Shown one piece after another: positions 1 through 40,963 of a DNA stretch of 40,963 nt. This DNA is from a virus: the IMG/VR virus record IMGVR_UViG_3300029105_000019. One strand, 5' to 3'. Positions within the stretch are counted from its first letter, which is position 1. Every line of letters starts with the position of its first letter. The notes under the pieces were generated by a model. The model had not been told where the DNA came from. It was given only the letters and a program-made list of their open reading frames with translations, and ran no database searches. The translations under genes and the position numbers were made by a program.

Positions 1-145
1 CTGTTCCATGACGACAAGCTTTTCCGCAAGATCAAGACGCTGCTGAACGGCATCATGAAAAAGTTCTGCATCCTGCGCGGATACAGCGGCAAGACGATTT
101 TTGAGAACAACACCAACAACACCGGAAAAAAGGCTTTTGAAGCCG
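1..145 (+). repeat. Terminal overlap, left copy (identical to 40819-40963)
   Basis: Base-by-base comparison of both ends: ctgttccatgacgacaagc...ggcttttgaagccg, 145/145 identical. Confidence 0.97.
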
Positions 146-171
146 TAGAGGAGGGCATGACGGATGGCTAG
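1..171 (+). CDS. 3' end of the PLD/HKD-like protein gene (continuation of 40261..40963 across the circular junction)
   Basis: 40261..40963 is 703 nt, i.e. 234 codons plus 1 nt. Nt 145-147 complete the next codon, and the frame runs ...KKAFEAVEEGMTDG to TAG at 169-171. Confidence 0.85.
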   Translation: MFHDDKLFRKIKTLLNGIMKKFCILRGYSGKTIFENNTNNTGKKAFEAVEEGMTDG

Positions 172-712
172 AGGAGCAGGCGCGTCTGGCTGGGGTGGCG
201 GCTCTGGCGGCGGCGCAAAAGGGCGAAGAGAACAGTATAGCGACGGCGGGAAAAGCCTTGATAGCGAGTTGATAAGAAGGGCGGACGATTTTTCTTTGTT
301 TGACGCAGGAAGTGCGACAAAGAGAGAATACGATGCAAACATAAAGAAAATAAAGCAGTCAAATCTTACCGAGCAAGAAAAGGCTGATGCCGTTGATAAA
401 CTGTACCGCCTTACCACGGAACAGTTAAAGTCGCAAACAAAAGTTGCAAATCCTTATGTATCCGGTGTTGCAAGGTTCAATCAAAAGCAAGTGCAAAAGG
501 CAGCAGATAGTACCGCACAAAAAAGGCAAAATGTCAATTCTTTCATGCGAGACGTGCAAAAAAAGTCTGCCGCAAATAAAAAAGCGGCAGAAACAAAATC
601 CCTTTCCGCTGCGCTTGGATCTGCAATGGACAGCGGCGCGTTAGAAGTAACGTTCGGGGGAAAAACATATTACCGCGCGAGAAAAAATTCAAAAACATGG
701 AGAATCAGGTAA
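164..712 (+). CDS. Hypothetical Lys-rich protein, small paralog A (182 aa)
   Basis: The ATG overlaps the PLD stop (ATGGCTAG) and a gaggaggg RBS lies about 8 nt upstream. The N-terminus is MARGAGASGWGGGSGGGAKGRREQY; the body is Lys-rich and visibly AT-richer. No family recognised. Confidence 0.65.
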   Translation: MARGAGASGWGGGSGGGAKGRREQYSDGGKSLDSELIRRADDFSLFDAGSATKREYDANIKKIKQSNLTEQEKADAVDKLYRLTTEQLKSQTKVANPYVSGVARFNQKQVQKAADSTAQKRQNVNSFMRDVQKKSAANKKAAETKSLSAALGSAMDSGALEVTFGGKTYYRARKNSKTWRIR

Positions 713-729
713 AGGGGGGCAAGTAACTT

Positions 730-963
730 ATGCCAGCACTTAGCGCAAACCTGTCCAGCTCCAACAACGTGGAGCAGATCATGTTGTTCCATGACGACAA
801 GCTTTTCCGCAAGATCAAGACGCTGCTGAACGGCATCATGAAAAAGTTCTGCATCCTGCGCGGATACAGCGGCAAGACGATTTTTGAGAACAACACCAAC
901 AACACCGGCAAAAAGGCGTTTGAAGCCGTAGAGGAGGGCATGAGAGATGGCGATTCCGCTTAG
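730..963 (+). pseudogene. Duplicated C-terminal fragment of the PLD-like gene (77-aa ORF lacking the His/Lys of the HKD motif)
   Basis: The ORF MPALS|ANLSSSNNVEQIMLFHDDKLFRKIKTLLNGIMKKF... matches the last ~67 aa of the 40261 gene. Only the first 4-5 codons are novel. Confidence 0.6.
742..943 (+). repeat. Internal 202-bp near-identical copy of 40777..40818+1..160 (3' end of the PLD-like gene)
   Basis: Manual alignment shows 4 mismatches in 202 nt and no indels. All four are synonymous in the PLD frame: agt/agc, ctg/ttg, gga/ggc, gct/gcg. Confidence 0.95.
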
Positions 964-1231
964 AGCTGGTTCCGCAGGGTCTCCGTGGGGCGGAGGAAGT
1001 AATTGGTCATCGGCCACCGGTGTGAAAAAGTATTCTGCAAAAGAACGCAGAGAAATGTATAAAACTGGAAATTTCATGAGAGCGCAAAGTGATGCAAACA
1101 CGCAACACGGATATGTTTTGATAGAAAAACCGCATAGCAGGTTCTCGCAATCCAGTTCTGAAATCGTCCGTTTCGTAAGCCCAATGAGCGAGTACAACAA
1201 ATATAAAAAATATCTCAAAGGGAGGAAATGA
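947..1231 (+). CDS. Hypothetical basic protein, small paralog B (94 aa)
   Basis: It sits in the same context as paralog A: gaggaggg RBS, with the ATG inside the tail of the PLD fragment. The N-terminus MAIPLRAGSAGSPWGGGSNW...SAKERREMY shares the W-GGG and AKxRRxxY motifs with A and C. Confidence 0.65.
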   Translation: MAIPLRAGSAGSPWGGGSNWSSATGVKKYSAKERREMYKTGNFMRAQSDANTQHGYVLIEKPHSRFSQSSSEIVRFVSPMSEYNKYKKYLKGRK

Positions 1232-1234
1232 CAA

Positions 1235-1402
1235 ATGGCACTTAGTGGAAGCGTATGGACAGGACGTGCGGGCAACAGCAACAGCGCCAAAAACAGGCGC
1301 AAGCTGTACGTTGCAAACCGCCGGGATATCCGGTGGTACAATCGCCGAACGGGTAAAGCGAAGCGGTATTCGAAGCCCGGCACACGGGATCTGGAGTTCT
1401 GA
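1235..1402 (+). CDS. Hypothetical basic protein, small paralog C (55 aa; below the ORF-track cutoff)
   Basis: GGAGG at 1221-1225 lies 9 nt before the ATG at 1235. Translation is MALSGSVWTGRAGNSNSAKNRRKLYVANRRDIRWYNRRTGKAKRYSKPGTRDLEF with TGA at 1400-1402. It shares the GSxW and AKxRRxxY motifs. Confidence 0.5.
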   Translation: MALSGSVWTGRAGNSNSAKNRRKLYVANRRDIRWYNRRTGKAKRYSKPGTRDLEF

Positions 1403-1414
1403 GAGGAGTAAGGC

Positions 1415-2983
1415 ATGGCACGGCGTAGGATAGACCCGGAGGTGGGACGTGCCACGCAGTTCAAAACAGGCGGTAAACAGGCACAAACCGCAAAAAATGG
1501 CGGTATTGCAAGCGGCGTGGCAAAACGGCAGGCAAAGACCCTATCCTCCATTGCATCACAGATCGCCGCTGCACCCATCACCAACAAGAAAAACCTCAAA
1601 CAGCTTGAGACGTTGGGCGTGGACCCGGCAGAGGGCGTGACAAACAATGCGCTGATCTCTGCCGGTGTTTACATGGCAGCCGCCAGCGGCGACATGAAAG
1701 CCGTGGAGAAGTGGGAGGAATGGACAGAAGCCAGCAGCGCCGCCGGGGAAAGCAGCTTTGAACTGCCCGCCAGGTGCATCGGTAAAGCGTTTGTTGACCT
1801 AAACCGCCACATAGAGCCAAACGGCTCCTATATCCTCAACGGCGGACGCGGATCCACAAAATCCTCTTTTGTGAGCCTGAAGATTATCGAGACCATGCGC
1901 CGAAACCCGGAGATGCACGCTTGTGTCTGCCGCAAAGTTGGCGGCACAATGCGGGACAGTGTGTATGCACAGATCAAGTGGGCGATACATGAGCTGCGGC
2001 AAGATAGTCGGTACAGCTGCAAGGTATCGCCTATGGAGATCACCGACAACGTGACCGGGCAGATCATCTACTTCCGAGGGCTGGACGACGAGACAAAAAT
2101 CAAGTCCATCAAGCCTCCATTTGGCGCAATCGGCATCCTGTGGGTGGAGGAAGCAGACCAGATGGACGGCGCAGAGCAGTTGCGAAGCGTCCGGCAGTCC
2201 GTTCTGCGCGGAGGCGGCGACACCTACGAGTTCATGAGTTACAACCCACCGGCGGCTGCCCGCAACTGGATGAACCGCTTTGTGCTGGAGCCGCACCCGA
2301 ACACCGTGGTGCACCACTCTTGCTATCTGGATGCCCCGCCTGAGTGGCTGGGCGAACGATTCTTACAGGACGCCGAAGCCCTGAAGGAAAACAACGAGAT
2401 TGCCTACAAGCACGAGTATCTTGGAGAGGTGACCGGCTGCGGCAAGGAAGTCTTTACAAATATCCGGGCAGAAAAGATAGACCCAGCCAAGTTTGAGCGC
2501 AAATATCACGGCATTGACTGGGGATGGTATCCTGACCCCTTTGCATATAACTGCGTGAGTTACGACGCAGCCCGCAAGACCCTGTATATCTATGACGAGA
2601 TCACCGTGCGGCGCACCCGCAACGAGGACACGTTCAAGATGCTGCAAGACCGGCACGTTATGGAGCACCCAGAGAGCGAGCGCCTGACCGGTGACAGCGC
2701 CGAGCCAAAGAGCTGCACTGACTATACTGCATGGGGAATGAAGTGCTTGCCAGCTATAAAAGGCCCCAACAGCGTTGGGCAGGGCGTGAAGTGGCTGCAA
2801 AGCCTGACCGCCATCGTGATAGACCCGGTGCGCTGCCCGGACACCCTGAAGGAGTTTACCGAGTACGAGTATGACGCGGACAAGAACGGCGAGCCGCTGC
2901 CCGGATACCCAGACCACGATAACCACCACATAGACGCAACACGATACGCCATGGAGCTTGTGTGGCACAAGCCCGGAAAATAA
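1415..2983 (+). CDS. terL: Terminase large subunit (PBSX/XtmB-like) with a ~100-aa N-terminal extension
   Basis: Walker A is NGGRGSTKS (residues 143-150) and Walker B-like is GILWVEEAD. A C-terminal nuclease-type acidic region is present (HHIDATRYA). The gene sits immediately upstream of the portal gene, and the RBS is gagaggag. Confidence 0.9.
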   Translation: MARRRIDPEVGRATQFKTGGKQAQTAKNGGIASGVAKRQAKTLSSIASQIAAAPITNKKNLKQLETLGVDPAEGVTNNALISAGVYMAAASGDMKAVEKWEEWTEASSAAGESSFELPARCIGKAFVDLNRHIEPNGSYILNGGRGSTKSSFVSLKIIETMRRNPEMHACVCRKVGGTMRDSVYAQIKWAIHELRQDSRYSCKVSPMEITDNVTGQIIYFRGLDDETKIKSIKPPFGAIGILWVEEADQMDGAEQLRSVRQSVLRGGGDTYEFMSYNPPAAARNWMNRFVLEPHPNTVVHHSCYLDAPPEWLGERFLQDAEALKENNEIAYKHEYLGEVTGCGKEVFTNIRAEKIDPAKFERKYHGIDWGWYPDPFAYNCVSYDAARKTLYIYDEITVRRTRNEDTFKMLQDRHVMEHPESERLTGDSAEPKSCTDYTAWGMKCLPAIKGPNSVGQGVKWLQSLTAIVIDPVRCPDTLKEFTEYEYDADKNGEPLPGYPDHDNHHIDATRYAMELVWHKPGK

Positions 2984-2995
2984 GGAGCGAAGCAA

Positions 2996-4381
2996 GTGAG
3001 AACATTCCAAGACCTTGAAGCGGTGCAGAACGACCCCGCAGCCAAAACCGCTTTTGTGCAAAGCTTTATTGCCGAGCACGTCACAAGCGCCCCGGTGCGT
3101 ACCGCTGAAAAGGCTGACAAGTACGACAGGCAGCTCAACACCGGCGTGGATGACTTTTTGGATGCGCTTGCAGATATCGACTACAAGCTCAACGGCATCA
3201 CCAAGAGAGCCCGCCCGGAGACCGTGAAAAGCAACTCCTTCCACCGGCTTAACGTGCAGCGTGTGGCGTATAGCCTTGCAAACGGCATCACCCTGCCGGG
3301 CGAGGACAACGCAAAGGAAAATCTGGGCGAAAACTTTGACGAGCAGCTTTACCGGCTGGGTTACCTTGCCTGCATCCACGGCGAAAGCTTTGGCTTTTGG
3401 AACAACGACCACTTGGACGTGTTCAAGCTGACCGAGTTTGCGCCCCTGTATGATGAGCAGGATGGCACCCTGCGGGCTGGTATCCGGTTCTGGCGCTTGC
3501 AGCCAGACAAGCCCATGCACGCAGTTTTGTACGAGGAGAGCGGCTACACTCGCTACACCGAGGACAGCAAGGGCGAGCGCCTGTTGCATCAGGACGGCGA
3601 GCAGCAGCCCTACAAGACTACCACGACAACAACCCCCGCCGGGGACGAGATTGTGGAGGGCGAGGGCTACGGAACGCTGCCCATTGTTCCGCTGTGGGGC
3701 AGCAGCGCCAAGCAAAGCACGCTGGTAAACCTAAAAGGCTATATCGACAACATTGACCTGATCGTCAACGGCTTTTGCGATGATCTGCGCGAATGTGCGC
3801 AGGTCTATTGGCTGATCTCAAACTACGGCGGCATGAACGATTCTGACTTGCGCCGGTTCATGCAGCGGCTGCGGTTCAACCACGCCGCAAACATAGACAA
3901 CGCCGGGGACAACGGCGGCAGTGTGCAGCCCTACACGCAGGAAATCCCCACACAGGCGCGGGAGACCCTGTTGCAGCGGCTACACAGTTCCCTGTATGAG
4001 GATTTCGGCGGTCTGGACGTGCATTGCGTGAGCGCTGACAGCACCAACGACCATCTGGAAGCCGCCTATCAGCCACTGGACGAGAACGCCCGCGACTTTG
4101 AACAGCAGGTCACCAAGTTTGTGCGTCAGGTGCTCAAGATCGCCGGTCTGCCGGACGCAAAGCCGCAGTACACCCATGTGCGCATCTCCAACACCAAAGA
4201 ACAGGTGGATATGGCACTTGCAGAAGCGACCATCATTGGAAACGAGATGGCAATAGAACTACTGCCCAACCTGACGCAGGAGCAGAAGGAACAGGCCAAG
4301 GCTGCGCTGATGGCAGAGAGCGCAACGCGGGAGACCGTGGACGAGGACGAGGAGGACGAAGATGGAACAGATGAAGCGTGA
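2996..4381 (+). CDS. Portal protein (SPP1 gp6-like size and position)
   Basis: 461 aa with a GTG start after an aaggag RBS. It lies directly between TerL and the Mu-F-like gene and has an acidic C-terminal tail (DEDEEDEDGTDEA). Confidence 0.85.
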   Translation: MRTFQDLEAVQNDPAAKTAFVQSFIAEHVTSAPVRTAEKADKYDRQLNTGVDDFLDALADIDYKLNGITKRARPETVKSNSFHRLNVQRVAYSLANGITLPGEDNAKENLGENFDEQLYRLGYLACIHGESFGFWNNDHLDVFKLTEFAPLYDEQDGTLRAGIRFWRLQPDKPMHAVLYEESGYTRYTEDSKGERLLHQDGEQQPYKTTTTTTPAGDEIVEGEGYGTLPIVPLWGSSAKQSTLVNLKGYIDNIDLIVNGFCDDLRECAQVYWLISNYGGMNDSDLRRFMQRLRFNHAANIDNAGDNGGSVQPYTQEIPTQARETLLQRLHSSLYEDFGGLDVHCVSADSTNDHLEAAYQPLDENARDFEQQVTKFVRQVLKIAGLPDAKPQYTHVRISNTKEQVDMALAEATIIGNEMAIELLPNLTQEQKEQAKAALMAESATRETVDEDEEDEDGTDEA

Positions 4382-4465
4382 TATTTGCGCCGCGGTTTTT
4401 GGCTTTTTCTTCGGCTGCGGAGTAAGCTCGTTTATCATTAACGTTGCAAAGCTTGTGATGCGCTT

Positions 4466-5500
4466 ATGACCGACCTTGACCGCATCTCCACCCGGCAGCT
4501 GAACAGGCTGCGCCGCCGCATTTTGCGGGTATACGGCACCGCACGCCGGGAAATGACCGAGCAGCTGACCGAGTTTCTGGAGCGCTACCAGAAGCTGGAC
4601 ACCTACAAGCGGGGGCAGCTGGAAGCTGGGAAGATCACCGAGAGCGACTACCGCACATGGCTGCGGAATCAGGTGTTTCAGTCCGAGATGATGCACCAGA
4701 AGCTGGACAACATCACCCAGACGTGCACAACAGCCCAGCAAACGGCATACAAGCTGGCGCGAGATGAACAGTACGATATCTTTGCCCTTGGCGCAAACTG
4801 GGCGTTCTACGAGCTGGAACAGGCCGCAGGCGTGGCGTTCAACCTGACCTTGTACAACACCGAAGCGGTCAAGCGGCTGCTGCTGGAGAATCCCAAGCTG
4901 GTGCCAAACAAGCGCATCAAGAGCGAGAGCAACCGCACCTACGACGCCCGTGTGTTCAACCGGTACGTCATGCAGGGCATCATTCAGGGAAAAAGCGTCC
5001 ATGACATCGCCACACAGGCCGTGAAAGGCATGGCAGATACCGAGGTGCACTGGGCGATGAACAACGCCATCACAGCCCTGACAGGCGCACAGAACGCCGG
5101 GACAATGCAGCAGCTGCGCAACGCCCAAGCCATTGGCATTGAGGTGCAGAAGCGCTGGAACAGCACACTGGACTACCGTACCCGCGAGATGCACCGGCTG
5201 CTGGATCAGGAGACCGCCGATCTAGACAAGCCTTTCAAGGTGCATGGCTACGAGATACAGTACCCCGGAGACCCCAACGCAGCTCCGGAAATGGTTTATC
5301 ACTGCCGCTGCAAGGTGACCGGGGCGCTTGTAAAGTACCCCCGGCAGAACGCTATGCGGCGGGACAACACGACAAAAGAGGTCACATCTGACCTGACCTA
5401 TACCGAGTGGTACAAGGCAAAGGGCGGCACTGAAAAAGAGCAAATGTGGTGGGCAGAAGAGAGAAAACGGAGAAAGAAGAGCGCAAAGCATGAAAAATAA
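4466..5500 (+). CDS. Head morphogenesis protein (Mu gpF / SPP1 gp7 family)
   Basis: Contains the characteristic W-x-S-x-LD-x-RTR-x-x-H...PGDP...YHCRCKV segment (KRWNSTLDYRTREMHRLLD, QYPGDPNAAPEMVYHCRCKV). It follows the portal gene. Confidence 0.85.
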   Translation: MTDLDRISTRQLNRLRRRILRVYGTARREMTEQLTEFLERYQKLDTYKRGQLEAGKITESDYRTWLRNQVFQSEMMHQKLDNITQTCTTAQQTAYKLARDEQYDIFALGANWAFYELEQAAGVAFNLTLYNTEAVKRLLLENPKLVPNKRIKSESNRTYDARVFNRYVMQGIIQGKSVHDIATQAVKGMADTEVHWAMNNAITALTGAQNAGTMQQLRNAQAIGIEVQKRWNSTLDYRTREMHRLLDQETADLDKPFKVHGYEIQYPGDPNAAPEMVYHCRCKVTGALVKYPRQNAMRRDNTTKEVTSDLTYTEWYKAKGGTEKEQMWWAEERKRRKKSAKHEK

Positions 5501-5671
5501 GAAGTTTGGGATTGTTGTAATCAACGATGACTTTTTCTTGAACTTTTGCCGTGATTTTAAGCCCCCGTGTGGTTACATTAAGCCAAAACACGCGCGGCCT
5601 TCCTACGGAAATGGCGAAAAGCCGCATGAAGCACACAAACGCCTTATTAGGACAATGGAAGGATTCAGAAA

Positions 5672-5950
5672 ATGAATGTTTTAATGTCTGACGCAAAATA
5701 TGCGCCGTGGCTTATGGACGCACTCAAGCTGATTGAGGAAGAAAAAGTCGAAAAGCTTGCGGTGGTAGGAATTACAGCCAAAGGTGAGGTCATGACCGGT
5801 TATTATAACATGGAAATGTCCGATAAAGCTCTTGTTTCTGCTCATATGCAGGCTGATGCTGTACTGGATTCGGTTTGTTCCAACGGAGAGCTGATCCAAA
5901 GACGTTGGGCAGAGCAGGAGGAAGAAGGGGAAGATGCCGATGAAATTTGA
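5672..5950 (+). CDS. Hypothetical acidic protein (92 aa)
   Basis: ggaagga RBS; a coherent ORF in an AT-richer stretch with an acidic C-terminus (EQEEEGEDADEI). It overlaps the next gene by 17 nt. Confidence 0.6.
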   Translation: MNVLMSDAKYAPWLMDALKLIEEEKVEKLAVVGITAKGEVMTGYYNMEMSDKALVSAHMQADAVLDSVCSNGELIQRRWAEQEEEGEDADEI

Positions 5951-6389
5951 ATACGACATCAAAGTCACTGACAACACCCCGCGGCTGCTTGAAGCGCTGG
6001 AAGACTGGGCAGAGCGGGTGCTGACCATCTGGGGCATGAAGGTGCAGGACTATGCACAGCTACTTGTGCCCACCGGCACGGCAGACAGCACCGGAATAGA
6101 GGGCTATGTTGGCGGTGCGCTGAAAGCATCAATTACCTACGTTGTATCAGTGGCACAAAAGATTGTGACCATCGGCTCAAACCTGTTTTACAGTGTGCCT
6201 GTGGAGTTAGGCACCGGTATTTTTGCAGAGAAGGGCAACGGACGCAAAACGCCGTGGGTCTGGAAGGACTTCAACGGCAAATGGCACTTTACCCGTGGCA
6301 TGGCTCCCCGCCCATTCCTGCGCCCGGCGGTGGAGGATCATATCAAAGAACTGCAAGAGATCGCAGTTCGAGAAGCACAGGATGGCTAA
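5934..6389 (+). CDS. HK97 gp10-family head-tail/tail-completion protein
   Basis: Carries the motifs IGSNLFYSVPVELGTG and GMAPRPFLRPA, typical of the gp10 family (G-x-n-x-x-Y-a-x-x-vE-x-GT...PFLrPA). Confidence 0.7.
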   Translation: MPMKFEYDIKVTDNTPRLLEALEDWAERVLTIWGMKVQDYAQLLVPTGTADSTGIEGYVGGALKASITYVVSVAQKIVTIGSNLFYSVPVELGTGIFAEKGNGRKTPWVWKDFNGKWHFTRGMAPRPFLRPAVEDHIKELQEIAVREAQDG

Positions 6390-6401
6390 AACTCAATATT
6401 C

Positions 6402-6433
6402 AGCGGTTGGCGCACAGCGTCAGCCGCTTTTTT
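6402..6433 (+). terminator. Intrinsic terminator-like hairpin directly upstream of tRNA-Thr
   Basis: An 8-bp stem pairs agcggttg with cagccgct (one G-U), with an 11-nt loop, followed by a TTTTTT run (6428-6433). Confidence 0.55.
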
Positions 6434-6435
6434 AT

Positions 6436-6512
6436 GCCGCTATAGCTCAATCTGGCAGAGCCGCCGTCTTGTAATCGGCAGGTCGTAGGTTCAAATCCTA
6501 CTGGCGGCACCA
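6436..6512 (+). tRNA. tRNA-Thr (anticodon UGU), CCA encoded
   Basis: Manual cloverleaf. Acceptor is gccgcta/tggcggc. D arm is gctc-aatctggca-gagc. Anticodon arm is gccgt-CTTGTAA-tcggc with a T-T mismatch at 31-39. Variable loop is aggtc. T arm is gtagg-ttcaaat-cctac. Discriminator is A followed by CCA. Confidence 0.85.
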
Positions 6513-6587
6513 CACCGGCAGCACGTCCGGCAAAATAACCTGATCGCCAAGCATGGCAGCCCAAGCAAGGGCAGAAAGGACACACAC

Positions 6588-7175
6588 ATGGCACTCAAAA
6601 GAGCAGATATCCGCAAGATCCTGGAAAACGCCGAAACCTCCAACGATGACAAGGCGAAAGCCATTCTGGACGCCTTGCACGAGGAGACCGATGCCCTCCG
6701 GGACGAGCTGGATACCGAGAAAAACGCCCGCGTTGCAGCGGAAAAGGAACGGGACGCAGCCAACAGCGGTAAGCAGACCGCGGAGCAGGCGCTGACCGAC
6801 TACAAGACCCAGCAGACCCAGAAGGACGCCCATGCAGCCAAGGAAGCAAAGTTCCGGGAGCAGCTCAAGGCCGCAGGTGTGCTGGAAAAGTACTTTGACC
6901 GCATCGTGCGCTTGTCTGGCGAGGACATCGACAAGATGGAACTGGACAGCAAGGGCAACGTGAAGAACGCGGACAAGCTGGCTGAGAGCCTGAAAACCGA
7001 TTGGAGCGATTATGTGGGCAGCACCTCCACCAAGGGCGCACCGGTGGACAACCCGCCCGCAAACACCGGCTCCAAAATGACCAAAGACCAGATTTTTGCA
7101 ATCAAGGACGCAGGCGAACGCCAGGCGGCGATTGCAGCAAATGCCGACCTGTTTACAGGCGGCGGGAAGGAATAA
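6588..7175 (+). CDS. Scaffolding protein
   Basis: 195 aa with charged, coiled-coil-type sequence (DALRDELDTEKNARVAAEKERD...). It lies immediately upstream of the major capsid gene. Confidence 0.75.
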   Translation: MALKRADIRKILENAETSNDDKAKAILDALHEETDALRDELDTEKNARVAAEKERDAANSGKQTAEQALTDYKTQQTQKDAHAAKEAKFREQLKAAGVLEKYFDRIVRLSGEDIDKMELDSKGNVKNADKLAESLKTDWSDYVGSTSTKGAPVDNPPANTGSKMTKDQIFAIKDAGERQAAIAANADLFTGGGKE

Positions 7176-7178
7176 CCT

Positions 7179-8078
7179 ATGGCAGCAAAAGAAAATCTGA
7201 TTACCACCACCGAGATCACCGTCAACCCCCGCGAGATCGACTTCGTGACCCGCTTCCAGCGCAACTGGGATCATCTGCGGGAGATCATGGGCATCATGCG
7301 CCCCATCCGTATGCAGCCCGGCACTGTGCTGAAGAGCAAGTATGCACAGGGCACCCTGCAGAGTGGCACCGTGGCAGAGGGCGAGGAGATCCCTTACAGC
7401 CAGTACACCGTCAAGGAGAAGGATTACGGCAAGATCACCATCGAGAAGTACGCCAAGGCCGTCTCCCTGGAAGCGATCCAGAACTATGGCTACGACGTCG
7501 CTGTGCAGAAGACCGACGACGAGTTCCTGTACGACCTGACCGCGAAGGTGACCGACAAGTTCTACAAGTACCTGAACACCGGCAGCCTGAAGGGCACCCC
7601 CAAGACCTTCCAGATGGCGCTGGCGATGGCAAAGGGCAGCGTGGAGAACAAGTTCAAGAACATGCACCGCACCGTCACCGGCGTGGTGGGCTTCGTGAAC
7701 GTCATGGATGTGGCCGAGTATCTGGGCACCGCAAACATCACCATCCAGAACCAGTACGGATTCCAGTACATCAAGGACTTCATGGGCTACAACACCATCT
7801 TCCTGCTGTCCGACGGCGAGATCGCAAAGGGCAAGGTCATTGCCACCCCTGTTGACAACATCGTGATGTACTACGTTGACCCCTCCGACAGCGACTATGC
7901 CAAGGCTGGTCTGGTGTACACCACCGCGGGCGAGGCAAGCAACCTGATCGGCTTCCATACCCAGGGTAACTACACCACCGCCGTGTCCGAGAGCTTTGCC
8001 ATCACCGGCGTTACCCTGTTTGCCGAGTATCTGGACGGCATCTCTGTCCAGACCATTACACCGGGCGAATCGGTCTGA
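7179..8078 (+). CDS. Major capsid protein
   Basis: 299 aa with a good RBS (gggaagga), following the scaffold gene. Codon usage is strongly biased toward C/G-ending codons, typical of a highly expressed structural gene. Confidence 0.8.
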   Translation: MAAKENLITTTEITVNPREIDFVTRFQRNWDHLREIMGIMRPIRMQPGTVLKSKYAQGTLQSGTVAEGEEIPYSQYTVKEKDYGKITIEKYAKAVSLEAIQNYGYDVAVQKTDDEFLYDLTAKVTDKFYKYLNTGSLKGTPKTFQMALAMAKGSVENKFKNMHRTVTGVVGFVNVMDVAEYLGTANITIQNQYGFQYIKDFMGYNTIFLLSDGEIAKGKVIATPVDNIVMYYVDPSDSDYAKAGLVYTTAGEASNLIGFHTQGNYTTAVSESFAITGVTLFAEYLDGISVQTITPGESV

Positions 8079-8099
8079 CCTGCAAGGAGGTGACCCCGC

Positions 8100-8510
8100 A
8101 TGACTGTGCCAGAACTATGCGTGTACACGCGAAACTTCTTTGACCGGTACGATGACCCCACCGCTGGGGAATTTACCTTCACGGCAGATACTGTCCCAGC
8201 CGGGGTGTCCGCCGGGCAGTATTTCCTTGTGTGCGGGTCTGTTTTCAATGACGGAGTGCACAAGGCGGGAGACGGAGACCTGACCGCCGAAACATTCACC
8301 GGCACGGTGCAGCCTATGCGCGTTCCTTCTGATTTTGTGGCGCTTGCCCAGAAAATCACCGACTACGATGCAGCCACCCCCAGCGGCGGACGCTATGTTT
8401 CCCAGTCCTTCAACGGCTGGAGCGGCACCATGGCCACCGGCACGGACGGCTTGCCCGCAGACGGCTGTACCCGCTACCGCCGGGAAATCAACCAATGGAG
8501 GAAACTGTAA
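8100..8510 (+). CDS. Putative head-tail connector/adaptor (position-based)
   Basis: 136 aa with an aaggaggtg RBS. It is the first of three tightly coupled small genes between the capsid and major tail genes. Confidence 0.55.
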   Translation: MTVPELCVYTRNFFDRYDDPTAGEFTFTADTVPAGVSAGQYFLVCGSVFNDGVHKAGDGDLTAETFTGTVQPMRVPSDFVALAQKITDYDAATPSGGRYVSQSFNGWSGTMATGTDGLPADGCTRYRREINQWRKL

Positions 8511-8881
8511 TGCCTGTAAACGATTTCACAAAATCCACCGTGATGGAGAATTTCACCAAGAAGTTCTGCTTCATGGTCAAAAAGCTGGTATCGGACGGTC
8601 TGTTTGGCTCTACCACCACATGGGAGGACGGAATGGAGTTCCTCGCCATCGAGCGCCACGACCAGACCATTGAAGCGCAACAGGCAGAGCAGCAGGGCAC
8701 GGCGTCCACCTACTCACTCTATGTGGATAAGGGCATCAAGCTGGCCCCCTTCGACTGCATCAAGCGGCTGGAGGACGGCCAGACCTATGAGGTGACGACC
8801 GCGAGCAGCGACAAGATTTCCCCCGCCGAAAGCGGGATGAACCTTGCCGTTGTGCAGTGCAAAAAGGTGGTGCTTTCCTGA
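8510..8881 (+). CDS. Putative head-closure/head-tail joining protein
   Basis: The ATG at 8510 overlaps the upstream stop (TAATG), with ggagga 7 nt upstream. The track ORF starting at 8495 extends into the upstream gene. Confidence 0.55.
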   Translation: MPVNDFTKSTVMENFTKKFCFMVKKLVSDGLFGSTTTWEDGMEFLAIERHDQTIEAQQAEQQGTASTYSLYVDKGIKLAPFDCIKRLEDGQTYEVTTASSDKISPAESGMNLAVVQCKKVVLS

Positions 8882-9258
8882 TGGGCGCAGAAGAAGCCAT
8901 TACCACGGCGCTGAACAGCTTTTTCACCCTGTTCAGCATCCCTGTATATCCGGAGGATTTCGTGCCGCAGGGCGCTTCTTTGCCCTATCTCACGGTGCGG
9001 CCGGTCATCCCAAAGGGGCTTGACGAGAGCAGCACATTCCATGCCCGGCTGTGGTATCCGGTGGACGGCGGCAAACTCCCCATCATTCGTAAGACCGATG
9101 AACTCCGCGCGGCCCTTGGCGATGGACTGACCATCGAGTGCGAGGGCGGCGCGGTCCTTTTATGCGCAGGCAGTCCGTGGGCGCAGCCAATGGACAACCC
9201 ACCGGAAAAATACCTGTGCACATACCTTAACTTTGACGTCACATCCTTCGTGGTGTGA
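8881..9258 (+). CDS. Putative tail-completion/terminator protein
   Basis: The ATG at 8881 overlaps the upstream TGA. The N-terminal pattern ...FSIPVYPEDFVP....LPYLTVRP resembles DUF3168-type tail components. Assignment rests on that pattern and on position. Confidence 0.5.
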   Translation: MGAEEAITTALNSFFTLFSIPVYPEDFVPQGASLPYLTVRPVIPKGLDESSTFHARLWYPVDGGKLPIIRKTDELRAALGDGLTIECEGGAVLLCAGSPWAQPMDNPPEKYLCTYLNFDVTSFVV

Positions 9259-9271
9259 GAAAGGATGAACC

Positions 9272-9841
9272 ATGAACAAAATGTTCACGCCCGTTTCGGC
9301 AGATGAGTTCAAGAAGCTTCAGTTCCAGGCGGGTGCCCTGCTGAAGACCTTTGACCCCGCCGGGACAAAAGCAATCGCTGCCGAAGACCGCATCTGCCTG
9401 ACTTCCGGCGGCATCACCATCACCTGCAAGCCCAACACCGTGGATTTCGGCGAGGGCATCGACGAAGTACCCGAAAACACCTATCAGCTCAAGCATATCA
9501 CGAGATGGGATTGCGGCCTGTCCACCACCTGCCTGACCGTCAGTGCAGACACCATCAAGCTGAACCTCGGTGCGGCAGACGTTGAAGCAAACAAGATCAC
9601 GGTGCGCGAGGACTACAAGGAAGAGGATTTTCAGGATGTCTGGTGGTATGGCCAGCTGATCGGCGGCGGATACGCAGCCTGCAAGCTGTCGAAGGCCGCC
9701 AGTGACGGCGGTCTGGAACTCAAGACCAGCAAGGACGGCAAGGGCAATCTGTCCCTGAGCCTGAAGGGGCACTATGATATCGCCGACACCAGCAAGGTGC
9801 CGATGGAATTTTATGTGAAGACGACCGGAGGCGAAGTATGA
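9272..9841 (+). CDS. Major tail protein
   Basis: 189 aa, lying immediately upstream of the G/GT chaperone pair and the tape measure gene, which is the conserved siphovirus synteny. Confidence 0.72.
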   Translation: MNKMFTPVSADEFKKLQFQAGALLKTFDPAGTKAIAAEDRICLTSGGITITCKPNTVDFGEGIDEVPENTYQLKHITRWDCGLSTTCLTVSADTIKLNLGAADVEANKITVREDYKEEDFQDVWWYGQLIGGGYAACKLSKAASDGGLELKTSKDGKGNLSLSLKGHYDIADTSKVPMEFYVKTTGGEV

Positions 9842-10266
9842 TCCTGACCATCAATCTGGACCCTGTGGAGTCCATCCCCAAGCTGTATGATGCCATCGAC
9901 AGCATCACCCGCATGGTGATGGATGCCAAGGACAATGTGGACAACCCGGAGATCAAAGCGGCCCGGCAGGCCATCGTGGACAACGCCATGAAGCTGCTGG
10001 GCGCACCGGTCGAGCCCCAGGCGGAGAAGAAAAAGCTCACCCCGCGTGAGTTTGCCCTTGCCGCGCTGGACTTTGCCAAGCCGCTGATGAAGCTGGACCC
10101 GAAGCGCACGGTGGATGCACTGCACCAGCTGTACACGCTGGAAGAGGGCGAATCGGACAACATCATGAAAGCGCTGGACGCTCTGGTGCAGACTCTGATG
10201 CAGCCCGATGTGCTGGGTTTTACCAAATCGCTCGGCATGTTGAACGCGACCGATTTTGGGTTCTGA
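9838..10266 (+). CDS. Tail assembly chaperone (gpG-like)
   Basis: 142 aa and acidic, with an ATGA overlap onto the major tail gene. It contains the slip site G_GGT_TTT 45 nt before its stop. Confidence 0.8.
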   Translation: MILTINLDPVESIPKLYDAIDSITRMVMDAKDNVDNPEIKAARQAIVDNAMKLLGAPVEPQAEKKKLTPREFALAALDFAKPLMKLDPKRTVDALHQLYTLEEGESDNIMKALDALVQTLMQPDVLGFTKSLGMLNATDFGF

Positions 10267-10574
10267 TCGGCCGGGCGAGCCTCGAACATCTGCGGGCCTA
10301 TGGCCTGCGGTATTTCAACAATTATGCACTGTATCTGCTCAAAGAAGACTACAAACGAAACGCTTACCGCGACTATATGTCCTCGCTGATCCGCCTTTGC
10401 GCAAAAGGGGTAGGCGTCGAGGTGGAAACCACCTATTCCGACGTCGTGGCCGAGGTGGAGCCTCAGAGGACGACCCGGCGCGAGACCACGCTGGCCGAAG
10501 CAGAGGCGTTTTGGGAACAGGCATTGGAAGACAGCCGCCGCATGGTGGAAGAGAACGGAGGTGAGGGACCCTGA
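9838..10574 (+). CDS. Tail assembly chaperone -1 frameshift product (gpGT-like)
   Basis: After a -1 slip at 10215-10221 the new frame is open from 10221 (YQIARHVERDRFWVLIGRASLEHLRAYGLRYFNNYALYLL...) to TGA at 10572-10574, just before the tape measure gene. The track shows only its distal part (10377..10574). Confidence 0.7.
10215..10221 (+). promoter_or_regulatory. Programmed -1 ribosomal frameshift heptamer G_GGT_TTT
   Basis: The zero-frame codons are ctG GGT TTT acc, which fit the canonical X_XXY_YYZ pattern in the correct register. Confidence 0.7.
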
Positions 10575-10585
10575 ATCTTTTTAAT

Positions 10586-13309
10586 TTGATGGCAACGCTG
10601 GGCCTGGACACCTCGGCCTATGAGCGGGGCATCGAGCAGGCCAGAAAAGAGACGCAAAGCGCCGCAAATTCGCTGAACCGCAGCGCAAACACCGCCGGGA
10701 GCGGCGTTGCAGGAATGGCAAGCCAGTTTGCAGCAGCCAGCGCAAAAGCCAACATCCTTGCAGGTATGCTTGCCTCGCTTGGGACAAAAGCAGCCGGACT
10801 CGCAAAAAACCTTGTAGAGACAGGCGTTTCTTACAATGCACAGATAGAAAAGTACACCACGGGCTTTACCAATATGCTGGGCAGCGCACAGGCCGCACAG
10901 AAAGCTATGCAGGCTATTCAGGAAGATGCAGCCCGCACACCGTTTGACGTTGCATCTCTGACGCAGGCAAACCAGCTGCTCATCAGCGCAGGCGAAAACG
11001 CTGGCCGTTCTCGTAAGGTCATTATGGCTCTGGGCGATGCTGTATCTGCTACCGGCGGCGGAAACGATGAGCTTTCCCGTATGGCCGCAAACCTTCAGCA
11101 GATCGCCAATGTTGGAAAGGCTAGCGCAGTAGACATTAAGCAGTTTGCTTTTGCTGGAATCAACATCTACCAGGTGCTGGCCGACTACACGGGAAAAACG
11201 GTGGAAGAAGTCCAGAATATGACGGTCAGCTACGACCTGCTGTCTAGCGCGTTAATCGCTGCCAGCGAGGAGGGCGGGCGTTACTATAACGCTATGGACA
11301 CCCAAAGCCAGACCATGAATGGCAGGATTTCCACACTGAAAGATAATGTTTCCCAACTGGCGGGGCTTATGACGGGCGACCTCTCAAGCGGCATCGGCGT
11401 TGTTATTGGCAACCTGAATGATATGGTCGTTGCGGCACAGGAAGCCTACAAACAAGATGGTTGGCTCGGACTTGCTGGTGCCATTACTGGCTTAAGTGGG
11501 CCGATTGATTCCGCAAAACAAAAGTTTAACGAACTTGGGAGCGCCGCGATTACAGCTCTGGACAAAGCAAGTTATTGGCTGAATCATGATGTTCTAAAAA
11601 AGGATGCCTATTCTGACTATGACAGCTACGAAGAGTACAGAGACGCGCAAGACCATCAAAGCAACCGTGACCGCCGCCGACAAGAAGCACTTGCCGGAAA
11701 AGGCATCTATAACAAAAGTTGGACGGAACGGCAGGCTGAAGAAAAGGAAGGAAGCGGCATAACCAGCGGCGGCGACGGCGACGGCGACGGAGGCACGGAC
11801 AAGAACAAGAACAAGACCGTCACAAAGACCGTCCTTTCCGCCCTGACCGACGCGGCCACGTCCTACTCCTCCAACGAGTACGGGCAGATCACGAAATCCG
11901 TCACCGAGCTGACCGAGCACATCAAGGACAGCACCGGCAAGGTCTATGACCAGCTGACCCGCACCACCACCGAGTCCGGCAAGGAGCTGGTGAACGGCGT
12001 GGTGAAGAACTACAAGCTGGTCACCAAAGAAGTCACGGACGAGAACGGCAAGGTCACCACCACGACCCAGAAGACCTATGAGGACGCCTCGAAGTCGCTG
12101 GTCTCGACCCTGACGCAGACCGCGCAGACGCTGAAGAACGGCATCTCCACGACCATCGAGTCGGTGACGAAGAAATACCAGGACAACTCCGAGCACATCG
12201 AGCAGACGGCCACTGAGACCGGCACCCGCATCGTCAACGGGGCGTTGGAGACCTACACGAAGGTCAAGACCCTGATGGACGGCGTGGAGACCGACAGCAA
12301 GGAGACCTCGCAGGCCGTGGTCAGCCAGTACGACACCCTGACCAGCAACTACGGCGCTGCCGCCGAAAGGGTGGCCCAGCTGCAGGCCGCTTACAACGAG
12401 TCCGCAGCCAGCACCGGGGAGTTCTCGGAGCAGACGCTGAAGATCGGTTATCTGCTCACAGAAGAAGAGGAAAAGCTCGACGCTGCAAGCAAAGCGTTAA
12501 AGGAATACCAGAAGAACAACAACCGCGCGAACGCCCAGGCAAATAAGTTCAAGAACATTATCAGTGAGTCCAATGCGGCGTTTTCGGATTTTGGCAGCTC
12601 TCTGACCAGCCTGGGCGAGTTCTTCGACAGCGAGGTATTGCAGAACGCCGGGGACTTTTTCACGACCATCACCAACGGTGTGTCGCAGGCCCTCAATTTT
12701 GCCGCAAGCGTTGAAACGCTGGTCACGACGCTGCAGACCCTGAAGACCGCCATCGAGGCCGTCAATGCAACCGGCGGCATCTCCAGCGTGGTCTCCGGCA
12801 TCGGCAAGCTCATCGGGGCAGGCGGCGCAACGGTTGCTGCGGGAACTGCCGGGGCTGCAACGGCAGGCACTGGGGTGGCCGCACTTGGTCTGTCCATCCC
12901 GCAGATCGGCCTCATCGTGGCCGGTGTGCTGGCGGTGGGTGCTGTGGGCTACGGCATCTACAAGTGGGCAACGAAGGACAAGGACCAGACCGAGAAAAAG
13001 GCCAGCTCCAGCTCAAAGCTGTCCTACAAGGACATTCAGGACGCCTACTGGTACGGCAACGAGCGGGCCTTTGCGGGCTACGACTACCGCACAGACCCTT
13101 ACACCTTCCGCCAGCAGCCCTCGATGAGCGACTACCAGAACAAGATGCAGGCCGAGCTTGCCCGCATCGGCGAGTTCGTTGAAAAGTATCTGCCGGAGAC
13201 CGGCAAGGGCGTCGTCGCGCTGGACGGCGAAGAGGTGGCCCGCATCATCACACCGAGCGTCAACGCAAATCTGGGCCAGCTGGCCGTTTTGAGCGGAAGG
13301 GGGAACTGA
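10586..13309 (+). CDS. Tape measure protein
   Basis: 907 aa, Ala/Gly/Thr-rich and helical, with a C-terminal hydrophobic Gly-rich segment (GAGGATVAAGTAGAATAGTGVAALGL...). Position is canonical. The real start may be the ATG at 10589. Confidence 0.9.
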   Translation: MMATLGLDTSAYERGIEQARKETQSAANSLNRSANTAGSGVAGMASQFAAASAKANILAGMLASLGTKAAGLAKNLVETGVSYNAQIEKYTTGFTNMLGSAQAAQKAMQAIQEDAARTPFDVASLTQANQLLISAGENAGRSRKVIMALGDAVSATGGGNDELSRMAANLQQIANVGKASAVDIKQFAFAGINIYQVLADYTGKTVEEVQNMTVSYDLLSSALIAASEEGGRYYNAMDTQSQTMNGRISTLKDNVSQLAGLMTGDLSSGIGVVIGNLNDMVVAAQEAYKQDGWLGLAGAITGLSGPIDSAKQKFNELGSAAITALDKASYWLNHDVLKKDAYSDYDSYEEYRDAQDHQSNRDRRRQEALAGKGIYNKSWTERQAEEKEGSGITSGGDGDGDGGTDKNKNKTVTKTVLSALTDAATSYSSNEYGQITKSVTELTEHIKDSTGKVYDQLTRTTTESGKELVNGVVKNYKLVTKEVTDENGKVTTTTQKTYEDASKSLVSTLTQTAQTLKNGISTTIESVTKKYQDNSEHIEQTATETGTRIVNGALETYTKVKTLMDGVETDSKETSQAVVSQYDTLTSNYGAAAERVAQLQAAYNESAASTGEFSEQTLKIGYLLTEEEEKLDAASKALKEYQKNNNRANAQANKFKNIISESNAAFSDFGSSLTSLGEFFDSEVLQNAGDFFTTITNGVSQALNFAASVETLVTTLQTLKTAIEAVNATGGISSVVSGIGKLIGAGGATVAAGTAGAATAGTGVAALGLSIPQIGLIVAGVLAVGAVGYGIYKWATKDKDQTEKKASSSSKLSYKDIQDAYWYGNERAFAGYDYRTDPYTFRQQPSMSDYQNKMQAELARIGEFVEKYLPETGKGVVALDGEEVARIITPSVNANLGQLAVLSGRGN

Positions 13310-13313
13310 AACA

Positions 13314-15239
13314 ATGTACGAGATTTACGGCTATCCCTACGGCAACCCGGACGCGGAGCTGCTCATCTATCAGCCGGGCAACAAAAACGGCACGGTCCTC
13401 AGCCCGAAACTGACCCGCGAGGTCAGCAAGGGCGGGAGCCTGACCTTCACTATGACCCGTGAACATCCGATGTACGAGATGCTGCAAAAGATGTCCACGG
13501 TGGTCGTGGTGAAGCAGGACGGAAAGGAGACCTGGCGCGGGCGCATCTTCAGCCATGAGGCGGACTGGTACAACAACCGGGCTGTCTACTGCGAAGGTGC
13601 GCTATCGTTTTTCAACGATTCCTGCGTGACGCCGTTCAACTATGAGGGAACCCTGAAGGAGTTCCTTCAGCACCTCATCGACGTGCACAACGCGCAGGTT
13701 GGCCAGAAGATGAAGATGTTCGAGCTGGGCACTGTGACGGCAGCCCTGGGCGACCAGGTGGTCCACTTCGGAGACGCAGACCAATACGGCGTGGGCGAAG
13801 ACTACGGAAAGGTCTGGGACATCATCGACAAGCTGGTGCTCAAGGTCTTCGGCGGGTACGCCTACTGCACGTTTGACGCAGCGACGGGTTACAATGTCCT
13901 GAACTATTGCGACCAGGCAGTGGAAGAAAAGCGGGTGACGGCCCAAAAGATTGAGTACGGCGTCAACCTGCTCGACCTGACCGAAAAGACCGACACGAAC
14001 GGCTTATACACCCGAATCTATCCGGTGGGCAACAAACACACCGTGAAGGAGACCCGGTGGAAGTATAAGTTCAAGTGGCTCCCCGGCGGGCTGGGAAAAT
14101 ACACGGATGAGCACGAGGAGCGCTACGGCATCATGGATACCGACTCCGCGACCATCCAGAAATATCTGCCGCAGTCCGGATACCGGTACGATCTGGAGGA
14201 TGGCTACATTGAGAACACCGACGCCGTCAAGAAGTTCGGCGTCATCGCCCGCATTGTGGAGTTCGACACCGACAGCGCCAACGATACCTTCGCCGCCGGT
14301 GTGCAGGCGCTGCAGCAGAACCATCTGATGGTTACGAGCTACACCATCAAGGCCGTGGACCTTGTGGACGCAGGCGAGGCCACCGAGCGCCTGACCTTCG
14401 CCTGTTATGCCCACATCCTGAGCGCTCCGCACAGCGTCGATGCCGTCATGCTCTGCTCCAAGCTGACCGAGCCGCTCGACCACCCCGAAAAGAAAGAGTA
14501 CAGCTTCGGCATGACCCGCCGCACCCTGACCGACCGGCATGTGGAAAACCTCGGCAAGACGAACCTGCTGGATGAGAGCAACGCAGCTTCCGAGAGCTAT
14601 AACCAGCAGCTCATCGAGCATCTGAAGAAAACGGACAAAAACGTGACGGAAGCCGCCAAGACCGCGACGAACTTTCTGGAATGGAGCGAGGCAGACGGCC
14701 TGATCGTCCGGCATGAGTCCCTGCCCGGCAAGCGGGTGCAGATTACCCATGACGGCGTAAAGGTCCTCAACGATTCCAGCATGGTCAACATCCAATCGGA
14801 CAGCATCTCAATCACCGACGGCAACGGAAGCTGCACCATCAATTCCGGAAAGATTACATTCTACGGCATTCGACAAGACAAAATTTGGGAAAACGGCGAC
14901 CCCGACAGCGGTATGGGCGATGGCGCTGTAATCTGCAACGATGGCCGATTGCGTCCGTATTCCGCCATCGTGATTGGGTTCGGCGAATATTACACCGGTT
15001 TGGACGGCAGCGGAGTGAACGGAAGCGACTTGCAGTATACCGTTTTTCCCATCAATGGTATTTGGTCGATTGCAAGCCGCGTGTGGGACTATCCGAGAGT
15101 CCGAAGAGTCTATGTTTCATCCAGCGGGATCACGTTTGGGCAGGGCGGATACTATACGCAAAAGGCATCCGGTGTTGGCGTGAAATTCAACAAGCACGAT
15201 ACCTGCTGCGTCCCATGTGCTGTTTACGGATTGATGTAA
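13314..15239 (+). CDS. Tail-tip protein, Tal / prophage-tail-endopeptidase-like N-terminus
   Basis: 641 aa, directly after the TMP. The N-terminal pattern YEIYG...LSPKLTREVSKGGSLTFTMTREHPMYEML..VVVVKQDGKETWRGRIF...CEGALSFFNDS resembles phage minor structural / Tal N-domains. Confidence 0.6.
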   Translation: MYEIYGYPYGNPDAELLIYQPGNKNGTVLSPKLTREVSKGGSLTFTMTREHPMYEMLQKMSTVVVVKQDGKETWRGRIFSHEADWYNNRAVYCEGALSFFNDSCVTPFNYEGTLKEFLQHLIDVHNAQVGQKMKMFELGTVTAALGDQVVHFGDADQYGVGEDYGKVWDIIDKLVLKVFGGYAYCTFDAATGYNVLNYCDQAVEEKRVTAQKIEYGVNLLDLTEKTDTNGLYTRIYPVGNKHTVKETRWKYKFKWLPGGLGKYTDEHEERYGIMDTDSATIQKYLPQSGYRYDLEDGYIENTDAVKKFGVIARIVEFDTDSANDTFAAGVQALQQNHLMVTSYTIKAVDLVDAGEATERLTFACYAHILSAPHSVDAVMLCSKLTEPLDHPEKKEYSFGMTRRTLTDRHVENLGKTNLLDESNAASESYNQQLIEHLKKTDKNVTEAAKTATNFLEWSEADGLIVRHESLPGKRVQITHDGVKVLNDSSMVNIQSDSISITDGNGSCTINSGKITFYGIRQDKIWENGDPDSGMGDGAVICNDGRLRPYSAIVIGFGEYYTGLDGSGVNGSDLQYTVFPINGIWSIASRVWDYPRVRRVYVSSSGITFGQGGYYTQKASGVGVKFNKHDTCCVPCAVYGLM

Positions 15240-15251
15240 GGAGTCGTTGAA

Positions 15252-15458
15252 ATGTACATGATTACCTATCAAGAGGACGGAACCATTATGAGCGTCGGAA
15301 GCGTTGACCCGGCATACAACGCACATCCAACTCCGGACGGCGTCTTGTATATGGAAAGCATCCCGGATGGGCGACCTTTCCGGAAAACCTACAAAGTCCG
15401 GGACGGTCAGCTGGTCTACGACCCGGCACCGGATGAAGAGGAGGCTGCGGGTGAATGA
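15252..15458 (+). CDS. Hypothetical protein (68 aa)
   Basis: aaggag RBS; translationally coupled to the next gene (ATGA). Confidence 0.6.
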   Translation: MYMITYQEDGTIMSVGSVDPAYNAHPTPDGVLYMESIPDGRPFRKTYKVRDGQLVYDPAPDEEEAAGE

Positions 15459-16006
15459 ACTTTTATGATTCGATCCATGCCGCAGCGGAGAAGAACCCTC
15501 GTCTGAATGACGTTCATGTGTTTCTTGAAGGGGAAGAAACATCGCTCCGGTCCCGGTTTGGCTTGTGGCTCAACAAAAGCTATCCACAGATCGGAAAAGC
15601 ACAAACGGAATCGAACCTCGTTTATGTTCCGGCATCTGATAAACCGTTAAATCTGACACGTGCGCTTGACGGTAAGATCCACTACAAACAGCGCACGATC
15701 CAGATGCAGTTTACGGTCATGCAGCCCAAAGCCATGTGGGAAACGATTCGAAGCAAACTGGAAACAGCGCTGCAAGGGCAATGGCTGAAATTTCTTTTTA
15801 CAAAAGACCCATCCTGGACATGGACAGGTCTTTTTGATGTAGAACTCACGCCGGGAGAGTACCAGGCGACCGCGACGATCACAGTAACAGCTTGCCCGTA
15901 TAAAACCAGCGTGACCGCGGCGGCCGGTTCGGATTGGCTGTGGGATACGTTCAACTTTGAAACCGACACAATTTACGACACATCGACGGAGGTGGGCAGA
16001 TTATGA
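15455..16006 (+). CDS. Hypothetical tail/baseplate protein (weak Dit-like resemblance)
   Basis: 183 aa, coupled on both sides (ATGA overlaps) within the tail-tip operon. The functional call is tentative. Confidence 0.45.
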   Translation: MNFYDSIHAAAEKNPRLNDVHVFLEGEETSLRSRFGLWLNKSYPQIGKAQTESNLVYVPASDKPLNLTRALDGKIHYKQRTIQMQFTVMQPKAMWETIRSKLETALQGQWLKFLFTKDPSWTWTGLFDVELTPGEYQATATITVTACPYKTSVTAAAGSDWLWDTFNFETDTIYDTSTEVGRL

Positions 16007-18306
16007 AGCCTTGGAAAGAAGTCATCGACGGAATCCGCAACGCAGTTCTTGGCAAGGAAGTGCGCGAAGATCTCGCCCAGATGGGCGAGTACGTGGAGCA
16101 GTTTGCAAATACGGCAGGCGAAAACATCCAGAAAGCCATCGACCCCACCCTTTCCATCTCCGGCAAGGCGGCGGATGCGGCGAAGGTGGGAGAAGCGGTC
16201 GGTCAGATAAAGGAAGATTTAGTTAGCAATGCAAAAAGGAATCGGGTTAATTTGGGTGCACAAAAAGTTGTACGAGGCAGTTATTATTTGGACAGAGGCT
16301 TTTCTCAAACGGACTATTATACATGGTATTTCGATTTGTCTCCATATAATACGGGTAGGTATATTGTAACAGCGTCTTCTCCTGCATATACGAATTTTGT
16401 GACGTTCCTTGATGAAAGCATGAATACTGTTGGATATGTGAAAAACAGTTCCTCAGACGAAGTTGTCAAATCTGAAATGTATGTCACCAAGCCAGAAAAT
16501 GCAAAATACATCGCAATCACAACGGGTATTCCAACTCTAGACCGGAGAGGACTGTTGGTTAGTGCGTGTATATCAATTGATGAAATTCAAGGAGTCCCAT
16601 TTTATACCAATGATAACGGAGAGGATGCTGATGTATATCCAATAATTATCCTAAAAGGTACAGTCAATAATGGAAAATTGGATTCATCTTACGTCCCAAA
16701 TACCACAAAAAGAGCGGCACTATACTGCCCAAAATCAAATTGTGACATCAAAATCAAATGCGTAGGAAAATTTAATATTTCATACAAAAACGTATGGACT
16801 AAAGAAGCAATGATCCGTAAGGAAGATACTGGGTTTTGGCTATCCATACAAAATGATAAAAATACCGTTTTTGAAGATGTTCCAACTGGCGAAGATATTA
16901 TGATGGTTGCCTTGAGCAAAAAATTGCATGACGTTGTTGCTAATCCGTATTGCATTGATATAACGAATAAATTTACTTACAATCAAGCGTCAAATTCTAC
17001 TATTCCTTTTAAGCCATCGGATATTCGAGTTGTTACAAGTTTATTCAACCCTCCGCAAAAAGAAACGATTATGATTTCTGTTCCTGACACAATTGACGTA
17101 ATAGTCGAAGAATTTATATTAGAAGATGGCGTATACTCTAAGAAATATATGTATAAAGACTTCGCAGCAAATATTAACGTATGGCTTGATGGAACATTTT
17201 ATTGCAATGTGTATCCAGAGAGATATTATACGATTTTAATTCGGAACAAAGATAATTCCCCTATATCTGCGGGCCAAGTGTATAAATATCTCCATGTTTA
17301 TGTGGCTGATAATCGGTTTCATATACCCGAATATTATAGAGATTATATGTCTCAGAAAGAAAAAGAAATTCTTGAAAATATTGATAGCTTTAACAGCTTT
17401 GCATTTGCATTTATCACAGACATTCACATTCAGCGGAACACAAAACATTCACCGGCTCTTATGAGACGAATCAAAACATCGTGTGCGATAAAAACCATTC
17501 TCGGAGGAGGCGACTGGCAGACTGCATGGAACTCAGACGAGCAAGGTAAAAACGCTATTGTCGATGACATGATAGAGATTCGCAATTTGTTCTTTGACTT
17601 GCCAATGATAAAAACTATAGGAAATCATGAATGGGCATACGGTGGAAACAATCAATACAATATTTCCACCGATGAAGCGTATAATATTTATTATCGCTCT
17701 GATGAAGAAAAGGCAAAATCTGAAATTGTGTATCCTGAAAACGGAAATGGGACGTATTTTTATTCCGATGATAAAACCAATAAAATCCGTTATATTTCCG
17801 TGAACTGTATGGATTATGCTGACGACTTGGATATATCCAAATATAACAAAGAGTGGTATTTTTCCATAAGCGAAGAACAAATTGCATGGCTCAAAAGCTC
17901 CTTAAATCTGCCCTCCAATGATTGGTTATGTGTTGTTTTCTCTCATGTGCCACTATGGACATCCTCAGAACGGCCTTTTGGGACAAGTACACTGGTTGTA
18001 AATGCTGAAAAAATTGGGAAAGTCATAAGCGGATACACGTCAAAAACGGAAGAATTCTCTGCACACAAAGGCACACTTGTGTGTTGGCTTGCTGGACATA
18101 CGCACAGAGATGCACTTATTGAGTGGCATGGCACACACATGGTCGTGACTAACGCCGACTGCTTCATCCGAGGAGAAGGCGCGCAGACGAGAACGCTTGG
18201 GACTACAAGCGAACAGTGCTTTGACGTTTTCTGCATTAATAAAAAAGAAAGAAATGTAAAAATTGTACGCATTGGAGCAGGCGAAAATAGAGAATTCGCC
18301 TATTAA
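16003..18306 (+). CDS. Tail fibre / receptor-binding protein with C-terminal calcineurin-like metallophosphoesterase domain
   Basis: The N-terminal ~68 aa are GC-rich and fibre-anchor-like (DPTLSISGKAADAAKVGEAVGQIKEDL). The C-terminal region carries ordered metallophosphoesterase motifs: FITDIH, GGGDW, GNHEW, FSHVP, GHTHRD. Confidence 0.75.
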   Translation: MKPWKEVIDGIRNAVLGKEVREDLAQMGEYVEQFANTAGENIQKAIDPTLSISGKAADAAKVGEAVGQIKEDLVSNAKRNRVNLGAQKVVRGSYYLDRGFSQTDYYTWYFDLSPYNTGRYIVTASSPAYTNFVTFLDESMNTVGYVKNSSSDEVVKSEMYVTKPENAKYIAITTGIPTLDRRGLLVSACISIDEIQGVPFYTNDNGEDADVYPIIILKGTVNNGKLDSSYVPNTTKRAALYCPKSNCDIKIKCVGKFNISYKNVWTKEAMIRKEDTGFWLSIQNDKNTVFEDVPTGEDIMMVALSKKLHDVVANPYCIDITNKFTYNQASNSTIPFKPSDIRVVTSLFNPPQKETIMISVPDTIDVIVEEFILEDGVYSKKYMYKDFAANINVWLDGTFYCNVYPERYYTILIRNKDNSPISAGQVYKYLHVYVADNRFHIPEYYRDYMSQKEKEILENIDSFNSFAFAFITDIHIQRNTKHSPALMRRIKTSCAIKTILGGGDWQTAWNSDEQGKNAIVDDMIEIRNLFFDLPMIKTIGNHEWAYGGNNQYNISTDEAYNIYYRSDEEKAKSEIVYPENGNGTYFYSDDKTNKIRYISVNCMDYADDLDISKYNKEWYFSISEEQIAWLKSSLNLPSNDWLCVVFSHVPLWTSSERPFGTSTLVVNAEKIGKVISGYTSKTEEFSAHKGTLVCWLAGHTHRDALIEWHGTHMVVTNADCFIRGEGAQTRTLGTTSEQCFDVFCINKKERNVKIVRIGAGENREFAY

Positions 18307-18345
18307 CTAAAGGATGCTTTATCCCACTAACAGAAAGGACGTGAC

Positions 18346-19011
18346 ATGATGGCAAAAACAATTTTAGACGTTTCCCGCTGGCAGGGAAACATCAACTGGG
18401 ATGCGGTCAAGGCCAGCGGAAAGATTGATGGTGTGATGCTCAAGACGGTATCCACCAACCGCAAACTGAGCAAGCGCAAGGACGGGCTATACATTGACCC
18501 GACCTTTGAACGCAACTATGCCGAGTGCAAGCGGCTGGGGATCCCGGTGGGCGTGTACTACTACACCTACGCCGTCTCGCATACCAGTGCCGATGCAGAG
18601 CTTGCCCTGCTCAAGACTGCGCTGACCGGCAAGACTTTTGAGCTGCCGATCTGCGTGGATGTGGAGGACAACAAGCTCCGCAAGCTTGGCAAGCAGGCGT
18701 TGACCGACCTGACCGCGTATGCGCTGGCGACCATCGAGCGGTGGGGCTTCTATGCCCTGCTCTACACCGGTCTCAACTTCGGGAAGACCCGGCTGTATAT
18801 GGGCGGCGCGGCATTGCGCAAGTACGACGTGTGGGTGGCTGCCTACCGTGATAACAAGCCGACCCCGGCATGGTCTTTTGGGATGTGGCAGTATACCAGC
18901 ACCGCCAGTGTGCCGGGCATCACGGGCAACGCAGACCTTTCCCACGCCTACAAGGACTACGCCGCCATTATCGCGAAAAAGGGGCTGGACCGGCTCCGGG
19001 AGGGCGCATGA
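18346..19011 (+). CDS. Endolysin, glycoside hydrolase family 25 muramidase
   Basis: Has the N-terminal ILDVSRWQGNINWDAVKASG motif, plus GVYYYTYA and ICVDVED, all typical of GH25. 221 aa with no obvious wall-binding domain. Confidence 0.85.
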   Translation: MMAKTILDVSRWQGNINWDAVKASGKIDGVMLKTVSTNRKLSKRKDGLYIDPTFERNYAECKRLGIPVGVYYYTYAVSHTSADAELALLKTALTGKTFELPICVDVEDNKLRKLGKQALTDLTAYALATIERWGFYALLYTGLNFGKTRLYMGGAALRKYDVWVAAYRDNKPTPAWSFGMWQYTSTASVPGITGNADLSHAYKDYAAIIAKKGLDRLREGA

Positions 19012-19265
19012 GCGAAGCAATCATCGTGGCAATCATCACCGGCGGTCTGAGCCTGATCGGCGCGATCGTCTCCAACAACCGCACCGCCCAGAGTATGGAC
19101 GCTAAGTTGGACAAGCAGCAGGCCGTCACCGAAACCAAGCTGGAAGAGCTGACCCGCGAAGTGCGGGCGCATAACAACTTCGCCCAGCGCATCCCGGTGC
19201 TGGAAGAGCAGATCAAGGTGGCAAACCACCGCATCGAAGACCTCGAAAAAGAGAGAGGAGAGTAA
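19008..19265 (+). CDS. Lysis-cassette membrane protein (N-terminal TM + coiled coil; holin/XhlA-like accessory)
   Basis: The ATG at 19008 overlaps the lysin stop (ATGA). The TM segment is IIVAIITGGLSLIGAIV, followed by heptad-like charged sequence. Confidence 0.55.
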   Translation: MSEAIIVAIITGGLSLIGAIVSNNRTAQSMDAKLDKQQAVTETKLEELTREVRAHNNFAQRIPVLEEQIKVANHRIEDLEKERGE

Positions 19266-19268
19266 CAC

Positions 19269-19610
19269 ATGGAAACCATCCTTAACACCATTCTCACCCC
19301 GCTGCCCTCGTGGCTGGCGCTGGTGCTCATCGTTGTGGGCGCTGTGTCGCTTGCGCTGGGGCTTATCCGCCTGGGCTACGGTGCAGCGGTCAAGGGCACT
19401 GTACTCGACCTCATTGCAAGGGCGGAGCACGAGATTCAGGGCACCAAGAGAGGCGCAGAGCGCAAGGCGTGGTGTGTCAAGATGCTTCGCCACTATCTGG
19501 ACAACAGCCGGTGGGGCAAGCTGGTCTCGTGGGCGATCACGGAAGAGACCATGAGCAAGGTGATTCAGTTTTTCTTTGACCGGGCACGAGCGGCACTGCA
19601 AAAGCAGTAA
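19269..19610 (+). CDS. Holin (LL-H-family-like architecture)
   Basis: 113 aa. The N-terminal TM is LPSWLALVLIVVGAVSLALGLI, followed by a ...GTKRGAERKAWCVKMLRHYL helical tail. Adjacent to the endolysin. Confidence 0.6.
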   Translation: METILNTILTPLPSWLALVLIVVGAVSLALGLIRLGYGAAVKGTVLDLIARAEHEIQGTKRGAERKAWCVKMLRHYLDNSRWGKLVSWAITEETMSKVIQFFFDRARAALQKQ

Positions 19611-19620
19611 GGAGATTATT

Positions 19621-19857
19621 ATGGCAAGCACTACATACCAACATATCGGTGACGTCACCGGTATGTCCGTCGCACAAGAGCAATTTCGGCACATCACGAA
19701 AATGGTCTGCGATTTTGTTGACCTTAACAAAATCGACCATTTTGCCGTGCTTGGCAATATGGTGCGTAACGCCGGACAGCTGCCGCAGCCCTTCTGGCTC
19801 GGCGCTGCCTGTGGCGGCGGCTCGTGTAGTGCTGCCAGCTGCGCTGCAAGGGCTTGA
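19621..19857 (+). CDS. Hypothetical protein; possibly the N-terminal part of a split sigma-like regulator
   Basis: aaggag RBS 7 nt before the ATG at 19621. The 78-aa ORF ends in the low-complexity tail GAACGGGSCSAASCAARA, which overlaps the next frame. Confidence 0.5.
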   Translation: MASTTYQHIGDVTGMSVAQEQFRHITKMVCDFVDLNKIDHFAVLGNMVRNAGQLPQPFWLGAACGGGSCSAASCAARA

Positions 19858-19867
19858 CCGACAGCAG

Positions 19868-20035
19868 ATGACCGCCGCCATCAAAAGCGCACCGCTTGGG
19901 AGGGTAGACCGTAAGATAGCCTTACTGCGGTACGTTGAGCGGCTCCCGCTGCCGGACATTGCAGCACAGACACATTACAGCCGGACGGCAATAGGCTACC
20001 GGCTGAAAGGCATTGAAAAAATGCTGGATGTGTGA
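19868..20035 (+). CDS. Sigma-70 region-4-like HTH segment (start uncertain; frame is open from 19649)
   Basis: DRKIALLRYVERLPLPDIAAQTHYSRTAIGYRLKGIEKML is a typical region-4/LuxR-type HTH. No convincing RBS precedes the ATG at 19868. Confidence 0.5.
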   Translation: MTAAIKSAPLGRVDRKIALLRYVERLPLPDIAAQTHYSRTAIGYRLKGIEKMLDV

Positions 20036-20093
20036 TATAATATTTATACCGTCCGAAGTAGAGTACACACACTTCGGAGAAATGTGTACAGAG

Positions 20094-20132
20094 AGCCAGC
20101 GGAAGAACGTTTACCCGCTGGCTTTTCTTTTT
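20094..20132 (+). terminator. Rho-independent terminator ending the late/lysis transcription unit
   Basis: Stem gccagcgg/ccgctggc (8 bp, extendable), 12-nt loop, then ttttcttttt. Confidence 0.75.
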
Positions 20133-20207
20133 GCACAATTTGTGGTATAATAATCTCAACAAATCCACCCGGCCTCTCGAAGAAGCGCAAGAGGGCGGAT
20201 ATTTGAC

Positions 20208-20244
20208 AAAACCCCCGGTGTCCACTGTGGACACCGGGGGTTTT
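20208..20244. terminator. Bidirectional terminator hairpin
   Basis: A perfect 17-bp stem pairs aaaacccccggtgtcca with tggacaccgggggtttt, with a 3-nt loop. An A-run precedes it and a T-run follows. It lies between the convergent units, just after the 20250 gene stop. Confidence 0.8.
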
Positions 20245-20249
20245 GTTGT

Positions 20250-20513
20250 TTACTCGACAATTTTTTTGATCGCACAGTCACGGCAGAAGTCTGGGAAACG
20301 ATTGAGTGCATCCACAAGCTCAGACGGGAACTCATCGTTGTTGTATGGGATACGCACACACAGCTCGCCGCTCATGGTCTTGTAAGGTTTGTAACGGGCC
20401 GGGATTGTGACAGATACATGGTCATAAGAGTCAGTGGCATCAGCTCCCCATGCGTAAACCGGTGTAGCCTCATGGGCTAGTGTGCCATAATGTGCGTACA
20501 AATCAACTGTCAT
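20250..20513 (-). CDS. Hypothetical protein (87 aa)
   Basis: GGAGG lies 8 nt upstream of the ATG at 20513. The track start at 20528 is a TTG that sits inside that RBS. Confidence 0.6.
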   Translation of the reverse strand: MTVDLYAHYGTLAHEATPVYAWGADATDSYDHVSVTIPARYKPYKTMSGELCVRIPYNNDEFPSELVDALNRFPDFCRDCAIKKIVE

Positions 20514-20531
20514 TGTGATGACCTCCAAAGT

Positions 20532-21254
20532 TTATGATTGAGTGTCTTTTAGCTTTTTCAGGGCCTCCCGCAGGGCGTCTTCCCAGCCTTCGTGCTGGTT
20601 GAGATAATCGCCGTAGATAAGTTGTTCAGCTACTTTTCTGGCGGCCATGGCATCCTCAAGCGATAAAAACAGACCAAGGTGATATTGCTTACGCCTAAAG
20701 TTGATGTAAGCTCTGTATCTACCATCTGCAAGTTTTGAAACACCATTTGCTCCGGTCGCAGAATTGCGGTTGACTGTTCCGGACATGCGGCTTTTTGCGG
20801 CAGCCAGGCTAGATCCGTCGGCCCATGCGGTTGTATGGATCGCGTCAGACTTTTGCTTGATATCTCTGTTGCAGGTAGCGCAGTGCTTTATGACGGATAG
20901 GCGGCTGAGTGCGGTCACGGTTTCTTTTTGACAAACGGGGCAAACCGTGCGACAGCGGAGGCTCTCGCTTCCGCTTTTGGGTGGCAAGATTTCGATCACC
21001 GGCCATCCATTGACAATTTTTCCAAGATAGCGTTCTTCTGCTTTTTTTTGATTGTTTTTAGATGTTTTAGGACGCGGAACCGAGGAAGCACAACTTGAGC
21101 ACTGCGAGCTTTTGCCGAGGAGAAGTGAGCTTTTGTAAACATCCTTTACCGCTCCGCATTTGCAACATTTGCAAGTATAGTAGTAAGGCTTGCTGGACGG
21201 GCCGAGGACTTGCCAATGTCCAAAACGCTGGCCCTTTTCAATTTTTACTTTCAT
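20532..21254 (-). CDS. Zinc-ribbon repeats + C-terminal AP2-type DNA-binding domain protein
   Basis: Two CxxC...CxxC clusters are present (CKCCKCG...CSSC; CPVCQ...CATC). The C-terminal GVSKLADGRYRAYINFRRKQYHLGLFLSLEDAMAARKVAE matches the AP2 pattern. Confidence 0.65.
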   Translation of the reverse strand: MKVKIEKGQRFGHWQVLGPSSKPYYYTCKCCKCGAVKDVYKSSLLLGKSSQCSSCASSVPRPKTSKNNQKKAEERYLGKIVNGWPVIEILPPKSGSESLRCRTVCPVCQKETVTALSRLSVIKHCATCNRDIKQKSDAIHTTAWADGSSLAAAKSRMSGTVNRNSATGANGVSKLADGRYRAYINFRRKQYHLGLFLSLEDAMAARKVAEQLIYGDYLNQHEGWEDALREALKKLKDTQS

Positions 21255-21426
21255 CGTTTGCGTCTTTGTTAATCAGATGTGTAATATAGCCGTTGATACT
21301 CATGCCTTTTTGTGCGGCCCGCTCTTTTAATACTGAGAGCTGACCTTTTGGCAGCCGAACCGTCATGCGGTCATAGTTTTCCTTGACGTAGTCGGCAATG
21401 TATTTCTTTTGGTCAAAATTGCTCAT
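21238..21426 (-). CDS. Ribbon-helix-helix (Arc/CopG-like) DNA-binding protein
   Basis: 62 aa. DRMTVRLPKGQLSVLKERAAQKGMSINGYITHLI fits the RHH beta-strand plus two-helix pattern. RBS is gaaggtg. Confidence 0.6.
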   Translation of the reverse strand: MSNFDQKKYIADYVKENYDRMTVRLPKGQLSVLKERAAQKGMSINGYITHLINKDANDESKN

Positions 21427-21754
21427 TTTCTGGTTTCACCTTCTTTCGATTCCGGCATTCTCGGATGCGGATGGCATTGATCGTGGGGTACTCCGCGCCC
21501 TTCATGCCTCGGTCATACGGCATATACGACAGTACGGCATTGCGTCCCAGACCTAATGCTGCCGCGATCTCATCGACACCTTTCCCTTTTTTTGTCATCG
21601 CAGCGATCGAGTCCGCCAGCGGGCTCGACCACGCCCCCGCCGTAATCAGGATCTTTCGTGCCTTTTGCTCACTGATGTTGAGCTGCTTGCTGATTTTTTT
21701 GAGACTCAAACCCTGTTCGCTGAGCCGCACAACGGATGTAAAAAGCGCATCCAT
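21413..21754 (-). CDS. HTH DNA-binding protein (two HTH-like segments)
   Basis: LSEQGLSLKKISKQLNISEQKARKIL and GKGVDEIAAALGLGRNAVLSYM are the two segments. Strong aaggagg RBS. Confidence 0.6.
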   Translation of the reverse strand: MDALFTSVVRLSEQGLSLKKISKQLNISEQKARKILITAGAWSSPLADSIAAMTKKGKGVDEIAAALGLGRNAVLSYMPYDRGMKGAEYPTINAIRIRECRNRKKVKPENEQF

Positions 21755-21766
21755 CTTGATTCCTCC

Positions 21767-22219
21767 TTAAATGTCAAACCCACGGTCGATGTACAACGCA
21801 CGGTCCTTCCCGTGCACATAATTCCAGGATTCGGCAATTTGTGTGTAATAGATTGTCCGACCGCCAATAATCAGCGTTCCGTGAGGGTCAATAGCGCACA
21901 GGGCATCGAGGATGGCCTGCATCTGCTGCCGGTCATATCGAGTTGTCCAGGCATCTAGCAGCTCTTTTTCTACCTTGCTGGCAATTTCGCTCAAGCATGC
22001 AGTCAATTCGGCATCCTCGTTATCCGGTTTCCGCTTCCAAGCTTCCGGATCAAACGCATTGAGCATCCCAATTTGGGACAAGTCAAATGATTCATCGGCA
22101 TCCCAGCGCTGCTGGTAGTCTCCAAGGATGGCATCCAGGCGGCCAAGCCCCATGGATTTGACAGCCAGTTCATACAGAGCGGCATTCGCAGTGATAAATT
22201 CTTTTGCAATGTTAGTCAT
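21767..22219 (-). CDS. Hypothetical acidic protein (150 aa)
   Basis: The ATG at 22219 is preceded by aggagg; the longer track ORF lacks an RBS. Asp/Glu clearly exceed Lys/Arg by eye. Confidence 0.6.
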   Translation of the reverse strand: MTNIAKEFITANAALYELAVKSMGLGRLDAILGDYQQRWDADESFDLSQIGMLNAFDPEAWKRKPDNEDAELTACLSEIASKVEKELLDAWTTRYDRQQMQAILDALCAIDPHGTLIIGGRTIYYTQIAESWNYVHGKDRALYIDRGFDI

Positions 22220-22238
22220 AATGATTTCCTCCTTTTTA

Positions 22239-22661
22239 TTATCGAGCCATGCAATCGCCATAGCAGTAAGTGTGGCAGCGGGGGCACAGGCCACGGATCG
22301 CGGTCACGCTGGGGCGGCGCTCAAAGACGCGGGCAACCTTGGTCATGACTTCGATGGTCTTGGTCTTCTTGTCGTAGCTGCCATCAACGGTCTGGCAGTT
22401 GCTGTACTCGTTTTTGTACTGAGAGTAGTGCATCCGGACGACACCGGCGGCTTTGCGCTTAGTAGCCTCAATTGCTGCACGTTTGGCTGCTTCGGCGGCT
22501 CTTTCGGCAGCATCAGTGGCCTCCTTGATAACCGCCTTTGCCATGTTCCATGCCTTTTTCAAAGCGCTGGCAAAGATCACTTCGGACCCATGACCGGCCT
22601 TCGCATTCCGGAAGATTCGCCAGGCGTTGTTCATGATGTCGTGCAGATTGTACTTTTTCAT
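22239..22661 (-). CDS. Hypothetical protein (140 aa), Cys-rich C-terminus
   Basis: ggagg RBS; first gene downstream of the 22704-22732 promoter. The C-terminus is LCPRCHTYCYGDCMAR. Confidence 0.6.
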   Translation of the reverse strand: MKKYNLHDIMNNAWRIFRNAKAGHGSEVIFASALKKAWNMAKAVIKEATDAAERAAEAAKRAAIEATKRKAAGVVRMHYSQYKNEYSNCQTVDGSYDKKTKTIEVMTKVARVFERRPSVTAIRGLCPRCHTYCYGDCMAR

Positions 22662-22703
22662 TGTTCGTTCCTCCGTTGTTTAATTGCTTCTCTCCACACC
22701 ATT

Positions 22704-22732
22704 ATTATAGCACATTTGACATCAAATGTAAA
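22704..22732 (-). promoter_or_regulatory. Sigma-70-type promoter (TTTACA-17 nt-TATAAT) with operator-like inverted repeat in the spacer
   Basis: The minus strand reads TTTACAtttgatgtcaaatgtgcTATAAT. The inverted repeat CATTTGA-ca-TCAAATG occupies 22713-22728, and a further half-site gcgTCAAATG lies at 22741-22750. Confidence 0.65.
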
Positions 22733-22836
22733 TACATTTAGCGTCAAATGCAAAAATTTTTTGTCCTTCGTTGCACCTTCGTTGTCTTTCGCTTTAGCGC
22801 ATTCTGATATGATGGGCGCATAAGGAGGGGAGCGCC

Positions 22837-23214
22837 ATGTGGCACAAGTTCAACCCAAACCCGCGCGGCAGCAGCGTCGGTGACTGTGCAGTGCGAGCCG
22901 TTGCAGCTGCCACCGGGCAAAGCTGGGAGCAGGCGTATGTAGGGCTTGCCATGATGGGCTACGCACTGGGCGACATGCCAAGCGCCAACCGCACATGGGG
23001 CGCGTACCTCCAAAAGCGCGGATTTAAGCGCCGCCTTGTCGAGGCAGACTGCTCCACCTGCTACACCGTGGAGGATTTTGCAAGGGAGTACCCGCGCGGG
23101 ATCTACGTTCTGGGCTGCTCTGGCCACGTTCTGGCTGTTATCAATGGCGAGTGGATGGACAGCTGGGACAGTGGCGCAGAGTGCCCGATATATTACTGGT
23201 ACAAGGAGGACTAA
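22837..23214 (+). CDS. Putative papain-like cysteine peptidase fold protein (125 aa)
   Basis: The N-terminal GDCAVRAVAAATG is a Cys-nucleophile context, and the later GCSGHVLAVINGEWMDSWDS is a His context. Strong aaggagggg RBS. Confidence 0.45.
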   Translation: MWHKFNPNPRGSSVGDCAVRAVAAATGQSWEQAYVGLAMMGYALGDMPSANRTWGAYLQKRGFKRRLVEADCSTCYTVEDFAREYPRGIYVLGCSGHVLAVINGEWMDSWDSGAECPIYYWYKED

Positions 23215-23217
23215 GCG

Positions 23218-23658
23218 ATGCCATACATTCCATACGGATACCAGCCCGGCTATTATGGGCAAGCAATGCCGGATCAGCTTGCACAACTGCGTCAGAACGC
23301 TTACCAGCAGCCCATGATGGGGCAAGCGGCACAGCAGACGCAGGGCACACCGTCTATCATTTGGGTGCAAGGCGAGGAGGGCGCAAAAGCATACATGGTT
23401 GCTGCCGGGAACAGCGTGCTCCTGATGGACAGCGAAAACAGCGCGTTTTACATCAAAAGCACCGATGCAAGCGGGATGCCGCTTCCCCTCCGAGTGTTTG
23501 ACTACAAGGAGCGCACCACAGCCGCAAAAACGCCGCCACAAACGGCGCAGCAGCCAGGCGTGGAGTTTGTCACACGAGCGGAGTTTGATGCTCTGGCAGC
23601 CCGCTGCGCTGCGCTTGAGAAGCAAGAGCCTGCAAAGCCTGAAACGGAGGTCAAATAA
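23218..23658 (+). CDS. Hypothetical protein, P/Q/Y-rich N-terminus (146 aa)
   Basis: aggagg RBS. MPYIPYGYQPGYYGQAMPDQLAQLRQNAYQQPMMGQAAQQTQ is followed by the compact segment IIWVQGEEGAKAYMVAAGNSVLLMDSENSAFYIKSTD. Confidence 0.65.
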   Translation: MPYIPYGYQPGYYGQAMPDQLAQLRQNAYQQPMMGQAAQQTQGTPSIIWVQGEEGAKAYMVAAGNSVLLMDSENSAFYIKSTDASGMPLPLRVFDYKERTTAAKTPPQTAQQPGVEFVTRAEFDALAARCAALEKQEPAKPETEVK

Positions 23659-23660
23659 GT

Positions 23661-23885
23661 ATGGCAAATCCTCTTTTTAATGCACTGGGCGGCGGTATGC
23701 CCGCCATGCCAAACCCTATGGGTCAGTTTGGCCAGATGATGCAGCAGTTCCAGCAGTTCCGTGCAAACTTTCAAGGCGACCCGAAAGCAGAGGTGCAAAA
23801 GCTGCTGCAATCCGGCAAAATGTCGCAAAATCAGCTGAACCAGTTGCAGGCGATGGCGCAGCAGTTTCAGCAGTTCCTCCATTAA
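23661..23885 (+). CDS. Hypothetical Q-rich small protein (74 aa)
   Basis: ggagg RBS; repeated QQFQQF motifs. Confidence 0.6.
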   Translation: MANPLFNALGGGMPAMPNPMGQFGQMMQQFQQFRANFQGDPKAEVQKLLQSGKMSQNQLNQLQAMAQQFQQFLH

Positions 23886-23948
23886 GTCGTAACCGTGGCC
23901 ACGGTTCAAGCATAAAAATCATTCAAAACACACGAAAGGAGTACAAAA

Positions 23949-24716
23949 ATGTCTCTTTCTTCCGATTCTGCGGTTCTGACCATGCCTGTTCAGCCCGCAA
24001 ACACCAACGGCGGCAACGGCTTTGGCTTTGGCAATGATGGCGCATGGTGGATCATCATCTTGTTCCTGTTTGCCTTCTGCGGCGGCTGGGGCGGCAACTG
24101 GGGCGGCAATGGCAACACCGGTGCCGGTGTCGTTGACGGCTACGTCCTGACCTCCGATTTTGCCAACATCGAGCGCAAGATGGATGGTATCAACAACGGC
24201 ATGTGTGATGGCTTTTACCAGCAGGCGCAGCTTGTCAACGGCGTTCAGCAGACCGTGAACAACGGCTTTATGTCCGCAGAGATCAGCCGCGCAAACCAGC
24301 AGGCGGCGTTCATGCAGCAGCTGTTTGCCATGCAGATGCAGCAGCAGGAGTGCTGCTGCGAGAACCGCTCTGCCATTCAGGGCGTCAACTACAATTTGGC
24401 CACCCAGTCCTGCGAGACCCGGAACACGGTGCAGAACACCACCCGTGACATCATCGACAACCAGAACCAGAACGCCCGCGCCATCCTTGACGCCCTGACC
24501 GCACAGCGCATCGAGGCAAAGGACGCAAAGATTGCTGAGCAGGGTCAGCAGCTGTTCGCAGCACAGCTTGCGGCATCTCAGGCAGCCCAGAACGAAACGC
24601 TCAAGGCCTACATGAGCGGTCAGCTGGCCTACTACAATCCGCGCCCCGTGCCCGCATTCCCGGTTCCTGCACCTTACCAGTACGGTAACTGCGGCACCGG
24701 TTGCGGTTGTGCATAA
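23949..24716 (+). CDS. Membrane-anchored Gly-rich / Gln-rich coiled-coil / Cys-rich protein (255 aa)
   Basis: aaggag RBS. GGNGFGFGNDGAWWIIILFLFAFCGGWGGNWGGNGN is a TM segment flanked by Gly-rich repeats. A long N/Q-rich helical region contains QQQECCCEN, and the C-terminus is YGNCGTGCGCA. Confidence 0.7.
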   Translation: MSLSSDSAVLTMPVQPANTNGGNGFGFGNDGAWWIIILFLFAFCGGWGGNWGGNGNTGAGVVDGYVLTSDFANIERKMDGINNGMCDGFYQQAQLVNGVQQTVNNGFMSAEISRANQQAAFMQQLFAMQMQQQECCCENRSAIQGVNYNLATQSCETRNTVQNTTRDIIDNQNQNARAILDALTAQRIEAKDAKIAEQGQQLFAAQLAASQAAQNETLKAYMSGQLAYYNPRPVPAFPVPAPYQYGNCGTGCGCA

Positions 24717-24783
24717 CTCAATAATGGCAACTTGTGCAAAATATGCGCATGTTCAGCCCCAGAGCTGATTTTGCAAACCAGAG

Positions 24784-24810
24784 CGCCGGGGCAGCAGTCC
24801 CGGCGTTTTT
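24784..24810 (+). terminator. Rho-independent terminator inside the accessory cassette
   Basis: Stem cgccggg/cccggcg (7 bp), 8-nt loop, TTTTT. Confidence 0.65.
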
Positions 24811-24830
24811 ATTACGAAAGGAGCATTCAA

Positions 24831-25052
24831 ATGACCGTAACAGACTTGAAGCAGCAGTTTGTTGACCATTTGGCCAGCATGGACAAAAACAAAATGAGCA
24901 TGATGGATCTGAGCGTATACAGTTCAATCGTGCGGACTTTGCTGGACACTGAAAGACCGGACTTTTCGGCTTCCTGCATGGATGTGCTGAAAAACATCTA
25001 TGCAAGTAAAGCGGATGTCTGTGCAGAAAAGGAGGACGCGAATAATGGCTGA
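24831..25052 (+). CDS. Hypothetical protein (73 aa)
   Basis: The ATG at 24831 follows a gaaaggag RBS. The upstream part of the track ORF contains the terminator. Confidence 0.55.
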   Translation: MTVTDLKQQFVDHLASMDKNKMSMMDLSVYSSIVRTLLDTERPDFSASCMDVLKNIYASKADVCAEKEDANNG

Positions 25053-25467
25053 ATTTACCTCTACCACGATCCAGACCGTGGCAGCCGGTCAGAATCTTCC
25101 CTTGACCGAAACCGCTATCAAGGGGTCAAATTGCATCGTGCACCGCGAAGGCGCTGGCAATGTGACGTTGCGTGGACTTACGAGTCAGTGTAAAGCACTG
25201 TTCAAAGTGAGCTTTGGCGGAAACATCGCCATCCCTACTGGCGGCACTGTGGGCTCTATCTCCGTGGCGCTGGCTGTCGGCGGCGAGGCGCTCAACAGCG
25301 CAACCGCAATCGTCACCCCAGCGGCAGTGGATCAGTACAGTAACGTCTTTGCGGCGGTGTTCGTGGAAGTCCCCCGTGGCTGCTGCGTTACTGTGGCGCT
25401 CAAAAACACTAGCACGCAGGCAATCAGCATTGCAAACAGCAATTTGATCGTTGAGCGGGTAGCATAA
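25045..25467 (+). CDS. Hypothetical beta-rich protein, possible BclA-C-terminal/C1q-TNF-like jelly-roll (140 aa)
   Basis: The ATG at 25045 follows aaggagg. The sequence alternates short hydrophobic/polar beta-like segments (VTLRGL..ALFKVSFGGNIAIP..ISVALAVGGEAL..VFAAVFVEVP..VTVALKNTS..ISIANSNLIVERV). The fold call comes from pattern memory only. Confidence 0.4.
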   Translation: MAEFTSTTIQTVAAGQNLPLTETAIKGSNCIVHREGAGNVTLRGLTSQCKALFKVSFGGNIAIPTGGTVGSISVALAVGGEALNSATAIVTPAAVDQYSNVFAAVFVEVPRGCCVTVALKNTSTQAISIANSNLIVERVA

Positions 25468-25483
25468 GAAAGGAGATAAAGTC

Positions 25484-25879
25484 ATGCTGGATAAATTGAA
25501 TCATCTGAAGGATGAGATGTGCGAAGAGCTCATGGAGCTGACCGACAAAAAGAACCGATCCCCTGGCGATGTTGAGATGATCGGCGAGATCGTGGATATC
25601 ATTCTGGACATCCACCGCATCGAGGATTATTGCGAGAGCGGCGAGTACAGCCGTGCGGGCGAGTGGGAAGCTGATATGCACGGCAACTACGGACGTACCG
25701 AAAACTATAGCCGGGGCAACAGCTACGCAAACCGTGGGCGGCATTATGTGCGCGGTCACTACTCGCGCGGCGATGGCCGGGAAAAGATGATCTCGGACAT
25801 CGAGGACATGATGCAGGACGCCACCGGCGCAGAGCGCGATGCCTACAAGCGGGCAGCTGACATCTTACGCAACGCATAA
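25484..25879 (+). CDS. Hypothetical protein with Y/R/G/N-rich central segment (131 aa)
   Basis: gaaaggag RBS. The central segment is HGNYGRTENYSRGNSYANRGRHYVRGHYSRGDGRE. Confidence 0.6.
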   Translation: MLDKLNHLKDEMCEELMELTDKKNRSPGDVEMIGEIVDIILDIHRIEDYCESGEYSRAGEWEADMHGNYGRTENYSRGNSYANRGRHYVRGHYSRGDGREKMISDIEDMMQDATGAERDAYKRAADILRNA

Positions 25880-25896
25880 GAAAGGGGGCGGCAGGC

Positions 25897-26232
25897 ATGG
25901 ACATCGTGGAAATCAATGAACACATCCGAAAGCTAAAATGTGAAGAAACGAACTGGCAGAGCGTGGAAAAGCTTGCCGCCCTCTGCACTGTGCGAAATGA
26001 GTTGAGCGAAGCAGAAAGCCGGGAAAACAGCCCAGCTCCGCAGCCTGAACCAGTTATGCAGATGGAGTATTCCACAAGACCACAAGAACCGCAGAGCGAA
26101 TTTGTAGAGGCTGCAAGCGCTGTGCCGTTCAGCGGTCTGATACGGGTGCTTGACGAGCACATGAATGCCATAAAATTGGTATATCCAAAAGAGTATGAAA
26201 TGGTCATGCAACGCATTCGTTTGCTAGATTAA
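25897..26232 (+). CDS. Hypothetical protein (111 aa)
   Basis: aaaggggg RBS. It is the last gene before the 26292 terminator and attP. Confidence 0.6.
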   Translation: MDIVEINEHIRKLKCEETNWQSVEKLAALCTVRNELSEAESRENSPAPQPEPVMQMEYSTRPQEPQSEFVEAASAVPFSGLIRVLDEHMNAIKLVYPKEYEMVMQRIRLLD

Positions 26233-26291
26233 ATGCTAGATTGTGCGGCTTTTCGTCATGTTTTTGCGTTGTGTTTTGGAAAATGAAAAAT

Positions 26292-26343
26292 AAAAATAGC
26301 ACGGCAAAATCGTTAATTTCTTACGATTTGCCGTGCTATTTTT
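26292..26343. terminator. Strong bidirectional terminator hairpin
   Basis: A ~17-bp stem pairs atagcacggcaaaatcg with cgatttgccgtgctat (one bulged A). It is flanked by an A-run and a T-run. Confidence 0.8.
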
Positions 26344-26352
26344 ACATAATTT

Positions 26353-26408
26353 TGGAGCAGGATACGGGACTCGAACCCGCCGCCTACTGCTTGGGAAGCA
26401 GTCGCTAC
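26353..26408 (-). other. attP core: 3' 56 nt of a tRNA-Gly(CCC) gene (anticodon arm to CCA), no 5' half
   Basis: The reverse complement is gtagcg-actgc-TTCCCAA-gcagt-aggcg-gcggg-ttcgagt-cccgt-atcctgc-T-CCA. No matching 5' acceptor strand (gcaggat) or D arm lies upstream. It is adjacent to the integrase gene. Confidence 0.75.
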
Positions 26409-26465
26409 TTGCAATAATAAACGGTATAGCGTTAAATAAATGTGTGGTGCTAGATATTTGCTAGA

Positions 26466-27605
26466 CTATTGATTAAACTTTTCCATTTCCTCTTTGAGAT
26501 ATTTTGCATCGTGTTCGGTATAATAATTGGCAGTTGTGGAAAAATCTGCATGTCCCATAATGGCCTTAACGGCTGTAGGTTCGGCTTTTCCTTCAACCAG
26601 ACGGGTTGTAGCCGTTCTGCGCATTGTGTGAGGAACGGCTTCCTCAGAAATTCCACAGCGTTGCATAAGGATTTTGAATGCTTTTTCAACTCCGCTGTCA
26701 CTGCGCTTTTTACCCTTTCGTTTTGGCGGCAAAAGCAAATCGCTTCCAATGCTATCTACCATCCATCCCGCCAGAATCATTTTTATTGGTTCCAGGACCG
26801 GTATAGTTCGCTCACGTCCAGCATCGCTTTTTTCGCCGCCAATGATATACCCGTTCTGCAAATCAACATCTTCACGCCGAAGCGTTAAAAGTTCATTGAT
26901 ACGCATACCTGTATAATACAAAACCATTGCAATCTGTGCAATTTCGTGCATATCGTCTTGTCGGTCAGATGCAATTTTTTGGATTCTGGCAATTTCGTCT
27001 TTTGAGATCACAACTCTTTTCTTTTTCTTTTCGGATGGAAGTTTTAACTCTTCCGCAAAGTTGTGAGATATTATACCGTTTCCCATAGACCACTTACACA
27101 ACTGGCTAAACAGTTGCTTTTGCTTTTCGCACGATGATCTTGACAGTCCTTCATTCACAAGATTGTCAATGATCCGCTGATAATCTGCGGTTACAAGGTC
27201 CCTGATTTTGAAGTCCCAAAGTGGTGCAGCTTTTTGGTATGCCCATGTATAGCTGTATTTGCCATCGTCGCCAAGGTTCTGATAATGTGTCTCGCTCCAT
27301 TTTTCGTATACGTCCGAAAATGTATACTTGAGCTTTGTTAGGGGCCTGTTTTGCGAGTTGTACGCATCCAGAGCTTGGACAGCTTCACCAGGAGTTTCAT
27401 ATGTTCCAAGCACTTCACGTTTTGCCGTAAGGGCTACGTATGGCCTTGCTCTGGTTCCGCACATTTTGTACACACTGCCGCTGCCCTTTGGGCGGCGGCG
27501 TTTTTTTCTTTGCGCAGGCGGTGCGGTCTCTGGCTGACGCTTGCCACACCATGGGCAGAATGCAGCGCCGTCCGGGATCTCTCGCTTGCATCTGATGCAG
27601 TTCAT
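26466..27605 (-). CDS. int: Tyrosine integrase with N-terminal zinc-ribbon
   Basis: The N-terminus is MNCIRCKREIPDGAAFCPWCG. The C-terminal catalytic region includes ...TGMRINELLTL..., HTMRRTATTRL and GHADFSTTANYY (R..HxxR..Y pattern). Confidence 0.9.
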   Translation of the reverse strand: MNCIRCKREIPDGAAFCPWCGKRQPETAPPAQRKKRRRPKGSGSVYKMCGTRARPYVALTAKREVLGTYETPGEAVQALDAYNSQNRPLTKLKYTFSDVYEKWSETHYQNLGDDGKYSYTWAYQKAAPLWDFKIRDLVTADYQRIIDNLVNEGLSRSSCEKQKQLFSQLCKWSMGNGIISHNFAEELKLPSEKKKKRVVISKDEIARIQKIASDRQDDMHEIAQIAMVLYYTGMRINELLTLRREDVDLQNGYIIGGEKSDAGRERTIPVLEPIKMILAGWMVDSIGSDLLLPPKRKGKKRSDSGVEKAFKILMQRCGISEEAVPHTMRRTATTRLVEGKAEPTAVKAIMGHADFSTTANYYTEHDAKYLKEEMEKFNQ

Positions 27606-28195
27606 TCTTGCCGTCCTCTCTTTGTTGTGTAGGATGTTTCCCCGCGTCTGGCCGCTTCCTTGCCCGCCTTGTACGCAGTAGTCAGCAGTTCCACCGGCGG
27701 GTGCACCTCATCCGGCACGGGGTCTGTGTGTGTTGCAACAGCGCAGTTATAGTTATCCAGCACCTGACCGCAAACCGAAACCTTATTTTGCAGCGGGGTG
27801 TGGAGATTGGCGCAGATTTCGGCGATCACCGCCGGGGGATAGCTGCCATGCTTGCCCAACACGATGAAGAGGATCATCTCTTTGACGATGCGGGGGGAGT
27901 TGTCCAAAAAGCCTGCTATCGCTGCATCCAGTTCCTCGTCCGTCATGTCGGTGGCCTGCTTCCGATACAGCTCCGGGTGCAGCATCTCCTGCATGGCAGC
28001 AAGCGGGGAAGCCCCGCAGGCGGTGAACCAGTCCATGATCTCGTCACCGTCTGGGCTTGTGTCTCCTTTTTCCCAGTTCTGCACGGTGCGCTCGTTCATT
28101 CCGATCAGGTGCGCCATTTCCCGCTGGCTCAAGCCCGCTTCCACACGCGCCTTTGCCAGCGCAGTGCCAATTTTAGTCGCCGTAAAATAACTCAT
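27602..28195 (-). CDS. XRE-family HTH regulator with unknown C-terminal domain (197 aa)
   Basis: The HTH is LAKARVEAGLSQREMAHLIGMNERTVQNWEKG. The stop overlaps the integrase start (ATGA), so the two are co-transcribed. Confidence 0.75.
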   Translation of the reverse strand: MSYFTATKIGTALAKARVEAGLSQREMAHLIGMNERTVQNWEKGDTSPDGDEIMDWFTACGASPLAAMQEMLHPELYRKQATDMTDEELDAAIAGFLDNSPRIVKEMILFIVLGKHGSYPPAVIAEICANLHTPLQNKVSVCGQVLDNYNCAVATHTDPVPDEVHPPVELLTTAYKAGKEAARRGETSYTTKRGRQE

Positions 28196-28359
28196 ACTCG
28201 CCCTTCCCCTCGAAATATATTGCGCGAAACAAACAAAAAATGGCGCAGAAAAATTCTGCGCCGTTCGACAAAATGATTGCTAATTTCAATTTCCTCTGGC
28301 GCATGGTAAAATTTGGCACATAGGTTGACACAATCACCAAAAATCAGGAGGAAAATAAA

Positions 28360-28470
28360 ATGGATTTAGAGCAAAGAAACAGTAAAGAAAACGAAATGAC
28401 TCTCATTGACGGAATGCCTGCCAGCGTTCTGACTGGCACCGACCGCACACCGCAGCCCTGGGAGGAATGA
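28360..28470 (+). CDS. Hypothetical micro-protein (36 aa; below the track cutoff)
   Basis: A strong aggagg RBS lies 8 nt before the ATG at 28360. The stop is 3 nt before the next ATG. A TGgTAAAAT extended -10-like element lies at 28305-28313. Confidence 0.4.
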   Translation: MDLEQRNSKENEMTLIDGMPASVLTGTDRTPQPWEE

Positions 28471-28473
28471 TCT

Positions 28474-28677
28474 ATGGATAAGATGCAGCTGTTTTGTCGC
28501 CACATCCGCGCCGCGCTGGCCTGCTATGAGGACATGCAGCCCGAAGGGCAAGCCCGCGCCCGGCTCTACGTCACCCGCAAGGCCGGTGCCATCCGCAACC
28601 TCAAAGCCGCTTCCGATGCTCCCGGCGGGGATCTGGCAGGGGAGCTGTTGCAGAAAATACAACAGCTCAAGAATTAA
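28474..28677 (+). CDS. Hypothetical protein (67 aa)
   Basis: gggagga RBS. The 3' end overlaps the convergent lipoprotein gene by 11 nt. Confidence 0.5.
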   Translation: MDKMQLFCRHIRAALACYEDMQPEGQARARLYVTRKAGAIRNLKAASDAPGGDLAGELLQKIQQLKN

Positions 28678-29767
28678 AATAATCCCAAGCAGCAAGCACA
28701 TCTTTGATTCCTTGCTTGTCTTTTTCAGGAACTTCAAAGTCATAGCAATAATCTGAACCTTGAAAACGAATAATCGTTTTTTTGGAATTTGCGATGTCGG
28801 AAAGCAATGTCAAGCGAGTTCCTCCTGGAACAAAGTCTGCGACTTCATAAAGATTACCGCCGACAACTGCATCTCTGGTCACATCCGAATAGTCAAACTC
28901 AATGGTGTCGCGTTTTTCTCCATCAATATTGATTACAATTGACGTGAAGAACACCCAGTTGCTATTTGCGTAATCCACTTTGCAACACAGCCAATAATGA
29001 CCATCTCGTTCTCCAATGTACGGAAGGACAAAGCACCGAGAGTTTGAATATTTGGGGTAGCAAGATGGTTCATACCAAGTAATACCCTCTACCTCGTCTT
29101 TTTTTGTCTTAAGTTTGGAAACAGCTGCTTTACCTTCAGCTTCTGCGGCTTCACGTTTCAGCTGGTTTATCGTTCCGTTGGCTTCTGTCAAAACGTTATA
29201 GTTTGTAATGTCCGCCCGACGGTTTGAGGGAACATCTTGATAAGCTGCAGTTGCAGCGTCGATGGCTTCTTGAGAATTGAGCGAAACGTCTCCAATCTGG
29301 TTGATGGCTTCAATGGCAGTCTGAACAACGATATCTTCCATCGCTTTCTGCGCCGCAGTCAGAACGTCCGTATTGGAAACGGCATATTTTACATCGACAG
29401 ATGCGCTCTCATACAACTTGCTTGCATTGTCAACCGCTTCCTTTGCTTCAGCAGTGACCGGCTGCGGAATTGCATTGATCGCATCTTCAATCGGCGCAGC
29501 ATGCTCCGTGATAAGGGCACTATAGGCGGATTCCGCATCCTGTAGTGTTTGCGCGTTCTCCACCTTGCTCTGCTGGTCACCAAGATCCGCATAGGCAGAG
29601 GAAGCAGCGTCAATTGCATTTCCGCTGGACAATGTAACGTCACCGATGCTGTTGATGAGATTCTCGGTGTTTTTCACCTCGCTGCTTTTGCACCCTGTAC
29701 ACGTTGCCGCAATGGCAAGGCAGAGAGACGCCGCAAGTAGCTTTGTCGATTTTCGACCAAGTCGCAT
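28667..29767 (-). CDS. Lipoprotein with internal repeats (366 aa), moron
   Basis: The signal peptide plus lipobox-like sequence is MRLGRKSTKLLAASLCLAIAATCTGCKS. Repeated I..IGDV(T/S)L.S..AIDAA..AY segments occur. The gene is AT-richer than the phage core. Confidence 0.7.
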   Translation of the reverse strand: MRLGRKSTKLLAASLCLAIAATCTGCKSSEVKNTENLINSIGDVTLSSGNAIDAASSAYADLGDQQSKVENAQTLQDAESAYSALITEHAAPIEDAINAIPQPVTAEAKEAVDNASKLYESASVDVKYAVSNTDVLTAAQKAMEDIVVQTAIEAINQIGDVSLNSQEAIDAATAAYQDVPSNRRADITNYNVLTEANGTINQLKREAAEAEGKAAVSKLKTKKDEVEGITWYEPSCYPKYSNSRCFVLPYIGERDGHYWLCCKVDYANSNWVFFTSIVINIDGEKRDTIEFDYSDVTRDAVVGGNLYEVADFVPGGTRLTLLSDIANSKKTIIRFQGSDYCYDFEVPEKDKQGIKDVLAAWDYFNS

Positions 29768-29847
29768 AAGTACACCTCACAACGATTATTTTGTAAATAC
29801 TCTTTACACATACCACGATTAGTTGTATAATGCGGTTGTAAACAAGT

Positions 29848-30564
29848 TTACAGGCCAAGCAACTGAGATTTCTTTGCGTTGTACTCCGCTTCCGTGATGG
29901 CCCCCATATCCAGTAGCTGTTTAAGCTTCAAAAGCTCATCAGCGGCGCTGGGGGCAGCCGGAGCGGCAGCCTGCGGCTTCTCATGGCTGACTTTGCAACT
30001 CTTGAGAAACGCAGTCATTCCGCCGGGATAAACCGTTGTCGGCAAGTTGCTTTCGCCCAGTGGAAGCGCAAAGTGGATAGACACGCTCTCTTTACTGCGA
30101 CCCTTGCGGGTCTCTGTTTTAGCGGTGGCAGCGCCCACGATCGCACCCACAGGCCCGGCAACGGCTGCACCAATCACGGAACGGCCAATACCGCCCTTTG
30201 TCTCTGTCACCGTCAGATCGTCAGGCGCGTCAGATTCATAACCGGCGACTTCATCAAAGCTGTAGATCATGCGAGGTCCTTTATCACCACTGCGGTGTCC
30301 AATGCAAAACAAACGGTCGGTTTTGTCAATCGACACAAAGAGCGCGTCACCATCATAGATGGAATCGGTTTCTTTGAACACTTTCCGACGCTGTTCCAGT
30401 GTAACCCAGTAGCCCGCAAGGGCAGCTGTCGGTTGCTTTGCAGCCCGGATGCCCAATTTTGAAAAGAAAAAGTTGCTGCAGCTGGCGCAAATCAAGCCAT
30501 CCGCGCTTTTCTCACGGTTCAGAAAGCCCAACTTGCCGCCGCAGACGGGACAGATACTTGCCAT
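29848..30564 (-). CDS. Zinc-ribbon / glycine-zipper / SHOCT-domain protein (238 aa)
   Basis: The ATG at 30564 follows a gaggtgg RBS. The N-terminus is CPVCGGKLGF...DGLICASC. The Gly-zipper is GRSVIGAAVAGPVGAIVGAATA. The C-terminal ELLKLKQLLDMGAITEAEYNAKKSQLL is a SHOCT pattern. Confidence 0.7.
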   Translation of the reverse strand: MASICPVCGGKLGFLNREKSADGLICASCSNFFFSKLGIRAAKQPTAALAGYWVTLEQRRKVFKETDSIYDGDALFVSIDKTDRLFCIGHRSGDKGPRMIYSFDEVAGYESDAPDDLTVTETKGGIGRSVIGAAVAGPVGAIVGAATAKTETRKGRSKESVSIHFALPLGESNLPTTVYPGGMTAFLKSCKVSHEKPQAAAPAAPSAADELLKLKQLLDMGAITEAEYNAKKSQLLGL

Positions 30565-30774
30565 GATAACCACCTCAAAATAACAAAAATAGGCAGCCAA
30601 ACAGCTGCCGAAACCTTAAATTATCAATGATCTAGCCAAAGGGGGAAAATAAAGTGCAAGATACTAGCACAAAATTGATGAAATCAACACCGGAATGTGT
30701 TATACTTGAGAAAATCAAGCTTGCACTTTCCCTTGGTATCGACGTGGATAAACTCTTAAAGGAGGCAATGCAAA

Positions 30775-31146
30775 ATGTCGAATAATACGCTTCTTCTGCT
30801 TATCATTGTTATCCTCATTGCAGCGATGCTTGCAATTCTGGTCTACGAGTTTCTTCACTTCAATGATTTTGCGCTTTTTCGTCGAAAGCCGGAACCGGAG
30901 CCGGAACATAAGCACCTTGACGACCTTTTCCGAGCAGAAGTCATGTATACAGGCGTGACCCTCGGAAGTATCTGCGAACTTTGCCCCAAAACCATTTTTA
31001 GGGTAAAGGACGGACGCGGCGGGTATTTCGCTCTCGACACAGAAAAAGTGGATGAAAAAAAGCTGCGCTTTTACAAAACCATTTTTGTTAAAGCACTGGA
31101 TGCCCCGAATTACGAGCTGGAGGTGCCTGACCCGTCACTTCTTTGA
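30775..31146 (+). CDS. Small membrane protein (123 aa, N-terminal TM)
   Basis: aaggagg RBS. The TM segment is LLLLIIVILIAAMLAILVYEFL. Confidence 0.65.
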   Translation: MSNNTLLLLIIVILIAAMLAILVYEFLHFNDFALFRRKPEPEPEHKHLDDLFRAEVMYTGVTLGSICELCPKTIFRVKDGRGGYFALDTEKVDEKKLRFYKTIFVKALDAPNYELEVPDPSLL

Positions 31147-31502
31147 GACACTAAAAGCGTTAATACCGTACTCACGACAGCAGAGAGCACCGCAATGACA
31201 ACACTCTGAGCAAATTGTTTGCGGCTGATTCTCTGCTGTCTTTGCTTTTCGATAAAATAAAGAACGCCCTTTTGAGTAAGAGAAATAGAAAAATTCTCAA
31301 AGATGCCATTTTCTGTAAAATCATATACCATTATCAAGCCATCCGCCCACAAAGATTCAATCAAAGACTTTGGATTTTTTATGCCATTTTTAATAAAAAT
31401 GCTAGGTGTAAAATAATCGTCATCTTCATGGGTTTCGTAATAGTCACAAATTATTTTCATGCCTTTATGAATCTGGGCTTCGCTAACCATTCCCGTCACC
31501 AT
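31110..31502 (-). CDS. C-terminally membrane-anchored protein co-transcribed with the repressor (Sie-like candidate)
   Basis: The C-terminal TM is SVVIAVLSAVVSTVLTLLV. The start overlaps the 3' end of the repressor gene. Its 3' end overlaps the convergent 30775 gene by 37 nt. Confidence 0.6.
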   Translation of the reverse strand: MVTGMVSEAQIHKGMKIICDYYETHEDDDYFTPSIFIKNGIKNPKSLIESLWADGLIMVYDFTENGIFENFSISLTQKGVLYFIEKQRQQRISRKQFAQSVVIAVLSAVVSTVLTLLVSQRSDGSGTSSS

Positions 31503-31851
31503 CCGGCATATTCAAAACGGCATCAATCGTAGTGTTCAGCATATCCCAAAATGCCGCCTGCTGTTCAGGCGAAAGCTTTTTCATCTTATTAAGAGTGGCC
31601 TGCGCCTTTGCATCCAGCCCGTTCTCCATCTGGGGAGCGGGCTTTTCTTTTTGCTCGCTTTCGCCGGTGAGTTCTTCGACCGGGACGCCTAAAGCCTGTG
31701 CAACAGGTTCTAGCATTTTTTCTGGTATGTCCCTGCCGTTTGCTAGAATTTCCGCTAGGTATCCGCGGCTCTTTCCGATTTGAGTGCAAACAAATGCAAA
31801 ACTAATGCCCTTGCTTTTAGCGATTTGTTTAGCTCTTTCTACATTTCGCAT
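31483..31851 (-). CDS. CI-like repressor (XRE HTH)
   Basis: The HTH is IAKSKGISFAFVCTQIGKSRGYLAEILANGRDIP. It is divergent from the cro-like gene. The ATG at 31851 follows an aaaggtg RBS; the track start at 31860 is a GTG. Confidence 0.7.
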   Translation of the reverse strand: MRNVERAKQIAKSKGISFAFVCTQIGKSRGYLAEILANGRDIPEKMLEPVAQALGVPVEELTGESEQKEKPAPQMENGLDAKAQATLNKMKKLSPEQQAAFWDMLNTTIDAVLNMPDGDGNG

Positions 31852-31910
31852 AGGAAACACCTTTCATTTTTGTGCACCTAACCAAAACATTAGAAAATGA
31901 CAATTCTCTC

Positions 31911-31939
31911 TTGAAACCTAACGAATTGTTTAGTATAAT
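31911..31939 (+). promoter_or_regulatory. Early rightward promoter (TTGAAA-17 nt-TATAAT)
   Basis: ttgaaa lies at 31911-31916 and tataat at 31934-31939, with an exact 17-nt spacer. It lies in the divergent CI/Cro intergenic region. Confidence 0.7.
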
Positions 31940-32079
31940 GCTAAGCACAGGGCAAACAAAACCAAAAGCCCCTGACAATATTATATCGGGCATACGCTAG
32001 ATTCTATTTACTTTGTACCTTGCAAATACATAGTAGCATATTTTCTAGCGATTTTCAAGCCCGGAAAGGAGAATTGCTA

Positions 32080-32289
32080 GTGAATGTTTCAAAAATCGAC
32101 CAGTTTTGCAAGCTGCATGGTCTGAGTCGCACCGATCTGGAGGCGGCAGCAGGCCTGAGCAACGGCGCAATTGGAAAGTGGGAGCGCAGCGTGTACGGCC
32201 CCAGTATCAGTCAGCTGATGAAGGTGGCCCGATACTTTAAGGTATCCGTGGACAAGCTGCTGGTGGAAGAAGGAGGAAAGATCGAATGA
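32080..32289 (+). CDS. Cro-like XRE HTH regulator (69 aa)
   Basis: The GTG at 32080 lies 8 nt after ggaaaggag. The HTH is FCKLHGLSRTDLEAAAGLSNGAIGKWERS. Confidence 0.7.
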   Translation: MNVSKIDQFCKLHGLSRTDLEAAAGLSNGAIGKWERSVYGPSISQLMKVARYFKVSVDKLLVEEGGKIE

Positions 32290-33035
32290 CGGACATTATC
32301 TTATCCACCCAGAACGGCGAGCCGGTAGCATCCAGCCGCCAGATCGCCGAGAGCTTTGGCAAGGAGCACAAGAGTGTACTTCGCTCCGTCGAAGATTTGG
32401 TGGCGCAAAATTGTGCCGCCAAATCCATGTTCTACGAGACCACGTTTGAGAACAGGGGCAAGCAGTACCCCATGTATCTGATGAACCGGGACGGTTTCAC
32501 CCTGCTGGCTATGGGCTTTACCGGCAAGGCGGCGCTGGAGTGGAAGCTGAAGTACATCCAGGCATTCAACGAGATGGAGAAGAAGCTGAGCACTCCGCAG
32601 ATGCCCAAGCTCAGCAAGGAGATGCAGGCGCTGTTCCTGCTGGACGACCGCACCCAGAGGCAGGAGCAGCGGCTCACGGCGCTAGAGAACACCATGACGG
32701 TGGACTACAACCAGCAGCGTGTGCTGCGCAAGAGTATCAGCCGGTCGGTGATCTGCGCCCTTGGCGATGAAAACGCCCCGGCCTACATCGACAACCATGT
32801 GCGCAGCAAGGTGTACAGCGAGTGCAACCACGATGTTCAGGACTGGTTCCGGGTGAACAGCGTGGGGAACATCCCCCGCAAGCGCTTTGACGAAGCTGTG
32901 GAGTACATCCAGCGCTGGAAGCCCAGCACCAATACCGTGATGCTGATCCAGCAGACCAATGGGCAGACCAGCCTGTTTGACCGCGACTGTGCCCCGGCGG
33001 GCCGGCTGCGCGAGGGAGGGTTGAACGCACAATGA
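32286..33035 (+). CDS. Rha-family phage regulatory protein / antirepressor
   Basis: The N-terminal EPVASSRQIAESFGKEHKSVLRSVEDL is the classic Rha (pRha) signature. 249 aa. Confidence 0.8.
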   Translation: MTDIILSTQNGEPVASSRQIAESFGKEHKSVLRSVEDLVAQNCAAKSMFYETTFENRGKQYPMYLMNRDGFTLLAMGFTGKAALEWKLKYIQAFNEMEKKLSTPQMPKLSKEMQALFLLDDRTQRQEQRLTALENTMTVDYNQQRVLRKSISRSVICALGDENAPAYIDNHVRSKVYSECNHDVQDWFRVNSVGNIPRKRFDEAVEYIQRWKPSTNTVMLIQQTNGQTSLFDRDCAPAGRLREGGLNAQ

Positions 33036-33262
33036 CACTGCAACGCCTTATCTTCGCCTGCTGCAACGTGTTTACAGGCGCAACCAGAATCAGAGTCATT
33101 GTCAACACCGGCAAGTTGATCTATCACGGCCTTTGGAACGACGGCTGCACCAAGGATTTCGGCGATTTGAAAGTCCTGGATTTTGAGATCGACGAGATCA
33201 AAAAGAATGGAGTGGCCAAAACACTGACCGCATGGGTCGTTAAGGAGGATCCCAATGAGTGA
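33032..33262 (+). CDS. Hypothetical protein (76 aa)
   Basis: Coupled to the upstream gene by an ATGA overlap. Confidence 0.55.
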   Translation: MTLQRLIFACCNVFTGATRIRVIVNTGKLIYHGLWNDGCTKDFGDLKVLDFEIDEIKKNGVAKTLTAWVVKEDPNE

Positions 33263-34010
33263 CAAAATTATCGCCTACAAGGGTATGGACGAGAATATGT
33301 GCTGCCGTGGCAAGCAGTACGAGATTGGCAAGACCTACACCGAGAACAAGGCCATCTGCTGTATCTCCGGTATGCATGCATGCGAGAACCCTCTGGACGT
33401 GTTCCAATACTACCGCCCAGACGGCAAGAACCGATTCTTCGAGGTCGAGTGCAACGGAGCTATCAACAAGGGAGAAAACGATAGCAAGCTTGCATGCACA
33501 GAGCTAAAGGTTACAGGCGAGCTTAGTTTGGCGAAATTTATTCGATTGTCTGTGCAAACAACTTTTGAGCGGGCAATGAACCGTGCAAAGAAAAAGACGT
33601 CCGGCGATCGCAGCAGCGCGGCAACGTCCGGCTATTCCAGCAGCGCGGCCACGTCCGGCAATTCCAGCAGCGCGGCAACGTCCGGCGATTCCAGCAGCGC
33701 GGCAACGTCCGGCGATTCCAGCAGCGCGGCAACGTCCGGCTATTCCAGCAGCGCGGCAACGTCCGGCGATTCCAGCAGCGCCACAGCCACAGGCGGCTAT
33801 TGCAGCGCACAAGCAGAAGGCAAAAACAGCCTTGCAATTGCAAACGGCGCTCATAGCAAGGCGCGTGGTGTGCTTGGCTGCTATCTGGTTTTGACCGAGT
33901 ATGACGATGGCGGAAAGCTTTTGTGGGCTAAGATTGCAAAGGTCGATGGCACTGCAATTAAGGAAAATGTCTGGTATACGCTCAAAAATGGAGAGTTTGA
34001 GGAGGCGTGA
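33255..34010 (+). CDS. Repeat-containing protein: Cys/His-rich N-domain, 7x SG(D/Y/N)SSSAAT, conserved C-domain
   Basis: Strong aaggagg RBS. The N-terminus is AYKGMDENMCCRGKQYEIGKTYTENKAICCISGMHACENPLDVFQYY, and the C-terminus is GCYLVLTEYDDGGKLLWAKIAKVDG. Confidence 0.75.
   Translation: MSDKIIAYKGMDENMCCRGKQYEIGKTYTENKAICCISGMHACENPLDVFQYYRPDGKNRFFEVECNGAINKGENDSKLACTELKVTGELSLAKFIRLSVQTTFERAMNRAKKKTSGDRSSAATSGYSSSAATSGNSSSAATSGDSSSAATSGDSSSAATSGYSSSAATSGDSSSATATGGYCSAQAEGKNSLAIANGAHSKARGVLGCYLVLTEYDDGGKLLWAKIAKVDGTAIKENVWYTLKNGEFEEA
33600..33788 (+). repeat. Seven tandem 27-bp in-frame repeats (plus a degenerate 8th to 33815)
   Basis: Units start at 33600, 33627, 33654, 33681, 33708, 33735 and 33762. 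They are near-identical except for the first base of codon 3 (gat/tat/aat) and a few other sites. Confidence 0.95.
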
Positions 34011-34012
34011 AG

Positions 34013-34183
34013 GTGACGCGCTACATCTGGATGGAAGTCACACCGGACAAGTACGAACTGCCGGTAGCCGTGGCGGACAGCCTGAGAGCCCTTGCAAAGC
34101 TGCGGGGCGTCACGCCCGCCGCTATCAGCCACAGCGTCCACAAATTCGGCGACAGAGGCAAGTACAGAAGAGTGGAGATATAA
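34013..34183 (+). CDS. Hypothetical small protein (56 aa; below the track cutoff)
   Basis: gaggagg at 33999-34005 is followed by the GTG at 34013. Translation is VTRYIWMEVTPDKYELPVAVADSLRALAKLRGVTPAAISHSVHKFGDRGKYRRVEI. Confidence 0.45.
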   Translation: MTRYIWMEVTPDKYELPVAVADSLRALAKLRGVTPAAISHSVHKFGDRGKYRRVEI

Positions 34184-34206
34184 GTCAAAAGAGAGGAGGA
34201 TGCACC

Positions 34207-34428
34207 ATGCGTCCCACAATGAGCATTCACGACTGCTGCGAGTTGATGCGCTCGAACTTGATCTCGATAAGCGAACCAACGCTTATGGCAATGATTCAAG
34301 CAGGGATGTTTCCCGGATGGGCTGTTCCCTCTGTGGACACAAAGACCGCCGCGCCGCTGATCTCCCGCGCCGGATTTGTGGCGTGGCTGAAGGATTTTTA
34401 CAAGTTAGAGGAGGTACACGGACTATGA
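34207..34428 (+). CDS. Small HTH/excisionase-like DNA-binding protein (73 aa)
   Basis: gagaggagga RBS before the ATG at 34207. The segment ISEPTLMAMIQAGMFPGW...ISRAGFVAWL fits the Xis/MerR-like pattern. The functional call is tentative. Confidence 0.45.
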   Translation: MRPTMSIHDCCELMRSNLISISEPTLMAMIQAGMFPGWAVPSVDTKTAAPLISRAGFVAWLKDFYKLEEVHGL

Positions 34429-34673
34429 AACGACTGAACACCATTACCCTTGCCGGTTTCGCGGTGTGCGGCTTTCTGCTGGGCATGAAAGCGCTGGATC
34501 TGGCTGAAGCGGGCATCACCCTGCTGCTGATGGTCTGGGGCGGCTACGCCTACGGCGCTGCCGCTGCCCGCGCCCCGCTGGTGCTGTGGGCTGTGCTTTG
34601 CACGGCTGCAGGGCTTGCATTCAGCCTGTACGAGCTGCGCCGCGATAACCGGCAGAACCGGAGGGGAGCATGA
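34425..34673 (+). CDS. Small membrane protein (82 aa, 2-3 TM)
   Basis: ATGA coupling and a gaggagg RBS. Hydrophobic segments are ITLAGFAVCGFLLG, ITLLLMVWGGYAYGAAAA and LVLWAVLCTAAGLAF. Confidence 0.55.
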   Translation: MKRLNTITLAGFAVCGFLLGMKALDLAEAGITLLLMVWGGYAYGAAAARAPLVLWAVLCTAAGLAFSLYELRRDNRQNRRGA

Positions 34674-34858
34674 CCGCGAAGCAGTTCATCACCCGCAATC
34701 TGCGGCAGTATACGAACCTTGCCGCCAAACAGCGCGTGTATGCCGAGTACACCGACAACCCGCTGGAAAAGGCCGCCTACGCCGCCAGAGCATCCGCTTA
34801 CGACATCATGGCAGACGATATGCGGGAGATCCTTGAGGATGCCGATGACATCAACTGA
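34670..34858 (+). CDS. Hypothetical protein (62 aa)
   Basis: ATGA coupling to the upstream gene. Confidence 0.5.
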   Translation: MTAKQFITRNLRQYTNLAAKQRVYAEYTDNPLEKAAYAARASAYDIMADDMREILEDADDIN

Positions 34859-34941
34859 AAAGAGCCCGCCGGTGCAGCAACACCGACGAGCTCCAGAGGT
34901 GATGGTTTGAACGACTCCATCACCCCGAAGAATAACATACT

Positions 34942-35136
34942 TTGAAGGTTTTGACAAGCAAAATGGCAATTTTGATGATTTTCGACGGGCAGAAGAACCC
35001 GCCAGCGTTCCGCACGATGCGCTACGGCGACACCACACAGGAATTGGTCCAGCTGGCCGACGACCTGGCCAAAGGCCAGCCCGGTGATCTGTACGAGGTC
35101 TACGATAACGTCGGTGTTCTGGCGTATCGGAGGTGA
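34942..35136 (+). CDS. Hypothetical protein (start uncertain: TTG 34942 or ATG 34963)
   Basis: Coherent ORF with a weak RBS. Confidence 0.4.
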   Translation: MKVLTSKMAILMIFDGQKNPPAFRTMRYGDTTQELVQLADDLAKGQPGDLYEVYDNVGVLAYRR

Positions 35137-35142
35137 ATATTT

Positions 35143-35550
35143 ATGCAGTGCGATGAAAGAAAGCAGATCTGCCTGAACTACGCTGCCAATGTGCCGGAAT
35201 GGCAGATGGGCCTTACACTGGAAGCGCTTGCAGCCTTGGGCGAAGTGTCCAGCACCTGCGGCAAGGTCCAGAAGGCCGTCGCAGGGGATATGGCATGGAC
35301 GAAGATCCACCCGGACAGCGAGGATCTTGGGACGCTGCCCATCAACCGGGTAAAGGCCTGCAATGAGGCCGCTTCCGCTCTGGGCAAGGCGCTGTGGGCG
35401 CTGGAAGTCCTGCTGGCGCAGTCGGAACAGTTTGGGTTTGCGTTCGGGCTTGCGCTGGGCACCGAGTCTGCATACGGTACGCAGCACGACGTTCTGGAGG
35501 ATATATGCAGGACACACGGATGCGCGGAGGTGGCATACAATCATGGATAA
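35143..35550 (+). CDS. Hypothetical protein (135 aa)
   Basis: ORF with a ggaggtg RBS just upstream. Its stop overlaps the Erf start. Confidence 0.55.
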   Translation: MQCDERKQICLNYAANVPEWQMGLTLEALAALGEVSSTCGKVQKAVAGDMAWTKIHPDSEDLGTLPINRVKACNEAASALGKALWALEVLLAQSEQFGFAFGLALGTESAYGTQHDVLEDICRTHGCAEVAYNHG

Positions 35551-36163
35551 AATGAGCATTTACGAGGCGCTGGCCGGTGTGCAGGCAGAGCTTAAAGCAC
35601 CGAAGAACCAGCTCAACAAGTTCGGCGGATACAAATACCGCTCCTGCGAGGACATTCTGGAGGCGGTCAAGCCGCTGCTGAAGAAGCATGCGCTTGTGCT
35701 TCAGCTTTCTGATGAGCCGCAGATGGTCGGCGAATGGCATTACATCAAGGCCACTGCGATGGTAACAGACTTTTCCGGCCAACAGGTCAGCTGCACCGCA
35801 TACGCGAGAGAGTCAAGGGAAAAAAAAGGCATGGACGACAGCCAGATCACCGGCACAGCCATCAGTTATGCACGGAAATACGCCCTGAACGGCCTGTTCT
35901 GCATTGACGACACGAAGGACGCCGACGCCAACAAAGATGCGCCCAATGCCAGCCGGAAGCCCGGCGGCGGGAAGGCTCCGCAAAAGCAGACACCGGTTTG
36001 CGCCTGCTGTGGAAAGTCCGTCGGCCCGGTCAAACGCAAGGACGGAACCATTGCAAAAAAAGCCGAAGAAGTGGCCGAATACACCCAGAAAACCTATGGC
36101 CGGGTCCTGTGCTGGACCTGCGCCAAAAAGCAGCCAGAAGATGGAGGATTGACGCATGCTTAA
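35543..36163 (+). CDS. erf: ERF-family single-strand annealing recombinase with C-terminal CxxC...CxxC zinc ribbon
   Basis: SIYEALAGVQAELKAPKNQLNKFGGYKYRSCEDILEAVKPLLKKHAL...ISYARKYALNGLF is the ERF signature. The ATG at 35543 follows ggaggtg. The track ORF from 35363 is a spurious extension. Confidence 0.8.
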   Translation: MDKMSIYEALAGVQAELKAPKNQLNKFGGYKYRSCEDILEAVKPLLKKHALVLQLSDEPQMVGEWHYIKATAMVTDFSGQQVSCTAYARESREKKGMDDSQITGTAISYARKYALNGLFCIDDTKDADANKDAPNASRKPGGGKAPQKQTPVCACCGKSVGPVKRKDGTIAKKAEEVAEYTQKTYGRVLCWTCAKKQPEDGGLTHA

Positions 36164-36632
36164 CATCGTCGCAATTATGGGCCGTTTGGTCCACGACCCG
36201 GAACTTAAGACCACCCAGCAGGGCACGAGCGTGTGCAGTTTCCGCATTGCCTGCGACCGCAGCTATTCCAAGCCCGGCGAGCAGCGGCAGGCCGATTTCA
36301 TTGACGTCGTCGCCTGGCGGCAGACGGCGGAGTTCGTCAGCAAGTATTTCCAGAAGGGCAGCATGATCGCCATCGAGGGAAGCTTGCAGACCCGGCAGTA
36401 TCAGGACAAGCAGGGCAGCAACCGCACGGCGGTGGAGGTTCTGGCGAACCATATCGGCTTCGCAGGACCAAAGGCGGCAGAGAAGCCCGCTGTGCGCGAC
36501 TTCGACCAGCAGACGAAGAACTACACCAACGAAGCAAAGACCGCGCAAAATGCCCCGCAGGGCCAGCAGTACGCGCAGGGCGATGCAGACGATTTTATCG
36601 ACGTCACAGACGACGGCGACCTGCCGTTCTGA
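36156..36632 (+). CDS. ssb: Single-stranded DNA-binding protein
   Basis: The OB-fold N-terminus is MLNIVAIMGRLVHDPELKTTQQGTSVCSFRIA...ADFIDVVAWRQTAEF, and the acidic C-terminal tip is DDGDLPF. Confidence 0.9.
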   Translation: MLNIVAIMGRLVHDPELKTTQQGTSVCSFRIACDRSYSKPGEQRQADFIDVVAWRQTAEFVSKYFQKGSMIAIEGSLQTRQYQDKQGSNRTAVEVLANHIGFAGPKAAEKPAVRDFDQQTKNYTNEAKTAQNAPQGQQYAQGDADDFIDVTDDGDLPF

Positions 36633-36683
36633 CCCGGAACGCTGTGCTATCTGGCGATACGGGCGCTCGGAAGGAGGTGAAAC

Positions 36684-37463
36684 ATGAAAACGACGAAGAG
36701 AAGCAGTTTTATCATACTTCTGGAGCATGTCCACACAATGGAAGAGCTGACAGACGCAGAATTCGGCGCGTTCATCCGGGCATATGCCGCGTATGTGGAG
36801 GACGGCACCGAACCCGCGTTCACGGACCGCTCCATGCGGATGATGTGGAAGACGGTGAAAGCGTTTGATGAGATGAACTGCAAGAAATTCGAGGACACAT
36901 CAGAAAAACGACGCGAAGCGGCCAGAAAAGGAAACGAAAAGCGCTGGCACAGCGATAATGGGCATCGCAAAAATCGCAATTGCGAGATTTGCGATAAGCC
37001 TATCGCAAACGATAGCAAAAATCGCTTATCTGTATCTGAATCTGATTCTGTATCTGAATCTGATTCTGTATCTGAATCTGTATCTGATATAGAGAGTATA
37101 GACGCTTCCGCGTCTCCATCCCCCAGAGCATCCAAACGGTTTTCTCCGCCGGGGCTGGAAGAGATCGAGGCGTATTTTGCCGAGAAAGGCGGTACAGCTG
37201 CACAGGCGGAGCGATTCCGGGACTTCTACGAGTCCAACGGCTGGAAGGTCGGCAAGAACCCCATGAAGAGCTGGAAGGCTGCTGCATCCGGCTGGATGTC
37301 CAGAGACAAGGAGAGCGCCCAGAAGGCCAGCGCTCCGCGCAGCAAGCCGTTCATGGCTTCCCGGTCCCCCGAAGAGGCGGCAGCGCATCCGAACGACTTC
37401 CTCAAGAATGCTGCAACCCGCCGCCCTCTGAGAAAAAAGAAAGGAGAGGTTCACAATGCCTAA
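36684..37463 (+). CDS. Putative replication-associated protein (DUF6291-like N-domain, SD-repeat linker, C-terminal W-rich domain)
   Basis: aaggaggtg RBS. The N-terminal LTDAEFGAFIRAYAAYVEDG...SEKRREAARKGNEKRW and the C-terminal EEIEAYFAEKGGTAAQAERFRDFYESNGWKVGKNPMKSWKAAASGW fit that pattern. The function is inferred. Confidence 0.45.
   Translation: MKTTKRSSFIILLEHVHTMEELTDAEFGAFIRAYAAYVEDGTEPAFTDRSMRMMWKTVKAFDEMNCKKFEDTSEKRREAARKGNEKRWHSDNGHRKNRNCEICDKPIANDSKNRLSVSESDSVSESDSVSESVSDIESIDASASPSPRASKRFSPPGLEEIEAYFAEKGGTAAQAERFRDFYESNGWKVGKNPMKSWKAAASGWMSRDKESAQKASAPRSKPFMASRSPEEAAAHPNDFLKNAATRRPLRKKKGEVHNA
37029..37088 (+). repeat. 18-bp in-frame tandem repeat (SVSESD x3.3)
   Basis: tctgtatctgaatctgat is repeated within the CDS 36684..37463. 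Confidence 0.9.
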
Positions 37464-37632
37464 ATACAACGTTATGGTTGAGTGCCGCAACGCAGGCGGC
37501 ACAGACCTCCACTGCTGGCGGGTAGATGCCAGCAACCCCGGCGAGGCCGGTTACATCGCAACGCAGCTCGCGCAAAGCCATTACCCGGAGTTCGACGAGT
37601 TCGAGCCGGTGCGGGTGGAGGCGGTACGATGA
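37456..37632 (+). CDS. Hypothetical small protein (58 aa; below the track cutoff)
   Basis: aaggagagg RBS 6 nt before the ATG at 37456. Translation is MPKYNVMVECRNAGGTDLHCWRVDASNPGEAGYIATQLAQSHYPEFDEFEPVRVEAVR. The stop overlaps the next ATG (ATGA). Confidence 0.5.
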   Translation: MPKYNVMVECRNAGGTDLHCWRVDASNPGEAGYIATQLAQSHYPEFDEFEPVRVEAVR

Positions 37633-37844
37633 CGAACTCGACCTGCAAGGGCTGCCCGGACCGGAAGCCCGGCTGCCACGACCACTGCGAGCGGTTCAAG
37701 GCATGGCAGCAGATGCACAAGGCCGAGCTGGCCTACACCTACGATATGACCCACACAATGAGATGCTACCACCGTACATACGAGGACAAGCACCGTGAGC
37801 GGGGCAGAAAGCGCTATCTGGGCGCAAACGGAGGAGACGAATGA
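37629..37844 (+). CDS. Small Cys/His-rich protein (71 aa)
   Basis: The ATG at 37629 is coupled to the upstream gene. The N-terminus is MTNSTCKGCPDRKPGCHDHCERFKAW. The track ORF from 37482 is an upstream extension. Confidence 0.55.
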   Translation: MTNSTCKGCPDRKPGCHDHCERFKAWQQMHKAELAYTYDMTHTMRCYHRTYEDKHRERGRKRYLGANGGDE

Positions 37845-37845
37845 A

Positions 37846-38166
37846 ATGAAAGTTTTAGTTGCCTGTGAGGAATCGCAGGAAGTCTGTAAGGCGTTCCGGG
37901 CAAAAGGACACGAAGCCTATTCCTGCGACCTGATTGAGCCGTCCGGCGGGCATCCAGAATGGCATATTCTCGGTGACTGCCTAAAGGCTATTGAGGGGGG
38001 GCAGGTCGTGACGATGGACGGCGTAACGCATGACGTTGGCAAGTGGGATTTGCTCATTGCACACCCGCCCTGCACATACCTGAGCAATGCCGGAGCACGG
38101 CATCTCTGGAAAGAAAATCAAGACCAGCAATCCGAAGATAACAGTGTTGTCAGGCCCTGGGACTGA
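37846..38166 (+). CDS. C5-methyltransferase-like N-terminal fragment (106 aa), probably truncated
   Basis: MKVLVACEESQEVCKAFRAKGHEAYSCDL...WDLLIAHPPCTYLSNAGARHLW has a PPC(T/Q)xxSxAG motif-IV-like context. The sequence then ends after NQDQQSEDNSVVRPWD. A 69-nt gap follows before rusA. Confidence 0.45.
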   Translation: MKVLVACEESQEVCKAFRAKGHEAYSCDLIEPSGGHPEWHILGDCLKAIEGGQVVTMDGVTHDVGKWDLLIAHPPCTYLSNAGARHLWKENQDQQSEDNSVVRPWD

Positions 38167-38235
38167 AATTTGTTGCCTGATGTGCGGTCATTACGCACCA
38201 ACACTCAAGCAGTGGAACGGCGAGGAGCGAAAAAA

Positions 38236-38607
38236 ATGCACATAACCCTTTACGGTGACCCACGCACAAAGAAAAACAGTGCCCGCATCTTGCAAGGGCG
38301 CGGAGGACGGCGCTACGTGGCCCCAAGCGCGGCGTTTGAGGAATACCAGACAAGCTGTCTGTGGCAGATTCGCGCACCGCCTGAGCCTATCTCTGCCCGC
38401 GTGAACGTGCGGTGCGTGTACTACATGGCTACCCGACGCAAGGTTGACCTTGCAAACCTGATCGAGGCCACCTGCGACATACTGGTGACAGCCGGTGTGC
38501 TGGCAGATGACAACAGCCGCATCGTTGCCGCCCACGATGGAAGCAGGGTGGATTACGACAAACAAAACCCCAGAGTGGAGATCTGGATCGAGGAAATGGA
38601 GGAATAG
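38236..38607 (+). CDS. rusA: RusA-family Holliday junction resolvase
   Basis: Matches include ITLYGDPRTKKNS, DLANLIEATCDILVTAGVLADDNSRIV and VEIWIEE. The ATG at 38236 follows a gaggag RBS. Confidence 0.8.
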   Translation: MHITLYGDPRTKKNSARILQGRGGRRYVAPSAAFEEYQTSCLWQIRAPPEPISARVNVRCVYYMATRRKVDLANLIEATCDILVTAGVLADDNSRIVAAHDGSRVDYDKQNPRVEIWIEEMEE

Positions 38608-38610
38608 AAC

Positions 38611-38889
38611 GTGTCTCAATTATTCGGTATTTTGCTTTTTATCTTTTTTATGTCAATAACCGCATGGGGGCTATTTCTTGACTTCAAAAACCCATTCAAG
38701 CCACAAAAAGACCCTCGGTTGTGCGAACGATGTATCCACTTGCGCAAGAAGTTCCCAGATGAAAACGAAAAGTATAACAGATATATTTGCTCTGTAGACA
38801 AAGAAAAAGTCAAAGGGTATGATATTTCGCCCGAATATTGCCGCGATTTTGAGGAAAGGAGCACCAATGATTCGCACATGGACATCTGA
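38611..38889 (+). CDS. Small membrane protein with CxxC...C motif (92 aa)
   Basis: GTG start 6 nt after ggaggaa. The TM segment is LFGILLFIFFMSITAWGLFL. The segment is AT-richer than its surroundings. Confidence 0.55.
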   Translation: MSQLFGILLFIFFMSITAWGLFLDFKNPFKPQKDPRLCERCIHLRKKFPDENEKYNRYICSVDKEKVKGYDISPEYCRDFEERSTNDSHMDI

Positions 38890-39382
38890 CGCAGACGCGC
38901 CGAAAACAGAGGACCCCCGCGCACTGGCAGTGCGGCGATATTTTGAACGCCTGCCCAGAATGAGGTCTCTTATCTTGCAGCAGAAGGAGCGCATCGCAGA
39001 CCTCAAGAACGCAGCTACAACGACTACTTCCAGCGTATCCGGTGCGTCCGGGCGCTCTGGCGTCAGCGATAAGGTCGGGAACAATACCGATGCCGCGATG
39101 GACACCGAAAGGCATCTGCACGAGATGAAATGCCAGTACGCCGAGATGCAGAAAGAAGCCATCGACGTCGCTTATCTCCTCAACGCGGACCCTGCGTCCA
39201 TCAAGCGCAGCCGGTGCATCACGCTCTGCTATGTGGAGGGAAAGACCAGGGCCGCCGCCGCCGGAGAGGTCGGTTATTCAAACGCGCGGACGGTCTCCAC
39301 TGCCATTTCGGAGGGCTTTCGTCAGCTGGCAGAGATATGGACGGATACACCGTTCTGTGATTTTGACAGTTTTGCACAATAA
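38867..39382 (+). CDS. Late-gene activator candidate: sigma-70 region-4-like HTH protein (ArpU/RinA/DUF1492-like)
   Basis: The ATG at 38867 follows aggaaaggag. The C-terminal RCITLCYVEGKTRAAAAGEVGYSNARTVSTAISEGFRQL is a region-4-type HTH. It is located just upstream of the packaging region on the circle. Confidence 0.55.
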   Translation: MIRTWTSDADAPKTEDPRALAVRRYFERLPRMRSLILQQKERIADLKNAATTTTSSVSGASGRSGVSDKVGNNTDAAMDTERHLHEMKCQYAEMQKEAIDVAYLLNADPASIKRSRCITLCYVEGKTRAAAAGEVGYSNARTVSTAISEGFRQLAEIWTDTPFCDFDSFAQ

Positions 39383-39552
39383 TTCGTGGCACTTTTCGAC
39401 AGTGGACATCATCGACACCTGAGCGGAATCGGTGGTATTGTAGTAGTATCGGCAGAGCCGAAAAGGCCAACCGATGCAGTTCAGCCCCCGAACATTCCGG
39501 CCCTGTGCTGTCCGTAGGTACAGGTCAACAACGTTTCGCGGGCTGCTTCTAT

Positions 39553-39656
39553 GCGAGATTTTGGAACGGCTCCATTCACAGGGCGGCGGCTCTGAGTGTC
39601 CGGGGGTGGGCGCGCACCTCCCTCTCCGCGTGGTTCGACTCCACGGTTTCGCACCA
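39553..39656 (+). ncRNA. tRNA-like 3' module (T arm + acceptor + CCA) without a canonical anticodon arm
   Basis: The 3' part is cgtgg-ttcgact-ccacg-gtttcgc-A-CCA (39629-39656). A possible 5' partner is gcgagat at 39553 (with G-U pairs) or gcggaat at 39423. A sliding search of the 54 nt between the D-like arm (tgga-acggc-tcca) and the T arm found no 5-bp/7-nt anticodon hairpin. Confidence 0.35.
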
Positions 39657-39773
39657 GATGGCGCATGGACTCATCCCCCACAAAGCTGCACGCTTAACCT
39701 CCCGTGCCACGAGAGAAAGCTTTGAATCCCTGAGGGTGTGGGTAGACTTCCCGACGGGATGTGCGTCAAACAA

Positions 39774-39802
39774 CAGCCCTGGCGGAGAACCAGGGCTGTT
39801 TT
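39774..39802 (+). terminator. Terminator-like hairpin inside the RNA island
   Basis: A perfect 9-bp stem cagccctgg/ccagggctg, 7-nt loop, then TTTT. Confidence 0.65.
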
Positions 39803-39807
39803 ATATG

Positions 39808-39876
39808 GCCGCCTGAGCGCAGTTTGGAGCGCGGCGCGTGTGTGTAGACACGGCTGGTTCGATTCCAAGGGCGGCG
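39808..39876 (+). pseudogene. Degenerate tRNA-like element
   Basis: The acceptor gccgcct/gggcggc and the D arm gcgc-agtttgga-gcgc are good. However, the anticodon hairpin cgtgt-GTGTAG-acacg has a 6-nt loop, and the T stem has only 3 bp around ttcgatt. Confidence 0.45.
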
Positions 39877-39882
39877 TTTTAT

Positions 39883-39958
39883 ATTCCCGTAGCTCAAGTG
39901 ATGGAGCAGCGGTCTCCAAAACCGCAGGCTGCAGGTTTGAGCCCTGCCGGGAATGCCA
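39883..39958 (+). tRNA. tRNA-Trp (anticodon CCA), CCA encoded
   Basis: A perfect 76-nt cloverleaf. Acceptor is attcccg/cgggaat. D arm is gctc-aagtgatg-gagc. Anticodon arm is gcggt-CTCCAAA-accgc. Variable loop is aggct. T arm is gcagg-tttgagc-cctgc. Discriminator is G followed by CCA. Confidence 0.9.
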
Positions 39959-40065
39959 GACTTTGCATGACCGGGGGACGGCATGCAGAGAGTAGCGGGG
40001 CATTCGGCCGCGAAAGTTCCGGATGCAGCGGCTTTGTGTACGACAGGCAAAGCTGCTTATTATAT

Positions 40066-40201
40066 GCCGCCATAGCTCAATTGGCAGAGCGCCGCCCATT
40101 TAAGGCGGGACAACGTTGGTGACACCATGGGAACATCACTGCACAGCCAACCACTGCGCACATCCATTCCGTGGGTGCTGGTTCAAATCCAGCTGGCGGC
40201 T
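40066..40201 (+). ncRNA. tRNA-like gene (paralog of the tRNA-Thr scaffold) with CAUUUAA anticodon loop and a 68-nt insertion at the variable-loop position
   Basis: Acceptor is gccgcca/tggcggc. D arm is gctc-aattggca-gagc. Anticodon arm is ccgcc-CATTTAA-ggcgg. A 68-nt insertion occupies 40109-40176. T arm is gctgg-ttcaaat-ccagc. The discriminator is T and no CCA is encoded. Confidence 0.5.
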
Positions 40202-40260
40202 CATTCGATTTTGACCGTTCGGGTTTCCGGGCGGCTTTTATTTTACAGGGAGGTGAGCAG

Positions 40261-40963
40261 ATGGCACGGAGAAAGAAAGCAATGGACTTTTCTTCCCTCG
40301 ACCTAAACCTTGATGCACTGGGAGACTGGGGAGGCGACGAGGAAAAGGCCGAGAAAGAGTTCATCCGCGCTGCAAAGCTGAACCTCTCCCCGGTCACATG
40401 GGACAACGCAGAAGCGGCAGCGGACGCGGTGGACTACGACAAGGATTATTTTGCGCTCCTAAGTGGGCGCTTTATTTTTGGCGACTTCATCGAGGCGCTG
40501 GTCTACAAAAAAGAACTGCTGCCGCACCGGGTATACATCACAACACTGGGCATGAGCCGGGAGAACATAGACAGCATCGTCAACATTGCCGGGTATCTGG
40601 GCTGCGAGCAGCTGAACCTGATCGTGTCCAACTACTTTGTGGCAATGGAGCGGGCAAAGCTGGTGCCCTACATGATCTCCCAGTTTACTGGGCAGCATAT
40701 CAACGTTGCTGTTCTGGCATCGCATTGCAAGATTTGCCTGATCGAGAGTGACAAGGGCAATCTGATCATCATGGGCAGCGCAAACCTGTCCAGTTCCAAC
40801 AACGTGGAGCAGATCATGCTGTTCCATGACGACAAGCTTTTCCGCAAGATCAAGACGCTGCTGAACGGCATCATGAAAAAGTTCTGCATCCTGCGCGGAT
40901 ACAGCGGCAAGACGATTTTTGAGAACAACACCAACAACACCGGAAAAAAGGCTTTTGAAGCCG
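40261..40963 (+). CDS. PLD/HKD-superfamily protein (single HKD-like motif), 5' part; continues at 1..171 (242 aa total)
   Basis: gggaggtg RBS before the ATG at 40261. The motif HCKICLIESDKGNLIIMGSANLSSSN (nt ~40723-40785) resembles HxK(x)4D(x)6GSxN, but with Glu at the Asp position and a longer spacer. The ORF is open to the window end. Confidence 0.7.
   Translation, partial: MARRKKAMDFSSLDLNLDALGDWGGDEEKAEKEFIRAAKLNLSPVTWDNAEAAADAVDYDKDYFALLSGRFIFGDFIEALVYKKELLPHRVYITTLGMSRENIDSIVNIAGYLGCEQLNLIVSNYFVAMERAKLVPYMISQFTGQHINVAVLASHCKICLIESDKGNLIIMGSANLSSSNNVEQIMLFHDDKLFRKIKTLLNGIMKKFCILRGYSGKTIFENNTNNTGKKAFEA
40819..40963 (+). repeat. Terminal overlap, right copy (identical to 1-145)
   Basis: Same comparison as for 1-145. 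Confidence 0.97.

Follow-up and report, generated by a model that had tools for sequence, protein, structure and literature searches.

Layout and control signals of the cassette

Positions 22837-26232 of the window, the whole analysed stretch of 40,963 nucleotides of viral DNA (IMG/VR record IMGVR_UViG_3300029105_000019), hold eight plus-strand open reading frames (o1 to o8) with Shine-Dalgarno sites, one terminator inside the cassette and a strong one at its end. The cassette lies where the initial annotation had placed it, between the lysis genes and attP:

18346-19011, GH25 endolysin, on the lysis-gene side of the cassette
20250-22661, minus strand, 2.4-kb island separating the lysis genes from the cassette
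22757-22836, plus strand, conserved upstream control region with direct repeats, a -10-like element and an AGGAGG ribosome-binding site
22767-22784, direct repeats TTCGTTG-N4-TTCGTTG (two 7-nt copies), in the control region
22805-22813, TGnTATGAT extended -10-like element, in the control region
22837-23214, plus strand, o1, 125 aa
23218-23658, plus strand, o2, 146 aa
23661-23885, plus strand, o3, 74 aa
23949-24716, plus strand, o4, 255 aa
24780-24815, plus strand, internal intrinsic terminator between o4 and o5/o6
24831-25052, plus strand, o5, 73 aa counted from the ATG behind the ribosome-binding site (the mechanical ORF begins with TTG at 24732)
25045-25467, plus strand, o6, 140 aa (the mechanical ORF begins at 25000)
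25484-25879, plus strand, o7, 131 aa
25897-26232, plus strand, o8, 111 aa
26291-26344, no single strand, bidirectional terminal intrinsic terminator marking the end of the operon and insulating it against the integrase gene
26356-26412, tRNA-Gly-like attP fragment, on the other flank of the cassette
26466-27605, integrase, beyond the attP fragment

All eight ORFs are present in the tight packing first described, with spacings of 2-114 nt and an 8-nt overlap of o5 and o6. Strong GGAGG-type ribosome-binding sites had been ascribed to every gene; such sites (AGGAGG, GGAGG or AAGGAG) do stand 6-9 nt upstream of the start codons, but o8 has only the weaker AAGGGGG. The G+C content of the cassette equals that of the late genes in this window.

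Both terminators proposed earlier, at 24784-24810 and 26292-26343, were recovered. The internal hairpin (~24780-24809; -23.1 kcal/mol, z = -5.3) is followed by UUUUUAUU and falls within a block conserved among relatives that reaches 24824. The terminal hairpin (26291-26344; -29 kcal/mol, z = -9.9) has an A-run ahead of it and a U-run behind it and is therefore bidirectional. Nucleotide homology to relatives begins at 22757, and 58 non-identical upstream regions of relatives share a terminator hairpin, then TTTTTTGTCCTTCGTT..TTCGTTGTCTC and, at constant spacing, a TAnnnT hexamer. The TTCGTTG repeat pair occurs once in the window and is absent at the late operon. A consensus sigma-70 scan gave no site in 22757-22836; the promoter predicted upstream of o1 from conservation is missed by such a scan. 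In the Faecalibacterium clade the cassette is thus a transcription unit of its own, marked out by a terminator and the unique direct-repeat box ahead of it and by its two terminators.

Conservation and mobility of the operon

The genes o1-o4 and o6-o8 keep the same order on one strand in 65 of 65 distant GTDB loci, with identities down to 35%, as well as in 80 near relatives (IMG/VR loci) and in four deposited phages (Ceridwen and Dulem viruses 33, 35 and 39). This collinearity, together with dN/dS values of 0.03-0.12 against relatives, argues for the integrity of the module. The genes co-occur well beyond this phage: o4 was detected in 50/50, o2 in 48/50, o1 in 45/50 and o3 in 44/50 loci, o7 in 54/56, and o8, the least conserved member, in 23/56. 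The gene o5 was found in 18 of 149 loci, and the homology of relatives skips from 24824 to 25044, across o5, which is a sporadic member, an optional insert outside the conserved core. Thus, seven genes of the eight-gene cassette first described stand as conserved, while the eighth is optional.

The cassette genes belong to none of the known families of virion, replication or defence proteins. None of the proteins matched a head- or tail-category PHROG, searches of Pfam, NCBIfam and PADLOC gave no enzyme match, and o2-o4, o7 and o8 had no match of any kind in these three collections. In agreement with the earlier view, the operon matches no described system.

The cassette forms an island of nucleotide identity (22757-26209) whose flanks differ in relatives, and in close relatives it is constant while the adjoining island is the truly variable part. 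It always lies in or adjoining late-gene regions, and an endolysin usually precedes it (in 42 loci one lies upstream in the same orientation). Next to it lie, depending on the locus, endolysins belonging to at least eight enzymatically unrelated types, integrases of the tyrosine or serine class, SNF2 helicases, or genes for heads or tail fibres. In one locus (L141) it is found between tail-fibre and lysis genes, in Dulem virus 35 between the minor head protein and the scaffold/major capsid genes, with an XhlA-like “hemolysin” ORF inserted within it, and in Dulem virus 39 after replication genes and an integrase. The window, Ceridwen and Dulem virus 35 belong to one head-module lineage. Butyrivibrio phage Ceridwen has no integrase and was judged virulent (PMC7372960). 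The only named hosts are Faecalibacterium prausnitzii and Butyrivibrio fibrisolvens. Since an identity island within unshared flanks coincides with varied neighbours and its own transcription-unit signals, the cassette is an autonomous, horizontally shuffled accessory operon.

The site had been called a classic lysogenic-conversion slot. Most copies do follow an endolysin and this one lies beside attP and the integrase, but L141 and Dulem viruses 35 and 39 show other positions. The cassette resembles the morons and lysogenic-conversion cassettes of temperate phages, which are independently transcribed units placed among late genes or beside attP, in its promoter-like element and terminators, in its use of recombination hot spots (post-lysis, between minor head protein and scaffold, beside the integrase) and in moving between genomes as a unit. 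Unlike these, however, it comprises seven co-conserved genes instead of one or two, has the G+C content of late genes, stays constant within the lineage while the adjoining island varies and is carried by the probably virulent Ceridwen; on the last three grounds and for its other positions, the slot does not define the module. The late-region location, the late-gene G+C content and this carrier fit a role in the virion or the lytic cycle as well as, or better than, expression in a lysogen.

The encoded proteins

The protein o6 is a stand-alone all-beta TNF/C1q-like jelly roll (AF2 pLDDT 86.9) with invariant Cys49 and Cys113-Cys114 and without an N-terminal anchoring or shaft domain. Foldseek against the PDB gave a probability of 1.0 and TM values of 0.70-0.76, with matches to F-BclA CTD (9h38), BxpB (8d02), ExsF (9h3d), EDA, 4-1BBL and BclA (1wck), and the phi812 spike knob was also among the matches. 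In BFVD, o6 matched uncharacterised gut-phage proteins of the same size and “BclA protein” entries, and further fibritin whiskers, tail fibres and collagen-like proteins. The C1q/BclA-like character suspected earlier is thereby confirmed at fold level. In the Bacillus exosporium, stand-alone BxpB/ExsF trimers act as hubs that capture short terminal peptides of their partners. With the BclA/F-BclA CTD and BxpB/ExsFA o6 shares the jelly-roll fold, with BxpB/ExsF also the stand-alone domain of ~140 aa, and its gene neighbours the Cys-rich o4 and a putative processing enzyme, reminiscent of the exosporium system with its Cys-rich ExsY/CotY. In contrast to the exosporium proteins, o6 has no detectable sequence homology to them and no collagen-like stalk; the cassette is phage-encoded, its named hosts are non-sporulating, and o2, o3, o4, o7 and o8 are unrelated to exosporium proteins.

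The protein o1 has a compact alpha/beta fold (AF2 pLDDT 95.1). In the alignment of homologs Cys17, His97 and Asp108 are invariant; in the model helix 17-26 begins with Cys17 and strand 97-102 with His97. Its best Foldseek matches are all papain-like and weak, led by Josephin-2 (E = 0.05, TM 0.42) and followed by AvrPphB, staphopain and the peptidoglycan amidase Tae4. It matches phrog_3754, its relatives in Tsamsa-like Bacillus phages are annotated “putative peptidase”, and a cluster mate has the UniRef label “Peptidase C39-like”. With papain-like peptidases of the C39 double-glycine leader and CHAP/NlpC-P60 types, o1 shares the Cys-His-Asp set, the Cys at a helix N-terminus, the His on a beta-strand and a domain of ~125 aa. 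It differs from them in that none of 85 members matched Pfam C39, C39_2, CHAP or NlpC/P60, in fold matches of E ≥ 0.05 and, compared with C39 peptidases, in having no fused ABC transporter; profiles of other peptidases did not match o1 either, and the o1 profile found no solved peptidase. We regard o1 as a putative papain-like cysteine peptidase or related acyl-transfer enzyme, and the invariant triad and papain-like topology fit the original guess of a Cys...His peptidase. In each of three cassettes without o1 (L100, L101 and L151, two of them related loci), a small metalloprotease-like ORF with HExxH lies at the 3' end. The triad of o1 and this ORF where o1 is missing suggest that a peptidase is an integral part of the module. 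The HExxH family also includes lysogeny-switch peptidases.

The protein o4 contains 11% Gly, 11% Gln, 10% Asn and nine Cys. Its single hydrophobic stretch (31-49, WWIIILFLFAF; Kyte-Doolittle 1.63) is a borderline membrane span flanked on either side by Gly/aromatic “glycine-loop” segments. There follow a Q/N-rich helical region with CCC(E/D)NR, then CPVP..PV and, at the C-terminus, a GCGCG(C) tail. These features are kept across 47 aligned homologs, and o4 matches phrog_16490 (2.5e-45). A PDB profile search returned only marginal matches to coiled coils and the HA2 N-terminus (E 0.01-0.1); the HA2 resemblance is not significant and probably compositional. No signal peptide was found on any cassette protein. 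The composition of the Gly/Gln/Cys-rich protein described before is borne out, while its membrane anchoring is less certain, and a membrane or envelope location is a proposal. The N-terminal hydrophobic segment, long helical region and conserved Cys of o4, and the usual place of its gene downstream of an endolysin, recall two-component spanins and class I fusion proteins, with their layout of a membrane-anchored coiled coil and conserved Cys encoded after the endolysin. In contrast to these, o4 occurs in phages of monoderm hosts, has no lipoprotein partner, is at times encoded away from lysis genes and resembles HA2 only marginally (E ~0.01-0.1).

The remaining proteins are of low complexity or helical, in line with their first description. 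The Y/P/Q-rich disordered N-terminus of o2 is accompanied by a conserved beta-rich core of ~55 aa (IWVQGE.GAK.Y.V....V.L.DS....FYIKS.D.SG.P) and a C-terminal amphipathic helix. It matches phrog_21718 (2.4e-34), its profile found no relative in the PDB, and its family comprises 2361 clusters at 50% identity, all of 95-230 aa and with zero domain fusions. The small helical o3 (23% Gln, QQFQQF twice, conserved motif GDP...LL.SG..SQ.Q.NQ) matches phrog_22984 (1.8e-22), and one source calls a cluster mate DUF2680. In o7 an R/G/Y/N-rich centre (consensus SYARGRG..RD..GRYS) lies between acidic helical N- and C-terminal parts; it matches phrog_28802 weakly and has no PDB relative. Both o5 and o8 are acidic and helical, the latter with a P/Q/E-rich linker and zero family matches.

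Possible functions of the operon

The o6 fold, the conserved o4 architecture, the low-complexity o2, o3 and o7 and the zero enzyme-family matches argue that the cassette encodes structural and not nucleic-acid-handling proteins, and a structural or envelope-type assembly is the most economical reading. Of the surface or envelope assembly proposed initially, the structural part stands, whereas secretion or surface location is weakened by the missing signal peptides and the short, borderline hydrophobic segment of o4.

It is possible, although we are doubtful, that the proteins are a late-expressed virion accessory that decorates the particle or lengthens it, forming head fibres, tail fibres or adhesins; the o6 trimer would be the distal ligand-binding knob and o1 a maturation protease. 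TNF/C1q-like knobs are common on the tips of phage and viral fibres, and the fibritin, tail-fibre, collagen-like and phi812 matches of o6 are in line with this. So are the co-orientation with adjoining late genes, the positions in L141 and Dulem virus 35, the shared head-module lineage, the retention in Ceridwen, the strong ribosome-binding sites and the late-gene G+C content. However, no head or tail PHROG was matched, the position shifts relative to structural genes, and in the window the opposite-strand island and a terminator split the cassette from the late operon, where the promoter box is absent. Moreover, o6 has neither an N-terminal anchor nor a shaft domain, a particle surface would be an unusual place for a hydrophobic glycine-loop protein, and the C. 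perfringens phages listed as structural relatives in the Ceridwen record are absent from the o6 and o2 protein matches in the phage collection. A role as an accessory in lysis or egress, a “third step” that follows holin and endolysin, is unlikely. Here o4 would be a membrane-anchored coiled coil laid out like an i-spanin or fusion protein and o1 an additional peptidase for the wall or surface layer, and holin lesions would let the soluble parts through to the wall. The upstream endolysins, the XhlA-like ORF, the Tae4 match of o1 and, in o4, the hydrophobic segment, helical region, conserved Cys, Pro-rich C-terminus and marginal likeness to the HA2 fusion-peptide/heptad region speak for it. 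Oscillospiraceae and Lachnospiraceae hosts are monoderm, though, and offer no outer membrane to fuse; in Dulem viruses 35 and 39 the cassette stands apart from the lysis genes, and the HA2 match is not significant. We know of no lysis accessory with nearly as many as seven genes and of no lytic counterpart of the TNF-like o6.

Slightly less credible still is an intracellular host-takeover, anti-defence or condensate module, in which proteins rich in Q/N, FG/GG and RGG/Y form a phase-separated compartment or trap host factors. The prion-like, FG-like or RGG/Y-like regions of o2, o3, o4 and o7, the absent signal peptides and the self-contained mobile unit, resembling many counter-defence loci, are compatible with it, but there is no PADLOC or other family match, and the conserved folded domains (TNF-like hub, papain-like enzyme, o2 core) and Cys clusters suit a defined assembly instead of a fluid condensate. 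Highly improbable, finally, is a modification of spores or the exosporium by BclA/BxpB-like and Cys-rich coat-type proteins that the phage supplies to sporulating Clostridia. Exosporium proteins are the best solved matches of o6, and the Cys-rich o4, the Q/P/Y-rich o2 and the papain-fold enzyme presumably recall ExsY/CotY, GerQ and Tgl/YabG; yet F. prausnitzii and B. fibrisolvens, the sole named hosts, are non-sporulating, no sequence-level kinship to any spore protein family was found, and a sporulation-type promoter is not evident.

We tentatively favour a self-contained structural module in which a peptidase is combined with a Gly/Gln/Cys-rich stalk anchored in the membrane, a TNF-like hub and adaptors of low complexity, and infer its protein-protein contacts, membrane location, protease substrates, timing and biological effect as follows. 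An activator-type promoter of its own would drive the operon, with the internal terminator reducing expression of o6-o8 relative to o1-o4. The glycine-loop/hydrophobic N-terminus might hold o4 at the cytoplasmic membrane, from which a Q/N-rich helical stalk bearing Cys clusters would extend. By analogy with the BxpB/ExsF trimers of the exosporium, o6 could form a TNF/C1q-type trimer serving as hub, with o2, o3, o7 and o8 as low-complexity or helical adaptors, and o1 as a minimal papain-like Cys-His-Asp enzyme may cleave at least one partner for maturation. The assembly would most likely act at the envelope of the host cell, whether in the lysogen or at a late stage of infection. In fixed order, the seven conserved genes and the one optional gene recur in phages infecting gut Clostridia of humans and animals, and their products probably form a membrane-tethered protein structure processed by a protease.

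Layout and genomic setting of the cassette

The first and last 145 nt of the window (1-145 and 40819-40963) are identical. The window thus represents a complete phage genome of 40,818 bp, assembled as a circle or with terminal redundancy. Its layout is of the temperate siphovirus type, with plus-strand packaging, head and tail genes up to ~18.3 kb. The relevant features are as follows.

6436-6512, complete tRNA-Thr(TGT) gene
16003-18306, 767-aa distal tail ORF (phrog_7158, unknown function)
18346-19011, GH25 endolysin, followed by small lysis-region ORFs
20250-22661, minus strand, 2.4-kb accessory island between lysis genes and cassette
20532-21254, minus strand, AP2/HNH-like protein of the island
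21238-21426, minus strand, ribbon-helix-helix-like 62-aa ORF of the island
21413-21754, minus strand, HTH protein of the island
22837-23214, 23218-23658, 23661-23885 and 23949-24716, plus strand, cassette genes o1 to o4
24831-25052, plus strand, o5, an optional insert
25045-25467, 25484-25879 and 25897-26232, plus strand, cassette genes o6 to o8
26356-26412, minus strand, 57-nt tRNA-Gly(CCC)-like 3' fragment (Rfam tRNA, 22.4 bits, below the gathering score)
26466-27605, minus strand, tyrosine integrase
39883-39958, complete tRNA-Trp(CCA) gene

Inspection of ORFs and ribosome-binding sites agreed with the initial annotation in finding eight tightly packed ORFs with Shine-Dalgarno sites, and the computed residue composition bore out its description of the low-complexity proteins. 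Both terminators that it had placed within and behind the cassette are real, with folds much more stable than those of shuffled sequences (z = -5.3 and z = -9.9). All eight ORFs are present, but o5 lies outside the conserved core. The location between the lysis genes and attP is likewise correct, except that the minus-strand island intervenes on the lysis-gene side. The tRNA-Gly-like fragment adjoining the integrase, for which ARAGORN made no call, is the likely attP core.

The island, which also encodes two proteins of unknown function, has a strong, near-consensus promoter in the sigma-70 scan (TTTACA-17-TATAAT, 22732-22704); in the region 22704-22755 two 22-nt repeats and palindromes of operator-like type (CATTTGACATCAAATG) overlap this promoter. 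In relatives other minus-strand islands, or no island, separate lysis genes and cassette, while the cassette is constant. Elsewhere in the genome, the G+C content falls to 0.36-0.40 at 16000-18000, inside the distal tail ORF, compared with 0.54-0.60 in the other late region, which suggests that this part is a recently acquired receptor-binding part.

The cassette appears to have its own regulation. The upstream unit is closed, in the Faecalibacterium clade, by an intrinsic terminator, behind which a strongly conserved element, TTTTTTGTCCTTCGTT-N-TTCGTTGTCTC, contains a pair of 7-nt direct repeats (period 11 nt; 22767-22784 in the window). A TAnnnT hexamer stands ~23 nt beyond the repeats, in the window in the form TGaTATGAT (22805-22813). 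The direct-repeat box occurs only once in the window and not in the late-operon region; a motif shared by late promoters was considered and rejected, as the box is missing at the late operon and at all other intergenic sites. A generic sigma-70 consensus scan of the region upstream of o1 found no promoter. From these sequence features we infer a putative activator-dependent promoter specific to the cassette operon. The internal terminator is part of the conserved block, so that expression of o1-o4 probably exceeds that of o6-o8.

Conservation, position and mobility

A scan of IMG/VR with o4 yielded 434 confirmed relatives, and in the best 80 of them the genes o1-o2-o3-o4-o6-o7-o8 follow in the same order, a few loci being truncated at the contig end. 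A scan of GTDB genomes with the o6 alignment gave 65 loci, with o6 identities from 75% down to ~35%, labelled mostly as Oscillospiraceae, Lachnospiraceae, Ruminococcus or other Clostridia, some of them in evidently mis-binned MAGs. Cassette genes were collinear and on one strand in 65/65 of these loci, so that the genes do co-occur in a fixed order outside this phage. When the ORFs of loci with enough flanking DNA were searched by iterative HMM, the upstream genes were recovered in 50/50 (o4), 48/50 (o2), 45/50 (o1) and 44/50 (o3) loci, and the downstream genes in 54/56 (o7) and 23/56 (o8). The dN/dS ratio of the cassette is 0.03-0.12. The same gene order is found in Dulem virus 33, Butyrivibrio phage Ceridwen and Dulem virus 35, and Dulem virus 39 has the cassette without o1. 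The exact window proteins occur on about 60 to >1000 contigs each, and >8000 clusters at 90% identity surround each of two o6 queries; for one o6 homolog the source names F. prausnitzii as host. Extreme constraint on o4, suggested by its 98-100% identity across the 80 loci, was rejected as an artefact, because these loci were picked by o4 similarity and recombined recently (dS of 0.08 for o4 vs ~1 for o1 and o6).

Selfish inserts between the cassette genes are tolerated, o5 of the window among them. The gene order is undisturbed by an XhlA-like “hemolysin” ORF in Dulem virus 35 (6641-7090), by an annotated endonuclease on the opposite strand in Dulem virus 33 (6662-7213) and by a 265-aa ORF in Ceridwen (24928-25722).

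The initial annotation had called the position between lysis genes and attP the classic lysogenic-conversion slot, but in the comparison of loci the attP-proximal slot does not define the cassette. An endolysin-like ORF precedes the cassette on the same strand in 42 distant loci, belonging to unrelated families (GH25, Amidase_2, Amidase_3, M23, glucosaminidase, CHAP, NAGPA and ELLD), and downstream stand tyrosine integrases (13), serine recombinases (4) or early genes such as SNF2 helicases. In locus L141 the cassette lies between a tail fibre gene and holin plus endolysin, in Dulem virus 35 between portal and minor head protein on one side and scaffold and major capsid protein on the other, and in Dulem virus 39 behind replication genes and the integrase. 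At the nucleotide level an island corresponding to 22757-26209 is common to all 80 IMG/VR loci with mostly unshared flanks, while portal, minor head, scaffold and capsid proteins are homologous among the window, Ceridwen and Dulem virus 35. The cassette is therefore a self-contained unit found at several hot spots of one broad phage lineage. Ceridwen, which lacks an integrase, was judged virulent by its authors (PMC7372960).

Further observations concern single loci. In the window the tRNA-Thr(TGT) gene separates the genes of the minor head protein and the scaffold, the hot spot of the cassette in Dulem virus 35. On a 120-kb bacterial contig a remnant reduced to o4, o6 and o7 (L087, 5628-7818), with apparently non-phage neighbours, is probably a decayed prophage end. 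In many distant loci (L001, L091-L095, L104-L107, L110-L117, L127, L131, L144 and L148) a short helical ORF of 30-60 aa ends at or overlaps the o1 start; the window has none. Sequences of this ORF from several loci were not joinable into one family, and it was rejected as a ninth member of the cassette.

Predicted folds and composition of the cassette proteins

A fold class was assignable for only two of the eight cassette proteins, o6 and o1. The AlphaFold (AF2) model of o6, calculated from a two-clade alignment (pLDDT 86.9), has ten beta strands forming a compact jelly-roll beta-sandwich of ~130-150 residues. Foldseek against the PDB matched it with probability 1.0 and TM scores of 0.70-0.76 to 9h38, 8d02, 1rj7 and 1wck, the best solved matches being the F-BclA C-terminal domain, BxpB, ExsF, EDA, 4-1BBL and BclA. 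In BFVD the best matches were uncharacterised proteins of the same size from uncultured gut phages, some labelled “BclA protein”. At the sequence level o6 matched no family of Pfam or NCBIfam at E ≤ 1, C1q, BclA_C and TNF included, and nothing in the PDB at E ≤ 10. Judged by its modelled fold, we firmly assign o6 to the TNF/C1q jelly-roll class, which upholds the earlier guess of a C1q/BclA-like protein. BclA-type glycoproteins carry a targeting peptide and a collagen-like stalk before the head, whereas o6 has the head domain alone: the targeting peptide and the Gly-X-Y stalk are absent from o6 and all aligned homologs, which are 140-161 aa long and globular from the start. Cys49 and Cys113-Cys114 are invariant in the alignment.

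The initial annotation had described o1 as a Cys...His peptidase-like protein. Cys17, His97 and Asp108 are invariant in both the 40-homolog and the 85-homolog alignment, and in the model built from 85 sequences (pLDDT 95.1) DSSP assigns a helix at 17-26 and strands at 97-102 and 105-108. Thus, the Cys is at a helix N-terminus and the His at the start of a beta strand, as in clan CA, and in the model the three residues are placed as a predicted papain-like catalytic triad. The top meaningful Foldseek matches are all papain-like but weak (Josephin-2, AvrPphB, staphopain, Tae4 and TssM; E 0.05-0.9, TM 0.26-0.42). Membership of C39, suggested by a UniRef name alone, is rejected at the sequence level: Pfam Peptidase_C39/C39_2 matched 0/85 family members at E ≤ 0.1, o1 of the window had no Pfam match at E ≤ 1, and the o1 profile retrieved no C39 structure among solved structures. 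The invariant residues and their papain-like placement fit the peptidase reading. The o1 family extends beyond the cassette to Tsamsa-like Bacillus phages, Lak megaphages and Geobacillus phage GBK2, where o1 stands alone, and o1 was rejected as a marker of the cassette.

Three cassettes lack o1 (L100, L101 and Dulem virus 39), and in each a small HExxH metalloprotease-like ORF (phrog_1233/phrog_87) directly follows the last cassette gene.

L100, 8044-8364
L101, 7865-8140
L151 (Dulem virus 39), 11977-12294

Among o1-containing loci only one distant relative was found, of 266 aa and 1.6 kb away. The small metalloprotease-like ORF may be a non-orthologous replacement of o1 in these three loci, two of which are related, and a peptidase seems integral to the cassette.

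The alignment of o4 shows a short N-terminal segment, Gly/aromatic loops around a hydrophobic stretch (WWIILLLLF), a variable Q/N-rich helical region with CCC(E/D)NR, TRDI and ASQ.AQN motifs, and at the C-terminal end CPVP..PV followed by a GCGCG tail. Marginal o4 profile matches to CCDC153 and the influenza HA2 N-terminus (E 0.009-0.1) were dismissed as compositional or coiled-coil resemblance. The o2 family comprises 2361 clusters at 50% identity, none with a fused domain. No relatives of o2, o3, o7 and o8 were found in curated libraries, and sequence and profile searches of solved structures returned no relatives for o1, o2, o4, o6 and o7. Scans of all eight proteins against Pfam, NCBIfam and the PADLOC defence models gave nothing meaningful, and precomputed Pfam matches on near-identical contigs were none. 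Placement in a well-known virion or replication family is not borne out either: no head, tail or connector family of PHROG or Pfam was matched, and the significant PHROG matches are all of unknown function.

Possible functions of the cassette

Judged by its parts, the cassette more likely encodes a structural assembly than functions in DNA metabolism or known defence, which agrees with the earlier suggestion of an assembly not devoted to DNA metabolism. We hypothesize a protease-matured, o4-anchored complex in which o6 would be a trimeric hub and the low-complexity proteins would be adaptors; the hub is proposed by analogy to BxpB/ExsF, which capture terminal peptides of their partners (9h3d).

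Because of the independent regulation and the mobility of the cassette, our tentative preference is for an accessory role in the cell envelope, perhaps in lysogens. Morons, the genes of lysogenic conversion, would have a promoter and terminators separate from the late operon. The terminators of the cassette are verified, and relatives show the upstream terminator, repeat box and TAnnnT hexamer, but the consensus scan gave no promoter. Morons are also sporadic and of atypical composition, whereas the cassette has a G+C content of 0.55 compared with 0.54-0.60 for most late genes, is constant in close relatives in which the adjacent island varies, and is kept down to 35% identity. This late-gene composition, the late-gene neighbourhoods and the retention of the cassette in a probably virulent phage speak for a role in the virion or the lytic cycle, which we regard as possible though rather unlikely. 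An accessory module of lysis is improbable: like a spanin-type accessory the cassette adjoins the endolysin in 42 loci, yet elsewhere it is far from lysis genes, and no lipobox protein, as expected of a spanin partner, is among its ORFs. Spanins belong to phages of diderm hosts and pair with an outer-membrane lipoprotein; the hosts here are monoderm Clostridia. We give little credence to an intracellular or condensate module, and a spore-related role, to which possible resemblances of o2 to GerQ and of o1 to Tgl would point, is highly improbable.

A further reading, which we offer as a long shot, is that the cassette builds a covalently stabilised protein coat, exosporium-like or cornified-envelope-like. 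In such a coat membrane-anchored o4, rich in glycine loops and Cys, would be the scaffold, o2 and o3 would be Gln-rich substrates, o6 would be the TNF-like trimeric hub, and o1 would act as papain-fold protease or transglutaminase. The coat would be laid down on gut Clostridia that do not sporulate, or around the virions they release. If true, this would be a new route by which a host cell or particle is armoured in the gut, to the benefit of phages of Faecalibacterium, Butyrivibrio and relatives.

The cassette matched no curated family, no defence model and no solved relative, and topic and accession searches of the literature returned no description of it; a preprint on Mushuviridae was set aside, as it concerns a different Faecalibacterium phage. 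Due to this absence of matches together with the strong conservation, we rate the cassette as a categorically new system. As a mobile unit of seven genes, under strong purifying selection and with no function described, it makes up a large piece of the dark matter of gut phages. Its hosts include the health-associated, key butyrate producer Faecalibacterium prausnitzii as well as rumen Butyrivibrio. One cultured pair exists, Ceridwen on B. fibrisolvens DSM 3071, which makes the cassette testable now. Its parts list of a TNF-like hub, a minimal Cys-His-Asp enzyme, an anchored stalk rich in glycine loops and Cys, and prion-like adaptors hints at a phage-encoded assembly of a new type.

What the first reader, a model, noticed from the sequence alone, without database searches (positions are those of the whole stretch)
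39383..40260. 878-bp protein-free RNA island: one perfect tRNA-Trp among three aberrant tRNA-like elements and several hairpins
There is no credible ORF between the late activator gene and the PLD-like gene; only Arg/Pro/Gly-rich frames occur on both strands.

The region instead contains:
1. A ~230-nt highly self-complementary stretch ending in a T arm + acceptor + CCA (to 39656). Examples of the self-complementarity are cggaat/attccg, atcgg/ccgat and a 7-bp gggggtg/cacctcc hairpin.
2. ~115 nt more, closed by a 9-bp terminator hairpin (39774-39802).
3. A degenerate tRNA-like unit (39808-39876).
4. A canonical tRNA-Trp(CCA).
5. Two hairpins (tgcatg/catgca; gcattcgg/ccggatgc).
6. A Thr-scaffold tRNA paralog with an insertion.

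The three downstream units are preceded by similar T-rich TATAT leaders (gttttatatg, gttttatatt, ttattatatg).

A phage investing ~2% of its genome in mostly non-canonical tRNA-like RNAs just upstream of the packaging genes is unexplained. The options are decaying tRNA copies, decoys or baits for tRNA-targeting host nucleases, processing scaffolds, or a novel structured ncRNA.
Basis: partly seen in the sequence, partly recalled or inferred. Interest (0 to 1): 0.72.

Follow-up and report, generated by a model that had tools for sequence, protein, structure and literature searches.

The report
Phage operon of tRNA-like RNAs
This 880-base gap in a temperate gut-phage genome holds a conserved cluster of non-coding RNA genes: one normal tRNA-Trp, three tRNA-shaped RNAs that cannot read codons, and three structured small RNAs. 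The cluster recurs in well over 100 related phages, so it is functional RNA and not decayed tRNA debris.

Summary
Window 39383-40260 has no conserved ORF. In order, it holds:
- a sigma70-like promoter;
- structured RNA A;
- tRNA-like E1 (39553-39656);
- structured RNA B with a terminator;
- tRNA-like E2 (39808-39876);
- canonical tRNA-Trp;
- three-hairpin RNA C;
- E3 (40066-40201), a complete tRNA body with the anticodon loop CAUUUAA (A at position 33) and a 66-nt insertion that forms a 10-bp variable-arm helix;
- a terminator.

The module recurs in more than 130 IMG/VR human-gut phage contigs.

Compensatory changes support these helices:
- the acceptor and T helices of E1 (7 of 12 pairs);
- the T stem and variable-arm helix of E3, across two insertion types;
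- the helices of A, B and C.

"Pseudogene debris" is therefore rejected. In E1 only the acceptor/T minihelix is conserved. That fits a tRNA-like processing signal for RNase P, RNase Z and the CCA-adding enzyme that punctuates a multi-RNA transcript.

E3 is the most conserved piece, about 96% identical. It probably has a specific partner: it may be a tRNA-scaffolded RNA or a decoy for a nuclease aimed at tRNA-Lys.

None of A, B, C, E1 or E2 matches an Rfam family. The function is inferred; there are no expression data.

The parts
39412..39441 (+). Sigma70-like promoter: TCGACA, 18-nt spacer, TG-extended TATTGT.
   Evidence: Found by the consensus scan. A TAAAAT, TATTGT or TAGAAT hexamer sits 6-12 nt upstream of the first hairpin in every upstream sequence type among the relatives. 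Its function as a promoter is inferred.
39448..39552 (+). Structured RNA A. It has a 5' hairpin (39448-39475), an inner hairpin (39501-39524) and a long-range helix of 39482-39493 with 39533-39545. The 3' strand of that helix is the highly conserved 'leader' CGTTTCGCGGGCTGCTTCTAT (39532-39552), which abuts E1.
   Evidence: The leader is 95-100% identical in 108 loci. The long-range helix is kept in the other upstream types, with a G-C to A-U compensatory change (CCAGAACGG / CCGTTTTGCGG). The fold has z = -2.25.
39553..39656 (+). E1, the 'slot 1' tRNA-like RNA. It has a 7-bp acceptor (GCGAGAT/GTTTCGC), a T arm (CGTGG-TTCGACT-CCACG), A73 and CCA. A long hairpin capped by GGCG stands in place of an anticodon arm, and there is a 7-bp extra arm (GGGGGTG/CACCTCC). 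It has no 7-nt anticodon loop.
   Evidence: - It is not found by ARAGORN or by the Rfam tRNA model.
- The alifold consensus supports the structure.
- At least five interchangeable types, 71-107 nt long, occupy this slot in relatives.
- The 12-bp acceptor+T minihelix is 97% paired, and 7 of 12 pairs show changes on both sides. None of 500 shuffles reaches this.
39657..39807 (+). Structured RNA B (about 145 nt). P1 pairs 39660-39666 with 39759-39767. P2 is CAAAGCT/AGCTTTG. P3 is 39688-39707, with the loop CUUAACCUCC, which resembles the anti-Shine-Dalgarno sequence. P4 is AUCCC/GGGAU. It ends in a terminator hairpin at 39772-39800 followed by UUUUAUAU.
   Evidence: - The alignment has 57 unique sequences.
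- P1 pair types are GC 30, GU 21, AU 6. P4 pair types are CG 28, UA 28. The terminator pair types are CG 35, UA 17.
- P2 has two compensatory pairs between the two main variants.
- The fold has z = -2.6.
- There is no Rfam match.
39808..39876 (+). E2, a tRNA-like RNA. It has the acceptor GCCGCCU/GGGCGGC, the D arm GCGC-AGUUUGGA-GCGC, a variable hairpin with a 4-9-nt loop in place of the anticodon arm, and a 3-bp T stem with the loop UUCGAUU. It has no variable loop and no CCA. It lies 6 nt upstream of tRNA-Trp.
   Evidence: - There are 47 unique versions in 135 loci. The acceptor and D stems are 96-100% paired. The middle hairpin has three unrelated sequences that all pair.
- It scores only 16-19 bits against Rfam tRNA-Sec.
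- It is absent in a few relatives (L029, L030).
39883..39958 (+). Canonical tRNA-Trp(CCA).
   Evidence: Found by ARAGORN and by Rfam tRNA at 58.2 bits. It is present in 140 of the fetched loci.
39959..40065 (+). Structured RNA C, with three hairpins. HP1 is 39961-39991. HP2 is 40000-40026, an 8-bp stem whose loop CCGCGAAAGUU contains C-GAAA-G. HP3 is 40027-40057 and is terminator-like, followed by UAUUAUAU.
   Evidence: - The fold has z = -5.7, and none of 200 shuffles folds as well.
- HP2 has 30 unique versions in 137 loci, with C-G/U-A and G-C/A-U exchanges. GAAA is replaced by GUAA in some.
- HP1 and HP3 have several unrelated sequences that all form hairpins.
40066..40201 (+). E3, a tRNA-shaped RNA. 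It has a complete tRNA core: acceptor, U8, D arm with G18G19, T arm UUCAAAU. The anticodon arm is CCGCC-CAUUUAA-GGCGG. A 13-nt linker, GACAACGUUGGUG, follows. The 66-nt insertion (40110-40175) includes most of that linker; its remainder forms a 10-bp variable-arm helix (40122-40132 with 40167-40176) capped by a 34-nt C/A-rich loop. No CCA is encoded.
   Evidence: - It scores 50.2 bits against Rfam tRNA.
- There are 80 unique E3a sequences with 97% column identity.
- 99.6% of cells are paired. The T-stem pair types are UA 54, CG 19, UG 7. The variable-arm pair types are GU 69, AU 6, GC 5.
- A second type, E3b (24 unique sequences), has a different distal arm but the same core. It shows G-C to A-U and G-C to C-G exchanges in the basal helix.
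- No insertion-free allele exists in IMG/VR.
40215..40244 (+). Intrinsic terminator that closes the island. Only about 16 nt, including the RBS GGAGG, separate its T run from the ATG at 40261 of the PLD-like gene.
   Evidence: Found by the terminator scan and read directly from the sequence.

Best explanation
The island is a conserved RNA-only operon of a temperate phage of gut Clostridia. It has its own sigma70-type promoter.

**Proposed mechanism.** One primary transcript carries three structured small RNAs (A, B, C), a working tRNA-Trp and three tRNA-derived, non-decoding RNAs (E1, E2, E3). The tRNA and the tRNA-like units act as punctuation.
- Host RNase P cuts at their 5' ends.
- RNase Z or 3' exonucleases, together with the CCA-adding enzyme, act at their 3' ends.
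- This releases A, B and C with defined ends and gives the tRNA-shaped pieces tRNA-like stability.

**Roles of the pieces.**
- E1 is essentially only such a signal, because selection acts on its acceptor/T minihelix and nothing else.
- E3 is more than a signal. It is a complete tRNA body that presents an invariant non-canonical anticodon loop, a conserved linker and a long structured variable arm. It most likely binds a specific partner as a tRNA-scaffolded RNA.
- B, and A in most relatives, carry CCUCC-type loops that would pair with Shine-Dalgarno sequences.

**Shown versus inferred.**
- Shown: the anatomy, the conservation, the covariation, the absence of known families and the absence of coding constraint.
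- Inferred: transcription from the promoter, cleavage by RNase P and RNase Z, and every downstream function.
For: 1. **Recurrence.** The leader is found in 108 fetched loci, B in 104, E2 in 133, tRNA-Trp in 138 and E3 in 133. These loci include phages whose activator protein is 38% identical to the window's.
2. **Slot 1.** At least five types, 71-107 nt long, share only GCGA.../...UCGC-N-CC, a T arm and 12 stacked pairs. 7 of 12 pairs have changes on both sides, 97% of cells are paired, and none of 500 shuffles reaches this. Slid controls give 21-50% pairing. This conserved part is the minimal substrate of RNase P, RNase Z and the CCA-adding enzyme (established knowledge; RNase P review PMC11143913).
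3. **Direct abutment.** Every structured RNA abuts a tRNA or tRNA-like unit with no room for a promoter. The 3' helix strand of A ends 7 nt before E1. B begins at the base after E1's NCCR. C is flanked by tRNA-Trp and E3.
4. **A, B and C are real structures.** They show covariation and strong folds (z down to -5.7).
5. **E3.** Its cloverleaf and variable-arm helix are supported by consistent and compensatory changes across two insertion types. It is the most conserved element in loci not selected through it: 95.7% identity, against 91.9% for tRNA-Trp.
6. **Precedents.** Plant mitochondrial t-elements act as RNase P and RNase Z signals (PMC1920247). RNase P processes the phage P1/P7 C4 antisense RNA and dimeric T4 tRNA precursors (PMC11143913).
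Against: - There are no expression or end-mapping data, so the promoter, co-transcription and cleavage sites are all inferred.
- B and C carry their own terminator-like hairpins, so they do not strictly need a downstream tRNA for 3' end formation.
- E2 keeps a conserved D arm yet has only a 3-bp T stem. That is a poor fit to a minimal RNase P substrate.
- E3 keeps an invariant anticodon loop, linker and full tRNA core. This is far more than a processing signal needs, so a second function, still unknown, must exist.
- Much of the covariation is between a few sequence types, which means few independent events.
- The loci were collected with patterns taken from E1 and E3. This inflates apparent conservation at the pattern sites.
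Confidence: 0.5

Rival explanations
1. Anti-defence mimics. E3, and perhaps E1 and E2, are decoys or competitive inhibitors for host nucleases that cut tRNAs, for example enzymes directed at tRNA-Lys(UUU). The tRNA-shaped body binds the nuclease. The altered loop (A33) or the missing anticodon prevents productive cleavage.
For: - E3's anticodon loop CAUUUAA differs from the Lys loop CUUUUAA only at position 33. It is invariant in nearly all of about 105 unique sequences.
- E3's whole tRNA core is conserved.
- Relatives carry, right after E3, a cassette with a canonical tRNA on one scaffold whose anticodon arm is swapped between Lys, Met and Thr. This is the pattern expected from an arms race with anticodon nucleases.
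- Precedents exist: the T5 tRNA-Lys variant that resists PARIS AriB (PMC11464382) and phage tRNA anticodon-loop changes (PMC10264068).
Against: - The known cases are functional decoding tRNAs that replace cleaved host tRNAs. They are not non-decoding decoys.
- Nothing in the sequence explains the 66-85-nt variable arm under this model.
- The host and its defence systems are unknown.
- E1 and E2 have hypervariable 'anticodon' hairpins. A decoy for an anticodon-reading enzyme would not tolerate that.
Confidence: 0.2
2. The conservation is mainly at the DNA or transcription level. The island is the promoter-proximal leader of the late operon: an array of terminators acted on by the upstream activator or antiterminator, as in the lambda PR'-tR' region, with tRNA genes lodged in it. 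The odd elements are tolerated passengers.
For: - The island sits between a transcriptional-activator-like gene (PHROG 36/248) and the packaging genes (TerL, portal).
- It contains three terminator-like hairpins.
- Only about 16 nt separate the last terminator's T run from the first downstream ATG, so late transcription probably has to cross the island.
- From memory, not tested here: Stx phages carry tRNA genes in the equivalent Q-PR'-late region.
Against: - A DNA-level role does not explain compensatory changes in acceptor, T, variable-arm and sRNA helices outside the terminators.
- attP is elsewhere: a tRNA-Gly 3' fragment lies next to the integrase at about 26.4 kb.
- This reading is compatible with the best explanation and does not replace it.
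Confidence: 0.12
3. The aberrant units are decaying pseudo-tRNAs and neutral debris, carried along with tRNA-Trp.
For: - E2 has a shortened T stem and a GT-microsatellite-like loop that varies in length.
- E2 is missing in a few phages.
- Occasional chimeric or mismatched copies exist: L136 in slot 1, L005 in the E3 acceptor, and 15-nt deletions in E3 of L009 and L019.
Against: - Helices keep pairing at 97-99.6% while sequences change on both sides.
- E3 is more conserved than the functional tRNA-Trp.
- Slot-1 types diverge everywhere except the minihelix. Neutral decay would not spare it.
Confidence: 0.05
4. The elements are working but unusual decoders (suppressor, frameshift or recoding tRNAs), or are charged carriers for a non-ribosomal aminoacyl transfer or for T-box manipulation.
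For: - ARAGORN calls a 'Stop(UUA)' tRNA in L009 and a four-base anticodon tRNA in slot 1 of L013.
- The first four acceptor pairs of E1 plus A73 are invariant and resemble the tRNA-Leu acceptor end. That resemblance is from memory and was not tested here.
- E3 has an intact elbow and acceptor.
Against: - Window genes read normally in code 11, with no sign of in-frame stops.
- E1 and E2 have no 7-nt anticodon loop.
- E3 has A33 where U33 is near-universal.
- E3's discriminator base varies between A, U, G and C. That argues against a fixed synthetase or T-box partner.
- The L009 'suppressor' is a tRNA-Lys with a 2-nt loop deletion.
Confidence: 0.05

Closest known systems
t-elements of plant mitochondria: tRNA-like sequences used as RNase P and RNase Z processing signals (PMC1920247)
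   Same: - They have non-canonical cloverleaves with a perfectly kept GGTTCRANYCC T arm and an acceptor-like stem.
- They lie directly next to other transcripts, whose ends they define.
- They are not decoding tRNAs.
   Different: - They occur in organelle mRNAs, not in a phage.
- The units flanked here are small structured RNAs rather than mRNAs.
- Cleavage has not been shown here.
Phage T4 tRNA operon: dimeric tRNA precursors and co-transcribed tRNA-like or stable RNAs, processed by RNase P and CCA addition (PMC11143913). The T4 'species 1 and 2' stable RNAs are recalled from memory.
   Same: - It is a phage cluster in which tRNAs and extra small stable RNAs of unknown function are cut from common precursors.
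- It contains closely spaced pairs, like E2 and tRNA-Trp here, which are 6 nt apart.
   Different: - T4 is a virulent coliphage with eight decoding tRNAs. Here only one unit decodes, and the others lack an anticodon loop.
- There is no sequence relation.
Anticodon-nuclease-resistant phage tRNAs, for example T5 tRNA-Lys versus PARIS (PMC11464382, PMC10264068)
   Same: - These are phage tRNA genes with altered anticodon stem-loops.
- E3 has a Lys-like UUU loop.
- Relatives carry swappable Lys, Met and Thr tRNAs next to E3.
   Different: - Those tRNAs still decode and replace host tRNA.
- E3 has A33 and a 66-85-nt variable arm, and is unlikely to decode.
Class II tRNAs (Leu, Ser, Tyr, Sec) with a long variable arm
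   Same: - The extra helix emerges between the anticodon and T arms.
- E1 types A-C and E3 have such an arm.
   Different: - Natural variable arms have 3-9 bp stems with 3-5-nt loops.
- E3 has a 13-nt linker, 10-12 bp and a distal domain of 34 to about 60 nt.
- Rfam tRNA-Sec scores are far below threshold: 16-21 bits against 47.
Viral or engineered tRNA scaffolds: murine gammaherpesvirus-68 tRNA-miRNA units (TMERs) and the recombinant 'tRNA scaffold' for RNA expression. Both are recalled from memory and were not checked here.
   Same: A tRNA-like body provides processing by tRNA enzymes and stability for an attached functional RNA.
   Different: - The first is a eukaryotic Pol III system, and the second is an artificial construct with the insert in the anticodon arm.
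- E3 carries its insert in the variable arm.

Membership tests
Canonical tRNA (Rfam RF00005 / ARAGORN) | Cloverleaf scoring at or above the family's gathering score (29 bits) | tested here: inconclusive
   The result differs by unit.
- tRNA-Trp scores 58.2 bits and meets the threshold.
- E3 scores 50.2 bits and meets it, but only with a 66-nt insertion. ARAGORN does not call it.
- E1 and E2 do not match the tRNA model even at E<=10.
Canonical tRNA (Rfam RF00005 / ARAGORN) | 7-nt anticodon loop with U33 and a purine at position 37 | tested here: not met
   - E3's loop is CAUUUAA, with A33.
- E1 has a 9-bp stem with a 4-8-nt loop.
- E2 has a 4-9-nt loop that varies in length.
- The feature is met only by tRNA-Trp.
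Canonical tRNA (Rfam RF00005 / ARAGORN) | Acceptor and T helices maintained by compensatory change | tested here: met
   - In E1, 7 of 12 pairs have changes on both sides.
- In E3, the T-stem pair types are UA/CG/UG and the acceptor pair types are UG/CG/UA.
- In the L025 copy, three acceptor pairs changed and all remain paired.
Canonical tRNA (Rfam RF00005 / ARAGORN) | Aminoacylation and decoding on the ribosome | not testable with these tools
   This needs acid-gel Northern blots or charging assays.
tmRNA (one-piece or permuted) | tRNA-like domain with G3-U70, a tag ORF ending in a stop codon, and pseudoknots | tested here: not met
   - ARAGORN's tmRNA search found none.
- No Rfam tmRNA family matched at E<=10.
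- The third acceptor pair is G-C in E1 and C-G in E3.
- No frame of the E3 insertion ends in a stop codon (read).
tRNA-Sec | RF01852 score of at least 47 bits, UCA anticodon and an 8/5 or 9/4 acceptor/T geometry | tested here: not met
   The scores are 16.0 bits for E2, 21.2 bits for slot-1 type E and 18.6 bits for E2 in L052. There is no UCA loop.
Intron-containing tRNA (group I or bulge-helix-bulge) | Insertion in or next to the anticodon loop, a recognisable intron fold, and existence of intron-less alleles | tested here: not met
   - The insertion is in the variable region.
- No intron family was found in Rfam.
- At 66-85 nt it is too short for a group I intron.
- No insertion-free allele was found in IMG/VR.
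- ARAGORN's intron mode gives an implausible 'tRNA-Val' call.
Suppressor tRNA / stop-codon recoding | An anticodon complementary to a stop codon, and in-frame stops in phage genes | tested here: not met
   The window has no such anticodon. Its ORFs are of normal length in code 11, and its terminase, portal and integrase are intact.
t-element-type processing signal | A conserved T arm motif and acceptor-like stem with an otherwise non-canonical body | tested here: met
   Shown for slot-1 types A-E and for E2.
t-element-type processing signal | Transcript ends that coincide with the element's 5' and 3' boundaries, and cleavage by RNase P and RNase Z | not testable with these tools
   No transcript data are available. 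This needs 5'/3' end mapping or in vitro cleavage.
attP (partial tRNA at an integration site) | Only the 3' part of a host tRNA, lying adjacent to the integrase | tested here: not met
   The island units have both acceptor strands and lie 12 kb from the integrase. The real attP-like tRNA-Gly 3' fragment is at 26362-26415.

The most novel reading that the evidence does not exclude
E3 would be a new class of phage tRNA mimic. It is a full tRNA body with a deliberately non-decoding Lys-like anticodon loop (A33) and a large structured variable-arm domain. It would act in trans either as an inhibitor or decoy of a host tRNA-directed immune nuclease, or as a tRNA-scaffolded regulatory RNA. It would be made together with a set of 'punctuated' small RNAs (A, B, C) that carry anti-Shine-Dalgarno loops and reprogramme host or phage translation.
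Probability: 0.25. Interest if true: 0.8.

Novelty: new variant of a known kind. Interest (0 to 1): 0.62.

Why it matters
**What it would show.** Phage tRNA genes are currently explained by codon supply or by replacement of tRNAs destroyed by host defences. This module shows a third use in a large clade of temperate human-gut phages. The tRNA shape has been kept while decoding has been given up, and it is wired into an operon of otherwise unknown structured RNAs.

**What it offers.**
- It gives at least five unannotated RNA families (A, B, C, slot-1/E1-E2, E3) with alignments and covariation, ready for Rfam-type curation.
- It may be a natural example of a tRNA scaffold that presents another RNA domain.
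- It provides a concrete test bed for RNA-based phage-host conflict in gut Clostridia, where almost nothing is known.

**If the punctuation model holds.** tRNA-processing enzymes would then be used by phages as general RNA maturation machinery, as they are in organelles.

Tried and rejected
1. **tmRNA, tRNA-Sec, introns, ribozymes, Y RNA-like or large ornate phage RNAs.** Rfam found nothing beyond tRNA for tRNA-Trp and E3. This covered all 4227 families, at gathering threshold and at E<=10, on the window island and on a relative.
2. **Intron hypothesis for the E3 insertion.** No insertion-free allele exists. ARAGORN's intron mode gave only an implausible call.
3. **Antisense target of the E3 loop in the phage genome.** The best duplex was -38.4 kcal/mol, which is within the range of shuffled loops, -30.8 to -38.3. 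The 9-10-nt complementarity to RNA B is only marginally unlikely and has no covariation support.
4. **Pseudoknot GUUGG/CCAAC inside E3.** This is contradicted by a hypervariable position and by the G50A variants. The G50-C58 / A50-U58 co-variation is equally explained by C58-G110 to U-G in the variable-arm helix.
5. **attP, pac or another DNA site.** The integrase and a tRNA-Gly attP-like fragment lie at 26.4 kb.
6. **Stop-codon recoding.** The ORF map is normal.
7. **Host identification through E3.**
None extended beyond 24 nt.
   - The nearest cultured TerL is Blautia phage Montmirail at 47% identity.
8. **Link to the downstream gene.** The gene after the island differs between relatives: PLD-like, ParB-like or TerS-like. 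There is therefore no fixed protein partner.
9. **GenBank phage search.** It gave only three unannotated human-faecal scaffolds with the module, plus unrelated tRNA-Trp hits in actinophages.
Full report
**What is in the window**

The stretch 39383-40260 lies between a 187-aa gene and a PLD-like/endonuclease-like gene that starts at 40261.
- The 187-aa gene weakly matches phage transcriptional regulators or activators (PHROG 36/248).
- The PLD-like assignment rests on Pfam PLDc_2 and PHROG 16945, both weak.
- TerL, portal and head genes follow at the start of the window.

The phage is temperate.
- A tyrosine integrase and an HTH repressor lie at 26.5-28.2 kb.
- A 3' fragment of tRNA-Gly(CCC) without a 5' strand sits next to the integrase. 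It is a typical attP core.
- The nearest cultured relatives by TerL are Blautia and Clostridium phages at 42-47% identity. The host is therefore probably a gut member of the Clostridia.

**Checking the observation**

- ARAGORN finds only tRNA-Trp(CCA) at 39883-39958 in the island.
- The Rfam tRNA model also matches 40066-40201 at 50 bits, with a long insertion in the variable region.
- A permissive scan of all 4227 Rfam families over 39300-40300 adds only a 16-bit tRNA-Sec match for 39808-39875. It finds nothing for the rest.
- The hairpins, the TATAT leaders and the T arm + acceptor + CCA ending at 39656 are all present.
- Single-sequence folds are better than shuffles for the spacers. The z-scores are -5.7 for 39959-40065, -2.6 for 39657-39806 and -2.25 for 39403-39552. 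For E3, z is -2.5.

**The island is a widespread module**

Related loci came from three sources:
- the upstream protein, which brought in 12 IMG/VR loci;
- two exact-pattern scans, which brought in about 145 more human-gut viral contigs;
- GenBank, which gave three unannotated faecal phage scaffolds.

Part-by-part BLAST shows these counts among the fetched loci:

| Part | Loci |
|---|---|
| 21-nt leader | 108 |
| RNA B | 104 |
| B terminator | 101 |
| E2 | 133 |
| tRNA-Trp | 138 |
| E3 | 133 |

Phages whose activator protein is only 38% identical to the window's still carry E1, E2, tRNA-Trp and E3.

Module lengths vary by amounts that are not multiples of three: 71-107 nt for slot 1, 148-156 nt for B and 115-147 nt for C. 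The mechanical ORFs are therefore not conserved reading frames.

**E1 (39553-39656)**

The slot after the conserved leader holds at least five different tRNA-like types in different phages.
- All begin GCGA and end UCGC-N-CC(A/G), and all have a GGTTCGAYTCC T arm.
- Everything between differs. The types include a D-armless 75-nt form, 71-nt forms, and 102-107-nt forms with an extra arm.
- None has a 7-nt anticodon loop.
- I extracted the 12 stacked acceptor and T pairs from 22 distinct versions. 97% of cells pair, and 7 of 12 pairs show changes on both sides. None of 500 shuffles reaches this, and slid controls give 21-50% pairing.
- Caveat: extraction required at least 6 of 7 acceptor pairs. 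The T stem was not selected for.
- RNAalifold on 13 long-type sequences gives an acceptor, a T arm, a 9-bp hairpin with a 4-8-nt loop and a second hairpin.

Selection thus acts on the acceptor/T minihelix and the NCC tail only. From established knowledge, this is the part recognised by RNase P, RNase Z and the CCA-adding enzyme (RNase P review PMC11143913).

The encoded CCA is not conserved. ACCG is the commonest ending.

**E2 (39808-39876)**

- There are 47 distinct versions in 135 loci.
- They keep the acceptor and D stems (96-100% paired, mostly invariant), GG in the D loop and the T loop.
- The T stem has only three pairs.
- The middle hairpin exists in three unrelated sequences, with loops of 4-9 nt, including a GT repeat of variable length.
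- A few phages lack E2.
- E2 is the weakest candidate for function. Its evidence is conservation rather than covariation.

**E3 (40066-40201)**

Eighty distinct E3a sequences have 97% mean column identity.

With a cloverleaf plus a 10-bp variable-arm helix, 99.6% of cells pair:
- the T-stem pair 114-126 is U-A 54, C-G 19, U-G 7, and never C-A;
- acceptor pair 5-131 is U-G, C-G or U-A;
- variable-arm pair 66-103 is G-U 69, A-U 6, G-C 5.

A second type, E3b, has 24 distinct sequences.
- It shares the tRNA body, the loop CAUUUAA, the linker GACAACGYUGGUGA and the base of the variable arm.
- Its distal domain is different and longer.
- Between the two types, pair 64-105 changes from G-C to A-U. 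Within E3b, pair 66-104 is G-C, C-G or U-G.
- One E3b copy has a compensatory A-U in the anticodon stem.
- Another E3b copy has three changed but still paired acceptor pairs, and sits where tRNA-Trp normally is.

Further points on E3:
- No insertion-free allele exists in IMG/VR.
- In loci not collected through E3, it is the most conserved element: 95.7% identity to the window, against 91.9% for tRNA-Trp, 90.0% for E2, 86.0% for B and 76.6% for E1.
- The discriminator base varies and no CCA is encoded.
- Position 33 is A where tRNAs almost always have U, so decoding is unlikely. This is an inference.

**The spacers are RNAs too**

RNA B (57 distinct sequences) has four helices and a terminator.
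- P1 pair types are GC 30, GU 21, AU 6.
- P4 pair types are CG 28, UA 28.
- P2 has two compensatory pairs between the two main variants.
- An invariant 5-bp hairpin carries a loop containing AACCUCC.

RNA C has a conserved 8-bp hairpin.
- It shows C-G/U-A and G-C/A-U exchanges.
- Its tetraloop is GAAA or GUAA.
- It is flanked by two hairpins whose sequences differ completely between phages but always pair.

RNA A:
- In RNA A, the conserved leader forms the 3' strand of a long-range helix. The 5' strand of that helix differs between upstream types but stays complementary. One G-C to A-U double change is included.
- A -10-like hexamer, often TG-extended, precedes the first hairpin of A in every upstream type.

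**How it most likely works (inferred)**

- One transcript starts near 39448.
- Each tRNA or tRNA-like unit directly abuts the neighbouring structured RNA. Cleavage by RNase P at the 5' ends, and by RNase Z or exonucleases at the 3' ends, would therefore liberate A, B and C and the tRNA-shaped RNAs.
- Only about 16 nt, including the RBS, separate the final terminator's T run from the next ATG. Late-gene transcription probably also crosses the island, as in lambdoid late leaders (from memory).
- The CCUCC loops suggest pairing with ribosome-binding sites.
- E3 must have an additional, sequence-specific partner.

**Alternatives**

- A decoy role against tRNA-Lys-directed nucleases is attractive for E3. 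Relatives carry, next to E3, a cassette with a small ORF and a canonical tRNA whose anticodon arm is swapped between Lys, Met and Thr on one scaffold. tRNA-Lys is a known target in phage defence (PMC11464382, PMC10264068). This remains untested.
- Neutral decay, recoding, tmRNA, introns and attP were tested and rejected.

**Limits**

- There are no expression data.
- The host is unknown. The genome-collection scan gave only chance hits.
- The covariation derives from a few lineages.
- The loci were ascertained with E1 and E3 patterns.

Noticed in passing
window 26362-26415 (- strand): The 3' two-thirds of a tRNA-Gly(CCC) lies directly downstream of the integrase gene (26466-27605, - strand). 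It has the anticodon arm ACTGC-TTCCCAA-GCAGT, a T arm and ATCCTGC-T-CCA, but no 5' acceptor strand. It is a typical attP core, and it could identify the host.
   Followed up: partly
L009 4340-4745; L012 4440-4850 (and about 60 other loci): Many relatives carry, after E3, a cassette with a 75-aa ORF (no PHROG match) followed by a canonical tRNA. Across loci, tRNA-Lys(UUU), tRNA-Met(CAU) and tRNA-Thr(UGU) share one scaffold (GCCGCTTTAGCTCAG...AAGCGGC), and only the anticodon arm differs. The L009 copy has a 2-nt deletion in the loop, and ARAGORN calls it 'Stop(UUA)'.
   Followed up: partly
window 6436-6512: A second canonical tRNA, tRNA-Thr(UGU), lies among the head genes, far from the island. 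Its acceptor, D arm and T loop closely resemble those of E3.
   Followed up: partly
window 39783-39789 (loop of the terminator hairpin), versus L006, L075, L079, L103, L130, L136: The loop of the B terminator occurs in both orientations among relatives (GGCGGAGAACC versus GGTTCTCCGCC) while the stem is unchanged. This is an inversion polymorphism of a hairpin loop.
   Followed up: no
window 40157-40166 versus 39757-39766: GCGCACAUCC in the E3 loop is complementary to GGAUGUGCG(U/C) in the 3' strand of RNA B. The match is 9 nt plus a wobble in the window and 10 nt in the commoner B variant. Chance expectation within the island is about 0.02-0.08. No covariation supports it.
   Followed up: partly
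L021, L052, L065 and most relatives, about 60 nt upstream of the leader: RNA A of most relatives contains a CU-rich tract, UUUUCCUCCUUUUCU, that resembles the 3' end of 16S rRNA. Its reverse complement reads AAAGGAGGAAAAUG, like a ribosome-binding site plus start codon on the other strand. The window's own RNA A lacks it.
   Followed up: no
L013 3762-3838: In this relative, slot 1 holds an otherwise good tRNA (47 bits) with an 8-nt anticodon loop, CUAUUGAA. ARAGORN reads it as the four-base anticodon AUUG.
   Followed up: no
L025 about 8800-8960 (- strand): An E3b-type element occupies the position normally held by tRNA-Trp, between an E2-like unit and an RNA C-like region. It has a shortened D loop without GG.
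   Followed up: no
window 40059-40087 (- strand): There is a promoter-like match on the opposite strand: CTGCCA, 17-nt spacer, TATAAT (10 of 12 positions). It is formed by the E3 D loop and its ATTATA leader, and would direct antisense transcription into RNA C.
   Followed up: no
window 37795-38166: A 123-aa ORF matches only the first 100 or so positions of a 247-position DNA methyltransferase family (PHROG 757). It may be a truncated or split gene.
   Followed up: no

What the first reader, a model, noticed from the sequence alone, without database searches (positions are those of the whole stretch)
40066..40201. Thr-tRNA paralog rewired to a Lys-like CAUUUAA loop (A33 instead of U33) and split by a 68-nt insertion before the T arm
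The acceptor (gccgcca/tggcggc), the D arm and the T loop (ttcaaat) are nearly identical to those of the tRNA-Thr at 6436, so the two are paralogs.

The anticodon stem (ccgcc/ggcgg) is perfect, but the 7-nt loop reads C-A-U-U-U-A-A. That is a UUU (Lys) anticodon preceded by A where U33 is almost universal. A register-shifted UUA (ochre-suppressor) reading destroys the stem, so I reject it.

Between the anticodon stem and the T stem lie 68 nt (40109-40176) instead of the usual 4-5, or up to about 21 in class II tRNAs. Part of this can pair (cacc-atg-ggaa / ttcc-gtg-ggtg). No CCA is encoded, and the discriminator is U.

Bacterial tRNA introns are normally group I elements in the anticodon loop, so a short variable-position insertion is atypical. 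It could be a pseudogene. It could equally be a processed or intron-like tRNA, or a tRNA-Lys mimic, and tRNA-Lys(UUU) is the classic target of the PrrC-type anticodon nuclease. The decoy idea is pure hypothesis.
Basis: partly seen in the sequence, partly recalled or inferred. Interest (0 to 1): 0.7.

Follow-up and report, generated by a model that had tools for sequence, protein, structure and literature searches.

The report
Phage tRNA-Lys look-alike with giant extra arm
This is a real, conserved phage gene for a 136-nt tRNA-shaped RNA that copies the anticodon arm of lysine tRNA except for one near-universal base (U33 is A) and carries a 68-nt folded extra arm; it belongs to a previously undescribed family in gut phages that probably helps them cope with host enzymes that attack tRNAs.

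Summary
Window 40066-40201 (+) matches the Rfam tRNA model at 50.2 bits, with about 68 extra nt between the anticodon and T arms. The loop reads C-A-U-U-U-A-A. The body is near-identical to the phage's own tRNA-Thr.

It is not a pseudogene. I recovered at least 220 loci and more than 127 distinct sequences from gut phage contigs, gut metagenomes and Faecalibacterium prophages. Compensatory changes occur in the acceptor stem, the T stem and the base of the extra arm.

The extra arm comes in about 10 sequence types with one architecture. A conserved linker (UGRY) covaries with the apical loop (RYCA), which suggests a pseudoknot.

The 17-nt anticodon arm equals an ordinary tRNA-Lys(UUU) arm except for U33A.

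Relatives found through the arm alone carry Asn (GUU), Ser (GCU), Arg (UCU) or Thr (UGU) anticodons. All of these read ANN codons, and most have A33.

At least 21 relatives also encode a normal U33 tRNA-Lys(UUU), once in the same cassette. So X is not simply a spare lysine tRNA.

Best reading, which is inferred: a non-decoding tRNA mimic or decoy, or less likely a cleavage-proof surrogate, aimed at a host nuclease that attacks ANN-decoding tRNAs. This is a new variant of a known kind. No experiment exists.

The parts
40066..40201 (+). tRNA-X: a 136-nt non-canonical tRNA. It has a Thr/Lys-type chassis, a Lys(UUU) anticodon arm with A33, and an expanded variable arm.
   Evidence: Rfam tRNA at 50.2 bits. 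Cloverleaf fold. Across 89 relatives 94.5% of cells are paired and 12 pairs show double changes, with 0 of 500 shuffles as good.
40092..40108 (+). Anticodon arm CCGCC-CAUUUAA-GGCGG. A33 is at 40098 and the UUU anticodon at 40099-40101.
   Evidence: Read directly. The loop is invariant in 123 of 123 loci retrieved through the arm core. It is identical to ordinary tRNA-Lys(UUU) arms except for U33.
40109..40124 (+). Conserved start of the variable domain, GACAACGUUGGUGACA. The UGGU at 40117-40120 is the linker segment that covaries with the apical loop.
   Evidence: Conserved in all arm types. Columns 52-55 pair with columns 106-109 in 94.2% of cells, with 29 double-change cells against 6.0 +/- 2.0 in shuffles. 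RNAalifold predicts this pairing on its own.
40125..40176 (+). Long irregular hairpin of the variable arm. The base helix CCAUGGGA/UUCCGUGG closes next to the T stem.
   Evidence: Fold. The base helix shows GC<->AU double changes in 29 sequences. About 10 sequence types share this architecture.
40147..40153 (+). Apical loop CCAACCA. It contains the ACCA that is complementary to the linker UGGU.
40177..40193 (+). T arm GCUGG-UUCAAAU-CCAGC.
   Evidence: The U-A pair is replaced by C-G in 28 of 89 relatives.
39808..39875 (+). L1, the cassette partner. It is a tRNA-shaped RNA with acceptor, D and 3-bp T arms, but a variable hairpin with a 6- or 9-nt loop in place of an anticodon arm.
   Evidence: Weak tRNA-Sec-like match, 16 bits. 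Two hairpin variants across 48 sequences. The L002 copy folds as a cloverleaf. The L1-Trp-spacer-X order is present in 96 of 158 loci.
39883..39958 (+). Canonical tRNA-Trp(CCA), the second gene of the cassette.
   Evidence: ARAGORN. Rfam 58.2 bits.
39960..40056 (+). Spacer with three stable hairpins. The middle one has a conserved CGCGAAAG loop.
   Evidence: Fold at -48.7 kcal/mol, z = -5.4. The middle hairpin keeps its pairing through CGG/CCG to CAG/CUG changes in L002 (by inspection).
39774..39802 (+). Hairpin plus U-run immediately upstream of the cassette. It looks like a terminator.
   Evidence: Sequence cagccctgg-cggagaa-ccagggctg-tttt. It is conserved in L001, L002, L239, L241 and L242. 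The terminator scan did not list it, so this is an inference.
40215..40244 (+). Intrinsic-terminator-like hairpin and T-run that close the cassette.
6436..6512 (+). Canonical tRNA-Thr(UGU), with U33 and an encoded CCA. It is the chassis paralog of tRNA-X.
   Evidence: In 21 relatives a canonical tRNA-Lys(UUU) with a similar body is encoded as well. In L025 it lies about 6.6 kb downstream of X, comparable to the about 7.2 kb from X to this tRNA-Thr if the window is circular. The shared position is an inference.

Best explanation
**What it is.** tRNA-X is a functional phage RNA gene. It folds as a normal L-shaped tRNA but is built to be recognised as an ANN-decoding tRNA without behaving like one.

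**Expression (inferred).** It is transcribed with L1 and tRNA-Trp from a small RNA cassette. The cassette lies between the late-activator gene and the packaging genes and is bounded by terminator-like hairpins. Its canonical acceptor, T and D arms should make it a substrate for the normal tRNA end-processing enzymes.

**What it displays (shown).** The mature RNA carries an exact copy of a tRNA-Lys(UUU) anticodon stem-loop in which the U-turn base U33 is A. From the variable pocket it projects a 68-nt domain whose apical loop appears to pair back onto the linker at its base, forming a pseudoknot.

**How it most likely works (inferred).** It acts as a bait for a host factor that recognises the anticodon arms of ANN-decoding tRNAs (Lys, Asn, Ser-AGY, Arg-AGR, Thr). 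The best candidate is a defence tRNase of the PARIS-AriB, PrrC or RloC kind. X would then titrate or block the nuclease while genuine tRNAs, from host or phage, keep translation going.

**Status of each step.** Shown: the structure, its conservation, the ANN-decoder anticodons of every member in which the anticodon could be read, and coexistence with normal tRNA-Lys. Inferred: transcription and processing, binding to a nuclease, and resistance to cleavage.
For: 1. **Selection on tRNA shape.** 94.5% of cells are paired across 89 distinct relatives. Double compensatory changes occur in the acceptor stem (CG<->UA 14, AU<->GC 11), the T stem (UA<->CG 28) and the arm base (GC<->AU 29). No shuffle out of 500 does as well.
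2. **The anticodon arm copies tRNA-Lys(UUU) except at position 33**.
   - The loop is invariant in 123 of 123 loci retrieved through the arm core only.
   - L454 keeps the loop CAUUUAA on a completely different stem, GCGGG/CCCGC.
3. **All members with a readable anticodon are ANN decoders.** Members retrieved through the arm motif alone have loops C-A-GUU-AA (Asn, 7 loci), U-A-GCU-AA (Ser, 4 loci), C-A-UCU-AA (Arg, L434) and 8-nt loops ending UCU-AA or UGU-AA. All end U36-A37-A38, and all but one lack a normal U33 context. L442's anticodon arm could not be read. The background in 722 ordinary tRNAs from the same loci is U33 685, C33 29, A33 7, G33 1.
4. **X is not the phage's lysine supply.**
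   - 21 of 213 X-Lys loci also encode a canonical U33 tRNA-Lys(UUU).
   - L340 has X-Lys, L1 and a canonical tRNA-Lys within about 300 nt.
   - All 7 X-Asn loci have a canonical tRNA-Lys next door.
5. **Weak signs of a non-decoding role.**
   - The discriminator base is free: U 75, A 55, G 2, C 1.
   - The cassette partner L1 has no anticodon loop at all.
6. **Literature.**
   - The bacterial t6A37 enzyme TsaBCDE needs U33; U33C abolishes modification (PMC8887486). From my own knowledge, tRNA-Lys(UUU) decoding depends unusually strongly on anticodon-loop modifications.
   - PARIS AriB targets exactly Lys(UUU), Thr(UGU) and Asn(GUU). The authors raise the possibility that over-expressed viral tRNAs inhibit AriB (PMC12409363).
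   - Phage tRNAs are thought to escape tRNases through anticodon-loop changes (PMC10264068).
7. **The arm is a conserved folded domain.** The linker UGRY pairs with the loop RYCA in 94.2% of cells, with 29 double-change cells against 6.0 in shuffles.
Against: - No expression, processing, charging or binding data exist.
- No host nuclease has been identified, and I could not retrieve the Faecalibacterium tRNA-Lys to test mimicry of the host arm.
- A33 does not block anticodon nucleases in general. K. lactis gamma-toxin cuts a U33A stem-loop better than the wild type (PMC2275089).
- A roughly 98-nt aptamer inserted in the variable loop leaves an E. coli tRNA active in translation (PMC5397188). 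Size alone therefore does not exclude decoding.
- In the window itself X is the only Lys-type tRNA. The 'surrogate' reading fits this genome as well as the decoy reading does.
- X is dispensable in some relatives. L241 lacks it cleanly and L239 lacks the whole cassette.
- The role of the arm's specific conserved motifs is unexplained.
Confidence: 0.4

Rival explanations
1. **Cleavage-proof working tRNA.** X is aminoacylated with Lys (LysRS reads the UUU anticodon) and decodes AAA/AAG. A33 and the arm make it invisible or resistant to a host tRNase that destroys host tRNA-Lys. It would play the role that T5 tRNA-Lys plays against PARIS.
For: - The whole tRNA core is canonical: U8, A14, G18G19, T-loop UUCAAAU and a 7-bp acceptor stem.
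- In the window there is no other Lys tRNA.
- 41% of Lys codons in 15 phage genes are AAA.
- Large variable-loop insertions are tolerated by the ribosome (PMC5397188).
- Six of 133 members, and the arm-less L201 copy, encode CCA.
- The phage group also carries Thr(UGU), Lys(UUU) and Asn(GUU) genes, which is the PARIS target set (PMC12409363).
Against: - It coexists with a canonical tRNA-Lys(UUU) in at least 21 genomes and once in the same cassette.
- Loss of U33 is expected to remove the U-turn and, in bacteria, t6A37 (PMC8887486). That is a heavy cost for a UUU anticodon.
- The discriminator is not conserved.
- If the aim were escape, changes in the stem would do, as in T5. Instead the arm is kept identical to ordinary tRNA-Lys arms.
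Confidence: 0.25
2. **tRNA as a scaffold.** The functional part is the pseudoknotted variable-arm domain, acting as a protein- or ligand-binding module or a regulator of late or packaging functions. The tRNA body only provides stability and defined ends.
For: - The arm has conserved motifs across very different tRNA bodies: G-NCA(A)C...UGRY-GA-YAC and an apical loop with consensus NYYARYCAC. These occur in L434, L442, L462 and L470 as well as the gut lineages.
- Covariation supports a defined fold.
- The position just upstream of terS, HNH or terL is constant.
Against: - It does not explain why the anticodon loop is invariant.
- It does not explain why every anticodon that could be read is of the ANN-decoder type.
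- It does not explain why A33 recurs with four different anticodons.
- The arm stems change freely.
- The arm has no significant complement elsewhere in the phage genome.
- One natural copy, L201, has lost the arm but kept the rest.
Confidence: 0.17
3. **Intron-like insert.** The 68 nt are removed after transcription to give a tRNA of about 76 nt.
For: - The natural L201 copy lacks the arm and is called tRNA-Lys(UUU) by ARAGORN.
- In type 2 arms a GGCGGG repeat flanks the deleted segment.
Against: - There are about 10 unrelated arm sequences with no conserved catalytic core.
- No Rfam intron or ribozyme family matches, even at E up to 10.
- The predicted folds show a helix-closed arm and no bulge-helix-bulge at the borders.
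- Bacterial tRNA introns are group I elements in the anticodon loop (established knowledge).
- L201 is 1 of more than 220 loci, and recombination between the GGCGGG repeats explains it.
- Removing the arm would not repair A33.
Confidence: 0.05
4. **Class II-style recoding tRNA.** The long arm makes X a substrate of a synthetase that reads the variable arm rather than the anticodon, such as SerRS. ANN codons would then be partly mistranslated.
For: - L470 has a normal Ser(GCU) loop on the same architecture.
- Other gut-phage class II tRNAs with A33 exist: L263, L269 and L288.
- SerRS ignores the anticodon (established knowledge).
Against: - The arm starts with an extra linker and pseudoknot, and its geometry is unlike a class II arm.
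- Mistranslating Lys codons would damage the phage's own proteins.
- No in-frame anomalies were seen in the 15 window genes examined.
Confidence: 0.04
5. **Decaying pseudogene** of a duplicated tRNA.
For: - ARAGORN does not call it.
- It has A33 and no CCA.
- Some relatives have lost it.
Against: - More than 127 distinct sequences keep every stem through compensatory changes.
- The loop is invariant.
- The arm architecture is conserved across about 10 types and several phage lineages.
Confidence: 0.01

Closest known systems
Phage tRNAs that counter tRNA-cleaving defences: T5 tRNA-Lys(UUU), Thr(UGU) and Asn(GUU) against PARIS AriB, and phage tRNAs with anticodon-loop mutations (PMC12409363, PMC10264068, PMC11555353)
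   Same: - They are phage-encoded.
- They have the same anticodon identities, Lys UUU, Asn GUU and Thr UGU, all ANN decoders.
- They deviate from host-type tRNAs in the anticodon arm.
- They sit alongside ordinary phage tRNAs.
   Different: - Known cases are normal-sized class I tRNAs with U33. They escape through stem or loop substitutions and work by replacing the cut tRNA.
- X keeps the ordinary arm sequence, changes only the near-universal U33, and adds a 53-100-nt structured arm.
- X coexists with a normal tRNA-Lys.
- No defence system has been linked to X.
Class II tRNAs (bacterial Leu, Ser, Tyr, Sec) and allo-tRNAs
   Same: They have an extra helix that emerges between the anticodon and T arms.
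   Different: - Class II arms have up to about 21 nt and form one simple hairpin.
- X has 68 nt (53-100 across the family), with a conserved linker, an irregular hairpin and a loop-linker pairing.
- The identities Lys, Asn and Arg are class I everywhere else.
Engineered aptamer-tRNA fusions in the variable loop (V-Spinach tRNA, PMC5397188; aptamer-tagged allo-tRNAs, PMC7590224)
   Same: They have the same insertion site and comparable size (183 nt in total for V-Spinach). They show that such RNAs can be stable and even translate.
   Different: They are synthetic. Those authors state that the size exceeds any natural tRNA. X would be a natural counterpart.
Non-decoding tRNA mimics: the tRNA-like domain of bacterial and phage YrlA/Y RNAs, the tmRNA tRNA-like domain, and plant-virus tRNA-like structures
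   Same: They are tRNA-shaped RNAs used for something other than ordinary decoding, and the tRNA processing and modifying enzymes handle them.
   Different: - Those lack a true anticodon arm. X has a complete one.
- No Rfam family other than tRNA matches X.
- The cassette partner L1 is closer to this class than X is.
Interrupted tRNA genes: bacterial group I introns in the anticodon loop, and archaeal bulge-helix-bulge introns at non-canonical positions
   Same: The tRNA gene is longer than the mature consensus.
   Different: - X differs in position, size and chemistry.
- It has no conserved intron core, no bulge-helix-bulge, and its host is bacterial.

Membership tests
tRNA (Rfam RF00005) | Cloverleaf with 7-bp acceptor, D, anticodon and T arms, scoring above the family threshold | tested here: met
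   50.2 bits against a gathering score of 29, model 1-71. Pairs are conserved with compensatory changes.
tRNA (Rfam RF00005) | Conserved core residues for the L-shape: U8, A14, G18G19, T-loop UUCRANY | tested here: met
   Read directly in the window copy. The types 4-6 relatives have a shortened D loop (AAGCA) without GG.
tRNA (Rfam RF00005) | U33 preceding the anticodon in a 7-nt loop | tested here: not met
   A33 in the window and in 123 of 123 relatives. The background is U33 in 685 of 722 ordinary tRNAs.
tRNA (functional decoder) | 3' CCA end, aminoacylation and use on the ribosome | not testable with these tools
   CCA is encoded in only 6 of 133 members, but a CCA-adding enzyme could supply it. 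There are no charging data.
tRNA-Lys(UUU) | Anticodon UUU in the context C32-U33-UUU-A37-A38 on a Lys-type body with a conserved discriminator | tested here: not met
   UUU, C32, A37 and A38 are present. However, position 33 is A, the body is Thr-type and the discriminator varies: U 75, A 55.
Class II (long-arm) tRNA | Variable arm of about 10-21 nt forming a single hairpin, with identity Leu, Ser, Tyr or Sec | tested here: not met
   The arm is 68 nt with a linker, an irregular hairpin and a loop-linker pairing. The anticodon is Lys.
Group I intron in a tRNA gene | Insert of more than 200 nt in the anticodon loop with a P1-P9 core | tested here: not met
   The insert is 68 nt, lies after position 44, and gives no Rfam intron match at E up to 10.
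Archaeal-type spliced tRNA intron | Bulge-helix-bulge (3-4-3) motif at the exon-intron borders, and a splicing endonuclease in the host | tested here: not met
   The folds show a continuous closing helix and no bulge-helix-bulge. Shine-Dalgarno sites and Faecalibacterium prophages indicate a bacterial host.
Phage anti-tRNase tRNA (T5 type) | Phage-encoded tRNA of an identity targeted by a defence tRNase, carrying changes that prevent cleavage and rescuing infection | tested here: inconclusive
   Identity and sequence deviation are met. Resistance to cleavage and rescue of infection cannot be tested with these tools.
Y RNA-like (YrlA) or tmRNA tRNA-like domains | A match to those covariance models, no anticodon arm, and a partner protein gene (rsr or smpB) nearby | tested here: not met
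   No such Rfam match. A complete anticodon arm is present. No Rsr-like family among the 10 neighbouring proteins scanned against PHROGs.

The most novel reading that the evidence does not exclude
Gut phages carry an RNA-only counter-defence. A tRNA chassis bears a pseudoknotted variable-arm domain and an A33 'dead' anticodon loop. It acts as an uncleavable bait that sequesters defence nucleases, or other sensors, specific for ANN-decoding tRNAs. The anticodon is swapped (Lys, Asn, Ser, Arg, Thr) to match the nuclease of the host. This would be the first natural tRNA with an aptamer-sized variable domain and the first RNA decoy for a tRNase.
Probability: 0.3. Interest if true: 0.85.

Novelty: new variant of a known kind. 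Interest (0 to 1): 0.72.

Why it matters
- **Relevance to phage defence.** tRNA cleavage is emerging as one of the commonest bacterial anti-phage strategies (PARIS, PrrC/RloC, retron effectors, Septu, Schlafen, Cas12a3). Phage tRNAs are the known countermeasure. All known examples are ordinary-looking tRNAs.
- **What is different here.** This family is abundant in human-gut Faecalibacterium-type phages. It pairs loss of the almost universal U33 with a structured arm larger than any reported natural tRNA arm. It is often encoded beside a normal tRNA of the same anticodon.
- **If it is a decoy.** It would be a new, purely RNA-based way of disarming tRNases, and a handle for finding the still unknown tRNA-targeting defences of a key gut commensal.
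- **If it decodes.** It would extend the known structural limits of natural tRNAs.
- **Annotation gap.** Standard tRNA finders miss it: ARAGORN gave no call. The family is therefore probably absent from phage annotations.

Tried and rejected
1. **Pseudogene.** Rejected by covariation and loop invariance.
2. **Register-shifted UUA (ochre suppressor) anticodon.** The alternative stem has 2 of 5 mismatches by inspection. The 15 window genes examined each read through to a single terminal stop (7 TAA, 1 TAG, 7 TGA). A 'shifted U-turn' UUA reading cannot be excluded, but nothing supports it.
3. **Known ribozyme, intron or other RNA family in the insert.** None was found at E up to 10. The only extra hit, Plastid-ycf2 on the minus strand, is a tRNA-antisense artefact.
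4. **The arm acting as antisense to a phage transcript.** Only chance matches of 10-12 nt or fewer occur in the window.
5. **First test of the loop-linker pairing.** Composition-preserving shuffles of each loop gave no significance. Both partners are compositionally biased, so the test is insensitive. The column-wise test on the alignment supports the pairing. It rests on about two independent double substitutions.
6. **Mini-hairpin (positions 44-47 with 52-55) as the partner of the linker.** Only 78% of cells pair, and the dominant types have an A.G mismatch. It may be an alternative conformer.
7. **Encoded CCA as evidence against function.** Dropped, because the neighbouring tRNA-Trp also lacks CCA in L001 and L002.
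8. **A wasted scan.** One viral-contig scan used the wrong D-loop spacing and returned only unrelated tRNAs.
9. **Search for family members with U33 and the same arm.** None was found among the Lys types. One Ser-type member, L470, has U33.
10. **Cultured-phage relatives.** None was found. blastn with the window locus finds only three unannotated faecal contigs, the L462 member finds nothing, and the best TerL hits are below 53% identity.
11. **Literature.** Five full-text searches found no description of this family.
Full report
**1.

Rfam's tRNA model matches window 40066-40201 (+) over its full length at 50.2 bits, against a threshold of 29, with E = 5.8e-08. A single long insertion lies after model position 44. 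ARAGORN finds only tRNA-Thr(UGU) at 6436-6512 and tRNA-Trp(CCA) at 39883-39958.

Read directly:
- the acceptor stem is GCCGCCA/UGGCGGC;
- the D arm and T loop are canonical;
- the anticodon stem CCGCC/GGCGG is perfect;
- the 7-nt loop is C-A-U-U-U-A-A, with A33 at 40098;
- 40109-40176 (68 nt) separate the anticodon and T arms;
- the discriminator is U, and no CCA follows.

The minimum-free-energy fold is a cloverleaf with an extra arm. The body is 24/27 and 20/25 identical to the phage's tRNA-Thr. The T-stem differences are paired changes.

**2. It is a widespread, selected gene and not a pseudogene**

An exact 22-mer from the insert core occurs in at least 119 IMG/VR contigs. The 17-nt anticodon arm occurs in at least 120. 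Further copies lie in human-gut metagenome contigs and in prophages of Faecalibacterium genomes assembled from metagenomes.

In all I hold more than 220 loci and more than 127 distinct sequences.

Retrieval through the upstream late-activator protein does not depend on the RNA sequence. It gave 12 relatives, 9 of which carry the long form.

On an alignment of 89 distinct sequences the proposed structure fits well:
- 94.5% of cells are paired;
- 12 pairs show double changes, and 0 of 500 shuffles do as well;
- the acceptor stem shows CG<->UA in 14 sequences and AU<->GC in 11;
- the T stem shows UA<->CG in 28;
- the base of the extra arm shows GC<->AU in 29.

RNAalifold recovers the cloverleaf on its own.

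Natural losses exist. L241 lacks X precisely. L239 lacks the whole cassette. L242 carries a Trp/X fusion deletion. One Faecalibacterium prophage, L201, holds a 78-nt arm-less copy, which ARAGORN calls tRNA-Lys(UUU). A deletion between GGCGGG repeats explains it.

**3. The insert is an expanded, folded variable arm**

About 10 unrelated arm sequences of 53-87 nt share one plan:
- G44;
- a conserved stretch G-N-C-A-(A)-C ... U-G-R-Y-G-A-Y-A-C;
- a long irregular hairpin that closes directly against the T stem;
- an A/C-rich apical loop.

The linker UGRY covaries with loop RYCA in three classes:
- UGGU with ACCA;
- UGAU with AUCA;
- UGAC with GUCA.

RNAalifold predicts this pairing unprompted. 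Column-wise counting gives 94.2% paired cells. There are 29 double-change cells against 6.0 +/- 2.0 in shuffles (0 of 500), and all slid controls score far lower.

This rests on roughly two independent double substitutions. I therefore call the pseudoknot supported but not proven.

An earlier test that shuffled each loop was not significant. The alternative mini-hairpin is less well supported, at 78% paired.

Nothing in Rfam other than tRNA matches the region. The arm has no meaningful complement elsewhere in the phage.

**4. The anticodon arm is a Lys(UUU) arm with one change**

A scan for the same 17-mer with any base other than A at position 33 returned 71 hits. Most were ordinary tRNA-Lys(UUU) genes of unrelated phages, with the arm CCGCC-CUUUUAA-GGCGG, and the rest were not tRNAs. 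No member of this family was among them.

The loop CAUUUAA is invariant in 123 of 123 loci retrieved only through the arm core, although the stem shows occasional mutations. L454 keeps the loop on a fully different stem.

**5. The family is wider than Lys**

Retrieval through the arm's 5' motif alone, a covariance model built from the alignment and inspection of its longer hits found members with other loops:
- C-A-GUU-AA: Asn, 7 loci;
- U-A-GCU-AA: Ser-AGY, 4 loci;
- C-A-UCU-AA: Arg-AGR, L434;
- 8-nt loops ending UCU-AA (L462) and UGU-AA (L438);
- a normal U-U-GCU-AA (L470).

L442's anticodon arm could not be read.

Some of these sit on quite different tRNA bodies, in larger phages with lower G+C.

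Every readable anticodon ends in U36 followed by A37 and A38, so all are ANN decoders. Nearly all lack a normal U33.

Among 722 ordinary tRNAs from the same loci the counts are U33 685, C33 29, A33 7 and G33 1.

**6. Context**

The window is a temperate siphovirus-type genome of about 41 kb and 53% G+C. Its genes include SSB, RusA, a late transcriptional activator, TerL, portal and a head-morphogenesis/protease-like protein.

X is the last gene of a cassette with this order:
- a hairpin plus U-run at 39774-39802;
- L1 at 39808-39875, a tRNA-shaped RNA with a variable hairpin in place of an anticodon arm;
- tRNA-Trp;
- three stable hairpins;
- X;
- a terminator-like hairpin at 40215-40244.

The cassette lies between the late activator and the packaging genes. 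In relatives, terS or an HNH gene follows directly. The order L1-Trp-spacer-X is present in 96 of 158 loci.

**7. X is not simply the phage's lysine tRNA**

Of 213 X-Lys loci, 21 also encode a canonical U33 tRNA-Lys(UUU) with an encoded CCA. This is a lower bound, because each locus covers only part of a genome.

In L025 it lies about 6.6 kb downstream of X. That is comparable to the roughly 7.2 kb from X to tRNA-Thr in the window if the genome is circular, which is an inference.

L340 has X-Lys, L1 and a canonical tRNA-Lys in one cassette. All seven X-Asn loci have a canonical tRNA-Lys next door.

The discriminator base of X is free: U 75, A 55, G 2, C 1.

**8. Mechanism**

*Shown.* X is a conserved L-shaped RNA. 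It displays an ordinary ANN-decoder anticodon arm that lacks U33, and it carries a folded extra domain. It is often redundant with a normal tRNA of the same anticodon.

*From the literature:*
- Bacterial TsaBCDE requires U33 for t6A37 (PMC8887486).
- PARIS AriB cuts Lys(UUU), Thr(UGU) and Asn(GUU), and T5 needs its own versions of these tRNAs. The authors note that viral tRNAs might also inhibit AriB (PMC12409363).
- Phage tRNAs are proposed to evade tRNases through anticodon-loop changes (PMC10264068).
- Septu cleaves the variable loop of tRNA-Tyr (PMC13096335, abstract).
- A roughly 98-nt insert in the variable loop is compatible with translation (PMC5397188).
- Gamma-toxin cuts a U33A stem-loop better than the wild type (PMC2275089).

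*Inference.* X most likely serves in the conflict over ANN-decoding tRNAs. My confidences are:

| Reading | Confidence |
|---|---|
| Non-decoding bait or inhibitor | 0.40 |
| Cleavage-proof working tRNA | 0.25 |
| tRNA scaffold for an arm-centred function | 0.17 |
| Splicing | 0.05 |
| Class II-style recoding | 0.04 |
| Pseudogene | 0.01 |

**9. Comparison and novelty**

It scores as a tRNA but fails the U33 criterion. It is not a class II tRNA, an intron-bearing tRNA, a Y-RNA/tmRNA-type mimic or a known ribozyme.

The nearest functional analogues are the T5-type anti-PARIS tRNAs. The nearest structural analogues are synthetic variable-loop aptamer fusions.

I found no paper describing this family, and no cultured phage carries it.

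I rate it a new variant of a known kind, that is, of phage-encoded non-canonical tRNAs. Interest is 0.72. The structure and distribution are solid and surprising. The function is inferred.

Noticed in passing
window 39808-39875 (+): L1 is a second tRNA-shaped RNA. It has a 7-bp acceptor stem, a D arm and a 3-bp T stem with a UUCGAUU loop. Where the anticodon arm should be there is a variable hairpin with a 6-nt GUGUAG or a 9-nt UGAGAUAUU loop, and the length of a GU repeat varies. No tRNA finder calls it, and it is conserved next to X in most loci. It is probably a non-decoding tRNA mimic in its own right.
   Followed up: partly
window 39960-40056 (+): The spacer between tRNA-Trp and X folds into three very stable hairpins (z = -5.4). 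The middle one has a conserved CGCGAAAG loop and keeps its pairing through CGG/CCG to CAG/CUG changes in L002. Its function is unknown. It could be a processing or terminator element.
   Followed up: partly
window 39383-39773 (+): About 390 nt of non-coding sequence lie between the late-activator gene and the cassette. Blocks are conserved in distant relatives (L239, L241, L242), for example GGATGTGCG[TC]CAACA just before the terminator-like hairpin. A promoter-like site lies at 39412-39441. There is no Rfam match. It could be a late-operon leader, an antitermination element or a cos region.
   Followed up: partly
L052 12406-12481 (-) (and one further locus with the identical sequence, not named in the output): In two relatives the cassette's tRNA-Trp has the anticodon CUA in place of CCA (loop CUCUAAA). 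That makes it an amber suppressor on a Trp body. It hints at UAG read-through or recoding in part of this phage group.
   Followed up: no
L025 6862-6938; L340 4114-4189; 19 further loci: Canonical tRNA-Lys(UUU) genes on the same GCCG... chassis are encoded in these relatives. In L025 the gene lies about 6.6 kb downstream of X, comparable to the X-to-tRNA-Thr(UGU) distance in the window. This suggests anticodon switching (Thr to Lys) at one locus within this phage group. L237 holds a decayed copy with a 5-nt loop.
   Followed up: partly
L263, L269, L288 (90-nt class II-type tRNAs): Another gut-phage lineage has long-arm tRNAs with A33: loops G-A-GUU-AA (Asn anticodon) and G-A-GUA-GA (Tyr). A33 combined with a long variable arm therefore recurs outside the X family.
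   Followed up: no
All fetched loci (722 distinct ARAGORN tRNAs): C33 occurs in 29 of 722 phage tRNAs (4%), often in Asn, Lys, Glu, Asp and Val genes. That is far more often than expected for a 'universal' U33.
   Followed up: no
L022 5780-5856; L241 3262-3335: This is an odd tRNA that ARAGORN reports with a 4-base anticodon, 'attg'. Its anticodon 'stem' GCAGC...GCAGC is not self-complementary. It resembles a diverged Asn tRNA (compare L335 4029-4105).
   Followed up: no
window 33597-33781: A 27-bp tandem repeat is present in 6.9 copies at 94% identity, inside ORF 33255-34010. It could encode a 9-residue protein repeat, or it could be iterons of a replication origin.
   Followed up: partly
window 40261-40963 and window 1-160: The ORF that follows the cassette carries an H-x-K motif in HCKICLIESD and hits a PHROG endonuclease family weakly, which suggests a PLD/HKD-like protein. 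It runs off the window end. The window is probably a circularly permuted complete genome, so this ORF may continue at position 1.
   Followed up: no
L179 (CAVEID010000025.1, labelled Oxalobacter sp. MAG): A type 2 X copy sits on a 24-kb contig binned as Oxalobacter. It is most likely a mis-binned Clostridia phage contig.
   Followed up: no
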